From contig CAYUQI010000002.1 in NCBI GenBank assembly GCA_964446935.1, forward strand, positions 194-64,193: a DNA stretch of 64,000 nucleotides, written 5' to 3'. Of the stretch, positions 1 to 64,000 are shown piece after piece. Both the position numbers and the translations under genes were made by a program. Origin of the DNA: an uncultured Pseudomonadota bacterium (GTDB lineage Bacteria; Babelota; Babeliae; Babelales; RVW-14). The notes beneath the pieces were generated by a model that saw only the letters and a list, made by a program, of their open reading frames with translations, did no database searches and was not told the origin of the DNA. Positions within the stretch are counted from its first letter, which is position 1. Every line of letters begins with the position of its first letter.

Positions 1-1244
1 GAAACTATGGAGCTGGTACTGTTATGATTTGGGATTATGGGACATATCGCAATATCAAAACGAAAGATGACAAACCAGTCCCAATGCATCAATGTTATAG
101 AAATGGACGCATTGAGGTATGGATGAAGGGTAAAAAGTTACAAGGTGGGTATGCCCTTATTCGAACCAAGCTTGGCGCAGGTAAGCAGTGGTTGTTGTTA
201 AAAATGAATGATGAGCATGCGGTTCTTTCCGGTAAGCAGTTTCCTCATGAGCATGCGTCAGCAAAAACCGGCCGTACCATGGAACAAATTACCAAGGAGG
301 AGGGGGACCCGAGTATGAAGAAGGTATCTAAAAAAATAGAAAAAACTATAACCCTTAATCGTCGAACGATACAACTGACCAATACTGAGAAAGTATTATT
401 TCCTGCGACCAAGATTACCAAGGGTCAACTGATAGATTATTATGTTTGCATTGCTACGTACATGCTTCCTTATGTGAAAAATCGTGCTGTAACGATGCAT
501 CGTTTTCCTGATGGTATTCGGGATGAGGGGTTTTATCAAAAGGATATTTCAGAGTATTTCCCTTCATGGATTAAGCGTGTTGTTATTCCTAAAGAAGGTG
601 GCAAAAATACCTACGTTGTTTGTAATAATGCAGCAACATTGGCATACCTTGCCAATCAGGCATGCATTACGCTACATATTTGGTTGAGTCGAATTGATAA
701 GCTTGATTATCCCGATCGCATGATTTTTGATTTGGATCCGGGGAACAGTGATTTTACATTGGTGCGCACAACAGCCCGTGAGTTGCATGATCTTTTGGAG
801 GGTCTTGGATTGAGGTCTTTTGTTATGACAACAGGCTCTCGCGGGGTTCATGTTGTTGTTCCATTAGACCGACGTGCGACATTTGATGAGGTTCGTGTAT
901 TTGCGCGGACTATTTCTGATTATCTAGCACAAAAAAAACCAAAGCAATTGACGACAGAAGCGCGACTCAATAAGCGACGTAGTCGATTATACATTGATGC
1001 TAGTCGCAATGCATTTGCGCAGACGGGTGTTGCTCCTTATTCGGTGAGGGCAAAAGAAGGAGCCTCTGTTGCGACACCTTTGGCATGGGATGAATTAGAT
1101 AAAATCAAAACAGCGCAATGCTTTACCATCAAAAGTGTTTTTAAACGGCTTGAAGAAATCGATGATCCATGGCAGGGATTCATCACGTGCAAGCAATCAC
1201 TCAAAAAAGCACAGCGAATATTTGAACGAATTAAAAATACATAA
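1..1244 (+). CDS. ligD: LigD-type NHEJ protein: C-terminal part of the 3'-phosphoesterase domain plus primase-polymerase domain; 5' end off-window
   Basis: The frame is open from nt 3 (..NYGAGTVMIWDYGTY.., a PE-domain motif; ..GKQWLLLKMNDE..). It continues with LTNTEKVLFP..ITKGQLIDYY..MHRFPDGI..FYQKD, typical of the LigD Pol domain. Stop at 1242-1244. Confidence 0.85.
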   Translation, partial: NYGAGTVMIWDYGTYRNIKTKDDKPVPMHQCYRNGRIEVWMKGKKLQGGYALIRTKLGAGKQWLLLKMNDEHAVLSGKQFPHEHASAKTGRTMEQITKEEGDPSMKKVSKKIEKTITLNRRTIQLTNTEKVLFPATKITKGQLIDYYVCIATYMLPYVKNRAVTMHRFPDGIRDEGFYQKDISEYFPSWIKRVVIPKEGGKNTYVVCNNAATLAYLANQACITLHIWLSRIDKLDYPDRMIFDLDPGNSDFTLVRTTARELHDLLEGLGLRSFVMTTGSRGVHVVVPLDRRATFDEVRVFARTISDYLAQKKPKQLTTEARLNKRRSRLYIDASRNAFAQTGVAPYSVRAKEGASVATPLAWDELDKIKTAQCFTIKSVFKRLEEIDDPWQGFITCKQSLKKAQRIFERIKNT

Positions 1245-1277
1245 GGATAAGCCTTGACATTGATGACTATTCTATGT

Positions 1278-1317
1278 ATCGTTTCCCCGGAAAAATATAT
1301 TTTTCCGGGGAAACGAT
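1278..1317 (+). terminator. perfect 40-bp palindrome downstream of ligD (terminator-like hairpin)
   Basis: atcgtttccccggaaaaata/tatttttccggggaaacgat is exactly self-complementary. There is no long T-run after it. Confidence 0.5.
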
Positions 1318-1347
1318 GTTAATCACTCATTGCGAGGAGGCCTATCT

Positions 1348-1809
1348 ATGTTTTTGTTAAAAAAAGTTGTTATGTTTTTACCTGTTGTACTTTCTGTTTC
1401 ATTGGGCATGTGTGCAGAGAAAAAAAATGAAAGTGAAAAAGAGCGTGTACGAAAATGTAGACAGTTTTTTGCCGGTAATTTCAGCAAAAAGAATTATGAT
1501 CAGATAGTCGAGAAAATGCAAAATGGCGAACTTGATCTTAGTGGAGAAACTGCAGAAACCTTAGCTCGGATAACACAACAAATAGTTGCATCGTCATCAT
1601 TGTTTCAAGGGGTAACTGTTGTTCATTTAGAATGTTGTGGTCTAACAAAAGTTCCAGACTTTGTTTATCATCTTCCAAAACTTAAGAAGTTATATCTTAA
1701 CGAAAATAATTTATCGGATGAAGAAAGGAACTATGTGAATACACAGCTTGCTAGAAAAAAAGTGAAAATAGTTTTTCAAGATTCAAAGAATGTAGATACA
1801 AAGCAATAA
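1348..1809 (+). CDS. small exported protein with a leucine-rich-repeat-like segment
   Basis: AGGAGG lies 9 nt upstream of ATG 1348. Signal-peptide-like N-terminus MFLLKKVVMFLPVVLSVSLGMCA. LRR-like LECCGLTKVPDFVYHLPKLKKLYLNENNLS. Confidence 0.45.
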   Translation: MFLLKKVVMFLPVVLSVSLGMCAEKKNESEKERVRKCRQFFAGNFSKKNYDQIVEKMQNGELDLSGETAETLARITQQIVASSSLFQGVTVVHLECCGLTKVPDFVYHLPKLKKLYLNENNLSDEERNYVNTQLARKKVKIVFQDSKNVDTKQ

Positions 1810-1848
1810 AAAATAATTTAGTTGCAAAATTCTATTCCTTCGTTATTG

Positions 1849-1880
1849 TAGGTACCAAATTTTTGGTACCTATCTTTTTT
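1849..1880 (+). terminator. rho-independent terminator
   Basis: taggtaccaaa/tttggtaccta stem followed by a T6 run. Confidence 0.7.
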
Positions 1881-1899
1881 ATGATGAAAGGAATGTAGC

Positions 1900-2844
1900 G
1901 TGATAATGTCTCGTTTGTCTACCATGAAGAAATGTATGAAGGTATTGTTAGTGACAGGTATTCTTGCCTATGGAAGCAAGCCTTTTGTTTGGGCTGGCAA
2001 GAAGGGATGTTGTTCATGGAGAAGTAAGGAAAATCCGATTGGGGAATTTTGTGCAACATCTGCTCGTGTATCTCGTAAAATCGCTGAAAATATTGTTAAA
2101 GAAGCTAAAAGTAGCAAATTGCTGAATCCTGCAGACACGCTGAGAACTCTTGAAATAGGCGCCGGTGATGGGGCCATGACGGTGGAATTATTTCGTTTGC
2201 TGGAGAGGGAAAAAGCTGCAAGAACTGTTGGCAGTGTCACTGGTGAAGTCATTGAGGGAAATCCTAGTGATTTTACAAAATTAATTAAAAATTTCACAAA
2301 AAACTATCAGGAGTTTGCGACCGAAGAAGAAGTTACTATTGATTACAGCGATCCAAAGTGTGTATTGATTAATGGAATTGCTTTCCATGAAGCATGGTTT
2401 AATAGCAAATGGCAATCGAAAAATAATGTCGCTCAATATGATATTGTTTTGTATTCATTACCGAATACCATATTAACTGAGAATGACCTCAAAGATATTT
2501 TACCAGAAGTGCATAAACTGTTAAAACCAGGTGGTCTGTTTATTTATGTATTCAATTGGGGTGCTCGTGGGTGGTTTGAAAAATGGCTCACGTTGAAGGT
2601 GCGGTGGGTGAAGACGTGTGCTTTTTTGGGTGGATGGATACCTACTAAATTAATTCCTGCTCGATTATCGCAGTGGGCAAAGAGTCTTGATACGAGGATT
2701 CCAAAAGAACGCAAAGAATATTATGACAAGATGCAATACTTTGACACATTTATTCAAAACAACTTTACCCCTGTTTTTGCAGATACATTCTTCAATCCGC
2801 CGGCACCACAACCTATGAGAATCTTTATTGTGAAGAAGAAATAG
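1900..2844 (+). CDS. class I SAM-dependent methyltransferase-like protein with N-terminal signal/anchor
   Basis: Motif I-like LEIGAGDGAMTVELF, later YDIVLYSLP and LKPGGLFIY. Hydrophobic N-terminus MKKCMKVLLVTGILAYG. Start uncertain (GTG 1900, ATG 1906 or ATG 1924). Confidence 0.6.
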   Translation: MIMSRLSTMKKCMKVLLVTGILAYGSKPFVWAGKKGCCSWRSKENPIGEFCATSARVSRKIAENIVKEAKSSKLLNPADTLRTLEIGAGDGAMTVELFRLLEREKAARTVGSVTGEVIEGNPSDFTKLIKNFTKNYQEFATEEEVTIDYSDPKCVLINGIAFHEAWFNSKWQSKNNVAQYDIVLYSLPNTILTENDLKDILPEVHKLLKPGGLFIYVFNWGARGWFEKWLTLKVRWVKTCAFLGGWIPTKLIPARLSQWAKSLDTRIPKERKEYYDKMQYFDTFIQNNFTPVFADTFFNPPAPQPMRIFIVKKK

Positions 2845-2846
2845 CG

Positions 2847-3368
2847 CTATTTTATCATTCGATCTGCAAAAAAGAATTTAATTTCACGCTGTGCCGCGTC
2901 TGTACTATCGGATCCGTGCACAGCGTTTTTTGTTATATCCGTGCCAAATAATTTTCTAATGGTTCCTTCGGTTGCTTTAGCAGGATCGGTGGCGCCCATC
3001 AGTTTACGCCATTCGGGGATAGCATTTAATTTTTCAATAATCATTACAACGATGGGGCCACTGGACATATAATCGACCAATTGATTAAAGAAAGGTTTGC
3101 CTTTATGCATTTCATAGAATTTTTCAGCATGTTCTCGTTCAAGGGTAACCTTGCGTAGATCAGTGACGGTAAAACCTTCTTGTTCAATACGATCAATAAT
3201 TTTACCGGTATAGTGCGCACTGACGGCGTCAGGTTTAATGATGGCCAAGGTGCGTTCAATTGTGTTGGATGGCATGTAGCGTTTTGAATACCAACGATAG
3301 CCGATGAAGGCTACTATCAAAAGAAGACAGGTTCCGAGTAAGGCAACGAACGAATTAATCTTTTTCAT
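2847..3368 (-). CDS. ndk: nucleoside diphosphate kinase with N-terminal hydrophobic anchor
   Basis: ERTLAIIKPDAV..GPIVVMIIE..ATEGTIR..NAVHGSDS is the canonical NDK core. It is preceded by MKKINSFVALLGTCLLLIVAFIGY. Confidence 0.9.
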   Translation of the reverse strand: MKKINSFVALLGTCLLLIVAFIGYRWYSKRYMPSNTIERTLAIIKPDAVSAHYTGKIIDRIEQEGFTVTDLRKVTLEREHAEKFYEMHKGKPFFNQLVDYMSSGPIVVMIIEKLNAIPEWRKLMGATDPAKATEGTIRKLFGTDITKNAVHGSDSTDAAQREIKFFFADRMIK

Positions 3369-3384
3369 AAAATTCCTCTAAACT

Positions 3385-3419
3385 AAAAAAAGTGACCCGC
3401 GAGTTTAAAACGGATCACT
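3385..3419 (-). terminator. hairpin plus U7 on the minus strand between the small basic gene and ndk (terminator or attenuator)
   Basis: Minus-strand AGUGAUCCG..CGGGUCACU stem (one U-G pair) followed by UUUUUUU. It lies only ~16 nt before the ndk start. Confidence 0.6.
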
Positions 3420-3443
3420 TTTTTAATTCTTGTGCAAAGAATA

Positions 3444-3620
3444 TTATTTGCCGAAAATAACGCGCATTTTCATTCTGCGTGTTGTTTTCTTCGAAGCTTT
3501 CTTAGCAACTTTCTTGGCTTTCTTTGCCGGTTTTGCTTTCTTAGCTTTCTTGGCTTTCTTGCCTTTTTTGGCAACCTTTTTCTTGGCTACCTTCTTTGCT
3601 GCTTTTTTCTTCTTTGCCAT
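3444..3620 (-). CDS. 58-aa Lys/Ala-rich basic protein, histone H1/Hc-like (not in the ORF track)
   Basis: Hand translation: MAKKKKAAKKVAKKKVAKKGKKAKKAKKAKPAKKAKKVAKKASKKTTRRMKMRVIFGK*. AGGAG Shine-Dalgarno within GAGAAAGGAGCC upstream of ATG (3620). The + strand track ORFs 3430-3705 and 3432-3641 are its antisense shadows. Confidence 0.65.
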   Translation of the reverse strand: MAKKKKAAKKVAKKKVAKKGKKAKKAKKAKPAKKAKKVAKKASKKTTRRMKMRVIFGK

Positions 3621-3680
3621 GTTAGTGGCTCCTTTCTCTAAGGGGTTTCTCCTTTTTACAACGACGACTCATCTCGAGAT

Positions 3681-6329
3681 TTACTCTTTCTTTCTCCCTA
3701 TTTGAATGACGGAAATGAAATCTTTTTTGCAAAGACGCTTTGCTATTTCATTAACATCACTAATACTTATTATAGACAATAATTCTCCCTGTTTGTCAAA
3801 TAAATTAAAACTAAGCCCAAGTTTTTTAAGAAAAAGAAATGTTTGAGCAATTTGGGCATTGCTTTCAAAGAGTTCCACTGAAGCAGCAAAGAGCGAGTTT
3901 TTTGCTAAATCCAATTCTTCTTGGCTGATGCCAAAGTGTCCGACATCATCAATGGTTTCCAGGATAAGTTGCTTTGCTTGTTCTGCCTTGTCATTGGTAA
4001 CTATGGTCTTAATAAATGCCATGCCAGGTTCTTCACGTGAGCCATACACGAGTGATCCACCTATGGTATAAAACAGCCCACTTTTTTCTCTAAGCTGAAA
4101 AAGTCGTGATGATGGTGTTGTTTGAACACCACCGGTGACAATGGTGTCAAGCAAGGCAAGCGCGTTATATTCAGGGCTTTTGCGTGAAATTGATGGCGCA
4201 ACAAAACCTAAAACAACTTGGTCTCGGTCAAGCGCGAGTGACATCTGTCCGGGGGTGTATGGTTGTAGTGGTGGATAGGTTAGATCTTGAACGGTTGGGC
4301 CTTCCCATGAAGAAAAATATTTGGTGGTTAAGGCTTGAAGATCGATATCCGTTAGGTCCCCAACAACGATGAGATTTGCCTGATATGGTGAGATAAACTG
4401 CTTATATGCGTTTTCTAAATCTTTTTTCTTAATTAATTTAATACTCTCTTTAGTTCCGAGTGGATTTTTATGGTACGGATGTTTTTGATAAATGTATTCT
4501 TTGGCAATTTGATCAAGGAAGTCAATTGGTGAATCCCAGAGTTCATCAAGTTCACTTAGAATTTGATGTTGTGCTTTTTGAATGGAATGTTTATCAAAAG
4601 ATGGTTTTTTAATAATGGTTGCAAGAACCTTGAGCGATTTTTCAAAGTCATTATTCATACAACGGAAGGCAATGTTATCGGTGCCGGCTCCCAAATAGAT
4701 TCCTTGCGATTCAAGGAGCTTGGCAAATTCATCAGAATCATGTTCCTGGGTTCGGTCGGTAATGGTTCGGAGCAAGAATCCAAAAAGTCCCAGGTGCTTT
4801 TCTGGCTCATATAAATAATTAGCTTTAAAAGTTAATACGCTAATGATTTGAGGGACCGTTGGATTGTTATGGTAAATAACTTCAAGGCCGTTTGGAAGCG
4901 TAAACGTTTGTGGTTTAGGGAATGAAAAATTACTCAAAGGGGGTTGGTTAATGCGGAGAGCCCATTGAGGTTGTTGCACCGGCTCGGTACGTTGATGTTG
5001 TTGAAGAAGATTGTTTTCGAATGATTCTGTTTCAAGATGTAAGGATATAAGCTTTTTAAGATCTTGTGCCGATGCTGGTAATAAATAACCTTTATGCAAG
5101 ACCGTAGGGCTAAAATGTTCTCCGAAAAATTCTTGAAGCTGCTTTTTCGTTGTTTGTGCAATCGCGTCTAAATAATTTTCAATGAACGATTCATTGTGTG
5201 TTGCTAAATATGAATTACCAATGACAAACGCTTGTTTCTCGGTGCTTTCAAGTAATGATGAAAAATCAACCTGTGTTCGTTTTTTGGCGGCATCAAATTC
5301 CCATGTAAGTACTTGTTTTTTTGCTAAATGTTCAAATTCTTCAATAAGAATTTCTTCAATAATACCTGGGTTAGTGTTGTTAGCTGGCCATATGCCTAAC
5401 GTGAGTAACCCTTTTTCGAACAGGTCATAGACGGAACAGTCGATGTCAGAGGCAACCTTTTCTTTATTAACCAATCGCTGGTAGAGGCGAGAACTTTTTC
5501 CGACCGATAGAATAAGGCTTGCAATGTCTACCAAATGATTTTGCTGTTTTTGTAGCCCTGGAACTTTGTAGGTGTAACAGAACCAAGGGTTGCTTGTCAG
5601 ACGGTAGAGCATTGTTGTTCGAGCAACAAGATCATCCTGAAAGCAGAGGCGTCGTTTCGTGTAGTTGGTAGGTGATGGAATAGGGCCAAAATATTGTTCT
5701 GCAGTCTTGAAGACGTCGTCTGGGTTTACGTCCCCAACAACAACGAGTACCGCATTGGCCGGATGGTAATGTCGTTTGTAAAAAGCATAGAGGGCATCAC
5801 GAGACAGGCTTGCTAAATCATGAGCTGTACCAATAATGGGATTGCGGTAAGGATGTTCAGGAAATAATCCTGCTATTACCTGTTCAAATAATGCTCCTTG
5901 ATAATTTTCTCGATACAGGCGTATCTCTTCGATTACTGTTTTCAGTTCGGATGACAACATTTGAGGATTAAATGTTGCGTTTTGCATACACTCGGCAAGA
6001 AGTTCAAGTGCAACCTGCCATACATGGGATGGAAATCGAAACGTATAACAGGTATAATCTTGAGACGTAAAAGCGTTTGCATCGGCTGTTAGTTTTTGAC
6101 TAATGACATTGATATCGCTCTCAGAAAGATTTTTAGTTCCCTTAAAAAGCATGTGCTCAATCAGATGCGCCATGCCGCGTTCGTGATGTTCTTCATCTTT
6201 TGAGCCAACGTTATACCAAAGATGTGTTTCGATTCGTGGAACATGGTGAACTGGTTTGGTAAGAATGGTCAGTCCATTAGCGAGGACTTTTTTGTGAACT
6301 TTAAATGATGAGGAAGATACTGAAGACAT
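3681..6329 (-). CDS. M16-family zinc peptidase (double pitrilysin/insulinase-like unit)
   Basis: HxxEH motif (MAHLIEHMLFKGT). The 882-aa length fits two M16 active/inactive domain pairs. Confidence 0.85.
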   Translation of the reverse strand: MSSVSSSSFKVHKKVLANGLTILTKPVHHVPRIETHLWYNVGSKDEEHHERGMAHLIEHMLFKGTKNLSESDINVISQKLTADANAFTSQDYTCYTFRFPSHVWQVALELLAECMQNATFNPQMLSSELKTVIEEIRLYRENYQGALFEQVIAGLFPEHPYRNPIIGTAHDLASLSRDALYAFYKRHYHPANAVLVVVGDVNPDDVFKTAEQYFGPIPSPTNYTKRRLCFQDDLVARTTMLYRLTSNPWFCYTYKVPGLQKQQNHLVDIASLILSVGKSSRLYQRLVNKEKVASDIDCSVYDLFEKGLLTLGIWPANNTNPGIIEEILIEEFEHLAKKQVLTWEFDAAKKRTQVDFSSLLESTEKQAFVIGNSYLATHNESFIENYLDAIAQTTKKQLQEFFGEHFSPTVLHKGYLLPASAQDLKKLISLHLETESFENNLLQQHQRTEPVQQPQWALRINQPPLSNFSFPKPQTFTLPNGLEVIYHNNPTVPQIISVLTFKANYLYEPEKHLGLFGFLLRTITDRTQEHDSDEFAKLLESQGIYLGAGTDNIAFRCMNNDFEKSLKVLATIIKKPSFDKHSIQKAQHQILSELDELWDSPIDFLDQIAKEYIYQKHPYHKNPLGTKESIKLIKKKDLENAYKQFISPYQANLIVVGDLTDIDLQALTTKYFSSWEGPTVQDLTYPPLQPYTPGQMSLALDRDQVVLGFVAPSISRKSPEYNALALLDTIVTGGVQTTPSSRLFQLREKSGLFYTIGGSLVYGSREEPGMAFIKTIVTNDKAEQAKQLILETIDDVGHFGISQEELDLAKNSLFAASVELFESNAQIAQTFLFLKKLGLSFNLFDKQGELLSIISISDVNEIAKRLCKKDFISVIQIGRKKE

Positions 6330-6425
6330 TATTTCAAAACCCTTGTCCTTTTTTGCATTCGCGTTATTTTACAACGTAGAGAATTTTTATTGTATCAGCT
6401 TTTTTTAACATATCAAACTCATGCG

Positions 6426-7025
6426 ATGTTTATGAGATTGTTCAAGCCTATCATCAGAAAAATAAAAAAAGGGAGAATTTTAAGCTTTCTCTTTAAAAAT
6501 CTTTTGTATGCGACAATACGTTTTCTTTTTTGGACATATCGCTTGCGTATTGTACATGCACCGGGAATGAATAAATCATTGGAAGAGCACAAAGGGATTA
6601 TGTATTTTTGGCATCAACAAATTGTTAGTGGAATGTTTTTTTTCTTTAAACGACGAGCGCACGGCGCTTGCATTGTGAGCCCAAGTAGTGATGGGAAGTT
6701 TGCCGGTTTTATTTGCCAAAAACTTGGTTTTGATGTTATCTATGGTTCTTCATATAAATCATCAGTGTCGGTTGTACGAAAAGCTTTGGATGAGCTTACA
6801 ACAACAGGGCGCTTATGTTTGGTGGGGGATGGCTCTCGAGGTCCAGCATTTCAAGTGCAACCTGGGTTGTTGTATTTGGCAAAGAAGGCGCATGTTCCTT
6901 TGATCCATATAGAATGTAACCCACAGTGGGCTTTTACATTTAAAAAAAGTTGGGATCAATTTAAGTTTCCACTTCCTTTTAGTAAAATCATCATCACTAT
7001 TCATGAGCCGGTGAATATACCATAG
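6426..7025 (+). CDS. DUF374-family protein (lysophospholipid acyltransferase-like)
   Basis: YFWHQQI..SPSSDGKFAGFICQKLGFDVIYGSS..GDGSRGPAFQVQPGLLYLAKKAHVPLI matches the DUF374 pattern. The track start is TTG 6390; ATG 6426 is more likely. Confidence 0.75.
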   Translation: MFMRLFKPIIRKIKKGRILSFLFKNLLYATIRFLFWTYRLRIVHAPGMNKSLEEHKGIMYFWHQQIVSGMFFFFKRRAHGACIVSPSSDGKFAGFICQKLGFDVIYGSSYKSSVSVVRKALDELTTTGRLCLVGDGSRGPAFQVQPGLLYLAKKAHVPLIHIECNPQWAFTFKKSWDQFKFPLPFSKIIITIHEPVNIP

Positions 7026-7031
7026 GAATAT

Positions 7032-9011
7032 ATGTTTGCACGCGTGGTGTTGCTTAATGGTTTTGAGAAGTCTTTGTGGTATAAGGTTACTGACCAAGCA
7101 TTATCAGATAAGATTATTCCCGGGGCCATTGTTCGTGTTCCGCTGCAACGTCGCTATGAAAGTGCTATTGTTCTTCAGTGTGCTTGCGTATTGCCCGATG
7201 ATGTTACGTTTACTATCAAAAATATTCATGGACTTGAACCGTTTCCACAAGATTCTTTATATGGCAGTTTTATTCAAAAGGTCTCAGATTTTTATTTGCT
7301 AAGACCACTTTATTTTTATCAACGTATTCGACATTTTTTAAAAGAACATCACGCAAGTGATGAGGTGATTGTCCATTCTGATGCTAAGAGCTCTGGACTT
7401 GTTACATTGACCGATGAGCAGCAATCCGTGGTTGATTATGTAATGCCACGGATTAATCAATCAGCATACACTCCAACGTTGGTTCATGGGGTAACGGGCT
7501 CAGGTAAAACCGAAGTGTATAAGTATCTTATTCGCTCTGCCATTGCCCAAAACAAAAGTGTTATCTTGATGTTTCCTGAGGTTACCTTGGCGTTGCAGTT
7601 TGAGCATCTTTTGCGTCAGCAACTTGGTGATGTGAGTATTTTTGGGTTTCATTCAGCGAGCAAAATTACCGAAAAACGATTGCTGTGGGACAAGCTTGTC
7701 CGCGGAGATCCTATGTTGATTGTGGGAGTGCATTTACCCATTATGCTACCTATCCAATCATTAGGGCTTATTATTGTTGATGAAGAGCACGAACAGGGTT
7801 TTGTTGAAAAAAAGCATCCAAAACTGAACAGTAAAGAAATTGCCCTCTGGCGTGCAGCGCATTATAACATTCCTATTGTACTTGGATCAGCAACCCCATC
7901 AATTAATTCCTTATACAATGCACAGCGTTATGGGTGGAAGACGTTCTCAATTACTAAGCGCTTTGCAGGGGGTTTTCCTACGATACGTAAAGTGTTGTTG
8001 ACAACTACAGGGACAAAACGAAGAAACGCTTTTTGGATTAGTCAGGAACTAGAGTTGGCAATACGTGACCGATTAAGTCGGCGAGAGCAGATTATTATTT
8101 TTCTTAATCGTCGTGGATATAGTTTTTTTGTTCAATGTCGTGAATGCGGTTTTATTTTTCAGTGTCCTGATTGCTCAGTAAGTTTGACATTGCATCTGAC
8201 ACCACGGCAATTGTTGCGATGCCATTATTGTGATCATACTAAGGAAATGCCACGGCAATGTCCAACGTGCTCTGCGCCAGAAAAATCATTGCTTAAAAAA
8301 GGAATTGGAACGCAACAGGTGGTAGAAATTTTACAAGAGCTCTTCCCTGCTGCGGTCATTGAGCGAGCCGACTTGGATTCAACGATTAAAAAACGTACCT
8401 GGCAAACGACGGTTGCATTATTTCAAGAAGGCAAGATTGATATTCTTGTCGGGACGCAAACGATTACTAAAGGGTATCACTTTCCCAATGTTACATTGGT
8501 TGGGGTTTTGTGGGCTGATTTAAATGTGCATTTTCCCGTGTACAATGCAACTGAAACGACCTTGCAGCAGCTTCTGCAGGTAGCAGGGCGTGCGGGCAGA
8601 CAATGCAAGGGGGGCCTGGTAATTGTTCAAGCAATGCGCGATCATGAAATATTTGAGTACCTTAATGAGCAACAGTACCTTGCCTTTTGTCAGCAAGAAA
8701 TGAAGATGCGGCAAGAGAGTTTTTATCCACCATACAGTAGGCTTGCATGTATTGAGCTTAAGCATTCAGATCCTTCATGTATTGATCAAGATGCTGATGC
8801 GTTAGCACAACGGCTTCGTGAAATTAATGAGCAGCAAGAACTAGGAGTTCACGTTTTAGGCCCCGCATATCCACTAATTTCGCGCATTCAAAAATATGAA
8901 ATCAGGCACATTGTTTTAAAAGCAGCAACGTTTAAGGCAATCCATCATCTATTGGCTGATGTTATAGAGCGTCCGATGGAAAGCATGATTTCTGTGATTT
9001 TGGGGCAATGA
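7032..9011 (+). CDS. priA: primosomal protein N' (replication restart helicase)
   Basis: Walker A GVTGSGKTEVY, DEEH box, and Cys-rich zinc region CRECGFIFQCPDCSVSLTLH..CHYCDH..CPTCSA. Confidence 0.9.
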   Translation: MFARVVLLNGFEKSLWYKVTDQALSDKIIPGAIVRVPLQRRYESAIVLQCACVLPDDVTFTIKNIHGLEPFPQDSLYGSFIQKVSDFYLLRPLYFYQRIRHFLKEHHASDEVIVHSDAKSSGLVTLTDEQQSVVDYVMPRINQSAYTPTLVHGVTGSGKTEVYKYLIRSAIAQNKSVILMFPEVTLALQFEHLLRQQLGDVSIFGFHSASKITEKRLLWDKLVRGDPMLIVGVHLPIMLPIQSLGLIIVDEEHEQGFVEKKHPKLNSKEIALWRAAHYNIPIVLGSATPSINSLYNAQRYGWKTFSITKRFAGGFPTIRKVLLTTTGTKRRNAFWISQELELAIRDRLSRREQIIIFLNRRGYSFFVQCRECGFIFQCPDCSVSLTLHLTPRQLLRCHYCDHTKEMPRQCPTCSAPEKSLLKKGIGTQQVVEILQELFPAAVIERADLDSTIKKRTWQTTVALFQEGKIDILVGTQTITKGYHFPNVTLVGVLWADLNVHFPVYNATETTLQQLLQVAGRAGRQCKGGLVIVQAMRDHEIFEYLNEQQYLAFCQQEMKMRQESFYPPYSRLACIELKHSDPSCIDQDADALAQRLREINEQQELGVHVLGPAYPLISRIQKYEIRHIVLKAATFKAIHHLLADVIERPMESMISVILGQ

Positions 9012-9162
9012 ATTTTTGATATCCATAAATATATTGATTTTGCTGTAATTGATAGGCTTTTTGCCATTGTTTTATTTTGAATTACTATAATTGAAGTTCG
9101 ATAAAATGGAATGATGATTGAAGCAATTTGGGGCTTGTAATTCAAAATGTGAAGTTGTTGTT

Positions 9163-9858
9163 ATGAACAGTTTCATCAAAAAAATTTTTTACACCGTATT
9201 TTTTTTATTTCTTAATGAGAGCAGTGTTTATTCTCAAAAAATAACAATGAGAATAGAACCACAATATCGAATGGTGGTAGGACTTTACGAGTATGTGACT
9301 GTTGTTATTGAGGGTGTTAGAAAGGATCAGATCACGTATAGATCAGAGGTCGTGATTTATCAGAAAGATTTTTCATACGTTCATCTTATGACGCTTAAAA
9401 AATTTAATTATATAGAATCTGATGCTTGTTTATGTGTGAAAAAAAGTATTCTGAATAAAAACAGGGGATGGGAAACCACTGATATTAAATTATCCAAGGA
9501 TACTTTAGACCGACTTTTAAAATACCTTTTATATGACAGTGAAGATAAAAATAGAGATTGTGCAGATTTTTTTCAAGAGGTGCTCTTTGATTCGAAAAGT
9601 AAAAATGAATTTAAAAAAAGCGACAATTTTTATATATTTTCTGAAAACGATGAGAAAAATCTAAAAGCGGGTGATGGCGTTGTACTTCAGAGTGATGGGA
9701 TTACTCAACATTATGCGATTTATTTGGGTGATGGACTTTATATTTCAAAATATGGATGTGGCGGCCCTCTTGTGGTTCAAACAATGAAAACAATGCTTGC
9801 TCGTTGGAAGAGTAACTTTTTTTTCACGCTGGATGTAGAAGCATATAAAAAAAATTAG
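9163..9858 (+). CDS. exported NlpC/P60-like (papain-fold) domain protein
   Basis: Signal-like MNSFIKKIFYTVFFLFLNESSVYS. Cys motif NRDCADFF, followed later by LKAGDGVVLQ..HYAIYLGDGLYI, resembling the NlpC/P60 Cys..His order. Confidence 0.4.
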   Translation: MNSFIKKIFYTVFFLFLNESSVYSQKITMRIEPQYRMVVGLYEYVTVVIEGVRKDQITYRSEVVIYQKDFSYVHLMTLKKFNYIESDACLCVKKSILNKNRGWETTDIKLSKDTLDRLLKYLLYDSEDKNRDCADFFQEVLFDSKSKNEFKKSDNFYIFSENDEKNLKAGDGVVLQSDGITQHYAIYLGDGLYISKYGCGGPLVVQTMKTMLARWKSNFFFTLDVEAYKKN

Positions 9859-10358
9859 TGAATATATCGGTGAAGTATCATTTGAAATATTCGATTTTGG
9901 GGATTTTAGGACAATAAGTTTTTTTAAAAAATCGTTTTTGATGGGATTTTGTAGCTCTTTTGATTCTATCGATATTCTGGATATACTAATCAATAATACG
10001 TAAGTTTTCGGTCTTTTTAACAAATACGAGGAGGTATTTTAATGAAAACACTGACCGAATCGTCTTTTAAAGTCACTTGGCTTATGAATAATGTTGCCAT
10101 TTCTGCAACAACCGTTTCTATTTCTTCAATTTCATTCTCTCTTCGTCGTCGCGCAGTCCGCGCGTAAATATCTATTTTTTCTAAATTTTCATTTTTCATT
10201 TGTATGTTTTTGTGCTGAACAAGTACCTATGAATATTTGTTCATTAGTGTTTTGTCGCACGTATTAATGCTGTATTCGTTACAACGTACGGCATGCATTG
10301 TATTGCTATAAAGAGTTAGCGAATACAACGGTTAAAAGTTTAATGAGAGAATAAAACT

Positions 10359-11153
10359 ATGATTAAAACAATAAAAAAAATTATATATACGTTACATATT
10401 ACAAGCCTACTGACACTTCTTACTGGATGTGGTGGACAAAAAAATGAAAACGAGCTAATCGTTGGAACCTGTGCAGGGTTTCCACCATATGAAATGTTTG
10501 ATGAGCACGGAGCTGTTGTCGGTTTCGATATCGATGTTGCAACCAAAATTGCTCAACAACTTGGTAAAAAGTTGATTATCAAGGACATGTCCTTTGATGC
10601 ACTTATCATTGCCCTGAAGCAGGGCTCGGTTGATATGATTGTTGCAGGGATTTCAATCACACAAAGCAGGCTTAAAGAAATTGCATTAGTGCATTACAGT
10701 GGACAGTCTTTGACAACGCTACCGCTTATTTTTTGGCAGCATATTCCAGCGGGGGTCAAAACGGTTGAAGATCTTAACCATCATGATAACAAGACGGTAT
10801 GCGTGCAGTCAGGAACTTTACAGGAAGAAGTTATATCATCGTACAAATTTTTGACGATCAAGCAGCTTGAGAACATTCCTGATCTGATTATGGATATTAA
10901 ATATGGTAAATCAATTGCAGCAGTCCTTGAACCGAAGGTTGCGCATGCGTTGATTGCCTCCAATCCGGAATTTACAACAATTGATATTCCATTAACACCA
11001 GAACAGCAGGATCTTGGCAATGGGATAGGAATCAACAAAACGAATACGCAACTTATAGAAAAAATTAAAAATATCGTTGCACAGCTTAAGCAAAATGGAA
11101 CGCTGCCATCGCTTGAGTACAAATGGTTTCAGGAGGGCAATCATGGCTTTTAG
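10359..11153 (+). CDS. polar amino-acid ABC transporter substrate-binding lipoprotein
   Basis: Lipobox LLTGC. Family-3 SBP pattern GFPPYEMFDEHGAVVGFDIDVA..AGISIT. Confidence 0.85.
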   Translation: MIKTIKKIIYTLHITSLLTLLTGCGGQKNENELIVGTCAGFPPYEMFDEHGAVVGFDIDVATKIAQQLGKKLIIKDMSFDALIIALKQGSVDMIVAGISITQSRLKEIALVHYSGQSLTTLPLIFWQHIPAGVKTVEDLNHHDNKTVCVQSGTLQEEVISSYKFLTIKQLENIPDLIMDIKYGKSIAAVLEPKVAHALIASNPEFTTIDIPLTPEQQDLGNGIGINKTNTQLIEKIKNIVAQLKQNGTLPSLEYKWFQEGNHGF

Positions 11154-11841
11154 TGCACTATTTTTTACCCTTATCAATGCAGGGCCCCTTTTTATTGAAG
11201 GGGCTTATTACACGGTTGTCACAACGTGTACTGCAATGGTCATTGGTATTGTTGGGGGCTTGTTTGGCGGGCTTGTAACGTGCAAGCAACTTAAGAATAA
11301 CTATATAAGCCCATTTGTTAGTTTCTATGTTTTTATTATTCGAGGAACACCCGTTTATGTGCAGGTGCTTATTATTTATTTTGTGATACCTGAAATAATC
11401 GGCGTTAGCCTTTCACCGTGTGTGGCAGGGGTTATTGCGCTGGGATGTAATTCAATTGCCTATGTTTCAGAAATTGTTAGAGGTGGATTGAATACCATTC
11501 CGGTTGGACAATGGGAAGCATGTGCTGTGCTTGGTTACAGCCAGGTGCATGCGGTTAAGAGTATTATCGTGCCGCAAATGTTTAAAAACGTATTGCCATC
11601 AATGGTTAATGAACTGATTGTCTTGCTCAAGGAAACATCAATTCTTTCAATGATTGGATGTGTCGAAATAACAAGGGTAAGCATGAACATCAGTGCCAGA
11701 ACACTTGATCCTGTTAGTAGTTATGGGGCATCTGCGCTCTTGTATCTAACGCTGACATCGATTCTTTGGGTGTTTACAAAAAAAATAGAAAAGGAATTTA
11801 CCTATGATTGCAGCATCAAACCTAACACTTACAATAAATAA
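11143..11841 (+). CDS. amino-acid ABC transporter permease
   Basis: Polytopic hydrophobic protein, in frame with track ORF 11077-11841. AGGAGG precedes ATG 11143. Contains an EAA-loop-like region (SEIVRGGLNTIPVGQWEA). Confidence 0.85.
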   Translation: MAFSALFFTLINAGPLFIEGAYYTVVTTCTAMVIGIVGGLFGGLVTCKQLKNNYISPFVSFYVFIIRGTPVYVQVLIIYFVIPEIIGVSLSPCVAGVIALGCNSIAYVSEIVRGGLNTIPVGQWEACAVLGYSQVHAVKSIIVPQMFKNVLPSMVNELIVLLKETSILSMIGCVEITRVSMNISARTLDPVSSYGASALLYLTLTSILWVFTKKIEKEFTYDCSIKPNTYNK

Positions 11842-12517
11842 AAACACTATATTGAATAATGTTTCATTTGCTATTCCTCACGGAGGAATAGCAACGTTTA
11901 TCGGACTAAGTGGCGCTGGGAAAACATCATTGTTGCGTTGTATTGCTCAGCTCAATACTAATTATAAAGGCACAATTTTGCTTAGTGGAATTGATGTAAA
12001 AACAATGTCGGCGTTGCAAAGGGCGAAGACAATAGGGTTTGTTTTTCAGAATCTGAATTTGTTTCCCCATAAAACGGTGTTGCATAATTGTGTGCATCCT
12101 TTAGTTACTGTGCTTAAAATATCTTATCATCAAGCAGTGAGTACGTCATTAGAAAAACTTAAGCTTTTAGGCATTGATACGTTTGCTGATGCGTATCCGC
12201 ATCAATTATCAGGGGGGCAACAACAGAGGGTTGCCATAGCCAGAGCACTGTGTATGGAACCGCAACTGTTGATGTTTGATGAACCAACCTCGGCACTTGA
12301 CCCACATACTACAAAAATGGTGCAAGATAGCATCAAAACATTACAAGCAGCTGGAATAACAATTGTACTAAGCAGCCATGATATGACATTAGTTAACGGG
12401 TTGCTCGACAATGTTTATTTTGTGGAGCAGGGAGCTCTCGTTGAATCATATAATGCTTACAAAGATTCGTTGGATGATAAGCCTAAAATACGTGCTTTTG
12501 TGGGAGGCGTTAACTGA
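11804..12517 (+). CDS. amino-acid ABC transporter ATP-binding protein
   Basis: Walker A GLSGAGKTS, signature LSGGQQQRVAIARAL, Walker B LLMFDEPTSALD. Confidence 0.9.
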   Translation: MIAASNLTLTINKNTILNNVSFAIPHGGIATFIGLSGAGKTSLLRCIAQLNTNYKGTILLSGIDVKTMSALQRAKTIGFVFQNLNLFPHKTVLHNCVHPLVTVLKISYHQAVSTSLEKLKLLGIDTFADAYPHQLSGGQQQRVAIARALCMEPQLLMFDEPTSALDPHTTKMVQDSIKTLQAAGITIVLSSHDMTLVNGLLDNVYFVEQGALVESYNAYKDSLDDKPKIRAFVGGVN

Positions 12518-14627
12518 CCTTTATTTCCTCCTTAACAACATCAACCATAAACTTCTTTTTCTCTGGATGCTTTAACATTTCAACAGCCAGAGGACTGACA
12601 ATTGCATGCTGAATAGCGCGCTTGAGAGGACGAGCACCAAATTCTTTGATGTAACCGGTTTCGGCCAAATGAGCAATTGCCTTGTCGGTTATTTCAAGGG
12701 TGATGTCCTTTTCAAGCATGCGTGCTTTCAGATGTGCTAGTTGAACGTTGACGATGTGTGCCATGTCATCGATGGTTAATGATCTGAAATATACTGTTTC
12801 ATCAATACGGTTTAAAAATTCTGGGCGGAAGTTTTTATGCAATAGTTTTTCGATTTCTTGACGAACTTTTGCTGTAATGTCTCCCGCTTCCAAAATCAGA
12901 TCAGAACCAATGTTTGAAGTCATGATGATAATGCAGTTTTTAAAAGAAACGGTTCGGCCTTGGGCATCGGTCAAATGACCTTCATCAAGAATTTGAAGCA
13001 AGATATTGAAGACATCCGGGTGTGCCTTTTCGATTTCATCAAATAGAACAACACTGTACGGATGATGACGAACGGCCTCGGTCAGTTGTCCTCCTTCTTC
13101 ATAACCAACGTAGCCAGGAGGAGCGCCAATCAGACGTGCAACCGCATGTTTTTCCATGTATTCAGACATGTCGATACGAATCATTTTGTGTTCATCACTA
13201 AAGAGGTAATCGGCAAGTGTTTTGGCAACCTCTGTTTTACCAACACCGGTTGGACCAAGAAATAAAAATGAACCAATTGGTTTGTTGGGATCAGCAATAC
13301 CGGTGCGGTGAACACGAATAGTATTGGCTACCTTGGTAATAGCTTCATCTTGGCCTATGACGCGACGGCCAAGCTCAGCTTCCATCTCAATGAGTTTGTG
13401 GCTTTCATCAGCTTTTAGTTTTTCCACTGGTATTTTTACCCAACGGGCGAGTACTGCGGCTATATCTTCTTCATCAACTTCTTCTTTAATCATGTGTGTT
13501 TTGAGTTTTTTGAGTGTTTCTTGTTCGTGTTCCAATTTTTTTTCAAGTTCCGCAACCTTGCCATATTTGATCATTGAGGCTTTGGCATAATCACCCATGC
13601 GCTCTGCTTGTGCAAATTCAGTTTTGGCAGAATCAATGAGTCCTTTAAGCCTTTGAATTTCTTCAATTGGTTTGCGTTCCTTTTTCCACTGATCAAGTTT
13701 CGTGCGATGTTGTTCTTTCAAATCAGCGAGTTCTTTTTCTAATTCGGCAAGCCGTTTTTTTGAAACATCATCTTTTTCTTTGCTTAAGGCAACCTTTTCA
13801 ATCTCCAGTTGTCGGATCGTACGGTCGAGTTGATCAATAATCTCCGGTTTGGAATCGATGGTCATTTTAACCATTGCTGCTGCTTCATCAATAAGGTCTA
13901 TGGCTTTGTCGGGTAAGAACCTATCAGGAATCAGCCGAGCCGCCAGGTTGACTGCCTTGACGATGGCTTGGTCTTTGATACGAATGCCGTGATGCAACTC
14001 ATAGCGTTCTTTGAGCCCGCGCAGGATTGAAATAGCATCTTGGATGGAAGGTTCTTCGATCAAAACCTTTTGGAATCGACGTTCAAGGGCCGCATCTTTT
14101 TCAATATATTTTTTATATTCAACAGCAGTTGTTGCACCAATGCAATGCAAAATGCCACGAGCTAAAGCCGGCTTGAGTAAATTGGAGGCATCCATGCCAC
14201 CCCCGGCAGCCCCAGCACCCACAAGCATATGAAGTTCATCAATGAACAAAATGATGTGTTCTGATTCTTTTTCGATAGCATCTAATATTGCTTTGATGCG
14301 TTCTTCAAATTCGCCTCGATATTTGCTTCCAGCGACGAGTGCCCCCAAATCAAGTGATAAAATACGTCTGTTTTGTAAGCTTTCTGGGACGTCGTTGTTA
14401 ATAATACGTTGGGCAATGCCTTCGACAATTGCTGTTTTACCAACACCAGGATCGCCAACGAGGACGGGGTTGTTTTTGGTGCGTCGCGAAAGAATTTGAA
14501 CAACGCGACGGATTTCATCATTGCGACCAATGACCGGGTCTAATTTGCCCTCGCGAGCTCGTTTGGTGAGGTCTTGGCAAAACACTTCGAGAACGTTTTG
14601 ATTGGTTTCAGCCTTTTGATCATTCAT
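12510..14627 (-). CDS. clpB: ClpB-type AAA+ disaggregase lacking the N-terminal domain
   Basis: Two AAA modules ([16 protein letters not shown]) with a coiled-coil middle domain between them. The protein starts at the segment ..[22 protein letters not shown].., which follows the N-domain in full-length ClpB. Confidence 0.9.
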
Positions 14628-14674
14628 AAAAAGTCCTTTTCTATGAAGTATTGTGGTGCTATCGCAATCATCTG

Positions 14675-15604
14675 TTAATGCTGTTTTTTTTTATTAAAAT
14701 TTTTTTTTTGCCAGCGGCTTAATAAATTTTCAATTTTTGTAAAACTTCTGTGATGGGCGAGTTCTTCTGGTGTTAACTCGATAAACATTCTACTCGTTGG
14801 ATCGGCTTTATATTCTAAAAGTATTTTAACTATTTTATATTCATTACTCATGACGGCAGCATGCAGTGGGGTGCCTTTACTTTCAGAGCTCCATGTAAGT
14901 ATAGTTGGAAATTTTTGACAATAATCATCCAAAAATGTTTTAAGGGTCTCTGAGTTTGGTTCTGAAAGTATTTCCCATAATGTCGTTCTCGCTTGCAACA
15001 TATCCTGAATCGTTGGATTCTTGGCAACTTGGTATGGTGTTAGCCCTTCATCGTTTATAATTGTAGGATCATTGCCATATTGTAAAAGAACGTTAACAAT
15101 TTCAGGATCGCCAATTTTTGCTGCAATGTGAAGAGGGGTTTGATTATTGGTGATTGGATTGTTAATGAGGTGTGGATGAAGTATAAGAAGATTTTGTATT
15201 TCATTAATATTTTTATGGTCTAGGGCATCGAGTAATGCATGTTCTGGCGTGTGCATAACCACATCGTCGTTGTTATGATGATCATTATCGTGAGAGTTAT
15301 CTGATATAGGAGAAACATCAAGTTCATCGGATGATGCTGATAATGATGGAAATTCGGATGAAGAGGATAGGGGTGGTGTTGATGATGGTGTTACGTTGGC
15401 CATCGCAATATCTTGTGGATTTGGATCAGTGTCTTCTTCTTGAGCAAATTGAGCAGAAGACAAGAGTTGTTTTGAGTGCGATGATTCTGTGTGTATTTCT
15501 ACTGTTGCGCCTTCTGATTGTGCCACCCTGGGTTCCGCGGCATATACAGAAGAGAGTGTTAAAGAGGTGAGAAAAGTTTGGATACCGATAGTGATTTTCT
15601 TCAT
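14675..15604 (-). CDS. exported ankyrin-repeat protein
   Basis: ANK motifs TPLHIAAKIGDPEIVNVLLQYGNDP and TPLHAAVMSNEYKIVKILLEYKADP. Signal-like MKKITIGIQTFLTSLTLSSVYA (internal ATG of track ORF 14675-15664). Confidence 0.8.
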   Translation of the reverse strand: MKKITIGIQTFLTSLTLSSVYAAEPRVAQSEGATVEIHTESSHSKQLLSSAQFAQEEDTDPNPQDIAMANVTPSSTPPLSSSSEFPSLSASSDELDVSPISDNSHDNDHHNNDDVVMHTPEHALLDALDHKNINEIQNLLILHPHLINNPITNNQTPLHIAAKIGDPEIVNVLLQYGNDPTIINDEGLTPYQVAKNPTIQDMLQARTTLWEILSEPNSETLKTFLDDYCQKFPTILTWSSESKGTPLHAAVMSNEYKIVKILLEYKADPTSRMFIELTPEELAHHRSFTKIENLLSRWQKKNFNKKKQH

Positions 15605-15848
15605 AGTAACCCCAGATACTCTGTTTATATTCTCTTTAGGTAGTATATCACCTAATCTGCCCAAACCATAATGAGGTGTATAACGGTTTAAAAGTCACTA
15701 TTTTGCATGAAGTTCTCCGAAATCGTTTCTATGTAACAAAAAATTCGTCCGAGCTTTAAATGTTTCGATTGTGATGATACAATGGCGCTCCCAATAAAAA
15801 TTTATCATAAAAAATTGATGTGGATTAAATAACTAAGGATTCTTCTCG

Positions 15849-16676
15849 ATGAGGGAGTTTAAGACCGTATTGGTGATACTGCTTTTGTTTGCTGTAATGA
15901 AAAGCTACTGTGCACAAAAACTATGCAATCAAGGTGGACCATTAACGGTAGGATCATCAGCAGAGGCTTTTAATAGTAAAGAGGCAATAGCCTTTTACCA
16001 GGAACTATGCAAAAACCTGTTTGATATCGAACAGGTTCGGAAATTGGTTAAGGGAGGGATTGAAAACAAATTTCTTAATATTGATCTTATTAAAAATCTG
16101 TTCGCATTGGCAGTATCGAAACGATGTAACTGTTTGGGGTTGAATGACGAGCAAAAGAAAATATTAAAAAATCTTGCCAGAAAAATTGTTGGCATGCTTC
16201 CCATTAGTTACTATGAAAAAGAACAAGATGTTACATATTTTGATTTATTGCTTGAAGGCCCTTTTTACACCTTCAATGAGGTGTTATCTACAAAGAGCCT
16301 GGTTATTGCAAATGATTCAGATGCTCGTCTGGATAGTCCGCTATCATGGCTTGGAGCTTGTAGTCTTTATGGGCTAATGTGTTTTTATAAAAAAAATAAG
16401 GCCCTTGCTCAAAAAATGTTTAACTTTGTTCTTGATTATGAAAATTGTCGATATTTTAACATGCTAGCATGGTTCGATGCACATTTTTACTTAATGAAAA
16501 TGTGTTTGTTCTGTAATCCTAATGATAAGGATGCTATTCAAGTACATTGTAAGGCCATTCTTGATGCTCCCAATGCTGAAATGTTCTATAAACATGGCTT
16601 TACTGAAGCTAAATATATTCTTGAGATGAGTCAAAAAAAAAAGAGTCCAACGCCTTCTTTCTCCATTTTTGATTAA
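15849..16676 (+). CDS. hypothetical exported protein
   Basis: Long ORF with a signal-like N-terminus MREFKTVLVILLLFAVMKSYCA. No motif recognised. Confidence 0.5.
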   Translation: MREFKTVLVILLLFAVMKSYCAQKLCNQGGPLTVGSSAEAFNSKEAIAFYQELCKNLFDIEQVRKLVKGGIENKFLNIDLIKNLFALAVSKRCNCLGLNDEQKKILKNLARKIVGMLPISYYEKEQDVTYFDLLLEGPFYTFNEVLSTKSLVIANDSDARLDSPLSWLGACSLYGLMCFYKKNKALAQKMFNFVLDYENCRYFNMLAWFDAHFYLMKMCLFCNPNDKDAIQVHCKAILDAPNAEMFYKHGFTEAKYILEMSQKKKSPTPSFSIFD

Positions 16677-16680
16677 TGGT

Positions 16681-16711
16681 TTGAAAAGACATAATTCGTT
16701 CGAAGTATAAT
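16681..16711 (+). promoter_or_regulatory. candidate sigma70-type promoter TTGAAA-N19-TATAAT facing the tandem RNA-like units
   Basis: Hexamers read directly from the sequence. The spacer is long (19 nt). No experimental support. Confidence 0.3.
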
Positions 16712-16718
16712 GAAAAAT

Positions 16719-16785
16719 AAAAAAAGCCCGTCGGCAATGGCATCTTGCAACAGTAGTTGCAGCGTGCAATTATCGAAGGGCTTTT
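16719..16785. terminator. long bidirectional terminator-like hairpin
   Basis: A7 - GCCCGUCGG...(inner UGCAAC-agua-GUUGCA)...CGAAGGGC - T4. Read on the minus strand it ends in U7. Confidence 0.6.
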
Positions 16786-16788
16786 AAA

Positions 16789-16991
16789 GCCAGGCAAGCT
16801 ATATCAGGCTACCAAGATCCGCAACCATCAATCCGATGAACACTTATCAAAAGCATCAATCAGCGACGTTATGCTCTGATCGGTTGCCTCGGTGAGGGTT
16901 AATCACCGTATATAGCATCTGAGGGGCTGACTATGTGCATCCAAGCAAGGATGCAATAGTTGGAGCGACAGGTACTCCTAGCTTGTCCGGC
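16789..16991. ncRNA. structured-RNA-like unit A (unclassified; strand unresolved)
   Basis: 5' GCCAGGCAAGCT and 3' AGCTTGTCCGGC are complementary. Internal hairpins and boxes are shared with unit B. No ORF. Confidence 0.45.
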
Positions 16992-17000
16992 CATTTTTAA

Positions 17001-17218
17001 GCCGGGCAGGCTACACATGGGTTACCGAAAGAACGAACACCAATAGATGATTACTTAATTAAAAGTATCAAACAACGATGTTAGCATTAAATCGGTTAGC
17101 CACAATATAGCATCTGAGGGCTGTATATACACATCCGAAGATGCGTATAACAGGAGCGACAGGTGTTGGGAAGGCAAAACCCACTGAAGGGAACTGCATT
17201 TCCCATAGCTTGTCCGGC
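17001..17218. ncRNA. structured-RNA-like unit B (unclassified; strand unresolved)
   Basis: 5' GCCGGGCAGGCT pairs with 3' AGCTTGTCCGGC (10 WC + 2 G-U on the + strand). Shares ATATAGCATCTGAGGGCTG and GGAGCGACAGGT with unit A. Confidence 0.45.
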
Positions 17219-17249
17219 TATTTTCTCATACATTTCAATCTCTAAATTC

Positions 17250-17279
17250 ATTGTAAATTATTTGATGATAGAAAATCAA
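17250..17279 (-). promoter_or_regulatory. candidate minus-strand promoter TTGATT-N18-TACAAT upstream of unit B
   Basis: Hexamers read on the reverse complement. Alternative to the + strand promoter. Speculative. Confidence 0.25.
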
Positions 17280-17349
17280 TGGTTGATGAAAATATATTGT
17301 TGAAATCGATATATTTGATTAAAAATGGCAGATTTAAATTTAAAAAATG

Positions 17350-18075
17350 CTAAAATTTACTGATTTTTGAAGAGATTAAAAACATGAGAATTCCTGCCGC
17401 AACGGAGGCATTGTAGGAAATATCGGCTGTTCGTTGAGGAAGGGTAAGAGCCTCTCCCATCTTACGGATATCAGGAGAGATCCCAACCGCTTCGTTACCA
17501 ATGACCAAGCATAAGGGTTTTTGGTAAGATGCTTCGGCGGCGTTCTTTCCATCCAAAACAGCCATATAAAAGTGATATCCAGCTTGTTTGAGTTCTGCAA
17601 TTGCTTGTTTAAGTGATGAGGCAACATAGATATCCATATGTTCAGCTAATCCGGCAGAGGCTTTGAATGCTGCTGCGGTGAGAGGTGCAGCTTTGGTTTT
17701 GCAGAGTACAACTCCGTCAACCCCGGTGCAATAGGCGGAGCGTAAGATGGCGCCAAGGTTGCGGACGTCTTGTAGTGAATCAAGTATCACAATGAATGGT
17801 TTTTTGTTTGGATCGAACACTTTAGAGGTGTATTTGAACGAAGTTGCTAGGGCGACGATACTGTTATGATCGGTGCAGCCAGCCATGCGGTCGAGTACTG
17901 AGCGATCAACATATTGAATCGTTGGCTTTTGAGCAGGAAGGTAACGAACAATGCGGTCCCATGCTTTAGGCAAGGGCCTTGTTGTATAAATGGTAAGAAT
18001 TTTGCGCTTCTTTGCCTTAAGAAGTTCGATAATGGGATGTGCTCCGTAAATCATTTCGCCTGCTGGTGCAGCCAT
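17350..18075 (-). CDS. SpoU/TrmH-family RNA 2'-O-methyltransferase (RlmB-like)
   Basis: GAHPIIELLKAKKRKI N-terminal substrate-binding-like region. C-terminal SpoU motifs NLGAILRSA, LVIGNEAVGIS, SYNASVAAGI. Confidence 0.85.
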   Translation of the reverse strand: MAAPAGEMIYGAHPIIELLKAKKRKILTIYTTRPLPKAWDRIVRYLPAQKPTIQYVDRSVLDRMAGCTDHNSIVALATSFKYTSKVFDPNKKPFIVILDSLQDVRNLGAILRSAYCTGVDGVVLCKTKAAPLTAAAFKASAGLAEHMDIYVASSLKQAIAELKQAGYHFYMAVLDGKNAAEASYQKPLCLVIGNEAVGISPDIRKMGEALTLPQRTADISYNASVAAGILMFLISSKISKF

Positions 18076-18113
18076 GTGGGTTTCCTTTGATTTATTCTAA
18101 AAATGGGCCTTTT

Positions 18114-18194
18114 TTGTCATGCTGAACTTGTTTCAGCATCCATTTTACTAAGGTTAAGGTTAGCGTGGATCCTGAAATGAATTCAGGATGACAA
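18114..18194. repeat. 81-bp palindromic repeat element (REP/MITE-like), copy 1
   Basis: Terminal inverted repeats TTGTCATGCTGAA / TTCAGGATGACAA. Two internal hairpins: ATGCTGAA-cttgt-TTCAGCAT and ATCCTGAA-atga-(A)TTCAGGAT. A second copy lies at 22632-22772. Confidence 0.7.
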
Positions 18195-18429
18195 AAGGAA
18201 TGCTTATGCCGCTTGAAACAAAGAGTGTGACTTAATGCAGCACCCATCTCAATTTCCAATACTCCCCAAGCCTACCGTAAAATGTTCACAAGGGCAAAAG
18301 GCTTCATTGTTTGCGTATTTACCTAACAAATTTAGTCATAAAAAATCATTTTTTGTTCTTTAAATTTTCATCCCGTATACTAATAAAAAATCACCATTTA
18401 TTTTTTTAAAAATTAAAAGGACCCGGTCA

Positions 18430-19125
18430 ATGTATTTACTCGAAGGAAACATTGGCGTTGGTAAATCAACGTTTTTAAAATTGTTACAAAAGTTTTGTCC
18501 AGCAATCACCGTTATCCAAGAACCGCAGACTAACTGGTCTGGCCAGTCGTATGGGCAATCGTTACTTGGCCGTTTTTATGAAGATCCCAAGCGTTGGGCG
18601 TACACCATTGAGACCTTGGCGATGGTTAGTCGCATTAAGGATCATGATGAAGTTTTGGAACAAGGCAATCCTCATTGTCTCATGGAACGATCGGTGTATT
18701 CAGGTCACTACTGCTTTGCTTACAATGATTTTGCCAGTGGATACTTTAGTGACATGGAATGGGCAATTTATTCAAAAGTTGCCGATTTTTTATTACAAAA
18801 GAATATGCCACCATTGGGTTTTGTGTATTTGAAAGCTGATTCTCAAGCTTGTCTTGATCGCATTAAAAAACGTAATCGCAAAGGTGAAGAGAATATTACT
18901 TTTGATTATTTGGAACACATTGGCCGTTGGCATGACAAGTTTCTCATTGAACATGAAGGTGTTACTGAAAGCCTTAAACATGTGCCGGTGCTTGTGTTGG
19001 ATGCCAATTGCAATATTCTTGCTGATGAAGCTCGATTACTTGAATATATTAACAAAGTTGAACAGTTTATTTGCCAGCGACAGCCACGGGTTATTCAAAA
19101 TAAGATTCAAGAGCATTCGCTATAA
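18430..19125 (+). CDS. deoxynucleoside kinase
   Basis: P-loop EGNIGVGKST, the ERS motif (MERSVYS), and a size typical of the dAK/dGK/dCK family. Confidence 0.85.
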   Translation: MYLLEGNIGVGKSTFLKLLQKFCPAITVIQEPQTNWSGQSYGQSLLGRFYEDPKRWAYTIETLAMVSRIKDHDEVLEQGNPHCLMERSVYSGHYCFAYNDFASGYFSDMEWAIYSKVADFLLQKNMPPLGFVYLKADSQACLDRIKKRNRKGEENITFDYLEHIGRWHDKFLIEHEGVTESLKHVPVLVLDANCNILADEARLLEYINKVEQFICQRQPRVIQNKIQEHSL

Positions 19126-19145
19126 TCTGAATTTTAATTGATAAT

Positions 19146-19178
19146 AAAAATGCCCACGAGATAATCGTGGGCATTTTT
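19146..19178. terminator. bidirectional rho-independent terminator
   Basis: AAAAATGCCCACGA-gataa-TCGTGGGCATTTTT between convergent genes. Confidence 0.8.
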
Positions 19179-19200
19179 ACGTATATAAAGACGGAATGTT

Positions 19201-19728
19201 TTAGTGAATTGATTGGTTTCTAACGACAAATGCTTGAGAAAGTAGTAAATGGTCAAGGAACTCTACTGTTGCTTTTATTTCAATAATATCCTGTAAGCCA
19301 TAGCTTTTGTAGATCATTGCAAGTTTTTTGATAATGTTTTGATTGTTATATCCCTTCATTTCTTTCCATATAACAATCAAGTCCATAAGTACTACTATTC
19401 TGGATAGATTTTTTTGAGAACATGGGACTGTGACTCCATCAAAAGGATCCGCGTTGTCTTCGAGGATGTTTCTGATGGTTGGTGATGTGTTAGCGGCTGC
19501 ACGGGAGATGTATACAGTGCCATCAGTTCCGTAAAGGACGATCTTTTCGGGGGTGTTACAGTTGTTGGCAAAGGTACTACTTGATGATGAAGAACGGCTA
19601 TTCGCTTTTGCAGGATCTTCCCCGATACTGTCTATGATCATAGGATCATAATTTGAAAACATGGGGAATGCTGTTGTTGCGATTAAAGCAATATATGTTG
19701 CAGAAAAGACAATCTTTTTAAGTTTCAT
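19201..19728 (-). CDS. exported Skp1/BTB-POZ-like protein
   Basis: After a signal peptide and a Ser-rich linker comes IVLYGTDGTVYISRAAANTSPTIRNILED..VTVPCSQKNLSRIV. This parallels eukaryotic Skp1 [44 protein letters not shown]. Confidence 0.5.
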   Translation of the reverse strand: MKLKKIVFSATYIALIATTAFPMFSNYDPMIIDSIGEDPAKANSRSSSSSSTFANNCNTPEKIVLYGTDGTVYISRAAANTSPTIRNILEDNADPFDGVTVPCSQKNLSRIVVLMDLIVIWKEMKGYNNQNIIKKLAMIYKSYGLQDIIEIKATVEFLDHLLLSQAFVVRNQSIH

Positions 19729-19916
19729 AAATACCTCATAGTGGGGGGCAAGAGATTATAATGGTGGGCAGCTATAGTACTACTTTTGTTTGTGTAATTC
19801 AATAATGGCTGGTCGCATGAAGCCGTTGTTATTGAATGAACGATACTGTTGTGCTACTGATGATTGATATTACATACTTAACCAATCGTATTATAAGATA
19901 TGCGTGAAGAGAGAGG

Positions 19917-22583
19917 GTGATGATGAATAGTAACCGAGCATATGTTTTTATTGCATGTGTTATTTTTTTATTATGCGTAAGCAATTCCATTCATGCTCGT
20001 GATGTTGGGCAACGGTTTATTCTAACGTTGCCGGAACATGTTGCGCATAAACAACTTTGTTCGTGGCTCAGTAAAACTCGTCCAGCTGGCGTTATGTTGC
20101 AATCAAGTCATGTAGCCAATCGCATGGAGGCAAAAAAACTTATTACCTTTCTTCAAAAGGAAACAAAAAAGCTTGGATTGTTACCGCTGATCATAGCCAT
20201 TGATTGGGAAGGAGGCATTGTATCTCGTCCCAATGAAGAGGGGGACTTTGTTTCTGTGCCAAGTCCATGGTCATTGGCCAAAGGTGAGCGGAATGCCTGC
20301 TTTCTGGCTGGCATGCTTCTTGGTCATCAGATGCATAGTGTTGGTATAACCATGGATTTTGCACCATCGCTTGATGTGTTTGACCCTAACAATTGTGTGC
20401 TTGCTACTCGTTGCTTTTCTCATGATCCTGTAAAGATTGCTGAATATGCTACAGCATATGCTAAAGGATTGATGGTTTATGGTATTGTTCCAGTAATCAA
20501 ACATTTTCCTGGGCTTGGGGCAGGTAGGGCAGATACGCATTTTGCTAGCGTAGCAATCGCACAGCATGATAATGATTTTGAACGAAACATTCAACCGTTT
20601 AAGACATTGTTGCAAGATGGTATGCAATGTGTGATGACGACTCATGCGCGACATGCACAGTACGATGATGTGCCTGCCTCGTTGTCACGTCGTGCAGTCA
20701 ATGATATCAAAATACATAATCCCAATGCAGTGATTATTACCGATGATTTTTGCATGAAGGCTGTACAAGAGGGACGAACGCTTGAGCAAGCGGCTATGCA
20801 GGCGTGGGATGCTGGAGCACATATTATTATTTTTTCTGGAACAGCCAAACGTCAAATCGAATTGATTGAATCATTACAAAAAACCTATGATGCGTGGCCG
20901 AGTGATAAAAAACAGGATTTTGAACAGATGTGTAACCACATTGATTCATGTAAACATCAATGGATGTCGGCACCAGTTCAAATAATGCCTGAATTGAATG
21001 AATGTGAACTCGCTACCTATCTTGCACATCGATGTGTTACCGTTGATCACCCAATGCCTTTGCTTATCGGCAGACGTGTTGTGGTGGCATCGGTTGATCT
21101 ACCGCGTATTCGTCCGATGGAACAATGGTTTATGCACGATGCCCATACCCATTTGGCACAATTATTGGCGCAACAAGGTGTTGATGTTAGTGAATATGTG
21201 TACAATCCTCTTGATGAAACAAGCGTAGAGAAATTGAAAAACGACGTAGAAACTGATGAGTATGATTATATTGTTGTACAAACATTCTTTTACGGTGCTG
21301 GGAAATGGAATGATGTACAAAAAACTTGGTTACAAGTTCTGGAGCCGTTCCGGGACCGTGTGATTAGCGTGTCATTGGGACACCCATTAGAAAAACTTCT
21401 GTTACCGAGGGCTTATTGTATTGATGCTGGGTCATTTCATAAACCGTTACTCAAGCATGTGGAAGATTTGTTAACGAGGCAAACTGTTGTTGGTGCTAAT
21501 ACATTTGTACAAGGCCCGGGACGTTACCTGAACAACAAACGTTTCGGATTGTTGTGTAACAATGGGAGTGTTGTCTACAAAGATCAAGCAAGATGCTTTT
21601 TGCCTGATGTGTTATATCAGTGGACTGTTGATAGCAAGTGTGGTGCGAAACTTGCTGCGCTTCTAAGTCCGGAACATGGCTTGTTAGGTAACAGTTCTGC
21701 TGCAACACTCGTCTCATCTCAATCTTCATCCGTTTGGCATTGTCCTGTGCATTCGCTGCATGGCGATACCTTTAAGCCAAGCAGTGATATGATGCGTAAT
21801 CTTGATCTGGTGGTTATTGATCTTCCTGATGTTGGGGTCAGATGTTTTACCTATTTGAGCACCGTTGCGTATATGTTGCAAGCAGCCAAAACTGCAAACA
21901 TCCCTGTTCTTGTGCTTGATCGCCCTAATCCGTTGGCATGTTGGGGCGCTCAGGGACCTCGTCTTGATAAAAGTTGTGAATCATTTTTGGGTACGGTACA
22001 TACACCATTTTTGCATGGGTTAACGATCGGGACAATTGCGGAACAGGAAAATAAAAACATTGGCGCCGACCTTACAGTACTTTCATGTACGGGCGATGAT
22101 GCATTGTTTTTTAACCAACCGTTTATTCCTCCATCACCTAATTTACGAAGCATTGATCATGTGTATGCATATCCGTTGACGGTGTTGTTGGAGGGAACAA
22201 ATTATTCGGAGGGTCGCGGTACATTGTATCCCTTTGTGCAATTCGGGGCACCATGGGTTGATGCAGAGCAGTTGGCCACTCAGCTGAATAGCAAAAAACT
22301 ACCTGGTTTGTATTGTGAACCAATAACATTTCAGCCACGTTCGATGCCAAGAATTGCCGAAAATCCTAAACATAAGGGTAACCGCTGTCAGGGTGTGTTT
22401 ATTCATATTACAGATCATCAGAATGTTCAGCCGATCAAAACGGCAAAGACGATATTAAAAACGTTATTCCACTTGTATCCAGAACAATCACAGTTGTTAC
22501 GTAGTGGTAAGCGGTATATGTTGGATATCTTGATTGGAACGGAAAAGTGGAGAAAAGAGCTTGAACGACTAACTCTTAAGTGA
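19917..22583 (+). CDS. fusion of GH3 beta-N-acetylhexosaminidase (NagZ-like) and a DUF1343 (NamZ-like) domain
   Basis: N-terminal half: IAIDWEGGIVSR, KHFPGLGAGRADTHF (GH3 motifs). C-terminal half: FGLLCNNGSV..LLSPEHGLLGN..DLPDVGVRCFTY..LDRPNP (DUF1343 pattern). Signal-like N-terminus. Confidence 0.75.
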   Translation: MMMNSNRAYVFIACVIFLLCVSNSIHARDVGQRFILTLPEHVAHKQLCSWLSKTRPAGVMLQSSHVANRMEAKKLITFLQKETKKLGLLPLIIAIDWEGGIVSRPNEEGDFVSVPSPWSLAKGERNACFLAGMLLGHQMHSVGITMDFAPSLDVFDPNNCVLATRCFSHDPVKIAEYATAYAKGLMVYGIVPVIKHFPGLGAGRADTHFASVAIAQHDNDFERNIQPFKTLLQDGMQCVMTTHARHAQYDDVPASLSRRAVNDIKIHNPNAVIITDDFCMKAVQEGRTLEQAAMQAWDAGAHIIIFSGTAKRQIELIESLQKTYDAWPSDKKQDFEQMCNHIDSCKHQWMSAPVQIMPELNECELATYLAHRCVTVDHPMPLLIGRRVVVASVDLPRIRPMEQWFMHDAHTHLAQLLAQQGVDVSEYVYNPLDETSVEKLKNDVETDEYDYIVVQTFFYGAGKWNDVQKTWLQVLEPFRDRVISVSLGHPLEKLLLPRAYCIDAGSFHKPLLKHVEDLLTRQTVVGANTFVQGPGRYLNNKRFGLLCNNGSVVYKDQARCFLPDVLYQWTVDSKCGAKLAALLSPEHGLLGNSSAATLVSSQSSSVWHCPVHSLHGDTFKPSSDMMRNLDLVVIDLPDVGVRCFTYLSTVAYMLQAAKTANIPVLVLDRPNPLACWGAQGPRLDKSCESFLGTVHTPFLHGLTIGTIAEQENKNIGADLTVLSCTGDDALFFNQPFIPPSPNLRSIDHVYAYPLTVLLEGTNYSEGRGTLYPFVQFGAPWVDAEQLATQLNSKKLPGLYCEPITFQPRSMPRIAENPKHKGNRCQGVFIHITDHQNVQPIKTAKTILKTLFHLYPEQSQLLRSGKRYMLDILIGTEKWRKELERLTLK

Positions 22584-22631
22584 ACCAGGAATTTCAAGAA
22601 CACTAAAAAATAGTATGGGGACATGCAAATT

Positions 22632-22772
22632 TTGTCATGCTGCCCGTCCGCCGAAGCGGCCTCACCTTCGCCCAGGTGGCTACGGTGGCCGGCGCGAAGG
22701 CTGGGAACTTGTTTCAGCATCCAAGCTATTAGTGATAAAAGGGTGGATCCTGAAATAAATTCAGGATGACAA
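22632..22772. repeat. palindromic repeat element copy 2, interrupted by a 63-bp GC-rich insertion (22643-22705)
   Basis: Same termini and hairpins as 18114-18194. The first hairpin is split after TCATGCTG by cccgtccgccgaagcggcctcaccttcgcccaggtggctacggtggccggcgcgaaggctggg. Confidence 0.7.
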
Positions 22773-22847
22773 GGTGCTTGTCTGTTATGGCAGGGAGAGA
22801 CTTTTTTAAACGTGCTTAGCTACTACTAAATTAATTTCTTGATTCAC

Positions 22848-23969
22848 TTAACTCTTATACAAGATCGTAGCTCGCGTGAATGATGGTAATGTTCGCAAGT
22901 GATTCTTCATTGCCTGCTTGCTATAAAAGATGCCGCCAAAATAATCGAGTTGATAGAGGTTGTTAACGAAAGCGCCACCGGTGTCTGCTAAGATTCCAAG
23001 CCGCATTTCCTTACGTTTGGTCTGTGGATTCTGATGGGTAATGGCAATCAGTTTGCCTAATCCAATGTTATAAAGATCACCAGCAAAGATAACACTTTTG
23101 CGATTATTGAAACGTTGGATGATTTGTTGTCCTCGCTTGGATGAGGATTTGATTTCTCTAAAAAACCAATAGCGTTTTTGCGATAAAACATTCTTGTTTG
23201 CTCGTTGATAAGGGACGCCATTGTGACGATCGACATTCAATATTTTTTTGCTGCCGTCAGAAAAGGAAACGAGTACGGTTCCATGCATGAGAGCATCTTC
23301 CAGGTCCTGGCGATTGACCCACGCAAGTGCTTTACGTTTGTTACGATTGTTTTGTTTTTCAAGGATCCCTGCAAGAATTTGTTGTTTGGTATATGAATAT
23401 TGAATTGAATGATCCTGTAAATAATACAATCCACAAGGATACTGTGCTGTTTTTTTAACACTTCCCTTCGCTGTCATAATGCCATAGGAGGTAAGCCGAA
23501 TTTGTCCATCGTGAGGAAGCTTGACCGCCAGACGGGCTGCTCCCTGCCAGTCAGCATTCCATGCAATACCACCAAAGTTTTCTTCAATAAAGGCAGGATC
23601 GAGAATGCGATAGTTGCCAGTTTTTTTATCTGCCTCAATGGTTGCTATAACAAAACGTAATGTTTTTTTGACATCATATGCTGATAAAATGTCTCTAAAT
23701 CCTTCCGGATTAATGATATGGTCGCGTCCTGATTGGTGAATGTCGAAGTAATGAAGAGCATCTTTTGCTGCTTGGAGCAAGCGCAGTGGTTCGGTAACAA
23801 CTTGAACATGTGAGCATGTTAATGGTTTGTCTTTAAAAAATTTGTAAACTGGAAGATGATACGGTGAGGGTGGCCTGAAAAAGTTTCCGCTGGCATCATT
23901 ATCGACATGAAAACTGCTGAGATTAGCGAATGAACATGTGATTGCTATAAGATAAATAGACGTTTTCAT
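22848..23969 (-). CDS. mltA: MltA-like lytic murein transglycosylase
   Basis: C-terminal LGILADTGGAFVNNLYQLDYFGG resembles the MltA/3D-domain motif (..QDTGGAI..D.F.G). Signal-like MKTSIYLIAITCSFANL. Confidence 0.6.
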   Translation of the reverse strand: MKTSIYLIAITCSFANLSSFHVDNDASGNFFRPPSPYHLPVYKFFKDKPLTCSHVQVVTEPLRLLQAAKDALHYFDIHQSGRDHIINPEGFRDILSAYDVKKTLRFVIATIEADKKTGNYRILDPAFIEENFGGIAWNADWQGAARLAVKLPHDGQIRLTSYGIMTAKGSVKKTAQYPCGLYYLQDHSIQYSYTKQQILAGILEKQNNRNKRKALAWVNRQDLEDALMHGTVLVSFSDGSKKILNVDRHNGVPYQRANKNVLSQKRYWFFREIKSSSKRGQQIIQRFNNRKSVIFAGDLYNIGLGKLIAITHQNPQTKRKEMRLGILADTGGAFVNNLYQLDYFGGIFYSKQAMKNHLRTLPSFTRATILYKS

Positions 23970-24069
23970 ACATCCCCCGCCCCGCAAAGACTATGTTATT
24001 ATATTCTTTATTTAGTTAAGCAAGGTGCTTGATACAAAGTCAATAAGTTAAAGAGTTCTGGATTAAGTT

Positions 24070-24699
24070 ATGAAGCAGGCTGAAATAGGTATTATTTTAA
24101 AGAAATTATCCGGTTCAGCATCCTTTTCTATTGTTGGCAAATCGGTAGGAAGAATACACTTAGTAGTGTTGAATCCACTTTATGCACGTCGGCTGGTCCC
24201 TGGCGCTGTTATCTCGTTTGTTCCTCGGCAGTTCAATGGTGCTTGTTACATTGCTGAGCGTGCTACTTTGGACGTTCTGCATCTTTATCAAACATTGGAT
24301 ATGTATTGGTTGCATCATTTGTTCGAATTGTCTCATTTTTTTGTTCCGCTTAATCAGCCGCATGATGGACTGTTTATTTTTTTGCGACGTTGTATAGAAT
24401 TGCCTCCACGGTTTAAAGAGACCCCCGGCGTGTGGCTTTGTATGCAACGAATGAATATTGGAGCATTGTTAATGCTGCTGGGCTTTTTCCCGCCGCAGCC
24501 ATTGGAACAGAAATTACTCTATTTTTTAAAGATTATGGTAAGCGCAGAATCATCATGGTTAGAGCACTTGGATGCCTATATAGAAGAGCTTTATCAGGTA
24601 TCTGTAGTAGAACTTGATTCCTGGCTTGTCAAATGTATACACTCTCATCCAAATGTTTCTCTGTTTAAAACGCTTGATTTTATGTATAACAACCCTTAA
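24070..24699 (+). CDS. hypothetical protein (weak RecO-like impression)
   Basis: 209-aa ORF. The N-terminal beta-rich segment and helical remainder are only vaguely RecO-like. No zinc motif. Confidence 0.4.
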   Translation: MKQAEIGIILKKLSGSASFSIVGKSVGRIHLVVLNPLYARRLVPGAVISFVPRQFNGACYIAERATLDVLHLYQTLDMYWLHHLFELSHFFVPLNQPHDGLFIFLRRCIELPPRFKETPGVWLCMQRMNIGALLMLLGFFPPQPLEQKLLYFLKIMVSAESSWLEHLDAYIEELYQVSVVELDSWLVKCIHSHPNVSLFKTLDFMYNNP

Positions 24700-24719
24700 C
24701 CATAATTGTAAGGTATGCA

Positions 24720-27700
24720 ATGATTATTCGTAAATATCTACTTACATTGGCTTGGGTAATAAGCCTTGGTACTCTTCGCGCAGATTTTTTAGGTGTCCAG
24801 GTACCACAGACTGGTTTTGTTTTTGGGGGAAGTGTTGATGTACGAAAAACGCAATTGGTTGAGCTTGAAAAAGGCTTAGATCAGTTTAAAAAACGATATG
24901 ATGAATCGAAGAAAAAAAGTGCAAGCGAATTGAATAAAATATCATCTGAATTAAATGAAACGCAACAGAATTTAAATGAGGCGTCAGGACAAGGGGCTGA
25001 TTTACTCAATAAAAAGATAACCATTCTCCATGATCGAAGACAAAATTTGGCCGAGCTGCAAGATCTTTGGAAAGAATCATTGCAGTATCTTGAGTTGCAT
25101 ACCAAGCTCCTTAATGAAATTATTGATTTTATACAAATTTCAAGACCATCTCCAAAGCTTGCTTATGGCTGGAAAGAACTTCGCGAAGCACAGATCCGTG
25201 CGGTGGAAATGGGGATTAAGATTGATGCACTTAAAGAAAAACGTGAGAATATTAAAAAACAACGAGTTGCGGTTCAGGAACGACTTTCATCATTAGAGCG
25301 GCAGATAGAAGTAAAACAAAAAGAACAAGACAAAATTAATGCACAGCGTGAAAGTTCTGAAAAAGGAGCATATCTTGATTCAGCAATTCTTAAGCTTGAT
25401 GGAGATATTCTTATTAACGAACTTGCGGCGATTCAAGAAAAAATCCTGAAATTTAAATTGTTAATTGAAAAGCTTGATATTGAGGGTAAGTATCGGGACG
25501 ATGTCATTGAACTTGAACAAAACAAGTTGAATGAACAAAGGCTGTTGTTAGACCAAATCGAAGGACGCCTGGTTTTGGATTACAACGATGTTGAAATTGC
25601 TAAAAATGAATGGAAAAGTGAAGTTCAGAATACGCTTAATCTAAAAGAAAAAATCAATCAAATTTGTGAGCCAAAAAAATTAACAAGAGAAAAATTATCA
25701 CTTGATTTAGATGTTTTAAAACAACGGCTTAAAGATCTCAAGACGAAGGGGGTTAAAGACCGCGTTGTATATATGCAGCTCAAGGCTCAATACCAAAGAC
25801 TGTCTGCATTGTTGATGGCGCTCAATCAGGAAATAATGCTTTTGGACGCAGAACGTGATTTGGCAGAAATGCATCCCGCTGACAAAGAATTACAATTCAA
25901 TATGGTTGAATTGCGGTATAAACTTAAACTTGAGGTTGAAAATATTGATGTTCTTCTGGCAACATTTCAGAACAAGCGAGAACTTGCTGTTAGTTCCCTC
26001 AAGGCGTTACATGATCAGCAGAAAGAAGCAAGTACCTCATTGGTTGAAACCAAGCGAGCAAAGGAAAAAGTAACCAAATCAAAAAATAAAATACTTCATA
26101 AGGCATCGTTGCAACCAAAAAACAAACGTCATGTATATGCTGTTATTATGGGACTACTGGATGAAACACAACAGTTTTTGAATATGCATGTTGGGTTTAC
26201 AGAATCATTTATTGCGGTTAATGCTGATTTAATTACACAACAGCAAAGAATTGTGAACCAATATGATTTGATTATTAAAGAATTAGAAAAAATTCGCCGT
26301 ATGTATGGTGTATGGCGTCGGTCACCACAGGCGATATCACTTGAAGCCTTGGGACGATCATTGCTGGAAGCTGAGTCTTTCTTTAAAAAGTTGTATTGGG
26401 AAACTCCTACACGTCTAAACATTGTTACGGTTTTTCGCGCTGTGAGATCATGGCCTTTGTTTAATTATATTCTTATCATTCTTTTCTTTGTCATGTACCT
26501 TTTGTCCTTCATTGCTGTTCGCATAGGTTTAATGATTATGCGACAACGATTGCAAGCGATTGTTGATCGATATCAGGGATATGCGCGGTATATTTATTTG
26601 CATATTATTCTTGCAATGATCAATTTTGCTCTTGAATATTTTGTGCTCTTATTTACGTGGTTTTTTATTTTTCTTCATGTCGTGACTAATTTTAAATACC
26701 TTTTCGCAACACTCTCTCCTATTGCTAATCCCTATACCATAACGGTTTTCTACCTTCTATCCATACCATTATTGCTTTATTTGTCGCATCATTTTGTTGG
26801 TGCATTTAAGGATCTTAATAAAAAATTAAGTTATGTTTTCTTTGCTGAAACGTTTCAAGATAAATTTATTTTGCTTATTTCTGTTTTTTGTTACGCAACG
26901 TCAGTGTTGTTGCCGTTAAGACTTGCTATCCTTGCATATGCTGATATTGGTCAATCTGAGTTTGCAACTGTTATCTTGGCTGCATATTCTCTCACTATCA
27001 TTGTGGTCGCATTGCTCTTTTTCAGCAAAGAAGATGTATTGCGGTTGGTTCCGTCGCATACAACTTTTTTCATTTGGCTTAAACGAAAAATTGATAAACA
27101 TTACTATCCGGTTTTCCTCTTTTTTATGTTTTTGTTAGTCCTTTCAAATCCATACATTGGTTATTCAAATATGGCGTGGTTTTTGGCCTTTGCGGTTCCT
27201 TCGACAGTATTTTTGATGTATTTGCTTTTTGCCGTGCATTACTACATACGTAAATACGCACTTTTTATATTTATGAAAGAAGAAGACGAAGAAATCATTG
27301 ATAAATTTGAACATGCCAAAACCTATTATGGATTTTTTGTCATATTCTTGTTTTTGGTATTGATATTTGCAGCATCGATTATTGCTTTGCGTATCTGGGG
27401 TTTTGATTATAACCCTTCAGATTTGTGGAAAGTTCTCTCTGAGCAATGGGTTGTTCGAGTAGGTGTTAATAAATTTGGCTTTGTTGAATTGATGACGTTG
27501 GGACTTTTTATAACCGGTAGCTTTCTTTTGTCATCGCTGGTACACAAGTTTATTCTTAGTCGTCTCTTTGATATCTTGCGTTCTGAGCCAGGCATTCAAA
27601 ATACTATTTCACGTATTTTCCACTATGTAATTGTATTTTTGGCGATTGTAATGGGTTTATATGCCATTCATTTAGGGGATTTTATCTCGTGGGCATGGTT

Positions 27701-28298
27701 GTCCTTTAGCATCGTGTTTGGCTTGGCGATCAAAGATATTGTTATGGACTTTGTTGCTGGATTTTTTGTGCTTCTTGAACGTCCTATTGAGATCGGTAAT
27801 TACATTCAAATCGATGAGACGCAAGGAACGGTGCATAAAATTGCGGCACGTTCAACAACGATTATTACCTCACGAAATCATTCAATCATTATTCCCAACA
27901 AAGATTTAATAACCAAATGGATTATTAACTGGGGGCATGGACGGTTTGCTGTTGGCTTTGAACTCAACATTCGTGTTGATCTTAGATCCGATCCTGATTT
28001 GGTCAAAAAAGTTTTGGTTACTACTATTCAATCAAATCCGTTAATTCTCAAGGTTCCCGGTATTGTTGCTCGTTTGGAAGATATTGAGGAAAATGGGCTG
28101 TATTTCCTTGTGAGAGCCTTTATCAGTGCCAGAAGAGTAAAAGAACAATGGGAGTTGGCTGCATTGCTACGTTCTGAAATTATTAAGGCATTTAGGGAAA
28201 ATAATATTGTTTTGGCTAAACCTGCTCGTCTAATTGAGATGGAATCGGGGGTGGTGACACAGGGGCCAAAGGCCATTGAAATTAAGTTTGATAAATAG
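24720..28298 (+). CDS. MscK/MscM-like mechanosensitive channel with a large coiled-coil N-terminal domain
   Basis: Signal peptide, ~480-aa coiled-coil region and ~11 TM segments. MscS core: IKDIVMDFVAGFFVLLERPIEIGNYIQIDETQGTVHKIAARSTTI. Confidence 0.8.
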   Translation: MIIRKYLLTLAWVISLGTLRADFLGVQVPQTGFVFGGSVDVRKTQLVELEKGLDQFKKRYDESKKKSASELNKISSELNETQQNLNEASGQGADLLNKKITILHDRRQNLAELQDLWKESLQYLELHTKLLNEIIDFIQISRPSPKLAYGWKELREAQIRAVEMGIKIDALKEKRENIKKQRVAVQERLSSLERQIEVKQKEQDKINAQRESSEKGAYLDSAILKLDGDILINELAAIQEKILKFKLLIEKLDIEGKYRDDVIELEQNKLNEQRLLLDQIEGRLVLDYNDVEIAKNEWKSEVQNTLNLKEKINQICEPKKLTREKLSLDLDVLKQRLKDLKTKGVKDRVVYMQLKAQYQRLSALLMALNQEIMLLDAERDLAEMHPADKELQFNMVELRYKLKLEVENIDVLLATFQNKRELAVSSLKALHDQQKEASTSLVETKRAKEKVTKSKNKILHKASLQPKNKRHVYAVIMGLLDETQQFLNMHVGFTESFIAVNADLITQQQRIVNQYDLIIKELEKIRRMYGVWRRSPQAISLEALGRSLLEAESFFKKLYWETPTRLNIVTVFRAVRSWPLFNYILIILFFVMYLLSFIAVRIGLMIMRQRLQAIVDRYQGYARYIYLHIILAMINFALEYFVLLFTWFFIFLHVVTNFKYLFATLSPIANPYTITVFYLLSIPLLLYLSHHFVGAFKDLNKKLSYVFFAETFQDKFILLISVFCYATSVLLPLRLAILAYADIGQSEFATVILAAYSLTIIVVALLFFSKEDVLRLVPSHTTFFIWLKRKIDKHYYPVFLFFMFLLVLSNPYIGYSNMAWFLAFAVPSTVFLMYLLFAVHYYIRKYALFIFMKEEDEEIIDKFEHAKTYYGFFVIFLFLVLIFAASIIALRIWGFDYNPSDLWKVLSEQWVVRVGVNKFGFVELMTLGLFITGSFLLSSLVHKFILSRLFDILRSEPGIQNTISRIFHYVIVFLAIVMGLYAIHLGDFISWAWLSFSIVFGLAIKDIVMDFVAGFFVLLERPIEIGNYIQIDETQGTVHKIAARSTTIITSRNHSIIIPNKDLITKWIINWGHGRFAVGFELNIRVDLRSDPDLVKKVLVTTIQSNPLILKVPGIVARLEDIEENGLYFLVRAFISARRVKEQWELAALLRSEIIKAFRENNIVLAKPARLIEMESGVVTQGPKAIEIKFDK

Positions 28299-28305
28299 AT
28301 GGAGT

Positions 28306-28339
28306 AAGGGCGAGATTGTTACATCCCGCCCTTTTTTTG
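28306..28339. terminator. terminator hairpin between mscK-like and the F-box gene
   Basis: AAGGGCG...CGCCCTT followed by a T7 run. Confidence 0.6.
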
Positions 28340-28340
28340 T

Positions 28341-28758
28341 TTAATAATCCCACGCATCGTTTTTATTGAGTGCATAAAAGAGATCTTTTCGATAAAAGTT
28401 AAGTTGGATTTCTAATTGTCTTAAGCGTTCATCTCTCTGCTCAAATTTCGGTTGATTAGCTACAAGGGTAAGTTGTCGCTCTAGTGCTTGTATCTTATTC
28501 TGTAAAATTAATACTTTAAATTGTGGTTTGTCACAAAGTTTTTTTAAGAAGCGACATGTTGTTTGAAGCGATAATAGGTCTACCGAATCGAGCTTGGCTG
28601 CTATTTCAGTTAATATGTCATCGGGTAGTTGCGATAAACTTGTAGTTGATGTAGCTGCTGGTGATTGTTCTATGGCTTGAACAGTTGGATTAGATGCTAT
28701 ATAGGTGAAGAAACACCATATAGGTTGCTCTGAATGTTTTGGTTATAACGGTATTCAT
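28341..28758 (-). pseudogene. F-box protein gene disrupted by a 1-nt frameshift near its 5' end
   Basis: A 133-codon open frame (28344-28742) has no ATG/GTG/TTG. It encodes ..SLSQLPDDILTEIAAKLDSVDLLSLQTTCRFLKKLCD.. (F-box motif). ATG 28758 opens a 22-codon frame offset by one nt; joining the two would give a normal signal peptide. Confidence 0.55.
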
Positions 28759-29149
28759 GATAAATCCTTTCATGGATTATTAAAATTCAAAAATAACTAC
28801 AAAGAAACCATTGCGTATTTAAAACGTTAAACACGCACTATTCTTGTTCGACAAGGTGCTACAAAAATAAAAAATAAAATGAAAATAAGGGGGGATTTAA
28901 TGGGAATGATGGTGATGATGTCGATGATGCATCGACAGGGTAGAAATAGAAAAGATGACGTTAGAAGTAACGTCTAAAGAACATTTTGATGAGAAAAATA
29001 AGGCATTTTGCCTTTGCTGTATCGGAATCATAATGTCCTCCGAAAGGGTTATTAGATCTTTGTGGTTAGATCTCCATGATCTAACCAGGAATGGCCATAA
29101 TTCATTAAAGAAACTGGCCGTGCCAACCGAAGCTCGATAGAGCGAAGGC

Positions 29150-29523
29150 TGGTGGAGGCGATGGGAGTCGAACCCATGTCCGCAGTAAACAAAGTACTCA
29201 GTCCTACATGTTTATTCCTTGTTTATACTCCTACACAAAAGCAAGGAATCCTGCGTGTAAGAGCCGATTGAGTGTACGCTGTTGGTTACACATTCGGAAA
29301 AGTCTTGCCAACAGGTTCTATCTGAATAATACGAGTATTACCAACTGATAGACACGCCAGTAATACAAGAGCTACTCAGTTACTAATTAAGCAACGTATG
29401 CAGCTTGTGAATGACCAAAGTCATCACTTATTTGATTTGAAGGATTCTTTAACGAGTTTCTTCCTCCAAAACTCGACATGCGCTCAGTACATCGTCTATT
29501 ACGTCGAGACCAATTACGCCCCC
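29150..29523 (-). ncRNA. ssrA: tmRNA (SsrA)
   Basis: 5' GGGGGCGUAAUUGGUCUCGACG and 3' ..GGGUUCGACUCCCAUCGCCUCCACCA form a tRNA-Ala-like acceptor stem with a G3-U70 pair. The internal tag frame ends ..CAA GCU GCA UAC GUU GCU UAA (..QAAYVA*). Confidence 0.9.
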
Positions 29524-29618
29524 GGATTTTTCAAAGATCTTTACAAATTCTTTGCTCAGTATAGGATAAAATTGCTGAATGTCAATTTATCCCTATTTGT
29601 AAGGATTTTCTGTAGGTT

Positions 29619-30452
29619 ATGAAAACTAAAACAACACCACAATTTTTTAAAATTGATAGAGACAATTCAAAAAAAAGGTCATTTCCGTTCAAAAAAAAGG
29701 CCTTTGGCCAGCATTTTTTACGCAGACAGTCGGTGGTTGATCATATGATCGACAAAGTTGTCATTACCCCGGAGACTTCAGTTCTTGAAATCGGTTGTGG
29801 CGATGGCTTTTTGACTCAATCCATTCTATCTCAGACGAAGTGCAAGCAGCTTGTTGGTTATGAAATTGACCGAGAATGGGCCTTTGTTGTTAAGAAAAAA
29901 ATTAAAGACCAGCGATTTATTCTTAAAAATGAAAATTTTTTAGAAGTTGATTTTTCATCCTTTGAAGCATCAAAGCCATGGGTATTGCTGGCTAATCTTC
30001 CTTATCAAGTTACCTTTCCAATTCTTTTTCTTATACAAAAGCATAAACACCTTTTTACTGAAGGTGTGGTAATGGTTCAGGAAGAGGTTGCACAAAAGAT
30101 TGTTGCCAAAGAAGGTCGTAGTTTCAATCCAACGACACTTTTTTTACAATACCATCTCCAATGGGAATTGATGGAAAAAATTGAACCTGCGGCATTTGAG
30201 CCTCCTCCCAAGGTATTCTCACGGTTGCTCTATCTTAGGCCTCGTCCTGATGCTCAAGAAATTCCAGAAGAAGAAAAGTTTTGGAAATTTTTAAAGCTTT
30301 GCTTCAGATCCCCACGACAAACATTACGTAATAATCTTAAAACTACCCATTTTCAGTTAACTAAAATTCCATCCGAGATACTTAGTCTTCGTGCTCAACA
30401 AATGTCATTTGAGCAATTTTTGAAGTTGTGGGGTACCTTGATTGAGGTATAA
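29619..30452 (+). CDS. rsmA: 16S rRNA (adenine1518/1519-N6)-dimethyltransferase
   Basis: FGQHFL, VLEIGCGDGFLT (SAM motif) and LLANLPYQVT. Confidence 0.85.
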   Translation: MKTKTTPQFFKIDRDNSKKRSFPFKKKAFGQHFLRRQSVVDHMIDKVVITPETSVLEIGCGDGFLTQSILSQTKCKQLVGYEIDREWAFVVKKKIKDQRFILKNENFLEVDFSSFEASKPWVLLANLPYQVTFPILFLIQKHKHLFTEGVVMVQEEVAQKIVAKEGRSFNPTTLFLQYHLQWELMEKIEPAAFEPPPKVFSRLLYLRPRPDAQEIPEEEKFWKFLKLCFRSPRQTLRNNLKTTHFQLTKIPSEILSLRAQQMSFEQFLKLWGTLIEV

Positions 30453-31576
30453 ATGTTCTGTTTTTCCTGGTCAATAAGCCAGGCGACGGTATTGTTGTGA
30501 ATGACGCGCAATCCTACTGCTAAGTACTCAAGCACCTTGGTCGGTCGCGAAACCCAATTGATAACATCTGGTTCTCGAAACAAAAGTCCTGCGTCTGCAG
30601 CGGCAAGATATTGGAGGAGTTGTTGGGGTGGGACGTTCAAAATTCGATAAGCGTTGGGTGGTATGCGGTGTTTTCCAAAGATGTTGATAAAGGGCTCTTT
30701 ATCGGTTGTGTAAATGAGCAATATGCTATGTGAGTTTTGTTTATGTTGCTCAATAAAAAAATGTATGATTTCTTCTGGACACTGCCATGGCTTGTATGAG
30801 CCGCTGTAACAATAGGCATATGTGTCAAGAGGAATTGCCAGTTGTTTACGAATGACATCACGCCATTCTTGTCTTTGTTCCAGGGGAATGACACGAGGGA
30901 TATCTCGCATTGCCAGCGATATCTTTGATGAATGTGCATTAAATTTTTTAATAAGATAATCCTTGAGCGCCGGACTGACTGCTTCAATGATAACATTGCT
31001 AGGAATATCATGAGCATCTCTTTGTCGATATGCTTCTTTCTCAATATGTTTAAGCGATTTATAGATAAGACAACAATAACAGCTTTTAAATAAAGGCGTT
31101 TTCTCTTTAATCTTAGCATAGCGGAATTCTTCGGCAGCGAGGCCTCGTGCTTGAATGATAAGAGGGGGGAGGTGCCTGTATTCCCTTTTTCTTCCATTAC
31201 GCAAATGTTTTGCTGCTATATTGCGAAGTACATTAATACAAATCCAACCGGCTAATGGGCCTCGTGCAATGATTGTGGTACTTGGCATTTTACAAAACAA
31301 CCAAAAAAGTTGCCAACTGCTAATCCATAAGCTTAAGGTACCAATAAATGGTACCTTTTTGAGAAGAACAACATGAAGACGATCATGAGCAGGAATAAGA
31401 CTCATGAGCTTTTCTGCTGAAAGTTGTTTTCGTTCAAATGAGACAAGTGTGATTTCTAACGAACGATTGGCTTCAAGTTGATCCAATAAGGGCCGAAGGA
31501 CAATGCTACTAAATACTGAATTGGTGACACTGTCGTAGATTACGTACATACTATGTTTGTTGGCAGATTCCAACAT
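30395..31576 (-). CDS. GT-B fold glycosyltransferase-like protein
   Basis: C-terminal pattern LLQYLAAADAGLLFREP..RPTKVLEYLAVGLRVI resembles the GT4 nucleotide-sugar binding half. The N-terminal half was not recognised. Confidence 0.45.
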   Translation of the reverse strand: MLESANKHSMYVIYDSVTNSVFSSIVLRPLLDQLEANRSLEITLVSFERKQLSAEKLMSLIPAHDRLHVVLLKKVPFIGTLSLWISSWQLFWLFCKMPSTTIIARGPLAGWICINVLRNIAAKHLRNGRKREYRHLPPLIIQARGLAAEEFRYAKIKEKTPLFKSCYCCLIYKSLKHIEKEAYRQRDAHDIPSNVIIEAVSPALKDYLIKKFNAHSSKISLAMRDIPRVIPLEQRQEWRDVIRKQLAIPLDTYAYCYSGSYKPWQCPEEIIHFFIEQHKQNSHSILLIYTTDKEPFINIFGKHRIPPNAYRILNVPPQQLLQYLAAADAGLLFREPDVINWVSRPTKVLEYLAVGLRVIHNNTVAWLIDQEKQNIYTSIKVPHNFKNCSNDIC

Positions 31577-31620
31577 AAAACCCTTTTTTGACGGTTAAAG
31601 GACCTAGGAGGAAATAGTGT

Positions 31621-34011
31621 ATGAAATTTATTAAATCTTTTGAAACAATAAATATAAATGACATTGGTCTTGTTGGGGGCAAGAACGCTTCGCTCGGCGA
31701 AATGATACAAAATTTGAGCAAAAAAGGAGTTCTTATTCCGTCAGGGTTTGCTATTACTGCTGATGCATATCGTGCTCATTTGGCAAGCAACAACCTTATT
31801 GAGCCTATAAAAAAAGCGCTTGCTTCGATGAATAAGAAAAAATTGGATGATTTTGCAGCCCTTGGGCATGATATTCGGTTAATGATTCGTAGCGCCTCAT
31901 TGCCTGATGAAGTTGTGCAAGAAATACGGCAAGCATATCGTGACATGGAGCGGCGTTATGGCGCTCGTTGCGATGTTGCGGTTCGCTCATCGGCAACTGC
32001 TGAGGATTTGCCAGAAGCCTCGTTTGCTGGTCAACAAGAAACGTATTTGAATATTCGTGGAGAAACCGAACTGCTTATTGCTTGCGTGCGATGTTTTGCC
32101 TCATTGTTTACCAACCGTGCTATTTCTTATCGAATGGACCACAATTTTGATCACATGAGTGTTGCGTTGTCTATTGGCGTGCAAAAGATGGTGAGATCAG
32201 ATAAGGCAACTTCCGGTGTTATTTTTACCCTTGATACTGAAAGTGGTTTTAAGGACGTTGTTTTTATTACTGGATCATATGGGTTGGGTGAAAATGTGGT
32301 ACAAGGTACCGTAAACCCTGATGAATTTTATGTTTTCAAACCAACTCTCAAGACGGGCCACACCCCAATCCTTAAAAAGCGACTTGGAACAAAGTTGCTG
32401 AAAATGGTTTATGTGCAGGAGGGCAATGCTGTTACTAAAAATGTTCGAGTACCACTTGAAGAACGGCAGCGTTTTTCGCTGAGTGATGCAGAAATTATTG
32501 AGCTTGCGCATCAAGCATTGATTATCGAGGAACATTATTCAGCCCGTAAGGGAAGTTGGTGTCCGATGGATATTGAATGGGCCAAGGATGGTGATGATGG
32601 CAAGTTGTATATTGTCCAAGCTCGGCCAGAGACCGTTCATTCGAGTAAGCAGTATGCTACTGTTTTTGAAGAATATATATTACAAAAAGGGGCAAAAGAC
32701 ACTCACACATCGCTGTGTATTGGTAAAAGCATTGGCCGAAAAATTGTTACAGGCAAAGCACGTGTCGTGGAATCAGCAAAAATGATCAGTTCGGTTAAGG
32801 CTGGGGAGATTTTGGTAACAGATATGACCGATCCTGACTGGGAACCAATTATGAAAATTGCCGGGGGAATTGTTACCAATCGTGGAGGCCGGACGTGCCA
32901 TGCTGCCATCGTGAGTCGCGAGCTTGGTATCCCTGCCATTGTAGGAACGACGCATGCTACTGGCAAAATAAAAACAGGACAAACCATTACCGTGGATTGT
33001 AGTAGCGGTGAAGTAGGTGTTGTGTATGATGGCGCAGTACCCTTTGAAATTAAGAAAGTTCCTGTTGATAAGCTCAAAAAACCGCCGGTTGATATTTTGA
33101 TCAATTTAGGAAATCCGGATGAGGCGTTTTCTTTATCGCGGTTGCCTGTCAGTGGTGTTGGTTTAGCGCGGCTTGAGTTTATTATTAATAACAGCATTCA
33201 AATACATCCAATGGCCTTGGTGTATCCGGAAAAAGTTACGAGTGCTGATGATAAAGCAGTCATTGATTCATTGACGATTGAATATAAGGATAAAAAACAA
33301 TTTTTTGTCGATAAACTAGCACAAGAAGCAGGAACTATTGCTGCTGCTTTTTATCCTAAGCCCGTCATTATTCGTATGTCCGATTTCAAGAGCAATGAAT
33401 ATCGTAAATTGATAGCAGGTTCCTTTTTTGAGCCCGAGGAAGAAAACCCAATGATTGGCTTTCGCGGTGCATCGCGTTATTTCCATGAACAGTACAAAGA
33501 AGCATTCAAACTTGAATGTTTGGCGATGAAAAAGATTCGTGAGGACATGGGGCTGGAAAATGTTGTGCTTATGATTCCCTTTGTTCGTACGGTTCAAGAA
33601 GCCCAGGCTGTTATCAATCTTATGAAATTACATGGCTTGGAACAAGGCAAAAAGGGGCTTGAGTTTTACATGATGTGTGAAGTTCCTTCAAATGTTATTT
33701 TGGTTGATAAATTTAGCAAAGTTTTTAATGGTTTTTCTATAGGTTCTAACGATTTGACACAAATGACCTTAGCGGTTGATCGCGATTCGACACTTGTAGC
33801 GCCTATTTTTAATGAACGGGATGAAGCGGTTAAGACAATGATATCCATGGCTATTAAAGGCGCCAAACGGAATAACAGGAAAATTGGTATTTGTGGGCAG
33901 GCCCCTTCTGATTATCCAGAATTTGCTGAATTTTTGATTGCTGAGGGGATCGATTCGATATCGCTTAATCCAGATGCGGTATTGAAGGAGATTTTGCTGT
34001 TGGGCAAGTGA
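31621..34011 (+). CDS. ppsA: phosphoenolpyruvate synthase (pyruvate, water dikinase)
   Basis: VGGKNASLGEM, the swivel-domain phospho-His motif GGRTCHAAIVSRELGIPAIVG, and a PEP-utilising C-terminal TIM barrel (GFSIGSNDLTQ). Confidence 0.9.
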   Translation: MKFIKSFETININDIGLVGGKNASLGEMIQNLSKKGVLIPSGFAITADAYRAHLASNNLIEPIKKALASMNKKKLDDFAALGHDIRLMIRSASLPDEVVQEIRQAYRDMERRYGARCDVAVRSSATAEDLPEASFAGQQETYLNIRGETELLIACVRCFASLFTNRAISYRMDHNFDHMSVALSIGVQKMVRSDKATSGVIFTLDTESGFKDVVFITGSYGLGENVVQGTVNPDEFYVFKPTLKTGHTPILKKRLGTKLLKMVYVQEGNAVTKNVRVPLEERQRFSLSDAEIIELAHQALIIEEHYSARKGSWCPMDIEWAKDGDDGKLYIVQARPETVHSSKQYATVFEEYILQKGAKDTHTSLCIGKSIGRKIVTGKARVVESAKMISSVKAGEILVTDMTDPDWEPIMKIAGGIVTNRGGRTCHAAIVSRELGIPAIVGTTHATGKIKTGQTITVDCSSGEVGVVYDGAVPFEIKKVPVDKLKKPPVDILINLGNPDEAFSLSRLPVSGVGLARLEFIINNSIQIHPMALVYPEKVTSADDKAVIDSLTIEYKDKKQFFVDKLAQEAGTIAAAFYPKPVIIRMSDFKSNEYRKLIAGSFFEPEEENPMIGFRGASRYFHEQYKEAFKLECLAMKKIREDMGLENVVLMIPFVRTVQEAQAVINLMKLHGLEQGKKGLEFYMMCEVPSNVILVDKFSKVFNGFSIGSNDLTQMTLAVDRDSTLVAPIFNERDEAVKTMISMAIKGAKRNNRKIGICGQAPSDYPEFAEFLIAEGIDSISLNPDAVLKEILLLGK

Positions 34012-34084
34012 TTTTGGTCGTTTGCATGTTGATAATGCAACTGGTATAATAAAACAATAGAAAAATTAAGCAGATTCTTTAAAA

Positions 34085-35002
34085 ATGGTGGTTATTATGC
34101 TTCGCAAACTAATAGTTTTTTTCGTATTTCTTAATCTAGTTGGTTCGTGCATAGGTGCGGTCAAAGAACCTCGTAGGAGGAAGCAACAGCCGCCCATTGT
34201 TTGTTTTGAATCAATTGATCAATCTACCTATGAAAAAAACGCAAAACAAAATATATATCATGGGCAGAACATGTGTGGTTTGTTTGCTACATACAATGGT
34301 CTTATGATGCTGGATCATGCTCGCACAGGAGAACAACCGACCGGCGAACGTTGTAAAAATATTGATTTGTTCAATACATGGCTTGGCAAGAATGATCAGA
34401 TTCTTAAAGACATAATAAATGACCAAACCATTAAAAAAGGTAAGTACCTCGGTGATTTGAGTGCTGACAATATCGAAGCATTGATTAAGAAACATGATTC
34501 ATCGGTTAAGAAACATGATTCATCATGTAAAGATGTTTCAATCGTCATTCAGTGGCGTGATTTTGAAAAAGCGTTACGCGGTATGTATGACACTATGAAA
34601 TCGTTTCGGCGTGATAAGGATCCACACTTGGTTATTGTTCATGCCAATAATCACTGGATTGCGATTGTTATTCTTGAGCATGAAACATGGTGTATGGATT
34701 CTTTCAATGACACAACAACAACCGATCCTATTGTAACTCGTGTTGATACCCTATTTCGAAGAGACTCTCTATCTTCACAACGCGTGCATGTACGCGAGAA
34801 ACGCAAAAGAAAGCAAATAACCCCAAAAAAAGATCCAAAGGATGTTGTTGAACTTTCTGATTCTGATGACGATGCTGATAAAAGCGTAGACAAAAATCAG
34901 CACAAAAGCGTTAAAGAGTCAGAAGACAAAAAGCATGATGTTCAAAAAACAGGCATCCAACCTGATGCCTCATCAGATAATTCTGGTTGTTCTATCCAAT
35001 AA
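34085..35002 (+). CDS. exported papain-fold cysteine protease with Josephin-like motif arrangement (candidate deubiquitinase) and a basic/acidic tail
   Basis: HGQNMCGLFATYNGL (Gln..Cys) and NHWIAIVILEHETWCMDS (His to Asp spacing of 15). Compare ataxin-3 QEGSLCAQHCLNNL and EHWFTVRKLGKQWFNLNS. The tail contains EKRKRKQITPKK. Confidence 0.45.
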   Translation: MVVIMLRKLIVFFVFLNLVGSCIGAVKEPRRRKQQPPIVCFESIDQSTYEKNAKQNIYHGQNMCGLFATYNGLMMLDHARTGEQPTGERCKNIDLFNTWLGKNDQILKDIINDQTIKKGKYLGDLSADNIEALIKKHDSSVKKHDSSCKDVSIVIQWRDFEKALRGMYDTMKSFRRDKDPHLVIVHANNHWIAIVILEHETWCMDSFNDTTTTDPIVTRVDTLFRRDSLSSQRVHVREKRKRKQITPKKDPKDVVELSDSDDDADKSVDKNQHKSVKESEDKKHDVQKTGIQPDASSDNSGCSIQ

Positions 35003-35115
35003 CAAAAAAGTGCTGCAAATTCTTAAAATATTGCTCCTCTGGCTCAGCTAAGAGCATACTCAATACAGTTTCATTGGGGTTTGGTTTTTGAAGTGGTCAA
35101 AAACGAGGGGGGAGT

Positions 35116-35982
35116 ATGAAAATTCAAAACCAATTTATTGTTTCGATTATAGTTTTCTTTTTATACGCAGTATATGTCCATGGTGCGGTCAAGAAGGAAA
35201 AAAAAGATCAAAAGTCGCATTCTCAAGTTAATACAGAATTTAATTTAGCCGCCAAAGCTGGGTCTCTTAAAAAGCTTAAACAAGCTATTGATGAGGACGC
35301 CTCTATTGATTATGTAACTCCACGAACAGGGTGTGGATCGATTCATTGGCTTGCCACAAGTGGTGATATAACAGCGATAGAAGTTTTGTTGAAAAATGGT
35401 GCAGATGTTAACCAAAAAGATGATATGGGTAGAACATGTCTTTTTTCAGTGCTGAGTAATGAGCATGTTAATAATCTTAAAACGTTTAATATTCTCATTC
35501 GCAAACATAGCGCTATTCTTGGTACTAAGGATAATAAAAGAAACACACTTTTTCACGCGGCAGCTGCAATAGGATCTACGTTTTGGATCAATACTTTGTG
35601 GGCTACTATTTGCGAAAAATTTCCGGAGGAAGTAGCTAGCGGCCTGTTAAAAATGGAAAATATCGATCACAAAACAGCTCTTGATTTAGCACAAGGGCAA
35701 TATGATTTTGCGGAAAAAAGGTATCAGAAGGCTCTTGATTCAAGTTCAGATCAAAGCAATGACCATTCAGTGATTAATCGTGCGAACAAGATGAAAAAGT
35801 ACAAAACCGTTATTACAACAATTGAGCAGCTATTGCATATCAAGCCACATGAAGAGAATAGTACGCAAAGTAGTAGTACGCAAAGCAGCAGTACTGCTAC
35901 CCCTGCCCCATTGACCAAAATGAATAGCTTTGCGCCTGAGGATGATGATGGTCTTGGATCTGCTAGTAAAGATGATAGGTAA
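35116..35982 (+). CDS. exported ankyrin-repeat protein
   Basis: Signal-like N-terminus. ANK motifs GSIHWLATSGDITAIEVLLKNGADVNQKD and NTLFHAAAAIGS. Ser/Thr/Gln-rich tail with a STQSSS repeat. Confidence 0.8.
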   Translation: MKIQNQFIVSIIVFFLYAVYVHGAVKKEKKDQKSHSQVNTEFNLAAKAGSLKKLKQAIDEDASIDYVTPRTGCGSIHWLATSGDITAIEVLLKNGADVNQKDDMGRTCLFSVLSNEHVNNLKTFNILIRKHSAILGTKDNKRNTLFHAAAAIGSTFWINTLWATICEKFPEEVASGLLKMENIDHKTALDLAQGQYDFAEKRYQKALDSSSDQSNDHSVINRANKMKKYKTVITTIEQLLHIKPHEENSTQSSSTQSSSTATPAPLTKMNSFAPEDDDGLGSASKDDR

Positions 35983-36111
35983 ATATATGAATCGTTCATT
36001 CTGCCAAAATCAATAAAAATCTTGATTTACTGACATTTAGCTTGTTTTTGTTCTACACTCTATTCATGAAACGTTAGTATGTAGGGTGGTTTGTAATGCA
36101 AAGAGGACACA

Positions 36112-37023
36112 ATGGTGTTGAAGGATATCTCAGTCCCACTGACAGTACCGGAAAAATCACGCGATATTTTTTGTCAAAATTATAGCAAGGCCACCAATAG
36201 TACCGGTCGGCTTTTTTTATTTGCGGGGGATCAAAAAGTTGAACATCTGAATAAAGACTTTTATGGGCCAGGAATTGATCCTGAAGATGCCTCACCTGAC
36301 CACCTGTTTGAAATAGCAAGTAAGGCCAAGATAGGCGTTTTTGCTACGAACTTGGGTCTTATTGCTCGTTATGCAACTAATTATTACAATGTGCGCTATA
36401 TGGTAAAACTGAACGGCAAGACCGATCTAGTATCTGCACAGCAGGCTGAACCACGAAGCCGTTGTTGGTCAACAATACAACAGGTAGCGTCGGTTAAAGC
36501 ACGCACCGGGCTTGATATCGTTGGTGTAGGATTGACGATATATCTTGGTAGTGAATATGAGGCTGAAATGTTGGCAACGGCAGCTGAAATGATTTATGAA
36601 GCACATCAGATAGGTCTTTTGACAACGGTGTGGATGTACCCACGAGGCAAGGCAGTAAGCAATGAACGGAGTGCTGAGATTATTGCCGGTGCTGCCGGGG
36701 TTGCTGTGTGCTTAGGTGCAGATTTTGTGAAAGTTAATCCACCAGAGGCAGCTAAAAGCCTTGAAAGCGCCCAATTATTACGTCAAGCAACGGCGGCAGC
36801 TGGTAATACACGTGTAATTTGTTCTGGCGGTTCAAGTAAAAAAGAGCTCGATTTGTTACACGAGGTGTACAATCAAATTCATGTTGGTGGTGCTATGGGT
36901 GCCGCCATTGGCCGTAATATTCATCAAAAAAATACACAGCAAGCAATCAAATTATGTAATGCATTAGCGTCGATTATTTTTGATGATGCAACGGTTGACG
37001 TTGCGCAACAATGTTTAAAATAA
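36112..37023 (+). CDS. class I (DhnA/FbaB-type) fructose-bisphosphate aldolase family protein
   Basis: GRLFLFAGDQKVEH, the MVKLNGKT segment and the ADFVKVNPP segment, as in DeoC/LacD/DhnA aldolases. Confidence 0.65.
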   Translation: MVLKDISVPLTVPEKSRDIFCQNYSKATNSTGRLFLFAGDQKVEHLNKDFYGPGIDPEDASPDHLFEIASKAKIGVFATNLGLIARYATNYYNVRYMVKLNGKTDLVSAQQAEPRSRCWSTIQQVASVKARTGLDIVGVGLTIYLGSEYEAEMLATAAEMIYEAHQIGLLTTVWMYPRGKAVSNERSAEIIAGAAGVAVCLGADFVKVNPPEAAKSLESAQLLRQATAAAGNTRVICSGGSSKKELDLLHEVYNQIHVGGAMGAAIGRNIHQKNTQQAIKLCNALASIIFDDATVDVAQQCLK

Positions 37024-37041
37024 CCGAACAGGGGGTGGGGT

Positions 37042-37788
37042 ATGCGTTTCAGACGTATAAAAGAATACGCCAAGTTCTTGAAAAGTTTATTCAAAATAAA
37101 TGTTCGGTTGTTATGGGGGATGTGGCGGTTAACCAAACTTCCGCAACCTGCCATTACGGTATTTGGTGGTTCTCGAATTCCTCATGACAGTATTCATGCT
37201 AAGATGGCGACTGAATTAGGCAAAATGCTTGCCGGTGATGGGTTTTCTATTATTACCGGCGGTGGCCCGGGCATTATGGCGGCCGCCAATCAAGGTGCTA
37301 TTGAGTATTTAAAAGAGTGTCATATCAATGGTAATCGGTGTCATAACGAAGTAGTTTCTGCCGGTATTGGGTTATTGCGCCTTAATATCGAAAAGACAAA
37401 TCCTTACCTACAAGAAAATATACAAATGACACACTTTTTTTCCAGAAAATGGTTGCTTGTTCGTTATTCAGTTGGTTTTGTGATATTCCCTGGTGGGTTT
37501 GGCACCCTTGATGAGTTGTTTGAAATTGTTACTCTTGTTCAATGTAATAGAATGGCGAAGGCTCCTATTATCCTTATGGATAAAAGTTATTGGCAACCAT
37601 TGATGGAGTGGGTTGATCATCGTGCGTTGGCATATCAATTAATCTCCCCAGCCGATAAGAATATTTTTACCGTTGTCGATACGGTCGAAGAGGCTTTTAC
37701 TATAATCCATGATTGCTGTAAAGGAATGGAAAAGTCGGTGCTGTATAATGGTGGTGAGCGGCAGAATAATGCCGGTGAACAGAAATAA
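37042..37788 (+). CDS. LOG-family (TIGR00730-type) nucleotide phosphoribohydrolase
   Basis: GGGPGIMAAANQGA and PGGFGTLDELFE motifs. Confidence 0.8.
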   Translation: MRFRRIKEYAKFLKSLFKINVRLLWGMWRLTKLPQPAITVFGGSRIPHDSIHAKMATELGKMLAGDGFSIITGGGPGIMAAANQGAIEYLKECHINGNRCHNEVVSAGIGLLRLNIEKTNPYLQENIQMTHFFSRKWLLVRYSVGFVIFPGGFGTLDELFEIVTLVQCNRMAKAPIILMDKSYWQPLMEWVDHRALAYQLISPADKNIFTVVDTVEEAFTIIHDCCKGMEKSVLYNGGERQNNAGEQK

Positions 37789-37791
37789 AAA

Positions 37792-37834
37792 TGAGAGAGG
37801 GACGAGGCAACAGCCTCGTCCCTCTCTCATTTTC
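37792..37834. terminator. bidirectional rho-independent terminator
   Basis: 17-bp perfect stem TGAGAGAGGGACGAGGC-aaca-GCCTCGTCCCTCTCTCA followed by TTTT. Confidence 0.85.
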
Positions 37835-37847
37835 TTCACAGAGAAGT

Positions 37848-38999
37848 TTATTCAGTTGCTCCATGATCCTGTAAATATTTAATCATTTTTCGATTTCTAT
37901 GTTGTTGAGCCCAATAAAGAGCGGTATATCCGTAAAAATTTTTGTTGTTTACATTAACCCCCGCCTCCACCATTCTTTTCACACCAACAAAATTATTCTG
38001 TTTCGCGTAACTAACTAAAGTCTGAACCATCTTGTAGGGCGTCATTCCGAGCAGCCGTTGTTTACGCTTTATGGTTTCTACTTTTCTTATATCCGCCCAC
38101 TCTGTTTTTTCTTGTGCTTCTTTAATTGCTTCTTTTGCATCTTCTTGTAAAGCTGCGGCTTTTTTTAGGATATCTTCTTTGGTTTGAAGAGTCTCATCTG
38201 CCAATATTTGATCGGTAAATTTTTCTAATTTTTTTTCTTTGAGTATTGTTGTTATGTTTTCGATTTTTTTATTTTGTTCATCTAAGTCTTGTTTTAATCG
38301 CTTTAAGGTGGCCAATTCAATCTCGAGTTTGCCTTTTTTAATGACAAATTTAGTGTTAGCCTTTACCTTGGTTAAAATGTCTTGAATTTTTTCTATTTCA
38401 ACGATCTGGCTTTCAATGTTTTCTAACTCTGCTTCCTTGTTTTTTATGTAGGTATCTAGATTAGATACAGTCCATAGACTTTCTTGTATATCAGCCACTG
38501 TTGTGTCAAAGTTGCCTGCTATTATTCTATTGATAAGTCTTCTTCCCCGTCCTGTTAGATCATAGTTGATGTTATGTTGATAAAAAGAAGCAATTATGGC
38601 AGCAATGCCAGTCAGGGATATCCCATCGAGCCATTTTTGTACCGCCACATTATCTTGTGGATAATATTCTAAATTTTTTCCTTCTTTAGAAAAACTTTTA
38701 ATGTTGGGAGTTTCGCCAGCGTCAAAAGGGCTGTATATTACAGTAAAATCTCCAACATTCCTTTTAAATTTTAAAATTAATTTATATAAAATATCTAATT
38801 TCTCTGGATTATCGGTTAAGTTGAGGGTGTTTTCATCGATATCGATGCATTGATTTGTTACGCCAAAAGGATCGTTTTCAATTTTTTTTACTACAGAATC
38901 AATTGTTTCTATTGTTATGAGTTTTTGTGAAGACTGGCCATAACAGGTGAGATAAGAAAATAAGACTATAAAAATAGAAAACATTTTAAAGATTCTCAT
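37848..38999 (-). CDS. exported coiled-coil protein with C-terminal ankyrin repeat(s)
   Basis: Signal-like MRIFKMFSIFIVLFSYLTCYG. Long heptad-like K/E-rich middle region. C-terminal VKRMVEAGVNVNNKNFYGYTALYWAQQHRNRKMIKYLQDHGA. Confidence 0.6.
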   Translation of the reverse strand: MRIFKMFSIFIVLFSYLTCYGQSSQKLITIETIDSVVKKIENDPFGVTNQCIDIDENTLNLTDNPEKLDILYKLILKFKRNVGDFTVIYSPFDAGETPNIKSFSKEGKNLEYYPQDNVAVQKWLDGISLTGIAAIIASFYQHNINYDLTGRGRRLINRIIAGNFDTTVADIQESLWTVSNLDTYIKNKEAELENIESQIVEIEKIQDILTKVKANTKFVIKKGKLEIELATLKRLKQDLDEQNKKIENITTILKEKKLEKFTDQILADETLQTKEDILKKAAALQEDAKEAIKEAQEKTEWADIRKVETIKRKQRLLGMTPYKMVQTLVSYAKQNNFVGVKRMVEAGVNVNNKNFYGYTALYWAQQHRNRKMIKYLQDHGATE

Positions 39000-39118
39000 A
39001 TATTCTCCTTTTAAAAGAAGTACGTACTGTAAACAGATTTCTTTCTTTGTTGTATTATCCTGTTGTTATCACTAGTAACTAGCATACCACGGTCAATATC
39101 AGCAAGTGTTTTACGTAA

Positions 39119-39685
39119 TCAAAAGTGTATTCCTACATTAAACGTTTCAATAGTGGAATACTGAGGGCCTGTACCTGTTATTTGTGATTCCATTAGATGA
39201 GCAATGGTAACCGGAAGCTCTGGCAGGGTGAGTGGTGGCAAAGAATAATCTGGAATAGCTGTGAGGCTACAACGTGCAAGCGTGATGTGGGGGATACATG
39301 ATTTTTCATTGGTGTTGTGAATTGGTTGTTGATGATTATGTAAGAACGTTGTGATCATTTGTTTGATTTGGGTGACAAGTTTTGTATAGGCGTCATTGTT
39401 GTAATATTCAGCCCAAATCATTCGGCGTGGGTCCTGTGGTGGTGCAAAGGTGACGCCCTTAAATTTCAAGGCAAATGGTTGGAGATGTTTAAAAACAGTG
39501 TTACATACTAATACTAATCCTGGGATGAGTTCTTCGTTGGTATCCCCCAAAAAATGGAGGGTGATGTGGAGATTGCCCAGTGTTGTCCAGCGGACATTGG
39601 CAAGATGCAAAGCTTTGCAATACCTATCAAGCAATGTAAGACTTGTCTCCGGGAAGGGAATAGCGATAAAAAGACGCTTATTCAT
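39119..39685 (-). CDS. thpR: RNA 2',3'-cyclic phosphodiesterase (2H phosphoesterase)
   Basis: Two HxT motifs (HITLHFLG and HITLARC) at the expected spacing. Confidence 0.7.
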   Translation of the reverse strand: MNKRLFIAIPFPETSLTLLDRYCKALHLANVRWTTLGNLHITLHFLGDTNEELIPGLVLVCNTVFKHLQPFALKFKGVTFAPPQDPRRMIWAEYYNNDAYTKLVTQIKQMITTFLHNHQQPIHNTNEKSCIPHITLARCSLTAIPDYSLPPLTLPELPVTIAHLMESQITGTGPQYSTIETFNVGIHF

Positions 39686-39736
39686 GTAACACCAAAATAA
39701 AGCGAATTATATTAAGATTTCAGCTAACAGAATCTG

Positions 39737-42400
39737 TTAAGCAGATACAGCTTCAAGCGGCTCTTTTTCTCGCTGTGCTATGCCAATAGGTCCTTGGACT
39801 GGCGCATAATGCGCAGCTTGTTTTTGCTTTTCTGCTTCTCGTTTGAGCCGTGCTTTTTCAATGGCTTCAGAGACCTTAAAATAAGGGTCTTCTTGTAGGT
39901 TGGCCGACTTTGGTCGGTTTCTGCCATACGTGTAGTCATCTATTGGTCTTAAAACACCTTGAGCAGCATCTGATAATTTTTGCTTAATTGTCTGATGTGA
40001 TGGTCGGAAAAACCATCGTTGTATTGGATCTCGGTCATGAATGTACATATCATTTTTCATAATCTGATATTTAGCATAATCAAGTTTAAGTTGGGTATAT
40101 TCATCAGGAGCGCCCTCAAAGCGTGGTTTGATAATACTTGGGCGAATGAATACGTAGAGGTTTTCCTCTGTTTTCGATTTTGCTTTAGTTTTAAACAAGT
40201 TTCCCAGAATTGGAATATCGCCAAGAATTGGAGTTTTATAAACATCATCAGTTAGTTTACTTTTGGTTAATCCACCAAGGACCAAAACTTCACCAGCGCC
40301 CAAACATGCTTTTGTAACCAGTTTTCTTGTTGATTTGGAAGCGGTATCCGAAGGGTTTACTTGTTGAAATTCATCGACCGATATATCGGTTGACAGGTCA
40401 ATGGTACCCGTCAAGTTGATAGTAGGTGTAAGATCAATTTTAATTTCAGCATCCAAATCTTCTTTTTGAACGACTGGCTGGATGTTTTTGGTATCTACTT
40501 TGCCGCTGACTCTAAATGTTGTTTTGACCGAAACCGTACATTTTTGATTGTTGTTGGCGATAACATATGGTTGTGAAATAACTTGAGAATTTTTGATATT
40601 TAACGTTGCCTTGATGATTGACCAGATGTTTTGATTCGTTCGTGGATCTGCGCGTCCTAAGGTAAAGTAACTCCCGTGTTCGTTACCAATAAGCTGATTA
40701 GCGGGATCTAAAAAATCAATGTATGGGTTTGAAAATGGATTTTTGCTTTCTTCAGTGCCACTTTTAGCTATCCCTGATGTTAGATTTTGGAATTCAACAT
40801 TGACATTATGAGCGAGCGGATTGCCTTTGACGTTAAACATCTGTACCCCGAGTGAACGATCATTTTGCATATTCACATCAACAATCATGACCTCGATAGC
40901 TACTTGTGGTTGTGGTTTGTCAAGTTTATCAATAAAGGTCTCAAGCCGTTTCCAGTCTTCTCGGTTACAAGCAATAATAAGACGATTACCGCCGCCGCGT
41001 TTGGCTGTTTCGGATCCAGCTGTATCATCTTGTTCTGCGCTGATAACAACATCTTCAAAAACCTTGTAACCACCTTCCATGACCAATGCCTTTTCTGTTG
41101 TTCCTTTTGGTGGTTTGATGATATCAACAAGAATAGGTTGAATATCTTGTGCACGAACATAACGCAGCTCCTTGACATGGAGGCGGGAATCAGCACTTTC
41201 GATAGGGACATCAAGATATTTGTAGATAAAGCCTTTGATTTTTTCGATATTCTTTTTAGTGCCTAGGAGAATAAGTGAGTTTTGTGTTGGTTCAGCAAGG
41301 ATTTTTGTCGCTGAAGAAAAATAAGAAGCTTCTTTTGATTGAAACGATGAGAAACGAATAATCTTTTCGTCTTTTTCTCCAACAATATCGGTAAACAGTT
41401 TTTGAATATCATCAGCATTAGCCCATGTGAGTGAAATTACCTCAATAGCTTCACGAAGCCCGCCATCGTCGAGTTCTTTGACGATTTTCATGGCTGCTTT
41501 GATGTTTAAACATTGATCTTTGATGATACAGACGTTCAAATCCTTGTTATCAACAATATTTTTTTCATCAATCATTTTGCTTAAAATACTATGTGCGGCG
41601 TCAACCTTTATATTCTTTAAAAAATAGACGTATCGGACAACAAGATCGCTATCGGGAAGATTTTCTGGCTCTGTTCCGGTTCCTGATGAGTACACAGGAA
41701 GTGGTTCTTGTCCGTTGTTTTGGCTTGGAACAACGCGGTGCAGTGCCCCGACTTTAACAATGGTGAACCCATTCATTTCAAGAAGGGTAAGCATTACGTT
41801 CCATGCTCGTTCGAGAGTTAGCGGGTTACGCGTTGTCAATGAAACCTTAGCCGTCTCGAGGTCTTTATGAGGAATAATATTAAACTTTTTTTGCTCTGAG
41901 AGGTAATTAAGCACACTTCCAAGTGAAGCATTATCAAAATTGAGATAAATATTTGCATCATCCTGTGTTTCTTGTGGCACTAAATCGCCGACGTTAATCG
42001 TTGTTGAAGGCATAACTCCATTTTGTGGCGGAAGTGCCGGTTGCGGGGTTGCTGGTTGTTGTTGCTCTGGTTTGCTTGGCGTGACAGGAGTTGTTGTCGA
42101 TGATTCAGTTGGCGTTGCTGGTTGCAGTGGTGTAGAAAATTCAGGCATTGAGGCTATTGCGGATTCGGCTGGTGGCATTGCAGCAGAAGGCGGCACAGCA
42201 GTGGGTGCTGTTGCGACTGTTTCTGCAGCAGGGGTAGCCGTTGTTAGCTGAGGGGCTGGGGTAGCTGTGACTGATGGCACCGGGGCTGAAGTGGTAGGCA
42301 TAAGTGGCATGAGTGCCATGGTGGTGTTTATCCACCATGGCGCAAACAGAAAACATAAGAGCATTATAAGTGATCTACTATATTTCATAGCCGTTATCAT
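39737..42400 (-). CDS. secretin, GspD-like (copy 2)
   Basis: N0-like IYLNFDNASLGSVLNYLSEQKKFNIIP..LEMNGFTIV. Secretin core VLVLGGLTKSK..YKTPILGDIPILGNLFK. Signal peptide and a Pro/Thr/Ala-rich spacer. Confidence 0.85.
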   Translation of the reverse strand: MITAMKYSRSLIMLLCFLFAPWWINTTMALMPLMPTTSAPVPSVTATPAPQLTTATPAAETVATAPTAVPPSAAMPPAESAIASMPEFSTPLQPATPTESSTTTPVTPSKPEQQQPATPQPALPPQNGVMPSTTINVGDLVPQETQDDANIYLNFDNASLGSVLNYLSEQKKFNIIPHKDLETAKVSLTTRNPLTLERAWNVMLTLLEMNGFTIVKVGALHRVVPSQNNGQEPLPVYSSGTGTEPENLPDSDLVVRYVYFLKNIKVDAAHSILSKMIDEKNIVDNKDLNVCIIKDQCLNIKAAMKIVKELDDGGLREAIEVISLTWANADDIQKLFTDIVGEKDEKIIRFSSFQSKEASYFSSATKILAEPTQNSLILLGTKKNIEKIKGFIYKYLDVPIESADSRLHVKELRYVRAQDIQPILVDIIKPPKGTTEKALVMEGGYKVFEDVVISAEQDDTAGSETAKRGGGNRLIIACNREDWKRLETFIDKLDKPQPQVAIEVMIVDVNMQNDRSLGVQMFNVKGNPLAHNVNVEFQNLTSGIAKSGTEESKNPFSNPYIDFLDPANQLIGNEHGSYFTLGRADPRTNQNIWSIIKATLNIKNSQVISQPYVIANNNQKCTVSVKTTFRVSGKVDTKNIQPVVQKEDLDAEIKIDLTPTINLTGTIDLSTDISVDEFQQVNPSDTASKSTRKLVTKACLGAGEVLVLGGLTKSKLTDDVYKTPILGDIPILGNLFKTKAKSKTEENLYVFIRPSIIKPRFEGAPDEYTQLKLDYAKYQIMKNDMYIHDRDPIQRWFFRPSHQTIKQKLSDAAQGVLRPIDDYTYGRNRPKSANLQEDPYFKVSEAIEKARLKREAEKQKQAAHYAPVQGPIGIAQREKEPLEAVSA

Positions 42401-42403
42401 AGT

Positions 42404-42952
42404 TTAATCCAGCATCGATTTATATTTTTTCGTTGCAAGCATGATGTCAAATCCTATTTTTTGGCCGCCCTCGTTGCGAATTTTTAATTCCTTGATATAG
42501 ACGATTTCTTTTTTATCAAGCGTATCAAGTATTTTTACGAGTTTTTCAGTTGTTTGTCCTTTGAATGATGCAGGCAATGTAATTTCATCAAATCGTTCAT
42601 TGACGGTTTCGGCACGAGCATCCCATCCTGTTTCTGGAGTGATATTTTGTTCCCGATAAAATTGTTCAAAAAAGCCCTTCATAGTAAAATCTTTGTTTTT
42701 ATCTAAAATTTCCTTAAATCGAACCTCGTCCTTAATCATTTTTCTGTTATTAGCAATCATTTTAAAGGAACGTTCAGTGAGTGTTTGAAGTTGTTTAATG
42801 TGCATAGCAAGATCATACTTTTTTTGATAAATAAAGTAGGTAACAGAGGCTGCAACAAGTGCTACTGAACCAAGAAAAAGAAGAATGTGCCGCTGAAACT
42901 GTTTTTGATTAAGATTTTGAAGATAACGAGCGAGTTTATTAAGTGCTTCCAT
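42404..42952 (-). CDS. small bitopic GspM/PilO-like assembly protein
   Basis: Single TM (ILLFLGSVALVAASVTYFIY) followed by a ~120-aa soluble domain. Position is right after the GspL/PilM-like gene. Confidence 0.4.
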   Translation of the reverse strand: MEALNKLARYLQNLNQKQFQRHILLFLGSVALVAASVTYFIYQKKYDLAMHIKQLQTLTERSFKMIANNRKMIKDEVRFKEILDKNKDFTMKGFFEQFYREQNITPETGWDARAETVNERFDEITLPASFKGQTTEKLVKILDTLDKKEIVYIKELKIRNEGGQKIGFDIMLATKKYKSMLD

Positions 42953-42955
42953 GGT

Positions 42956-44665
42956 TTATATCTCTTTCAATCTCATTCTCACCGAAAAGTTAACCCCATC
43001 TGCCGGTGTGGTTTCAATAGGCTCGATAACTTTGAGGATTGTTGAATCTCTAAAACGGTTTTCCAATGGAATGAAATCAACGAAGTGATCACCTGTTTTT
43101 GATTTAAAGATTCCTTCAACTTCAAGTTTTGGAATGCCAGCATCTTTTTTAGGCGAACCATCCTTCTCTTTTTCCCAATTGCGTTCTTGCGTAGTAAAGA
43201 CAATTTCTTTGATCGAGACGTCAAATTGTTTTCTATTAATAATACGCGTGAGTTCAAGCCACAAATCAAGTGGTCGCATGCGTTGTTGAGCAAATGGAGC
43301 CCACACATCAAGCTTATCACGGACAATTCGCTCAGCCTCACGGACAACAGTTGCTAATGATGCGTTTCTAGGAAATTGTTCTTTGGTGAAGATATCCTCT
43401 GTTTTAATGCGATTGATTTCACGTAATTCAAACATTCGAGCTTCATTGCTCAGTTTGTGCAGATCAATAAATCCTTTGATTCCTATTCCTGTGAGCATGG
43501 CGATGATAATAAACACAGCCATTGCTAGTTGTTTGACTAAAAGGCTATGCCGTTGAAAGGCAAATTGTTTTCGCCGTAAATCAAACAACTCTTGTGCTGG
43601 TGATGGAATAGCGGCACCAAGAGCGTTGGTAAAGATGTTCCAGTGATCGATAGGAGATTTGACCTTGTTTTTGATGTGTTTGGTATCAAAAAGTTTTTTA
43701 CAATCAAAGATTTCGCATGGAAGTTGAATGGTGTTACTGCAAAATTCCATAAAATTAGGAATTGTGTGTACATAACCGGTAAAAAGGACTTTGCTGATTC
43801 CTTCGTAATAATTCAACTTAAGGCTGAATGAATTGAGGGTAAATTGTACCTCGTTGAGCAAAAGCACGAAATGCTTTTGCATACTGCGGGCGAGTACTTC
43901 ATCGTTAAGGCCATATAAGCCGGCTGCTGCAAGCTTCTTTTCAACCTCTTCAGGCGAAAGCTTTGTTTCATCACTGATAAATTTAGTGATTGAGGCCATA
44001 CCTCTTTGAATGTAACGTGTGAGGCGAAGTTGCCCATCTTGAATAAAGGCAACGCGTGTATTTTCATGGCTAAATTCAACAAGTGCTACTGCATTGGGCA
44101 AAGAATGATATTGAGGAATCTGTTGAAAAAGCCCATACAATGAAAACAAGTCAATGGTGATATGCGCAGGATCAACTCCAGCTTTTTCGTAAATAGAAAG
44201 ATGTGCTTGTAGATCTTGACTTCGTACTGCTGCAACAAGGACCTGCGTTCCTTGATCCTTGCTTGTTTTTGTGATGATAAAATCAACAATTGCTTCGTTA
44301 ATAGCAAAAGGAATCATGGTTTCTATTTCATAATCAAGTACCATTCGAATTTTTTCTGGATCGCTGAATTGTAGCTGCAATTCTTTGAAAATAACGATTG
44401 ATGCTGGAATACAAATGCGAACATAATTGTATGCTGAAATGGTACCAATAATTTTTTTAATAGCTTGTGCAGCTCGATCGGTATATGTTTCTGCCGGGCC
44501 GGCCTCGATTTTCTCTTCTTTAAGAAACTCAAGGATATTCTTATGACGTTTGGCATATACAAGCGCGAGTCGAACTGCATCATCATGCAGTGCCAACCCA
44601 ACAATGTGTTGGGCAAGAATACGATGAGTACCTATTTTTTCAGGTAAAAAAATTTCCTTGATCAT
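42956..44665 (-). CDS. GspL / PilM-PilN-type protein (actin-like cytoplasmic domain + TM + periplasmic domain)
   Basis: PilM-like segments VAAVRSQDLQAHLSIYEKAGVDPAHITIDLFSLYGL and TRVAFIQDGQLRLTRYIQRGMASIT. TM segment LAMAVFIIIAMLTGIGI, then a ~170-aa tail. Confidence 0.65.
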   Translation of the reverse strand: MIKEIFLPEKIGTHRILAQHIVGLALHDDAVRLALVYAKRHKNILEFLKEEKIEAGPAETYTDRAAQAIKKIIGTISAYNYVRICIPASIVIFKELQLQFSDPEKIRMVLDYEIETMIPFAINEAIVDFIITKTSKDQGTQVLVAAVRSQDLQAHLSIYEKAGVDPAHITIDLFSLYGLFQQIPQYHSLPNAVALVEFSHENTRVAFIQDGQLRLTRYIQRGMASITKFISDETKLSPEEVEKKLAAAGLYGLNDEVLARSMQKHFVLLLNEVQFTLNSFSLKLNYYEGISKVLFTGYVHTIPNFMEFCSNTIQLPCEIFDCKKLFDTKHIKNKVKSPIDHWNIFTNALGAAIPSPAQELFDLRRKQFAFQRHSLLVKQLAMAVFIIIAMLTGIGIKGFIDLHKLSNEARMFELREINRIKTEDIFTKEQFPRNASLATVVREAERIVRDKLDVWAPFAQQRMRPLDLWLELTRIINRKQFDVSIKEIVFTTQERNWEKEKDGSPKKDAGIPKLEVEGIFKSKTGDHFVDFIPLENRFRDSTILKVIEPIETTPADGVNFSVRMRLKEI

Positions 44666-47600
44666 GCAATAGCCTTTTGGTCTATTTGCTTTTTAAGAGT
44701 ATTTTGAGCAAGCGCACGATGTGCTGTTAAAAAGTCATTTAATCCATTTCGCTGCTGTGTATCAGTTATGAGTCGTATTTCAGGTGCCTTGGATCGTGCT
44801 GCAAGTGTACCAGAGGGTGGGGCTATGAGGTTCTTGAGCGATTCGCGCTGTTGAGGATCCACCGTTATTGGCATCGGCGTTGGCGTAGGTTCTGTGTCTT
44901 TTGGTGATGTCGAAGAACGAGAAAGTAACTCTTTAAGTTTATTTCGTTTTGCTATAAGCGAGTCATCTGGCGTTGGTATTGGTTCAATTGGTTGAGGCGT
45001 ACGCAATGAAACGGCAGGTGGAGTGGTGACTTGCGGTGACGCAGGAGTCGTTTTTTGTATTTGATTGTGCGCAACCACTGAAGGCTTTTCTTTCTCGATT
45101 GATTGAGGTGGGGTTAGATTATTCGCCTCTTGTTGAATTATTGGTTTTGGTTCACTGATAAGCGCCCTGTAATAAGGATCATTTTTAATATCGACGGTTG
45201 TTGGTTGATAGCGAGCATTGGCAAAGTCAATAACTTTATGAGAGTAATTTTCTTTATCTGGGTTAAAGAACCAATTATGAATAGGATCTTGGGTTCGCTT
45301 TGTTTCAACAGTGTTTTCAATATCTTCGGTGGCTTGGTGAAGTTTCATCTTTGTATATAATTGCATGCCGGGTATTTGTCGTGGTTTAAGGATTGTTGGG
45401 GAGAGGAAAATAAAGAGGTATTCTTTAATAATTGTACGTTGTTGATCTTTAAAAAACCAACCAAGAATGGGGATGTCTCCAAGGACTGGCGTTTTGTTTT
45501 TGGATTCATCTACTTTGGTTTTTATAAAACCGCCTAAGACGAGAACTTGGCTATCTGCTACACTAACGTTGGTTTCAAGTACACGGGTTGATTTTTTAGT
45601 TGCTTCATCATTTTCAAATTCTGTTATTTCTACTCTAATTTTTAATCGTATAACACCATCAAGATTTATTTGAGGTGTAAGTTCAACTTTGGTTGATGCT
45701 TCAGCATTAATGTAACCTTTTGCCCCTGTAGTTCCTGAAACTTCTTCCGAAACTATACGCTTGGTTGAACCAACGTTGATATTGGCTGTGGTTTTGTTGG
45801 CAACCGTAATAAATGGTTGAGAAAGAATGGAAGCGTTTGTTTGAGTTTTAAGCATTTTGAAAACGCTCCAAATATTATTCTCTTTACCAAACGATAAACA
45901 TGTTTGACCTTGTGTTGGGACGAGTTGGTTAATTAAATTACCAAGCAAGCTGACATTTTGTGCCTGATCATTTTTTTTAAGGGTAGGACCATCGGTAAGT
46001 GAAGCAGATTGAAAATCAACATGGGTTCCCAATTGCCCTTCTTTTTTATTGCGAAGCATTCCGCCAAGTTCTTTAACATCGTCAGAGCTTATGGTTACCA
46101 GTAAACTTTCAATGGCAACTTGAGGTTGTGGTTTGTCAAGGTCTTGAATTGTTTTTTCCAGCAATGTCCAGTCCTGTTTATCAAGACATGAAACAATTAA
46201 TCGATTGCCATCTTTATCAACCTGAAAGTTCATATTTTTAAAGTATTTTACACCGCCACGGATAGAACCAAATTTGCCAGCGGCTTGTCCTGTTGTTGAT
46301 TCTGGTGCTATGGTAACTTCCTTCAAGATATCTCGAACTTGCGTAGCATCGATGTGTTGTAATTCGTAGATGTGTAGAGGGGATTCGGCTTCTTTAAGGT
46401 CAGTATCAATATGTTTGCTGATGAAATCGACGATCTTATCAATTGATTTGTTATTGCCAAGTAAAATAAGCGAATTGGTACGTTCTTCTGGTACAATTTT
46501 GGTGGTTGGGGAAAAATATTCGGTTCCGCCTTCAGCTGTTTTTCCTAAAAGTCGCGCAAGCGGATTTGTTTGATCTGGTTTTTTAATTAACGCATCAAGA
46601 AGCGTTTTTACATCGGTTGCATTAGCACGTTTAAGCCTTAAAACGGTGACGCTTTCAGGCAATCCCATCTGGTCAAGTTCGTGAATGAGTTTAACAGCCG
46701 CTTTAATGTTATAAGACTTATCAGTGATAATGAAAGCATTCATGTCTTTTTGCTCGTGTACCACGTTAGGCTGGCTGAGCATGCTTTCGAGTACTGGTTT
46801 GATATCAGTTACCGAAATATTGGAAAGAAACGTGACATAACGAATGGTTAAATCACTATCTGGCAACGATTCATATGGAACGTTAATGTAGGCAGGGAGA
46901 GGTTGATTAAGCTTTTTATCCTTAGGAATGATCTTATGAACATCACCGACTTTAACAATGCTAAAGCCTGACATTTCAAGAACGGTGAGAAAGATATTCC
47001 ATGCTCCTTCAACCGTGAGTGGCTCGCGTATGGTGAGGGATATCTTTGAACCTTCAAGCCCTTTGTCTGGGACAAAATTGATTTTTTTAATCTCAGCAAT
47101 GTAATCGATAAAACTCGAAAGTTCGGTATTTTCAAAATTAAGATAAATATCTTTTTTTTCTTCTGCAGGGGTTGGTGTTGTAACCCCTGGTGTTGGTTTT
47201 GTTTCTGTTGCAGCAGGTTGCGGGGTTGTTTGTTCAGATGGTGCGCCTGCTGTTTGCTGTTCAGTGAGCTGGGACTGGGTTTCTGCGGCTACTGGGGTGG
47301 TAGATTCTTGTGGTGTGGTAGGTGCTTCTGGTGCTGGCGCAGGAATTGATGCCTCGTCAATAGTTGGAGTAGGGATAGGTGCTTGCGTAGGTGTGGGAGA
47401 CGTTGCTGGTACTGATGGTTGTATGACAGGTGCTATTGAGGGGGTAGGCGAAACAGCTGAAATCGATGATGCCGATAGTGCAGCAGGTTGTTGCGGGGTT
47501 ACGGGCATTGTTGGTATTGCCGGTGTTGTTGCTAGTGCCAATGGCATTGTTGGCATTACGGGCGTCGTCTCTGTTGCTAATGGCATTGTGGGTATAGCAG

Positions 47601-47667
47601 CAACGATTTGACTTGTATATATTCCGAGGATGATACTTAGTAATCGAATGATGAAGAAGTTTTTCAT
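44662..47667 (-). CDS. secretin, GspD-like (copy 1, 1001 aa)
   Basis: N0-like IYLNFENTELSSFIDYIAEIKKINFVP..LEMSGFSIV. Secretin core VLVLGGFIKTK..NKTPVLGDIPILGWFFK. Long low-complexity N- and C-terminal extensions. Confidence 0.85.
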   Translation of the reverse strand: MKNFFIIRLLSIILGIYTSQIVAAIPTMPLATETTPVMPTMPLALATTPAIPTMPVTPQQPAALSASSISAVSPTPSIAPVIQPSVPATSPTPTQAPIPTPTIDEASIPAPAPEAPTTPQESTTPVAAETQSQLTEQQTAGAPSEQTTPQPAATETKPTPGVTTPTPAEEKKDIYLNFENTELSSFIDYIAEIKKINFVPDKGLEGSKISLTIREPLTVEGAWNIFLTVLEMSGFSIVKVGDVHKIIPKDKKLNQPLPAYINVPYESLPDSDLTIRYVTFLSNISVTDIKPVLESMLSQPNVVHEQKDMNAFIITDKSYNIKAAVKLIHELDQMGLPESVTVLRLKRANATDVKTLLDALIKKPDQTNPLARLLGKTAEGGTEYFSPTTKIVPEERTNSLILLGNNKSIDKIVDFISKHIDTDLKEAESPLHIYELQHIDATQVRDILKEVTIAPESTTGQAAGKFGSIRGGVKYFKNMNFQVDKDGNRLIVSCLDKQDWTLLEKTIQDLDKPQPQVAIESLLVTISSDDVKELGGMLRNKKEGQLGTHVDFQSASLTDGPTLKKNDQAQNVSLLGNLINQLVPTQGQTCLSFGKENNIWSVFKMLKTQTNASILSQPFITVANKTTANINVGSTKRIVSEEVSGTTGAKGYINAEASTKVELTPQINLDGVIRLKIRVEITEFENDEATKKSTRVLETNVSVADSQVLVLGGFIKTKVDESKNKTPVLGDIPILGWFFKDQQRTIIKEYLFIFLSPTILKPRQIPGMQLYTKMKLHQATEDIENTVETKRTQDPIHNWFFNPDKENYSHKVIDFANARYQPTTVDIKNDPYYRALISEPKPIIQQEANNLTPPQSIEKEKPSVVAHNQIQKTTPASPQVTTPPAVSLRTPQPIEPIPTPDDSLIAKRNKLKELLSRSSTSPKDTEPTPTPMPITVDPQQRESLKNLIAPPSGTLAARSKAPEIRLITDTQQRNGLNDFLTAHRALAQNTLKKQIDQKAIA

Positions 47668-47697
47668 AACCCTTTCTTCCCCTTGCTCAACATTACA

Positions 47698-56663: not shown

Positions 56664-57281
56664 TTACAATAGTTTGCTTGCACTTGATAATGGACCAAAT
56701 ATTTTCTCAAAATCAGATTTCTGAGTTTTTAAGAATCGAGCTTCTTGGATAAAATCTTTGTGCTTTTTAAGGCATGCTTCAAGTTCGGTTAGATCATTAC
56801 AAAGATTATTGATCTTGGTTACAATTTCATGTGCGGCAGTATTGTTTTTCCTTTTTCTGCATAATCGTTTACATGTATGATTGAGTTCTTTTTTGTATGT
56901 TTTCATGCCTTCAACATATTTATGTAAAGGGACGGTATCGTTACGTTTTTCAAAGTCCTTTTCGTTAATGTATGTAACCAATTGTTCGCGAAGTGCGACA
57001 ACGTTATCAGTGGATGCCCGTAACGCTTTGAGTTCGTAATCGTATTCACATTCAATATCAGAGCATAGTTTTTCAGATTGTTGAATGAGGGGATCTATTT
57101 TTATAACTGCAGGTGTTACTATTTCTTTGTTTAAGGAAAGTGCTACTTCAGTCTTGGAAGGTGTTTGGGTTGTTTTCGTTGGGTTTGCGACAAGAATGAG
57201 CGCAAAAATAGAGAGTACAATGCAAAGCATGACAAGACGCATGATAAATAGTTCTGTTTTTTTTGAACCAAATAAATTCAT
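56664..57281 (-). CDS. hypothetical membrane-anchored/exported coiled-coil protein
   Basis: ORF with hydrophobic RLVMLCIVLSIFALILVA. No motif recognised. Start uncertain (57281 or 57332). Confidence 0.4.
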   Translation of the reverse strand: MNLFGSKKTELFIMRLVMLCIVLSIFALILVANPTKTTQTPSKTEVALSLNKEIVTPAVIKIDPLIQQSEKLCSDIECEYDYELKALRASTDNVVALREQLVTYINEKDFEKRNDTVPLHKYVEGMKTYKKELNHTCKRLCRKRKNNTAAHEIVTKINNLCNDLTELEACLKKHKDFIQEARFLKTQKSDFEKIFGPLSSASKLL

Positions 57282-57516
57282 GATAACCTCCATCAGAATT
57301 TGTATGATAAAACTGAAAAAATATAAGTTCATTAGAGTATAAACGATGCAGCTGAAAGGCTCAAAAGCCTCGTTTCAGTCTGAAAAGATGTGTAAAAATG
57401 TGCCTTTTGGACGAAAAAATGAGTGTAAAAGATGAATATCTATTAAATTATTTTTCTATTTATCAATTTTTGCTAGGCTGGTACATGTAAAAATAAAAAT
57501 TATAATTCGTGTCTAA

Positions 57517-58980
57517 ATGGAGATTATTGCTATGAAATCGATAAAAATGATTCAGTTTCTGCTGTTGGCTGCATTATCATTTGGTTGTTTCGTCAATTCT
57601 TTTGCCATGGATGGCAGAGATAATCCACAACAACCGTTGTTAGTTCCAACATTCAGGTTATCTGCTACAGAGCCTTCTTCTTCTACCAGCTTGACGTTAT
57701 CTGCCTTATCTTCTCATGATTCATCATCTGTTGTTCCTGTTTCAGCTTCTATAACTTCCGAGGCTCCTGCTATTATACCGTTTGCTATTCTTGAAGAAGA
57801 GGCTGAAGAAGTAGAGACTGATGTTTGTGAGAGTTCATCATCATCATCATCAAATAGTCCGCCCAAAAAATCACAGGGAGTCAAAAGGAATAGACGGATA
57901 CATTTTTCCGATTGGACAGTAGATAATTATCAAGAAGCCCCTATTTTCAAGATGTCTTCAGATCTTTTTGTGCATACGCTTTGTACGTATTCTTCTTTAT
58001 CTGATGCGGCATGCTTAGCTCGTGTTTGCAAAGTGTTTAATAAGAATGTTCTTACTAGATGTACGTTTGAACCTATTATCATACGAGAGCTTCTTGAGAA
58101 AGAGCCTTCCTCTCTCATGCATAAATTTGTTAAGGCTCTTGCAACCTACAATGTAAGAAAAGATCAAGAAAGTTTTAATCACGTATTTATTCGATTATTT
58201 CTTCAAAAAGCTATTTTTGAAAACGATCCTCGATTTGGTAAGTTCAGAAGGTATATTTTCCAAAAATTGATGGAACACAGACTATTAATTTTGTTGGGAA
58301 ATTACGCAGATATGTTTATTTTTGACGAATCTTTTCGGGGGGCATTGCACCAATCAGCCCCGTTAGCATTACAAACGAAAATGCGTGTTAATTGTTTGGC
58401 GCCTCAGACAATGGCTTATTCAAATATTCTTAATTTAGCTTTACAAACCAAAGATAAAAAGATGTTTGATGATTGGATACAATATGCGCATAGAATTATA
58501 GATATGCATCGTAAGTCCAAAATATCAAGTTCCCAATGGAATGCCTATTTAGGGCTGTTTAAAACAACATTATTATGTCAAGATAAAAAATGGCGCAACA
58601 CCCCTCTACATTGGGCTTGTTGTGCAAAGAATGTTTATGCAATTAAAGCTCTTTTAGAGATCTGCAGCAGCCTTAATCTCGTACATGATGTTGTTGTGAT
58701 GATAAATGCTCGTGGAGATACCCCTCTGCATTGTGCTATTAGTCAGATGGATTATGAAGTTGTTTGTATGCTCTTAAAAAAATGGATAACGACATTCGGT
58801 GCCAATGCAAATATCAACATTTTTATGATAAGAAATAATAATAACCGAACTATCCGAGAATTAGCATTTTCTCTTGCTCGTCATGCAAAGGATAATTCGA
58901 TCCGTCATACTTATAAAGAAATAGTTGAGGCTGTTAGCGAGGCACAACAAAATCCAAATGTTTTTTTGGTGTATTATTAA
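57517..58980 (+). CDS. exported F-box-like + ankyrin-repeat protein
   Basis: Signal-like MKSIKMIQFLLLAALSFGCFVNSFA. F-box-like SSDLFVHTLCTYSSLSDAACLARVCKVFNKNV. ANK motifs NTPLHWACCAKNVYAIKALLE and GDTPLHCAISQMDYEVVCMLLK. Confidence 0.6.
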   Translation: MEIIAMKSIKMIQFLLLAALSFGCFVNSFAMDGRDNPQQPLLVPTFRLSATEPSSSTSLTLSALSSHDSSSVVPVSASITSEAPAIIPFAILEEEAEEVETDVCESSSSSSSNSPPKKSQGVKRNRRIHFSDWTVDNYQEAPIFKMSSDLFVHTLCTYSSLSDAACLARVCKVFNKNVLTRCTFEPIIIRELLEKEPSSLMHKFVKALATYNVRKDQESFNHVFIRLFLQKAIFENDPRFGKFRRYIFQKLMEHRLLILLGNYADMFIFDESFRGALHQSAPLALQTKMRVNCLAPQTMAYSNILNLALQTKDKKMFDDWIQYAHRIIDMHRKSKISSSQWNAYLGLFKTTLLCQDKKWRNTPLHWACCAKNVYAIKALLEICSSLNLVHDVVVMINARGDTPLHCAISQMDYEVVCMLLKKWITTFGANANINIFMIRNNNNRTIRELAFSLARHAKDNSIRHTYKEIVEAVSEAQQNPNVFLVYY

Positions 58981-59014
58981 TGTAACAGCCACATTATTCT
59001 TTTATGCGCGTTTA

Positions 59015-60148
59015 CTATATGTAAATGCGAACGTTATCATGAATACGCAGGCGGCTTGATGGTAAAAATAAGGTGTCTAATGATGATGCACTCCATGTCA
59101 AAGAGAAACCATCAAGATAGGTGCCACCAGAAATATATCCTGTTCGAGTTGTTGTAACATCAACGGTTCCATCGATAATAATAGTTCCTGTTGAAAACGT
59201 GAGTGTATTTTGTAAATATTCTTGTGCATAGGGAGGCATAAATTTGGAATCAGGGGTGTTTTTGGTTGACCCTAATGATAACTCACATCCCTTAAGGTGT
59301 AACCGTGAGGTCTTATCATAGAAAAAAATTGTACTATTATTATCAGAGGGGCCATAACTATAAAGGTTCAGAGTGATTCCTTCACCAATGAGAAATGTTG
59401 TATCTGGATTAATGTAGAAATTGGCATATTCACAGATCACAGTACTTCCAGGGTTCCCGATAATTTTTGTATTTCCTTCTATGAATGCCCATACTTCGTT
59501 GAATTTTAGCGAATCCTTTACATAAAACGTCACATCACGAAATGTTGGGAGACTTGAGACAACAGCAAAGTTGTTTTTGGCAATATTATGAATATTAAGG
59601 TTATTGAAATGATTTGATGAATACACAAGTCCTACAAGAGTGCCAGGGTTAATAAATAAGTGGTTGCCATTACCATTGATAGTTCCATATGCAGAGAAGG
59701 CTATTATAGCTGCCCCGACACTTGAATTGAGACTTGCTCTAAATGTTAAGTCATGTGATAAATTTATATCATATGGGTCGCTCACATTTGGATATCCATA
59801 GGTAAAGCCTGCATCGTTTTGGGTAGGGCCGGAGGTCCAAACACTGTTTTGTCCAAGTGTAAGGGATCTTTCGATGTTTAATCCATGATTATTTTGAAAA
59901 TTTATTTCCCCATCAACAGCCTCTGTGATGCTTACGTAAACGTTCTCACCATTGACGGTAAACCCATAGGGGAATTTTACGAATCCTTTGGCATATTCAT
60001 TGTCATGAAAAATATTGTGCCAGGAAACGGTGATGGTTTTCCCAAGGTCTGGGCCGGCTGTTGTATCATACGTGTCAGATAAAAGTGTTGAATGCATGCT
60101 TATTACTACAAAGAAAAATGGTAAAATAGTTCGCATACAAATACGCAT
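59015..60148 (-). CDS. hypothetical exported protein (Asn/Gly/Thr-rich, possibly beta-helical)
   Basis: Signal-like N-terminus. Composition and short repeated strands suggest a beta-solenoid. No motif recognised. Confidence 0.45.
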   Translation of the reverse strand: MRICMRTILPFFFVVISMHSTLLSDTYDTTAGPDLGKTITVSWHNIFHDNEYAKGFVKFPYGFTVNGENVYVSITEAVDGEINFQNNHGLNIERSLTLGQNSVWTSGPTQNDAGFTYGYPNVSDPYDINLSHDLTFRASLNSSVGAAIIAFSAYGTINGNGNHLFINPGTLVGLVYSSNHFNNLNIHNIAKNNFAVVSSLPTFRDVTFYVKDSLKFNEVWAFIEGNTKIIGNPGSTVICEYANFYINPDTTFLIGEGITLNLYSYGPSDNNSTIFFYDKTSRLHLKGCELSLGSTKNTPDSKFMPPYAQEYLQNTLTFSTGTIIIDGTVDVTTTRTGYISGGTYLDGFSLTWSASSLDTLFLPSSRLRIHDNVRIYI

Positions 60149-60177
60149 TGAGGGCTCCTTTTTGATGACGAATCTTT

Positions 60178-60690
60178 TTATTGATTAAGCATCTTTTTGA
60201 AATGTGCCAGTTGTTCTTTTAATGACTGTAATTGCTCAAAAACAAGTGAGCAACTACATGGTTCCTTAGTCGCTGGGGTCACAGCAATCCCCGCTGTTTG
60301 GTCTTGACTTACCTCGGCTTCGTTCGTTTTGGTTCCTGCATCAGAAAGTATCTCTGCTACAGGGTCCTCAACAGCCTGCATGGTAGGTGTTTGTATTTGT
60401 TCTTGCGGTAAAACCTCTTGAGCTGGCGCTTCGTGGGAGTGTGTAAGTGACTCAAGCTGTTTTTTTGCTCCCGCTATTGTGAACCCTTTTGCGTAAAGAA
60501 GATCCTTAATAAGAAGGAATTTTTTGAGGTCTTCGGTGGTATAAAAACGCTGACCGCCTTGTGACCGGTCTGATTGAATATCGAATTCCTTTTCCCAAAA
60601 TCGAATAACAAATTTTTTAACTTTAAGTTCGTCTGCCAAATCGCCAATTCTAAACTGTTTTTTGCTCATGGGTACTTTTTGTGATTGCAT
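60178..60690 (-). CDS. MerR-family transcriptional regulator
   Basis: FRIGDLADELKVKKFVIRFWEKEF..GQRFYTTEDL (MerR wHTH). AAGGAG Shine-Dalgarno 6 nt upstream of ATG 60690. Confidence 0.75.
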   Translation of the reverse strand: MQSQKVPMSKKQFRIGDLADELKVKKFVIRFWEKEFDIQSDRSQGGQRFYTTEDLKKFLLIKDLLYAKGFTIAGAKKQLESLTHSHEAPAQEVLPQEQIQTPTMQAVEDPVAEILSDAGTKTNEAEVSQDQTAGIAVTPATKEPCSCSLVFEQLQSLKEQLAHFKKMLNQ

Positions 60691-61264
60691 CTTCCTCTCC
60701 TTTTTTTTCCAATTCAATCAGGATTTGGTTTTGTTGTACCACATTTCCCTCGTTAATGAGAATAGTTTTAATAAATCCGCTTATGGACGAGCAAATTTCA
60801 TTTTCCATTTTCATTGATTCAATAAGAACCAGCAGTTGTCCTTGCGTTACACGTTGTCCCGGCTGGGCTAATACACGTATGATGCGTCCAGATAAGGGGC
60901 TCTTAATGGTGTCTGTAGATGATTGTTGTCTGTTCTGATTAAGTAAGGATTGTTGTGGTATAGGTAGCGTTGATGCAATTACGGATTTGTGCGGGTAGAT
61001 GATGATAGGTTGTTGCATGGTATGCAATTGTACTGAAATTTTTTTTGATGAATCACTTTGTTTGATATCGATAGAGGCTTGGTGGATTTTTCCATCGATT
61101 TCTAGATAAACGGTATTGTTGGTGCGATCAATAGTATGGGCAGTGACCTTGAGTATTGTTGAAAGAAGCGCATTGCTCGTAACGGTAACATGTACTGTTT
61201 GATTATGATATGTCGTTTGATACGAGTACTCTTTGCCATTGATAGTATATTTTTTTATTGCCAT
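60650..61264 (-). CDS. biotin carboxyl carrier (biotinyl-domain) protein with an N-terminal extension
   Basis: C-terminal SPLSGRIIRV..GQLLVLIESMKMENEI..ILIELE (biotinyl-Lys motif MKM). Overlaps accC by 10 nt. Confidence 0.7.
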   Translation of the reverse strand: MAIKKYTINGKEYSYQTTYHNQTVHVTVTSNALLSTILKVTAHTIDRTNNTVYLEIDGKIHQASIDIKQSDSSKKISVQLHTMQQPIIIYPHKSVIASTLPIPQQSLLNQNRQQSSTDTIKSPLSGRIIRVLAQPGQRVTQGQLLVLIESMKMENEICSSISGFIKTILINEGNVVQQNQILIELEKKGEEDAITKSTHEQKTV

Positions 61265-62736
61265 TGTTGGTCCTTCCAACGGCGCACAGTGTTGGCTGGT
61301 TTTTGCGACTGATGTAGCTGTTGGCCTTGCTCGAATAGAAGGGCTGCAAGTCCTGCAATGATTTCTTGGTGGTTCGATGGCGGTTCGTTTTTGGGTTGGG
61401 GGACTACTTCCTTGTTTGCAATTGATTGAATATGGAATGTTCCGTTGGTAAACATTTCTGAAGTAAGTAGTTGGTGTAAAAACTCTTTATTGGTTACGAT
61501 GCCATGAATGACACATTGCTGCAGAAAAGATGCAAGTTGCAGACAACAAGTGCGTCGCGTTGGCGCCCAGCTAATGAATTTGGCAATCATAGGATCAAAC
61601 AAAGCTGTTATCTCAGTGCCTTTCTTTAAATCACTCTCAACCCGAATATTCGGTTGCTGAGGTATCCATACATGGTTAATGATACCTGTTGATGGTAAAA
61701 AATTGTTAGCAGGATCTTCCGCATACAGTCGACATTCAATGGCGTGACCATGTGATATGACATCCGTTTGTTTGAGGGGGAGTTGTTTGTGTACCGCTAT
61801 ATGAAGCTGCACGGCAACCAAATCGATTCCTGTTATCATTTCAGTGACGGTATGTTCAACCTGCAGACGTGGATTCATCTCAAGAAAGTAAAAATCATTC
61901 GTTGGGGTTACCAAGAATTCAACAGTTCCAATGCTATTATATGCAGTTATTTGTACAACACGCAGTGCTGTTTGGTAGATAGTGTTGAGTATGGCTGGTG
62001 GTACAAAAAGACATTGCGATTCTTCGATAATTTTTTGATGACGACGTTGTAAAGAACAATCTCGCTCGAATAGGTGAATAGCATTTTGCCCATCTCCTGC
62101 AACTTGAATTTCAATATGTCGTGCGTCTTGAATGTATTTTTCAACCAGAATTGTGGTATTGCCAGTGAGCCTGCTTGATTCACTCAGAACGGTTGTAATT
62201 GCTTGCAAGAAATCTTGCTCAGAATGTACCTTGCGCACTGCCTTACCGCCGCCACTCGTTGGGTCTTTAATGATTAATGGAAAGCCGAGCGCTGTTGCCT
62301 GATGCCTGGCAGTATCAAGGTGCTCTGTATTATTGATGACAAACCCGGGAACAACCGGAATGCCTGACTGTTGTAAGGTCGTGCGCGCGGTTATTTTATT
62401 GGCCATTAAAGACAGAATATTGGGTTGGGGGCCTATCCATAGGAGTCCTGCGTTTATCACTTTTTGCGCAAATGAGGCATTTTCAGATAAGAAACCATAA
62501 CCTGGTAGGATGGCATCAACATTTGCCTTAGTGGCAATTTCAATGATTTCATCTGCATTGAGGTAGGCAGTATATCCTGATCCAGAGAGTGCATATGCTT
62601 CAGTCGCATTGTAGACATACGAAGCGAACTTATCCTCAGGGCTGTAAATAGCAACCGTGGCAATACCCTGAGTATGGCACGTTGCTTGCAAACGCAGTGC
62701 TATTTCAGATCGATTAGCAATAAGAATTTTTTTCAC
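61255..62736 (-). CDS. accC: biotin carboxylase subunit
   Basis: KILIANRSEIALR, ATP-grasp segments (PLIIKDPTSGGGKAVRKV, EMNPRLQVEHTVTE), and a BC C-terminal domain. Confidence 0.85.
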   Translation of the reverse strand: MKKILIANRSEIALRLQATCHTQGIATVAIYSPEDKFASYVYNATEAYALSGSGYTAYLNADEIIEIATKANVDAILPGYGFLSENASFAQKVINAGLLWIGPQPNILSLMANKITARTTLQQSGIPVVPGFVINNTEHLDTARHQATALGFPLIIKDPTSGGGKAVRKVHSEQDFLQAITTVLSESSRLTGNTTILVEKYIQDARHIEIQVAGDGQNAIHLFERDCSLQRRHQKIIEESQCLFVPPAILNTIYQTALRVVQITAYNSIGTVEFLVTPTNDFYFLEMNPRLQVEHTVTEMITGIDLVAVQLHIAVHKQLPLKQTDVISHGHAIECRLYAEDPANNFLPSTGIINHVWIPQQPNIRVESDLKKGTEITALFDPMIAKFISWAPTRRTCCLQLASFLQQCVIHGIVTNKEFLHQLLTSEMFTNGTFHIQSIANKEVVPQPKNEPPSNHQEIIAGLAALLFEQGQQLHQSQKPANTVRRWKDQQWQ

Positions 62737-62758
62737 AGGTCCCGCCCCTTATATGGTA

Positions 62759-63580
62759 TTACGTTGCTTCGATCGTTGGTGATGTTGTTGTTTGATCAGT
62801 GTTATGAGCCGCTAAATCTTGTTGAGGTGTTGTGGCTGCGTTTGTATGTTGTTGTTCTGATGTATTTTGTATTTCTGCAGCAGGTTCTTCGTCTTCATTC
62901 AATTTCTTTTTAATAACGAGATTAATTGCAAATTCGTCCACATACATGAAATAGGTCGTATAACGGCCAAGCAACCGCCACATGCCTACAATGTCTGCTA
63001 ATTCTGTTGCAACTATATGAATTGTTTGAGCGTTAACGCTCTGCGGATTTTTATCATAGCGACTAACGATTGCCAGTGTTCGTAAAAGAATCTCAACTGT
63101 TAATTGGATAATTTGGGTAACCTTAAAACTTTTCAGACGCGTTGGTTGAGCTACATTCTTTTCAGCAACTTTTTCTGCATCGCCAACGCGGATAATATCG
63201 TAGAGTCCTGCTGCTACATAACAGAGTACTTTAGGTACGTCCCATAAGATAATTTTTACCGGGGGGACGTGTTGGGGGATGCCAAGAATACTGACCAACT
63301 TTGTGCTTGTTGCAATTCCGGCTAGGGTTGCTGCTAATTTAATAGTTTTAGGATCGGAGCTATTAATGCTGGCAACATAAGGAATATGCATAAGTGCTTC
63401 TGTTAGCTCTAAAATATCTTTTTTATCCTGCAAAAAGGTAATGCCGTTGTTGGTGCAATCGTAGAGCCATGATAGAATTCCACCTTCTTTATCTTCAGTT
63501 GATACAGAAAGTGGAGTCTGTGCTGCCCCGAGCAATGAAAATGATAATAATGTAATAATGATAAGTTTAATGTATCTCAT
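62759..63580 (-). CDS. hypothetical exported protein
   Basis: Signal-like MRYIKLIIITLLSFSLLGAA. No motif recognised. Confidence 0.45.
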   Translation of the reverse strand: MRYIKLIIITLLSFSLLGAAQTPLSVSTEDKEGGILSWLYDCTNNGITFLQDKKDILELTEALMHIPYVASINSSDPKTIKLAATLAGIATSTKLVSILGIPQHVPPVKIILWDVPKVLCYVAAGLYDIIRVGDAEKVAEKNVAQPTRLKSFKVTQIIQLTVEILLRTLAIVSRYDKNPQSVNAQTIHIVATELADIVGMWRLLGRYTTYFMYVDEFAINLVIKKKLNEDEEPAAEIQNTSEQQHTNAATTPQQDLAAHNTDQTTTSPTIEAT

Positions 63581-64000
63581 TTAATGCGCCCGTATCTACA
63601 ACAATGTTTCGTAATTTATTTACAAAGAAATCAGCCGATTTCGTTCCGTCGTGTAAACATGCAAGTAATTGATCTTGTGGTAATTCGAAGAAAAGGTCAC
63701 ATATTAACTTGTAGAGTTCTTTTTCCTTAAGGTGATTTCGAACATGATAATTGGATGTTAGGATCACTGTTTTTTCAACATCGGTAAGCGCATTCCACAA
63801 TTGTTCAAATTCATGACGTTTGACCACATAATCGTCTTTGCCGTAAAAAAATAAAAGTTTTTCTTGTTTAATACGAGGCGCAAAATCAAGCAGTGAAATG
63901 TTGCTTATATTAAGAAAAACATTGCGAGCAAGATATGCCAATGAATTCTTTACCCATTCTTGGCCAAAAAACCAATGATCTCGCCATCCTCCTGTTTGGG
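63567..64000 (-). CDS. alpha/beta-hydrolase-like protein, C-terminal part; 5' end off-window
   Basis: The frame stays open to nt 64000 (the track start 63941 is an internal TTG). LLFFYGKDDYVV is typical of the region before the catalytic His of alpha/beta hydrolases. Confidence 0.4.
   Translation of the reverse strand, partial: QTGGWRDHWFFGQEWVKNSLAYLARNVFLNISNISLLDFAPRIKQEKLLFFYGKDDYVVKRHEFEQLWNALTDVEKTVILTSNYHVRNHLKEKELYKLICDLFFELPQDQLLACLHDGTKSADFFVNKLRNIVVDTGALNEIH

Follow-up and report, generated by a model that had tools for sequence, protein, structure and literature searches.

Riboswitch and attenuator leaders with tandem aptamers, such as the tandem glycine riboswitch, carry modules that are each closed by a terminal helix (P1), with an intrinsic terminator after them. 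The 6S RNA (ssrS, co-transcribed with ygfA in E. coli) is ~200 nt long, is transcribed from a sigma-70 promoter, folds into a rod with a central bubble whose ends form a closing helix, sometimes lies upstream of (or is co-transcribed with) a protein gene, and is poorly conserved in sequence across lineages. Tandem sRNA genes (PrrF1/PrrF2, OmrA/OmrB) are adjacent paralogous non-coding RNAs of 90-150 nt that keep certain blocks while their interiors diverge; every gene has a promoter and a terminator of its own, and the RNAs work through short single-stranded seeds. Bacterial Y RNAs (YrlA/YrlB) are structured paralogs encoded side by side, in which the two ends pair into a long stem, and BOX, Correia and MITE-like repeats, which have complementary termini, a modular build and strong structure when transcribed, are dispersed, with copies that number from tens to hundreds. 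A literature search found no non-coding RNA specific to the Dependentiae (TM6) and no rhodanese-associated RNA motif.

The locus described here belongs to an uncultivated Dependentiae (TM6) bacterium; the Dependentiae are a phylum of uncultivated bacteria that are obligate intracellular in protists. Runs related to samples that contain this organism, from anaerobic digesters or elsewhere, include SRR12489245-47, SRR8925730, ERZ27257505 and JGI 3300028624; of these, SRR8925730 traces to a biogas-plant DNA metagenome. Within the window (the whole 64-kb stretch of DNA that was analysed), the gap between the convergent genes 15849-16676 (plus strand) and 17350-18075 (minus strand; rlmB) holds two units, A (16789-16991) and B (17001-17218). 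A preliminary description had presented them as tandem structured-RNA-like units of no recognised family in a non-coding gap, and this core reading was upheld by sequence, folding, Rfam and ORF checks; A and B exist with these boundaries, but they are probably modules within one transcript and not separate genes. The sequence of the locus is identical across five independent metagenome contigs, which excludes an assembly artefact. Both units start with GCC(A/G)GGCA(A/G)GCT and end with AGCTTGTCCGGC, and on the plus strand these terminal 12-mers pair just as had been claimed (10 Watson-Crick and two G-U pairs in B; 10 Watson-Crick, one G-U and one A.C in A). In the plus-strand pair table of this closing helix (P1), every copy has G-U at column 6; at column 9, A has A-U where B has G-U, and at column 4, A has A.C where B has G-C. 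The two boxes reported as shared between the units, ATATAGCATCTGAGG(G)GCTG and GGAGCGACAGGT, are each present in exactly two copies within the 64 kb, where 0.03 and 0.10 occurrences, respectively, would be expected. A and B are 74% identical, with the identity arranged in blocks, and from their sequences they are paralogs that most plausibly arose by tandem duplication. The G+C content of the modules is 45-50%, as compared to 20% in the adjoining spacer, ~20% in the host's neutral spacers and 39% in the window.

The gap is non-coding. The ORFs found in it span merely 20-51 aa, in agreement with the earlier statement that none is credible, and comparison with L010, a 97%-related strain, removes the minus-strand ATGs at 17018, 17199 and 17251 (i.e. 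those of all three ATG-initiated ORFs), while one ORF gains a stop. Box 1 carries a 1-nt indel that shifts the reading frame between A and B, and a six-frame pseudo-protein search for spurious ORFs called over homologous RNAs gave no match. A protein-coding small ORF was rejected because its start codons are lost in L010, its frame is shifted between the paralogs and no protein matches it. The same strain reveals constraint on the nucleotides: where A and B agree over runs of 7 nt or more, 0 of 90 positions are substituted versus L010, as compared to 21 of 331 elsewhere (Fisher p=0.011), and 42 of 242 rlmB third codon positions differ between the host and this strain. The duplicated modules thereby appear to be under purifying selection.

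According to Rfam 15, the 700-nt interval has no match to a known RNA family, whether gathering thresholds or E ≤ 10 are used, in agreement with the preliminary description, which could assign no family; at E ≤ 10, the sole match in 16650-17350 is a chance one to snoR101 that lies outside the units. The sole match in the whole window is tmRNA (29150-29523). Dispersed copies, which had been named as the mark of a MITE, were not found: the two adjacent copies are alone in the 64 kb, and the public collections searched contain no true match. The box pair gave no true match in 185,579 GTDB species genomes (four chance matches in coding DNA), nothing in JGI metagenomes beyond the same organism and chance matches, and one chance match in IMG/VR, where the P1 pattern gave three chance matches; blastn against phages and plasmids gave no match. 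Since the boxes are absent from every other genome or metagenome searched, the family, as the boxes define it, does not extend beyond one species-level lineage. Loop E, the hammerhead core (CUGANGA...GAAA), SRP domain IV, RNase P P4, CsrA-binding GGA loops and integron attC were considered and set aside by inspection, as was a retron msr-msd, there being no reverse transcriptase nearby; this agrees with the absence of Rfam matches, where a model exists. The window contained no complementarity to a target.

A sigma-70-type promoter (TTGATT-18-TACAAT) is predicted from the sequence at 17279-17250 on the minus strand, i.e. in the rlmB sense. Its -35 hexamer (17274-17279) stands in the same alignment column 3' of rlmB in three related lineages, as TTGATT in L008 and L024 and as TTGCTT in L023, and its -10 hexamer (17250-17255) is in register (TANNNT) across all four lineages, the relatives having TATCTT, TATAGT and TAAATT. 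When the A+T-rich stretch that follows rlmB was compared with shuffles, the score was reached by 0 of 2000 shuffles for this locus versus L008, by 12 of 2000 versus L023 and by 24 of 2000 versus L024; L024 and L008 share 79% identity over 66 nt of this stretch (E=6e-11). Both hexamers are intact in L010 despite changes at 10 of 131 spacer bases. The host's tmRNA gene has the promoter TTGACA-17-TATACT, so the host does use sigma-70-like promoters.

At the other end, an intrinsic terminator (16713-16785, minus strand) begins 3 nt past unit A. It consists of an imperfect hairpin (16722-16785; -28.3 kcal/mol, z -5.1) followed by U7AU5, as compared to just four U on the plus strand. The flanking terminator-like hairpin of the preliminary description is thus real, but it lies downstream of the units and would end their transcript, rather than preceding them; on the plus strand the same hairpin may also end gene 15849-16676. 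The conflict between strand signals that had been flagged is settled for the minus strand, against the plus strand that the G-U count had suggested, because the promoter is conserved in four lineages, a canonical terminator is present on the minus strand, and the closing helix of the L023 element has three G-U pairs in the rlmB sense. The C(UUCG)G loop of module B is a further signal for the minus strand. Conflicting plus-strand signals remain: the P1 G-U pairs at column 6 (all copies) and column 9 (B) become A.C mismatches when the minus strand is read, the plus strand gives a U-G pair in the 5-bp helix AUCUG/CAGGU, and the modules are richer in A than in U on the plus strand.

On the minus strand, a transcript would start near 17243, as judged from the position of the -10 hexamer, with a predicted 25-nt 5' leader (17219-17243) that includes GAUUGAAAU, which is found also upstream of the L023 element. 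Module B (17001-17218; 218 nt) would be transcribed first, with P1 formed by 17206-17218 and 17001-17013. Its parts, in the order of transcription, are a predicted B-only hairpin domain (domain I, 17167-17205), where L010 substitutions (17193-17198) are concentrated in the loop; box ACCUGUCGCUCC (17153-17164, sense), which is invariant between A and B and in L010; the folded apical hairpin of domain II (17126-17149), with the C(UUCG)G tetraloop on the minus strand; box CAGCCCUCAGAUGCUAUAU (17105-17123, sense), located by pattern search and alignment; and domain III (17018-17104), which in the minus-strand helix list is a long irregular 'rod' hairpin with ACCGA/UCGGU closing. A 9-nt inter-module spacer (16992-17000; sense UUAAAAAUG) follows, and in the predicted fold it can serve as the loop of an alternative hairpin, in which the 3' strand of P1 in B pairs with the 5' strand of P1 in A. 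In place of two independent P1 helices, an alternative outer helix would pair the 5' strand of B with the 3' strand of A. Module A (16789-16991; 203 nt; P1 formed by 16979-16991 and 16789-16801) would come second. Pattern search placed its boxes ACCUGUCGCUCC (16962-16973) and CAGCCCCUCAGAUGCUAUAU (16910-16929), both given in the sense orientation, on either side of the apical hairpin of domain II (16930-16960), and these are followed by an A-only small hairpin, CGGUGA/UCACCG (16890-16908), with a small hairpin at the same place in L023, and by the 'rod' hairpin of domain III (16806-16889, from the minus-strand helix list). The apical hairpin of A has L010 changes at 16935-37 that are matched at 16955-56, including U-A to C-G; a templated mutation of a quasi-palindrome, and not RNA selection, could be an alternative origin of these paired changes.

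A and B fold much better than shuffles on both strands (z -3.2 to -6.4), and the entire predicted transcript folds at -189 kcal/mol (z -7.0). Minimum-energy and centroid folds are multi-branched on both strands, with a predicted three- or four-way junction. In an RNAfold-type comparison of the two orientations, as the preliminary description had proposed, the z-scores were mixed and the strand is not callable from thermodynamics alone. Minus-strand energies are -75 to -77 kcal/mol across all four copies as compared to -65 to -75 on the plus strand, the lower minima being partly due to U-rich composition; the L010 changes in B cost the plus strand 10 kcal/mol and the minus strand nothing. The private hairpin inserts described earlier are real (A, 16890-16908; B, 17167-17205). 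The hairpin said to be shared with differing stems is indeed common to A and B, but the difference had been overstated: once aligned, the stems share UAU..CAUC/GAUG..AUA, and a single position truly covaries (U-A versus C-G). RNAalifold on MAFFT alignments was uninformative for either strand because the alignment is structurally inconsistent. By inspection, the conserved internal loop of the modules places 5'-AG-3' opposite 5'-GA-3', i.e. A.A and G.G. A kink-turn at this loop was rejected, as it lacks tandem sheared G.A / A.G pairs and the A that would be needed is G or C, and varies in L010.

Related loci were sought by a synteny walk on rlmB (twelve look-ups), which found an element in the same slot in L008, L023 and L024 and none at a further three loci from related bacteria (L009, L017, L025/L026). 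Five look-ups gave no new locus (the window's RlmB, P0001 and P0121 led to the host or L010, and P0002 and P0003 came without DNA), and the contig of P0004 has a mere 16 nt downstream of rlmB. The RlmB homologs P0002 and P0003 (81% and 78% identical) lie on two contigs of JGI sample 3300075153 in which rlmB is followed by gene-free stretches of ~430-610 nt, where copies of intermediate divergence would be expected. The neighbouring 275-aa gene is an orphan known in this organism alone, so the route through its homologs yielded no further loci. L023 has a single ~245-nt element followed by the same kind of terminator; the three G-U pairs mentioned above lie in its closing helix, CCAGGUGGGCU/AGCUUAUCUGG, and it folds at -93.4 kcal/mol (z -3.0) in the sense orientation versus -85.1 (z -0.6) on the other strand. 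L024 has two P1-closed units (AUCUGACAAGUUA/AAACUUGCCAGGC) within a 574-nt gap, with -161 kcal/mol on the sense strand versus -136. L008 has a 77-nt unit, then a hairpin and a U-tract, which precedes the ribosome-binding site of a rhodanese gene. The elements of L008 and L024 occupy the 5' leader position of rhodanese genes; the L023 element ends at its terminator, as here, and the window contains no rhodanese gene. Altogether, the P1-closed elements of the relatives range from 77 to ~470 nt, and Rfam gave no credible match for those of L008, L023 and L024.

P1 is conserved among these elements: in A, B, L023 and the first unit of L024, 84.6% of the cells are paired, as compared to at most 44% with slid partners. 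Covariation in homologues, which had been put forward as a check, is present in the closing helix to some extent, as three pairs change on both sides, but with four sequences it is statistically weak (29 of 500 shuffles reach the score). Sequence profiles of the modules miss the L023, L024 and L008 elements, and the similarity of the 3' ends across lineages is not significant versus shuffles. Module interiors change fast between lineages, with P1 and the promoter alone recognisably conserved. Because the profiles miss the relatives' elements, the modules are taken as putative homologs across lineages on the grounds of synteny, promoter conservation and the likeness of P1.

Taken together, the locus probably encodes a new structured non-coding RNA of narrow distribution, either leader-derived or stand-alone, that is neither a MITE nor coding. 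More specifically, we suggest with moderate confidence, from sequence analysis, that it is a lineage-restricted RNA of an uncatalogued family, made as one minus-strand transcription unit. The sigma-70-type promoter would start a ~530-nt RNA in the rlmB sense, which would run through the 25-nt leader, module B, the 9-nt spacer and module A to the intrinsic terminator (16785-16713). Each module would adopt a G+C-rich multi-helix fold closed by a P1 of 12-13 bp, in which both conserved boxes form an irregular helix, followed by the long 'rod' hairpin, and to which each module adds a private hairpin of its own. The C-rich irregular helix (ACCUGUCGCUCC...CAGCCCCUCAGAUGCUAUAU) and P1 may jointly form a platform to which a protein or a second RNA binds. 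In Dependentiae relatives, the corresponding promoter slot 3' of rlmB would drive other P1-closed elements, and the family may have begun as, or may double as, a structured leader, from which a stand-alone RNA would be released in this genome. A wider version, which we offer tentatively, is a Dependentiae-specific set of modular P1-closed RNAs, expressed from the conserved promoter beside rlmB, that act as a new cis-regulatory leader of rhodanese (sulfur-transfer) genes in some lineages and as a freed trans-acting RNA in others, with modules that rapidly duplicate and diverge.

The locus could instead be a relic or passenger, i.e. the orphaned leader of a lost rhodanese operon or a structured 3' UTR of rlmB, transcribed from the minus strand with no function beyond stabilisation or termination. 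The rhodanese leaders in the homologous slot of L008 and L024, the missing rhodanese gene in the window and the fast evolution of module interiors between lineages are all compatible with this, and direct reading found no terminator hairpin between the rlmB stop and the modules, which makes read-through from rlmB plausible. We nevertheless consider a relic unlikely, as the modules hold 45-50% G+C against the ~20% of neutral spacers, both duplicates keep exact boxes and P1 with none of the 90 block positions substituted between strains, and the promoter hexamers are kept though no gene follows them.

Two further explanations dispense with a single minus-strand RNA. The one towards which the preliminary description leaned, two separate plus-strand small RNAs that each end at P1 followed by (C/U)AUUUU, would suit the G-U pairs of P1 and of AUCUG/CAGGU, the excess of A over U, the purine-rich internal loops and the U-run after both units on the plus strand, and there is a match to TTGAAA-19-TATAAT at 16681-16711. 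This match, however, has a 19-nt spacer and sits upstream of a strong hairpin, unit B has no preceding promoter, and a long-range helix of the P1 type is not a canonical terminator; since the promoter conservation, the canonical terminator and the elements of L023 and L024 indicate the minus strand, and the plus-strand stability is not conserved in L010, separate plus-strand RNAs seem quite improbable. A palindromic repeat acting at the DNA level (MITE-like or BOX-like), with P1 as its terminal inverted repeats and a tandem insertion or duplication, would account for the 13-bp inverted ends, the modular interiors of variable size, the tandem layout and the similar flanks of the units (left, TTTTAA(A); right, (C/T)ATTTT), as well as for G-U and A.C mismatches on either strand, which are expected of a strand-neutral palindrome. 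On direct reading, these flanks are not direct duplications abutting the unit ends and no target-site duplication is evident; no further copy of the terminal repeat marks a parent element in the window, and the genome, metagenome, IMG/VR, phage and plasmid scans hold no true copy beyond the adjacent pair. Moreover, in four lineages the elements lie at one syntenic position, preceded by a promoter that is itself conserved, which points to vertical descent and not to transposition, and we regard a mobile repeat as very improbable.

If the wider version, a Dependentiae-specific set of RNAs that are leaders in some lineages and freed in others, is true, a transition from leader to sRNA has been caught mid-way in an obligate intracellular bacterium. 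A structured RNA that keeps 45-50% G+C although its genome is A+T-rich is also a good candidate for a lineage-specific regulator. The occurrence of a structured rhodanese 5' leader and of a stand-alone terminated RNA in the same genomic slot is a concrete, testable case, although its practical value is limited by the restriction of the box-defined family to one species-level lineage.

Among the known systems, BOX, Correia and MITE-like repeats resemble the locus in their complementary termini, modular build and structure, but they are dispersed, and here a single syntenic locus was detected with no dispersed copy. The Y RNAs share with it the adjacent paralogs and the long stem formed by the ends; unlike them, the modules have no Rfam Y RNA match and, by eye, no tRNA-like T-loop, and none of the seven flanking ORFs scanned (12.5-22.6 kb) matches the Ro/TROVE protein family in Pfam. 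The 6S RNA is alike in size, closing helix, sigma-70 promoter, occasional linkage to a protein gene and poor sequence conservation, and differs in that its bubble-containing rod is replaced here by a predicted three- or four-way junction, no 6S model matches at E ≤ 10, and the L008 element measures no more than 77 nt; a transcript with two copies in tandem would also be unusual for 6S. Riboswitch leaders are matched in the tandem P1-closed modules followed by an intrinsic terminator and, in L008 and L024 alone, in the homologous slot directly upstream of a rhodanese gene. Unlike such leaders, the transcript predicted here, as in L023, has no downstream gene (at this locus the terminator closes it, and the gene beyond is convergent), and unlike their aptamers the module interiors are unconserved across lineages (77 to ~250 nt) and have no Rfam riboswitch match. 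Tandem sRNA genes are similar as adjacent paralogs with conserved blocks and divergent interiors; unlike the PrrF and Omr pairs, each gene of which has its own signals, the two highly structured 200-nt modules share one promoter and one terminator. Two of the signals by which an independent non-coding RNA gene is recognised, a sigma-70-type promoter upstream and a Rho-independent terminator at the 3' end, are predicted from the sequence of this locus.

The gap between two convergent ORFs at 15849-16676 (+) and 17350-18075 (-; rlmB) contains two paralogous units, A (16789-16991) and B (17001-17218), as the preliminary description stated. The units share 74% identity, distributed in blocks, and have a G+C content of 45–50%, as compared to 20% in the adjacent spacer and 39% in the window. 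Two exact sequences common to A and B (boxes 1 and 2) are confined to the units within the 64 kb (chance expectation 0.03 and 0.10), and the ends of each unit are complementary over 12–13 nt (closing helix P1), with exactly the pair counts first described. Units A and B fold far more stably than dinucleotide shuffles, with z of -3.2 and -6.4 on the plus strand, and -4.8 and -5.7 on the minus strand. The minus fold of each module contains P1, an irregular helix with an apical hairpin (the helix consisting of ACCUGUCGCUCC and CAGCC(C)CUCAGAUGCUAUAU), a long rod hairpin adjacent to the P1 3' strand, and a single private hairpin. The hairpin described as shared with differing stems is present, and its stems are largely the same once aligned, with one truly covarying pair.

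The flanking genes encode a ClpB-like ATPase, an ankyrin-repeat protein, a 275-aa protein, an RlmB/SpoU methyltransferase, a deoxynucleoside kinase and a GH3-NamZ fusion. Judged by its RlmB homologs, the organism belongs to Dependentiae (TM6, Babeliales), and five independent metagenome contigs carry the locus without a single base difference. The 275-aa protein (15849-16676, +) has a signal-peptide-like N-terminus and no Pfam or NCBIfam match; among 5.8 billion proteins it matches only itself, with none outside this organism, which makes its gene an orphan specific to the strain or species; the product is possibly a secreted effector. The adjoining ankyrin-repeat protein (14675-15664, -) is similar to Legionella Dot/Icm Ank effectors. 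The 888-aa protein at 19917-22583 (+) is a fusion of a family 3 glycoside hydrolase domain and a NamZ (exo-beta-N-acetylmuramidase) domain, a combination suggesting that this reduced intracellular bacterium recycles peptidoglycan sugars. The Logan contigs L006, L007 and L010, which come from different runs, all start 65–67 nt 5' of the rlmB start codon, near 18140; their common start may reflect a population variant or a repeat boundary immediately 5' of rlmB.

Searching Rfam 15 over the window gave a tmRNA gene as the sole match, and no credible match to the interval even at E<=10, so the units match no known family. The one-piece tmRNA gene (29150-29523, -; 134.7 bits; tag peptide DDFGHSQAAYVA) has a near-consensus promoter, TTGACA-17-TATACT, ~34 nt upstream (~29554-29582) and no obvious intrinsic terminator downstream; judging from this gene, the organism uses sigma-70-like promoters.

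Complementary ends could also be the inverted repeats of a dispersed MITE-like element. The window holds no further copies of the boxes, terminal repeats or whole units; scanning 185,579 species genomes (GTDB species representatives, which do not include the host), JGI metagenomes and IMG/VR for exact patterns gave, apart from one contig of this organism, only chance matches within coding sequences; and nothing matched in phage or plasmid collections. The dispersed copies that the preliminary description had named as refuting its reading were thus not found in the window or these public collections, which do not cover the complete host genome, and a MITE-like repeat is unlikely. Apart from the two units, a single repeat was found in the window, a 65-nt direct repeat (40893-40957 and 46109-46173; 72% identity, 5.2 kb apart) that probably reflects paralogous genes. 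A coding reading of the interval was rejected: three ATG-started minus-strand ORFs overlap the units, and all three lack the ATG in L010 (one also gains a stop), while A and B are out of frame with each other owing to a 1-nt indel in box 1. A six-frame pseudo-protein query, designed to catch spurious ORFs annotated over homologous RNAs, found no match.

L010, from a biogas-plant DNA metagenome, is a close relative (RlmB 97% identical) with both units. It differs from the window in A by 12 substitutions plus 4 nt inserted in a loop, in B by 9 substitutions, in the A+T-rich spacer at 10 of 131 positions, and in rlmB at 50 of 726 positions (42 at third codon positions). Substitutions are concentrated in hairpin loops (16824-34 and 17193-98) and one stem, where changes at 16935-37 are paired with others at 16955-56 (U-A to C-G among them). 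No substitutions (0/90) fall in the blocks of at least 7 nt that A and B have in common, as compared to 21/331 elsewhere (Fisher p=0.011), and columns in which A and B agree differ at 2.5% of sites vs 8.2% in other columns. This pattern indicates purifying selection on the paralog-conserved core (P1, both boxes and AUCGGUU), with the remainder evolving at about the spacer rate.

The conflict of strand signals noted earlier is real if only the units' own sequences are considered. G-U pairs in P1 and AUCUG/CAGGU, an excess of A over U and a U-run 3' of each unit favor plus. Minus folding energies of the four copies all lie between -75 and -77 kcal/mol (plus, -65 to -75), L010 changes in unit B cost 10 kcal/mol on plus and none on minus, and unit B has a C(UUCG)G loop on minus. 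Evidence outside the units favors minus and overrules the lean to plus from G-U counts. The flanking terminator-like hairpin is real (-28.3 kcal/mol, z -5.1), starts 3 nt past unit A in the minus direction and is followed by U7AU5 on that strand vs only four U on plus. A promoter, TTGATT-18-TACAAT, is predicted at 17279-17250 (-), with both hexamers unchanged in L010. The A+T-rich stretch 3' of rlmB is alignable across four lineages (the window and the related Dependentiae loci L008, L023 and L024), with the -35 in register (TTGATT; TTGCTT in L023) plus a TANNNT hexamer. Similarity to the window was reached by 0/2000 (L008), 12/2000 (L023) and 24/2000 (L024) shuffles, and L024 and L008 share 79% identity over 66 nt (E=6e-11). 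Together with structured elements on the rlmB-sense strand of relatives, these signals point to the minus strand.

L023 has a single element of ~245 nt closed by CCAGGUGGGCU/AGCUUAUCUGG, whose three G-U pairs on the rlmB-sense strand are three C.A mismatches on the opposite strand (z -3.0 sense vs -0.6 antisense); a terminator and a convergent gene follow, as in the window. The 574-nt gap of L024 is structured (-161 kcal/mol sense vs -136 on the other strand): AUCUGACAAGUUA/AAACUUGCCAGGC closes a unit of 211 nt, there is also a ~93-nt mini-unit, and two rhodanese genes follow; the 470-nt leader of these tandem genes (L024:1866-2335, +; -161 kcal/mol, z -5.7; no Rfam match) includes two helix-closed units and three more hairpins. 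In L008 (4895-5057, +; no Rfam match), the conserved promoter is followed by a 77-nt helix-closed unit, a hairpin with a U-tract, a ribosome-binding site and the rhodanese start codon. Transcription-attenuation leaders have this order of parts, and the element may control rhodanese in cis as a hitherto unrecognised regulator. Three other loci (L009, L017 and L025/L026) lack an element after rlmB. The closing helix over A, B, L023 and the first L024 unit has 84.6% of cells paired vs at most 44% with slid partners, and positions 4, 7 and 11 changed on both sides, although covariation is statistically weak (four sequences, 29/500 shuffles). Since the interiors have no detectable similarity between lineages and covariation is weak, homology of the modules beyond promoter and P1 is only probable. 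In L023 (1500-1545, +) and L008 (4750-4800, +), an intrinsic terminator of rlmB itself lies immediately past the stop codon; none was seen at this position in the window or L024, where transcription may therefore continue from rlmB into the RNA region.

Two tandem structured units of no known family are thus supported, with strand and transcript architecture corrected. The interval most likely specifies one minus-strand transcript of ~530 nt, which would run from the promoter through a 25-nt leader, module B, a 9-nt spacer and module A to the terminator. For the full predicted transcript, the folding energy is -189 kcal/mol (z -7.0), with the 5' P1 strand of B pairing with the 3' P1 strand of A and the two inner strands forming a hairpin, so each module may form a P1 helix of its own, or a single outer helix may enclose both. 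Because the slot leads rhodanese genes in L008 and L024, and L008 has the unit-terminator-gene order, the family probably either originated as a cis-acting leader or serves as one as well. No gene follows the element in the window or L023, and the window has no rhodanese gene, so in this genome the RNA would either work independently or represent a relic. Retention of G+C and promoter, duplication and strict box conservation argue for a functional RNA; our best guess is a binding platform for protein or RNA. It is most likely a lineage-restricted structured bacterial ncRNA, possibly leader-derived; that it represents a Dependentiae-specific modular family in transition from rhodanese leader to stand-alone RNA is a tentative and rather doubtful proposal. 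The distribution of the RNA is very narrow.

The window RNA resembles four known systems in part and fails the defining tests of each. It has the layout of tandem-aptamer leaders, but no downstream gene and no conserved core; the size and closing helix of 6S RNA, but no rod or central bubble; and the inverted ends of BOX/MITE repeats, but no dispersed copies. It shares paralogy with tandem sRNA pairs, but here one promoter and one terminator serve two long modules.

Follow-up and report, generated by a model that had tools for sequence, protein, structure and literature searches.

The window, by which we mean the whole 64,000-nucleotide stretch of DNA analysed here, encodes on its minus strand a small protein composed, in order, of a signal peptide, a Ser-rich linker and a ~115-residue domain. 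This domain very probably adopts a POZ fold of the Skp1/Elongin C branch, and on the strength of the sequence comparisons described below we take its homology to the Skp1/Elongin C POZ domain as shown. Export of the protein is likely. In our best reading, to which we assign a probability of about 0.5, the exported protein would mimic an adaptor and would either cap host cullins or compete for them.

Gene structure and predicted export signal

The open reading frame is a real gene, which runs from an ATG at 19728 to a stop codon at 19201-19203 on the minus strand and comprises or adjoins the following features:

19201..19728, minus strand: complete coding sequence for the putatively exported Skp1/Elongin C-family POZ protein (175 residues plus stop codon)
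19669..19728, minus strand: predicted Sec signal peptide, residues 1-20 (MKLKK, IVFSATYIALIA and TTA, then FP)
19552..19668, minus strand: low-complexity linker, residues 21-59 (conserved FPMFxxYDPMII motif and Ser run)
19204..19551, minus strand: probable POZ core, residues 60-175 (from Pfam, hhalign, PDB profile search, AF2/Foldseek and MAFFT)
19734..19737, minus strand: Shine-Dalgarno-like GAGG, read from the sequence, 5 nt upstream of the ATG
19144..19180, no strand: bidirectional intrinsic terminator hairpin between the convergent dNK gene and the POZ gene

The peptide strings quoted in the first-pass annotation (the N-terminus MKLKKIVFSATYIALIATTAFPMFS, SRSSSSSS, EKIVLYGTDGTVYISRAAANTSPTIRNILEDNADPFDGVTVPCSQKNLSRIVVLM and DIIEIKATVEFLDHLLLSQA) all lie in this minus-strand frame, and the N-terminal export signal and Ser-rich linker that it had described are supported by sequence and hydropathy. 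We called the signal peptide by eye and with a hydropathy scan, and placed the cleavage site by the -3/-1 rule. The hydropathy maximum of the N-terminal segment was 2.06, and the hydrophobic stretch of ~19 residues is one that could serve as a membrane (signal) anchor instead of a cleaved signal. By sequence inspection and hydropathy, all family members retain n, h and c regions together with a T-x-A cleavage motif, and TT[A/K]A|[F/L]PM is kept in the two relatives P0002 and P0003 introduced below. The predicted core elements follow the order B1-B2-A1-A2-B3-A3-(helix)-A4, with a short terminal helix.

The terminator is a strong one, which consists of an A-tract, a 16-bp stem and a T-tract and folds at -23.3 kcal/mol (z -7.4). 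A promoter/terminator consensus scan missed this hairpin, which direct folding found; the miss is probably explained by pairing of the A and T tracts within the stem. The orthologous hairpin on contig L001, which carries the P0002 gene, shows compensatory changes (GCCCACG/CGTGGGC versus GGCCTACG/CGTAGGCC), and a Shine-Dalgarno motif, ATGAGGTAT, also precedes the gene there.

Distribution and evolution of the family

Orthologues were found in two other lineages, in bacterial gene surroundings. A 99%-identical copy, P0001, is present on ENA, JGI and Logan contigs with unchanged neighbours; P0002 is a 67%-identical orthologue with conserved flanking genes; and the gene for P0003 is a complete one that ends in a stop codon. 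Among about 15 billion proteins, the family forms three 90% clusters and no further bacterial relatives were detected. An exhaustive HMMER search of 1.84 billion representatives at E<=1e-3 returned no eukaryotic Skp1 and only P0002, P0003 and P0004, the last of which is an RCC1-like repeat protein that we rejected as a spurious match. With the family alignment, a scan of genome contigs gave no matches, and a metagenome scan added solely L085, a truncated near-copy of P0003; both L085 and P0003 have an 11-Ser run at the linker position. No NCBIfam family matched the POZ protein, and there is no second copy of its gene elsewhere in the window.

Between lineages, the POZ protein is 67% identical, compared with about 85-91% for short flanking fragments, and dN/dS was 0.63 for the whole gene, 0.50 for the domain (range 0.5-0.6 for gene and domain) and about 0.9 for the linker. 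The POZ gene evolves faster than its neighbours, a pattern that we count as support for effector-like evolution. The extreme rarity of the family would also illustrate how lineage-specific such effectors are.

Evidence for a POZ domain of the Skp1/Elongin C branch

A phmmer search of the PDB with the single protein returned plant SKP1-like proteins at E-values of only 1.2-1.5, together with DEPDC5, a match that we judged spurious; because this search was too weak alone, we used family profiles. The Pfam check proposed in the first-pass annotation had a divided outcome. Against Skp1_POZ (PF03931), the window protein scored 17.7-18.6 bits (E 0.004 at 17.7 bits), just below the curated cut-off of 21.9 bits, whereas P0002 scored 24.6 bits (E 2.9e-5), above it; P0003 gave no match, and the family thus reaches the curated threshold through one member. 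In hhalign comparisons, the three-member family profile reached a score of 35.4 with a Skp1 alignment and of 31.6 with Elongin C, compared with maxima of 21.1 and 18.4, respectively, for 200 column shuffles, none of which reached the observed scores. In Smith-Waterman alignments to human SKP1, Arabidopsis ASK1, Dictyostelium Skp1 and yeast Elc1, the window protein reached z-scores of 3.3-5.5 and P0002 z-scores of 4.9-6.4; only 0-3 of 300 shuffled sequences did equally well. The top four matches in a PDB search with the family profile were SKP1-like 1B, Skp1a, SKP1-like 20 and Elongin C (E 0.05-0.14). For Dictyostelium Skp1, yeast Skp1, human Elongin C and yeast Elc1 we used provisional reference sequences. 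A fragment of the Dictyostelium Skp1 sequence agrees with the 6v88 alignment, and the human SKP1 reference was 100% identical to database entries; a search with human SKP1 gave near-identical metazoan sequences only, which added little diversity for a phylogeny.

An unbiased AF2 model, built from the three-sequence alignment, was of low confidence (pLDDT 62, TM about 0.35) and had the element order beta-beta-alpha-alpha-beta-alpha-alpha-alpha. The top 20 Foldseek matches to this model were nearly all Skp1, Elongin C or other BTB domains, at E-values of 0.045 or worse, and the best matches were Skp1 or Elongin C. Adding Skp1 rows to the alignment raised the pLDDT to 78 and gave a TM of 0.74-0.75 against ASK1, but seeding biases this run and we treat it as a compatibility test only. 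In a MAFFT alignment, the last conserved helix, IEIKATVEFLD, aligned with helix H5 of Skp1 (FELILAANYLD) and with LELLMAANFLD of Elongin C, and P0002 carries an H5-like ATANYL. Overall identity of the window protein to Skp1 is only about 19%, a level at which we considered that a tree of eukaryote-to-bacterium transfer would carry no information.

The similarity could in principle be a chance resemblance, the family then being a lineage-specific small alpha/beta protein with no POZ domain, and the weakness of each E-value by itself and the very shallow alignment of three sequences fit such a view. However, Pfam, phmmer and hmmsearch against the PDB, hhalign and Foldseek converge independently on Skp1/Elongin C, the shuffled controls (0/200 by column, 0-3/300 by sequence) argue against coincidence, and one family member exceeds Pfam's curated threshold. 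We regard chance as a very unlikely explanation.

Comparison with Skp1 and Elongin C

Motif by motif, the domain aligns with the N-terminal POZ half of Skp1. KIVLYGTDG in strand B1 corresponds to IKLQSSDG of Skp1, ISRAAANTSPTIRNILED in A1/A2 aligns with an 18-residue Skp1 segment, and VTVPCS in strand B3 corresponds to VPLPNV. The aromatic residue at Tyr109 is kept, and both are small single-domain proteins. The family differs from Skp1 in having no C-terminal domain (alpha7/alpha8). PF01466, the Pfam model of this domain, gave no match in the window protein even at E<=10, and the alignment stops at or just after helix H5/H6, with the family ending 40-55 residues before the Skp1 C-terminus; the earlier description of a protein shorter than Skp1 at this end was therefore accurate. 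These missing helices are the ones that Skp1 requires for F-box binding (PMC1257465, PMC4403949). Skp1 contacts Cul1 through the PxPN motif in strand B3 (PMC1257465), and this motif is not kept in the family, which reads TVPC in the window protein, FVPC in P0002 and PVPF in P0003, with the second Pro invariant across the three. The likeness claimed by the first-pass annotation thus fails at two features that define Skp1, PF01466 with alpha7/alpha8 and PxPN. The family also has no acidic loops, and the window protein differs further in bearing a predicted signal peptide and a linker. The domain has a neutral to basic pI of 7.3-9.2, compared with acidic values of 4.4 for Skp1 and 4.7 for Elongin C, and its partner may for this reason be no cullin at all. 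Judged by these sequence features, the POZ protein is not a Skp1 orthologue.

Elongin C has a core fold without A5 and without alpha7/alpha8 (PMC1257465), and the family is broadly like it in size and extent, with what would be a core BTB only; its profile scores about as well with Elongin C as with Skp1. The window protein also has in common with Elc1 the pattern ISRxAAxxSPTh[K/R]xhhE (h = I/L/M). In an alignment with the provisional reference sequences, P0003, which terminates in AFDYLDL, ends exactly at the C-terminal end of human Elongin C and yeast Elc1, and the window protein and P0002 run 15-17 residues past the Elongin C end with an extra C-terminal helix. Because Elongin C scores about as well and the extent is Elongin C-like, the designation "Skp1 homologue" was too specific, although the Skp1-family POZ homology that it implied goes beyond chance. 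The N-terminal tail of Cul2 sits in a hydrophobic pocket of Elongin C formed by Met105 and Phe109, and the M105A and F109A substitutions weaken Cul2 binding 20- and 37-fold in KD, respectively (PMC5462531). In the three family members, the position of Elongin C Phe109 (Tyr109 of Skp1) is occupied by F, Y and Y, and that of Met105 by A, A and D; at the sequence level, cullin-docking elements appear to be partly kept. The family differs from acidic Elongin C in being basic, and the window protein in carrying a putative export signal.

Source organism and genomic context

The window derives from a member of the Babeliales (Dependentiae). Its ClpB is 67% identical to that of a Candidatus Babeliales MAG, the next matches, at 54-61%, being scattered over unrelated phyla, and a gene content that includes signal-peptide ankyrin proteins and a type II secretion system (T2SS) agrees with this assignment. 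The bacterium is intracellular and belongs to an order of protist parasites. In Babela and Chromulinavorax, most ankyrin proteins bear a signal peptide, with secretion into the host as the predicted fate, and the Babela gene set also includes F-box, RING and DUB proteins (PMC4378268, PMC6561590). Many signal-peptide ankyrin proteins are encoded in the window, and its ankyrin and LRR frames repeat the arrangement in which a signal peptide and a Ser-rich linker precede a eukaryote-like domain. Envelope-related neighbours of the POZ gene include a GH3-NamZ muropeptide enzyme and a 3D-domain protein. Two further features bear on the POZ protein:

28344-28742, minus strand: F-box domain frame (PF00646, 36.1 bits), 8.6 kb from the POZ gene
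39737-48867: T2SS genes for GspC, two GspD secretins and GspL/PilM, 20-29 kb from the Skp1/Elongin C-like gene

F-box genes had been reported for the window. One PF00646 domain bears this out, but its frame has no canonical start codon and is apparently frameshifted. Because the POZ protein has no alpha7/alpha8, canonical binding of the window's own F-box protein is not expected. An F-box suspected by eye in the ankyrin frame 57517-58980 was rejected, with no Pfam match at E<=10 and no PDB match.

Proposed action and alternatives

We infer secretion into the host, a cullin as the target and an inhibitory mode of action. The Sec signal peptide would carry the POZ protein across the inner membrane, and the T2SS encoded nearby would be the most plausible exit route; we assume the Sec/T2SS path to the host cytosol on the basis of published work on relatives. 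The POZ domain, which follows a flexible Ser-rich linker, would retain the adaptor half that docks on the cullin N-terminus, and it lacks the F-box-holding alpha7/alpha8. Given this combination of a kept docking half and absent helices, the adaptor position of cullin-RING ligases is the most likely site of action in the host cytoplasm. There the protein would sit on a host cullin, or on an adaptor partner such as Elongin B, or would compete for it, while bringing in none of the normal substrate receptors, and such a "headless adaptor" or cap would dampen host SCF/ECS activity. We rate the chances that it acts on the host cullin-RING machinery as about even, and propose only tentatively that it does so as a cap or competitor and not as a bridging adaptor.

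A bridging role would make the protein an Elongin C-like adaptor that links secreted bacterial proteins, such as ankyrins, to a host cullin. A cleft formed by the last helices would take up a short helical "box" in those proteins, either BC-box-like or resembling a degenerate F-box, and the resulting hybrid ligase would ubiquitinate host targets. The end of P0003 at the Elongin C/Elc1 C-terminus, the Elongin C core fold without A5 and alpha7/alpha8 (PMC1257465), the nearly equal Elongin C and Skp1 profile scores and the pattern common to Elc1 and the window protein all fit this role, as do the many signal-peptide ankyrins in the window and the chlorovirus Skp1 that works with chlorovirus ankyrin receptors (PMC7019647). 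Nevertheless, the analysis turned up no BC-box or SOCS-box partner, the F-box-like look of the ankyrin frame 57517-58980 has no Pfam or PDB support, the cullin hot-spot residues are only half conserved and the surface is basic rather than acidic; we hold bridging to be unlikely. Substitution for Skp1 itself, in which the protein would bind host or bacterial F-box proteins, including the product of the window's F-box frame, and connect them to Cul1, is already disfavoured. It could draw on the motif-by-motif likeness to the N-terminal half of Skp1, the ATANYL of P0002 and the genuine F-box domain 8.6 kb away, but the helices needed for F-box binding are absent (PMC1257465, PMC4403949), PxPN is not conserved and the F-box frame is startless and apparently frameshifted, making this role highly improbable.

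The protein might instead remain in the bacterial envelope, with its N-terminal segment acting as a signal or membrane anchor and a POZ-like domain serving in the periplasm or on the surface, for example in oligomerisation, and having no part in host ubiquitination. A Sec-type signal alone targets a protein to the periplasm or membrane only, the hydrophobic stretch, at about 19 residues, is long, BTB folds serve generally as oligomerisation modules (PMC1257465), and the neighbouring genes encode the muropeptide enzyme and the 3D-domain protein. The resemblance is specific to the Skp1/Elongin C branch, however, and we know of no periplasmic role for that branch. Also at odds with an envelope function are the failure of searches over about 15 billion proteins to yield any further bacterial relative, the missing NCBIfam match, the faster evolution of the POZ gene than of its neighbours, and the fact that signal peptides in related Babeliales mark predicted host-directed proteins (PMC4378268, PMC6561590). 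We consider this alternative unlikely.

Relation to known systems

Pathogens hijack host ubiquitination mostly by means of fake receptors (F-box, U-box or BTB-repeat proteins) or novel ligases. Chloroviruses, and apparently further giant viruses, carry an adaptor gene of their own. Full-text literature searches, and the papers on Babela, Chromulinavorax and Parachlamydiaceae (PMC4378268, PMC6561590, PMC4209131), revealed no bacterial adaptor-level mimic. The window protein is a possible, though doubtful, candidate for the first bacterial mimic of a cullin-RING adaptor subunit, one that would be derived from a protist host or a co-infecting giant virus, remodelled by loss of the C-terminal domain, gain of a Sec signal and inversion of surface charge, and able to bind a host cullin, or else Elongin B or Skp1, and in this way to disable or rewire an entire class of host E3 ligases in one stroke. 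If so, a shortened adaptor that is exported would intervene one step above the fake receptor, every receptor of a given cullin could be affected, and the protein could offer a small, naturally occurring means of studying how cullins and adaptors meet. It would also support a view of the Dependentiae as parasites whose means of countering host ubiquitination are broad.

The Parachlamydiaceae, amoebal intracellular bacteria, likewise have POZ-clan domains thought to hijack host cullin ligases; their BTB-box and F-box effectors, which have been tested as substrates of type III secretion, form large expanded families (Domman et al. 2014, PMC4209131). Those domains are classical, Cul3-type BTB domains, substrate-receptor-like and fused to LRR/TPR repeats (PMC4209131), whereas the window protein is a single-copy, stand-alone domain of the Skp1/Elongin C type, with a predicted Sec signal, from the Dependentiae. 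Among viruses, A039L of chlorovirus PBCV-1 is a Skp1 that binds the virus's own F-box-like ankyrin proteins, and the likeness is that of a protist pathogen encoding its own copy of a cullin-RING adaptor (PMC7019647). Structural matches to our model in BFVD included Skp1/BTB proteins of Pandoravirus, Orpheovirus, Cedratvirus and Pithovirus, but identity was 24% or less and E-values were 4.5e-3 or worse, with no close sequence kinship, and a protein made by a virus has no need of an export signal. Legionella AnkB and other bacterial F-box effectors target the host SCF pathway, as the window protein may do; these effectors, however, mimic a substrate receptor and bind host Skp1, whereas the window protein resembles the adaptor itself. 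The Skp1 chain of PDB 5k35 was among the Foldseek matches.

A conserved, fast-evolving gene with few relatives

The Skp1-like ORF, whose translation holds every peptide string quoted in the first-pass annotation, is a proper gene by its Shine-Dalgarno-like site (GAGG, 5 nt 5′ of the ATG), hairpin, copies, conserved flanks and dN/dS.

19201..19728 (-): Skp1-like ORF, 175 aa, from ORF calling
19144-19180: A-tract/stem/T-tract hairpin 3′ of the Skp1-like stop codon; folding -23.3 kcal/mol, z -7.4

The hairpin is common to this gene and the convergent deoxynucleoside kinase (dNK) gene. Independent contigs from ENA, JGI and Logan carry a copy with 99% identity (P0001), in the gene neighbourhood seen in the window. 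An orthologue (P0002) is flanked on a Logan contig by the GH3-NamZ and dNK genes, as in the window, and its terminator hairpin differs from the window hairpin by compensatory substitutions. Between the window gene and P0002, dN/dS was 0.63 for the whole gene and 0.50 for the domain (dS 0.30), and the Skp1-like proteins are 67% identical compared to about 85-91% for short fragments of flanking genes, indicating a gene under constraint yet fast-evolving. The GH3-NamZ ORF at 19917-22583 (+; 888 aa), transcribed divergently from the Skp1-like gene, encodes a signal peptide and a GH3 N-terminal domain (NagZ-like) fused to both NamZ exo-muramidase domains, a peptidoglycan-recycling enzyme within a reduced parasite genome.

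Word-based searches of 5.8 billion clusters placed the family in only three: the window protein with P0001, P0002, and a more distant relative, P0003 (41% identical, 167 aa). When 1.84 billion representatives were scanned exhaustively with HMMER, the same members came back plus one spurious repeat protein; scanning metagenomes yielded one further sequence, a near-copy of P0003 that is truncated and sits 3′ of a Sua5/TsaC-like gene (identified by reading its translation); and a family-alignment scan of GTDB representative genomes found no copies. One architecture is common to all members: the hydrophobic N-terminus closes with TT[A/K]A|[F/L]PM, and a run of Ser residues separates it from the domain. 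Immediately past the predicted cleavage site of the signal peptide, the motif FPM[FL]xxYDPMII (window 19600-19668, -) is kept in P0002 while the remaining linker varies, with LPMFVDE in P0003; this motif could serve as a secondary signal for sorting or secretion.

A probable adaptor-type POZ domain

Several lines of evidence, each modest and all in one direction, suggest that the domain is a POZ of the Skp1/Elongin C branch, to which we assign a probability of roughly 85%. Pfam Skp1_POZ (PF03931) scored 24.6 bits (E 2.9e-5) for P0002, above the cut-off of 21.9, whereas the window protein itself fell below it (17.7-18.6 bits, E 0.002-0.004). The best four PDB sequences matched by the family profile were SKP1-like 1B (E 0.049), Dictyostelium Skp1a, SKP1-like 20 and Elongin C. 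Against shuffles, pairwise local alignments to human SKP1, ASK1, Dictyostelium Skp1 and yeast Elc1 reached z-scores of 3.3-5.5 with the window protein and 4.9-6.4 with P0002. By hhalign, the family profile matched an alignment of 10 Skp1 sequences with a score of 35.4 (probability 74-75%, pairwise E 2.4e-5) and Elongin C with 31.6; the corresponding maxima from 200 column shuffles were 21.1 and 18.4, and the reversed profile gave 11.6 and 7.9. Chance similarity is an improbable reading, ranked below the functional proposals of capping and bridging discussed below.

AlphaFold2 run from three family sequences alone (mean pLDDT 62) gave the element order beta-beta-alpha-alpha-beta-alpha-alpha-alpha, which is that of the BTB core (Stogios et al., PMC1257465). 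Foldseek matches of this unbiased model were nearly all Skp1, Elongin C, KCTD and SPOP, at weak scores (E 0.045 or worse, TM about 0.35). Adding Skp1 rows raised pLDDT to 78 and TM against ASK1 to 0.74-0.75, in a run biased towards Skp1 that shows only sequence-fold compatibility.

The first-pass annotation had named the protein a Skp1 homologue, which appears right for the branch and wrong for Skp1 proper. It had also described the C-terminus as short, as borne out here: the Skp1 hallmark, a C-terminal extension (helices alpha7/alpha8, PF01466) providing the surface for F-box binding (PMC1257465; PMC4403949), has no Pfam match in the window protein, and family members end 40-55 residues before Skp1. 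In MAFFT alignments the P0003 terminus (..AFDYLDL) lines up with the very end of human Elongin C (..AANFLDC) and of yeast Elc1 (..AADYLSI), with one additional short helix in the window protein and P0002. The Cul1-contacting PxPN of the Skp1 B3 motif (PMC1257465) reads TVPC, FVPC and PVPF in the window protein, P0002 and P0003. Of two Elongin C residues critical to Cul2 binding (PMC5462531), the Phe109 position stays aromatic in the family (F/Y/Y) and the Met105 position reads A/A/D. Domain pI is 7.3-9.2, whereas Skp1 has a pI of 4.4 and Elongin C one of 4.7. Together, the missing PF01466, Elongin C-like extent, PxPN, Cul2 pocket and charge argue against the Skp1 label and for a divergent stand-alone adaptor-type POZ domain, and a true Skp1 substitute is the least probable reading, one we consider unlikely. 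Sequence data fail to separate Skp1 from Elongin C as the closer relative.

An F-box frame in the window

The F-box genes reported at first pass reduce to one Pfam-confirmed domain, in a frame without a start and apparently frameshifted.

28344-28742 (28344-28790 at widest) (-): F-box frame with coiled-coil tail, found with a home-made F-box profile, then Pfam

Pfam F-box (PF00646) scored 36.1 bits (E 5.2e-9) and F-box-like 31.4 bits in 28344-28742, which has no ATG, GTG or TTG start. The adjoining frame reads MKGFIMNTVITKTFRATY.. and the F-box frame opens ..IWCFFTYIASNPTVQA|IEQSPAATSTTS, which together look like a single signal peptide broken by a frameshift. With no start codon and a split signal peptide, the gene may be a pseudogene or an assembly error; recoding may also account for the frame. 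The window protein is without the Skp1 helices that canonical F-box binding needs. A segment of the ankyrin ORF at 57517-58980 (+), SSDLFVHTLCTYSSLSDAACLARVCKVF, is F-box-like by eye and was rejected, with no Pfam or PDB support.

Possible action on host cullin-RING ligases

Our proposal starts from a predicted export signal, an adaptor-type POZ core, the absent receptor-binding module and an intracellular-parasite genome. The protein would exit the bacterium through Sec and then probably the type II secretion system, and, once outside, would target the cullin-RING ligases of the host at the position of the adaptor. The domain appears to keep part of the cullin-docking determinants without the receptor-docking module, and because this remaining half is the cullin-facing one, we tentatively favour a cap or competitor at that position, a possible role held at well under even odds. 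The main warnings on a cullin target are the basic surface and the incompletely kept cullin hot spots. An Elongin C-like bridge for bacterial partners ranks second and is more doubtful than the cap; a purely bacterial envelope role ranks lower still and seems rather unlikely. The actual binding partner may lie elsewhere, for example in host Skp1, in Elongin B or in a target unrelated to ubiquitin.

Among pathogens, chloroviruses are known to encode a Skp1, with PBCV-1 A039L partnering viral ankyrin receptors (PMC7019647), and BFVD holds Skp1/BTB proteins from many giant viruses infecting amoebae. In bacteria, classical BTB-box proteins are reported only for Parachlamydiaceae (PMC4209131), and our full-text literature search found no bacterial Skp1/Elongin C-type protein. 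The novelty therefore lies in the truncation of a putative adaptor-type POZ domain, its added predicted Sec signal and its occurrence in Dependentiae.

Organism and secretion setting

The window ClpB shows 67% identity to that of a Candidatus Babeliales MAG, and all other matches, at 54-61%, are scattered among many phyla; window G+C is about 39%. The ClpB-like ORF (12510-14627, -) has only 705 aa, begins just 5′ of the first AAA module and seems to be without the usual N-terminal domain. The window also carries a type II secretion cluster and five effector-like ORFs.

47698-48867 (-): GspC-like
44662-47667 (-): GspD-type secretin
42956-44665 (-): PilM/GspL-like
39737-42400 (-): GspD-type secretin
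14675-15664 (-), 35116-35982 (+), 37848-38999 (-), 57517-58980 (+), 1330-1809 (+): effector-like layout

The five ORFs share a signal peptide, a Ser/Pro-rich low-complexity linker (or tail) and ankyrin or LRR repeats. A crude hydropathy filter flagged hydrophobic N-termini in 22 of the 50 window ORFs, about 20 after removing evident false positives. This secretion and ankyrin/LRR content agrees with published Dependentiae biology: signal peptides occur on 44% of Chromulinavorax proteins and 78% of its ankyrin proteins (PMC6561590), and in 79 of 126 Babela ankyrin proteins, with predicted secretion to the amoeba cytoplasm (PMC4378268). The Babela genome also codes for F-box, RING and deubiquitinase proteins (PMC4378268); neither report mentions a Skp1/Elongin C homologue.

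The secretion cluster (39737-48867, -) also holds a small membrane protein, and both secretins (887 and 1001 aa) have long Pro/Thr/Ala-rich N-terminal regions, an unusual tandem pair with low-complexity N-termini. ORF 34085-35002 (+), with no Pfam or PDB sequence matches, encodes a signal peptide, a tail rich in Lys, Asp and Ser, and a Cys/His pair whose contexts (QNMCGLFA ... NNHWIAIV) are protease-like; its product is a possible new cysteine protease or deubiquitinase of the secreted kind. ARAGORN placed a tmRNA gene at 29150-29523 (-), with tag peptide DDFGHSQAAYVA.
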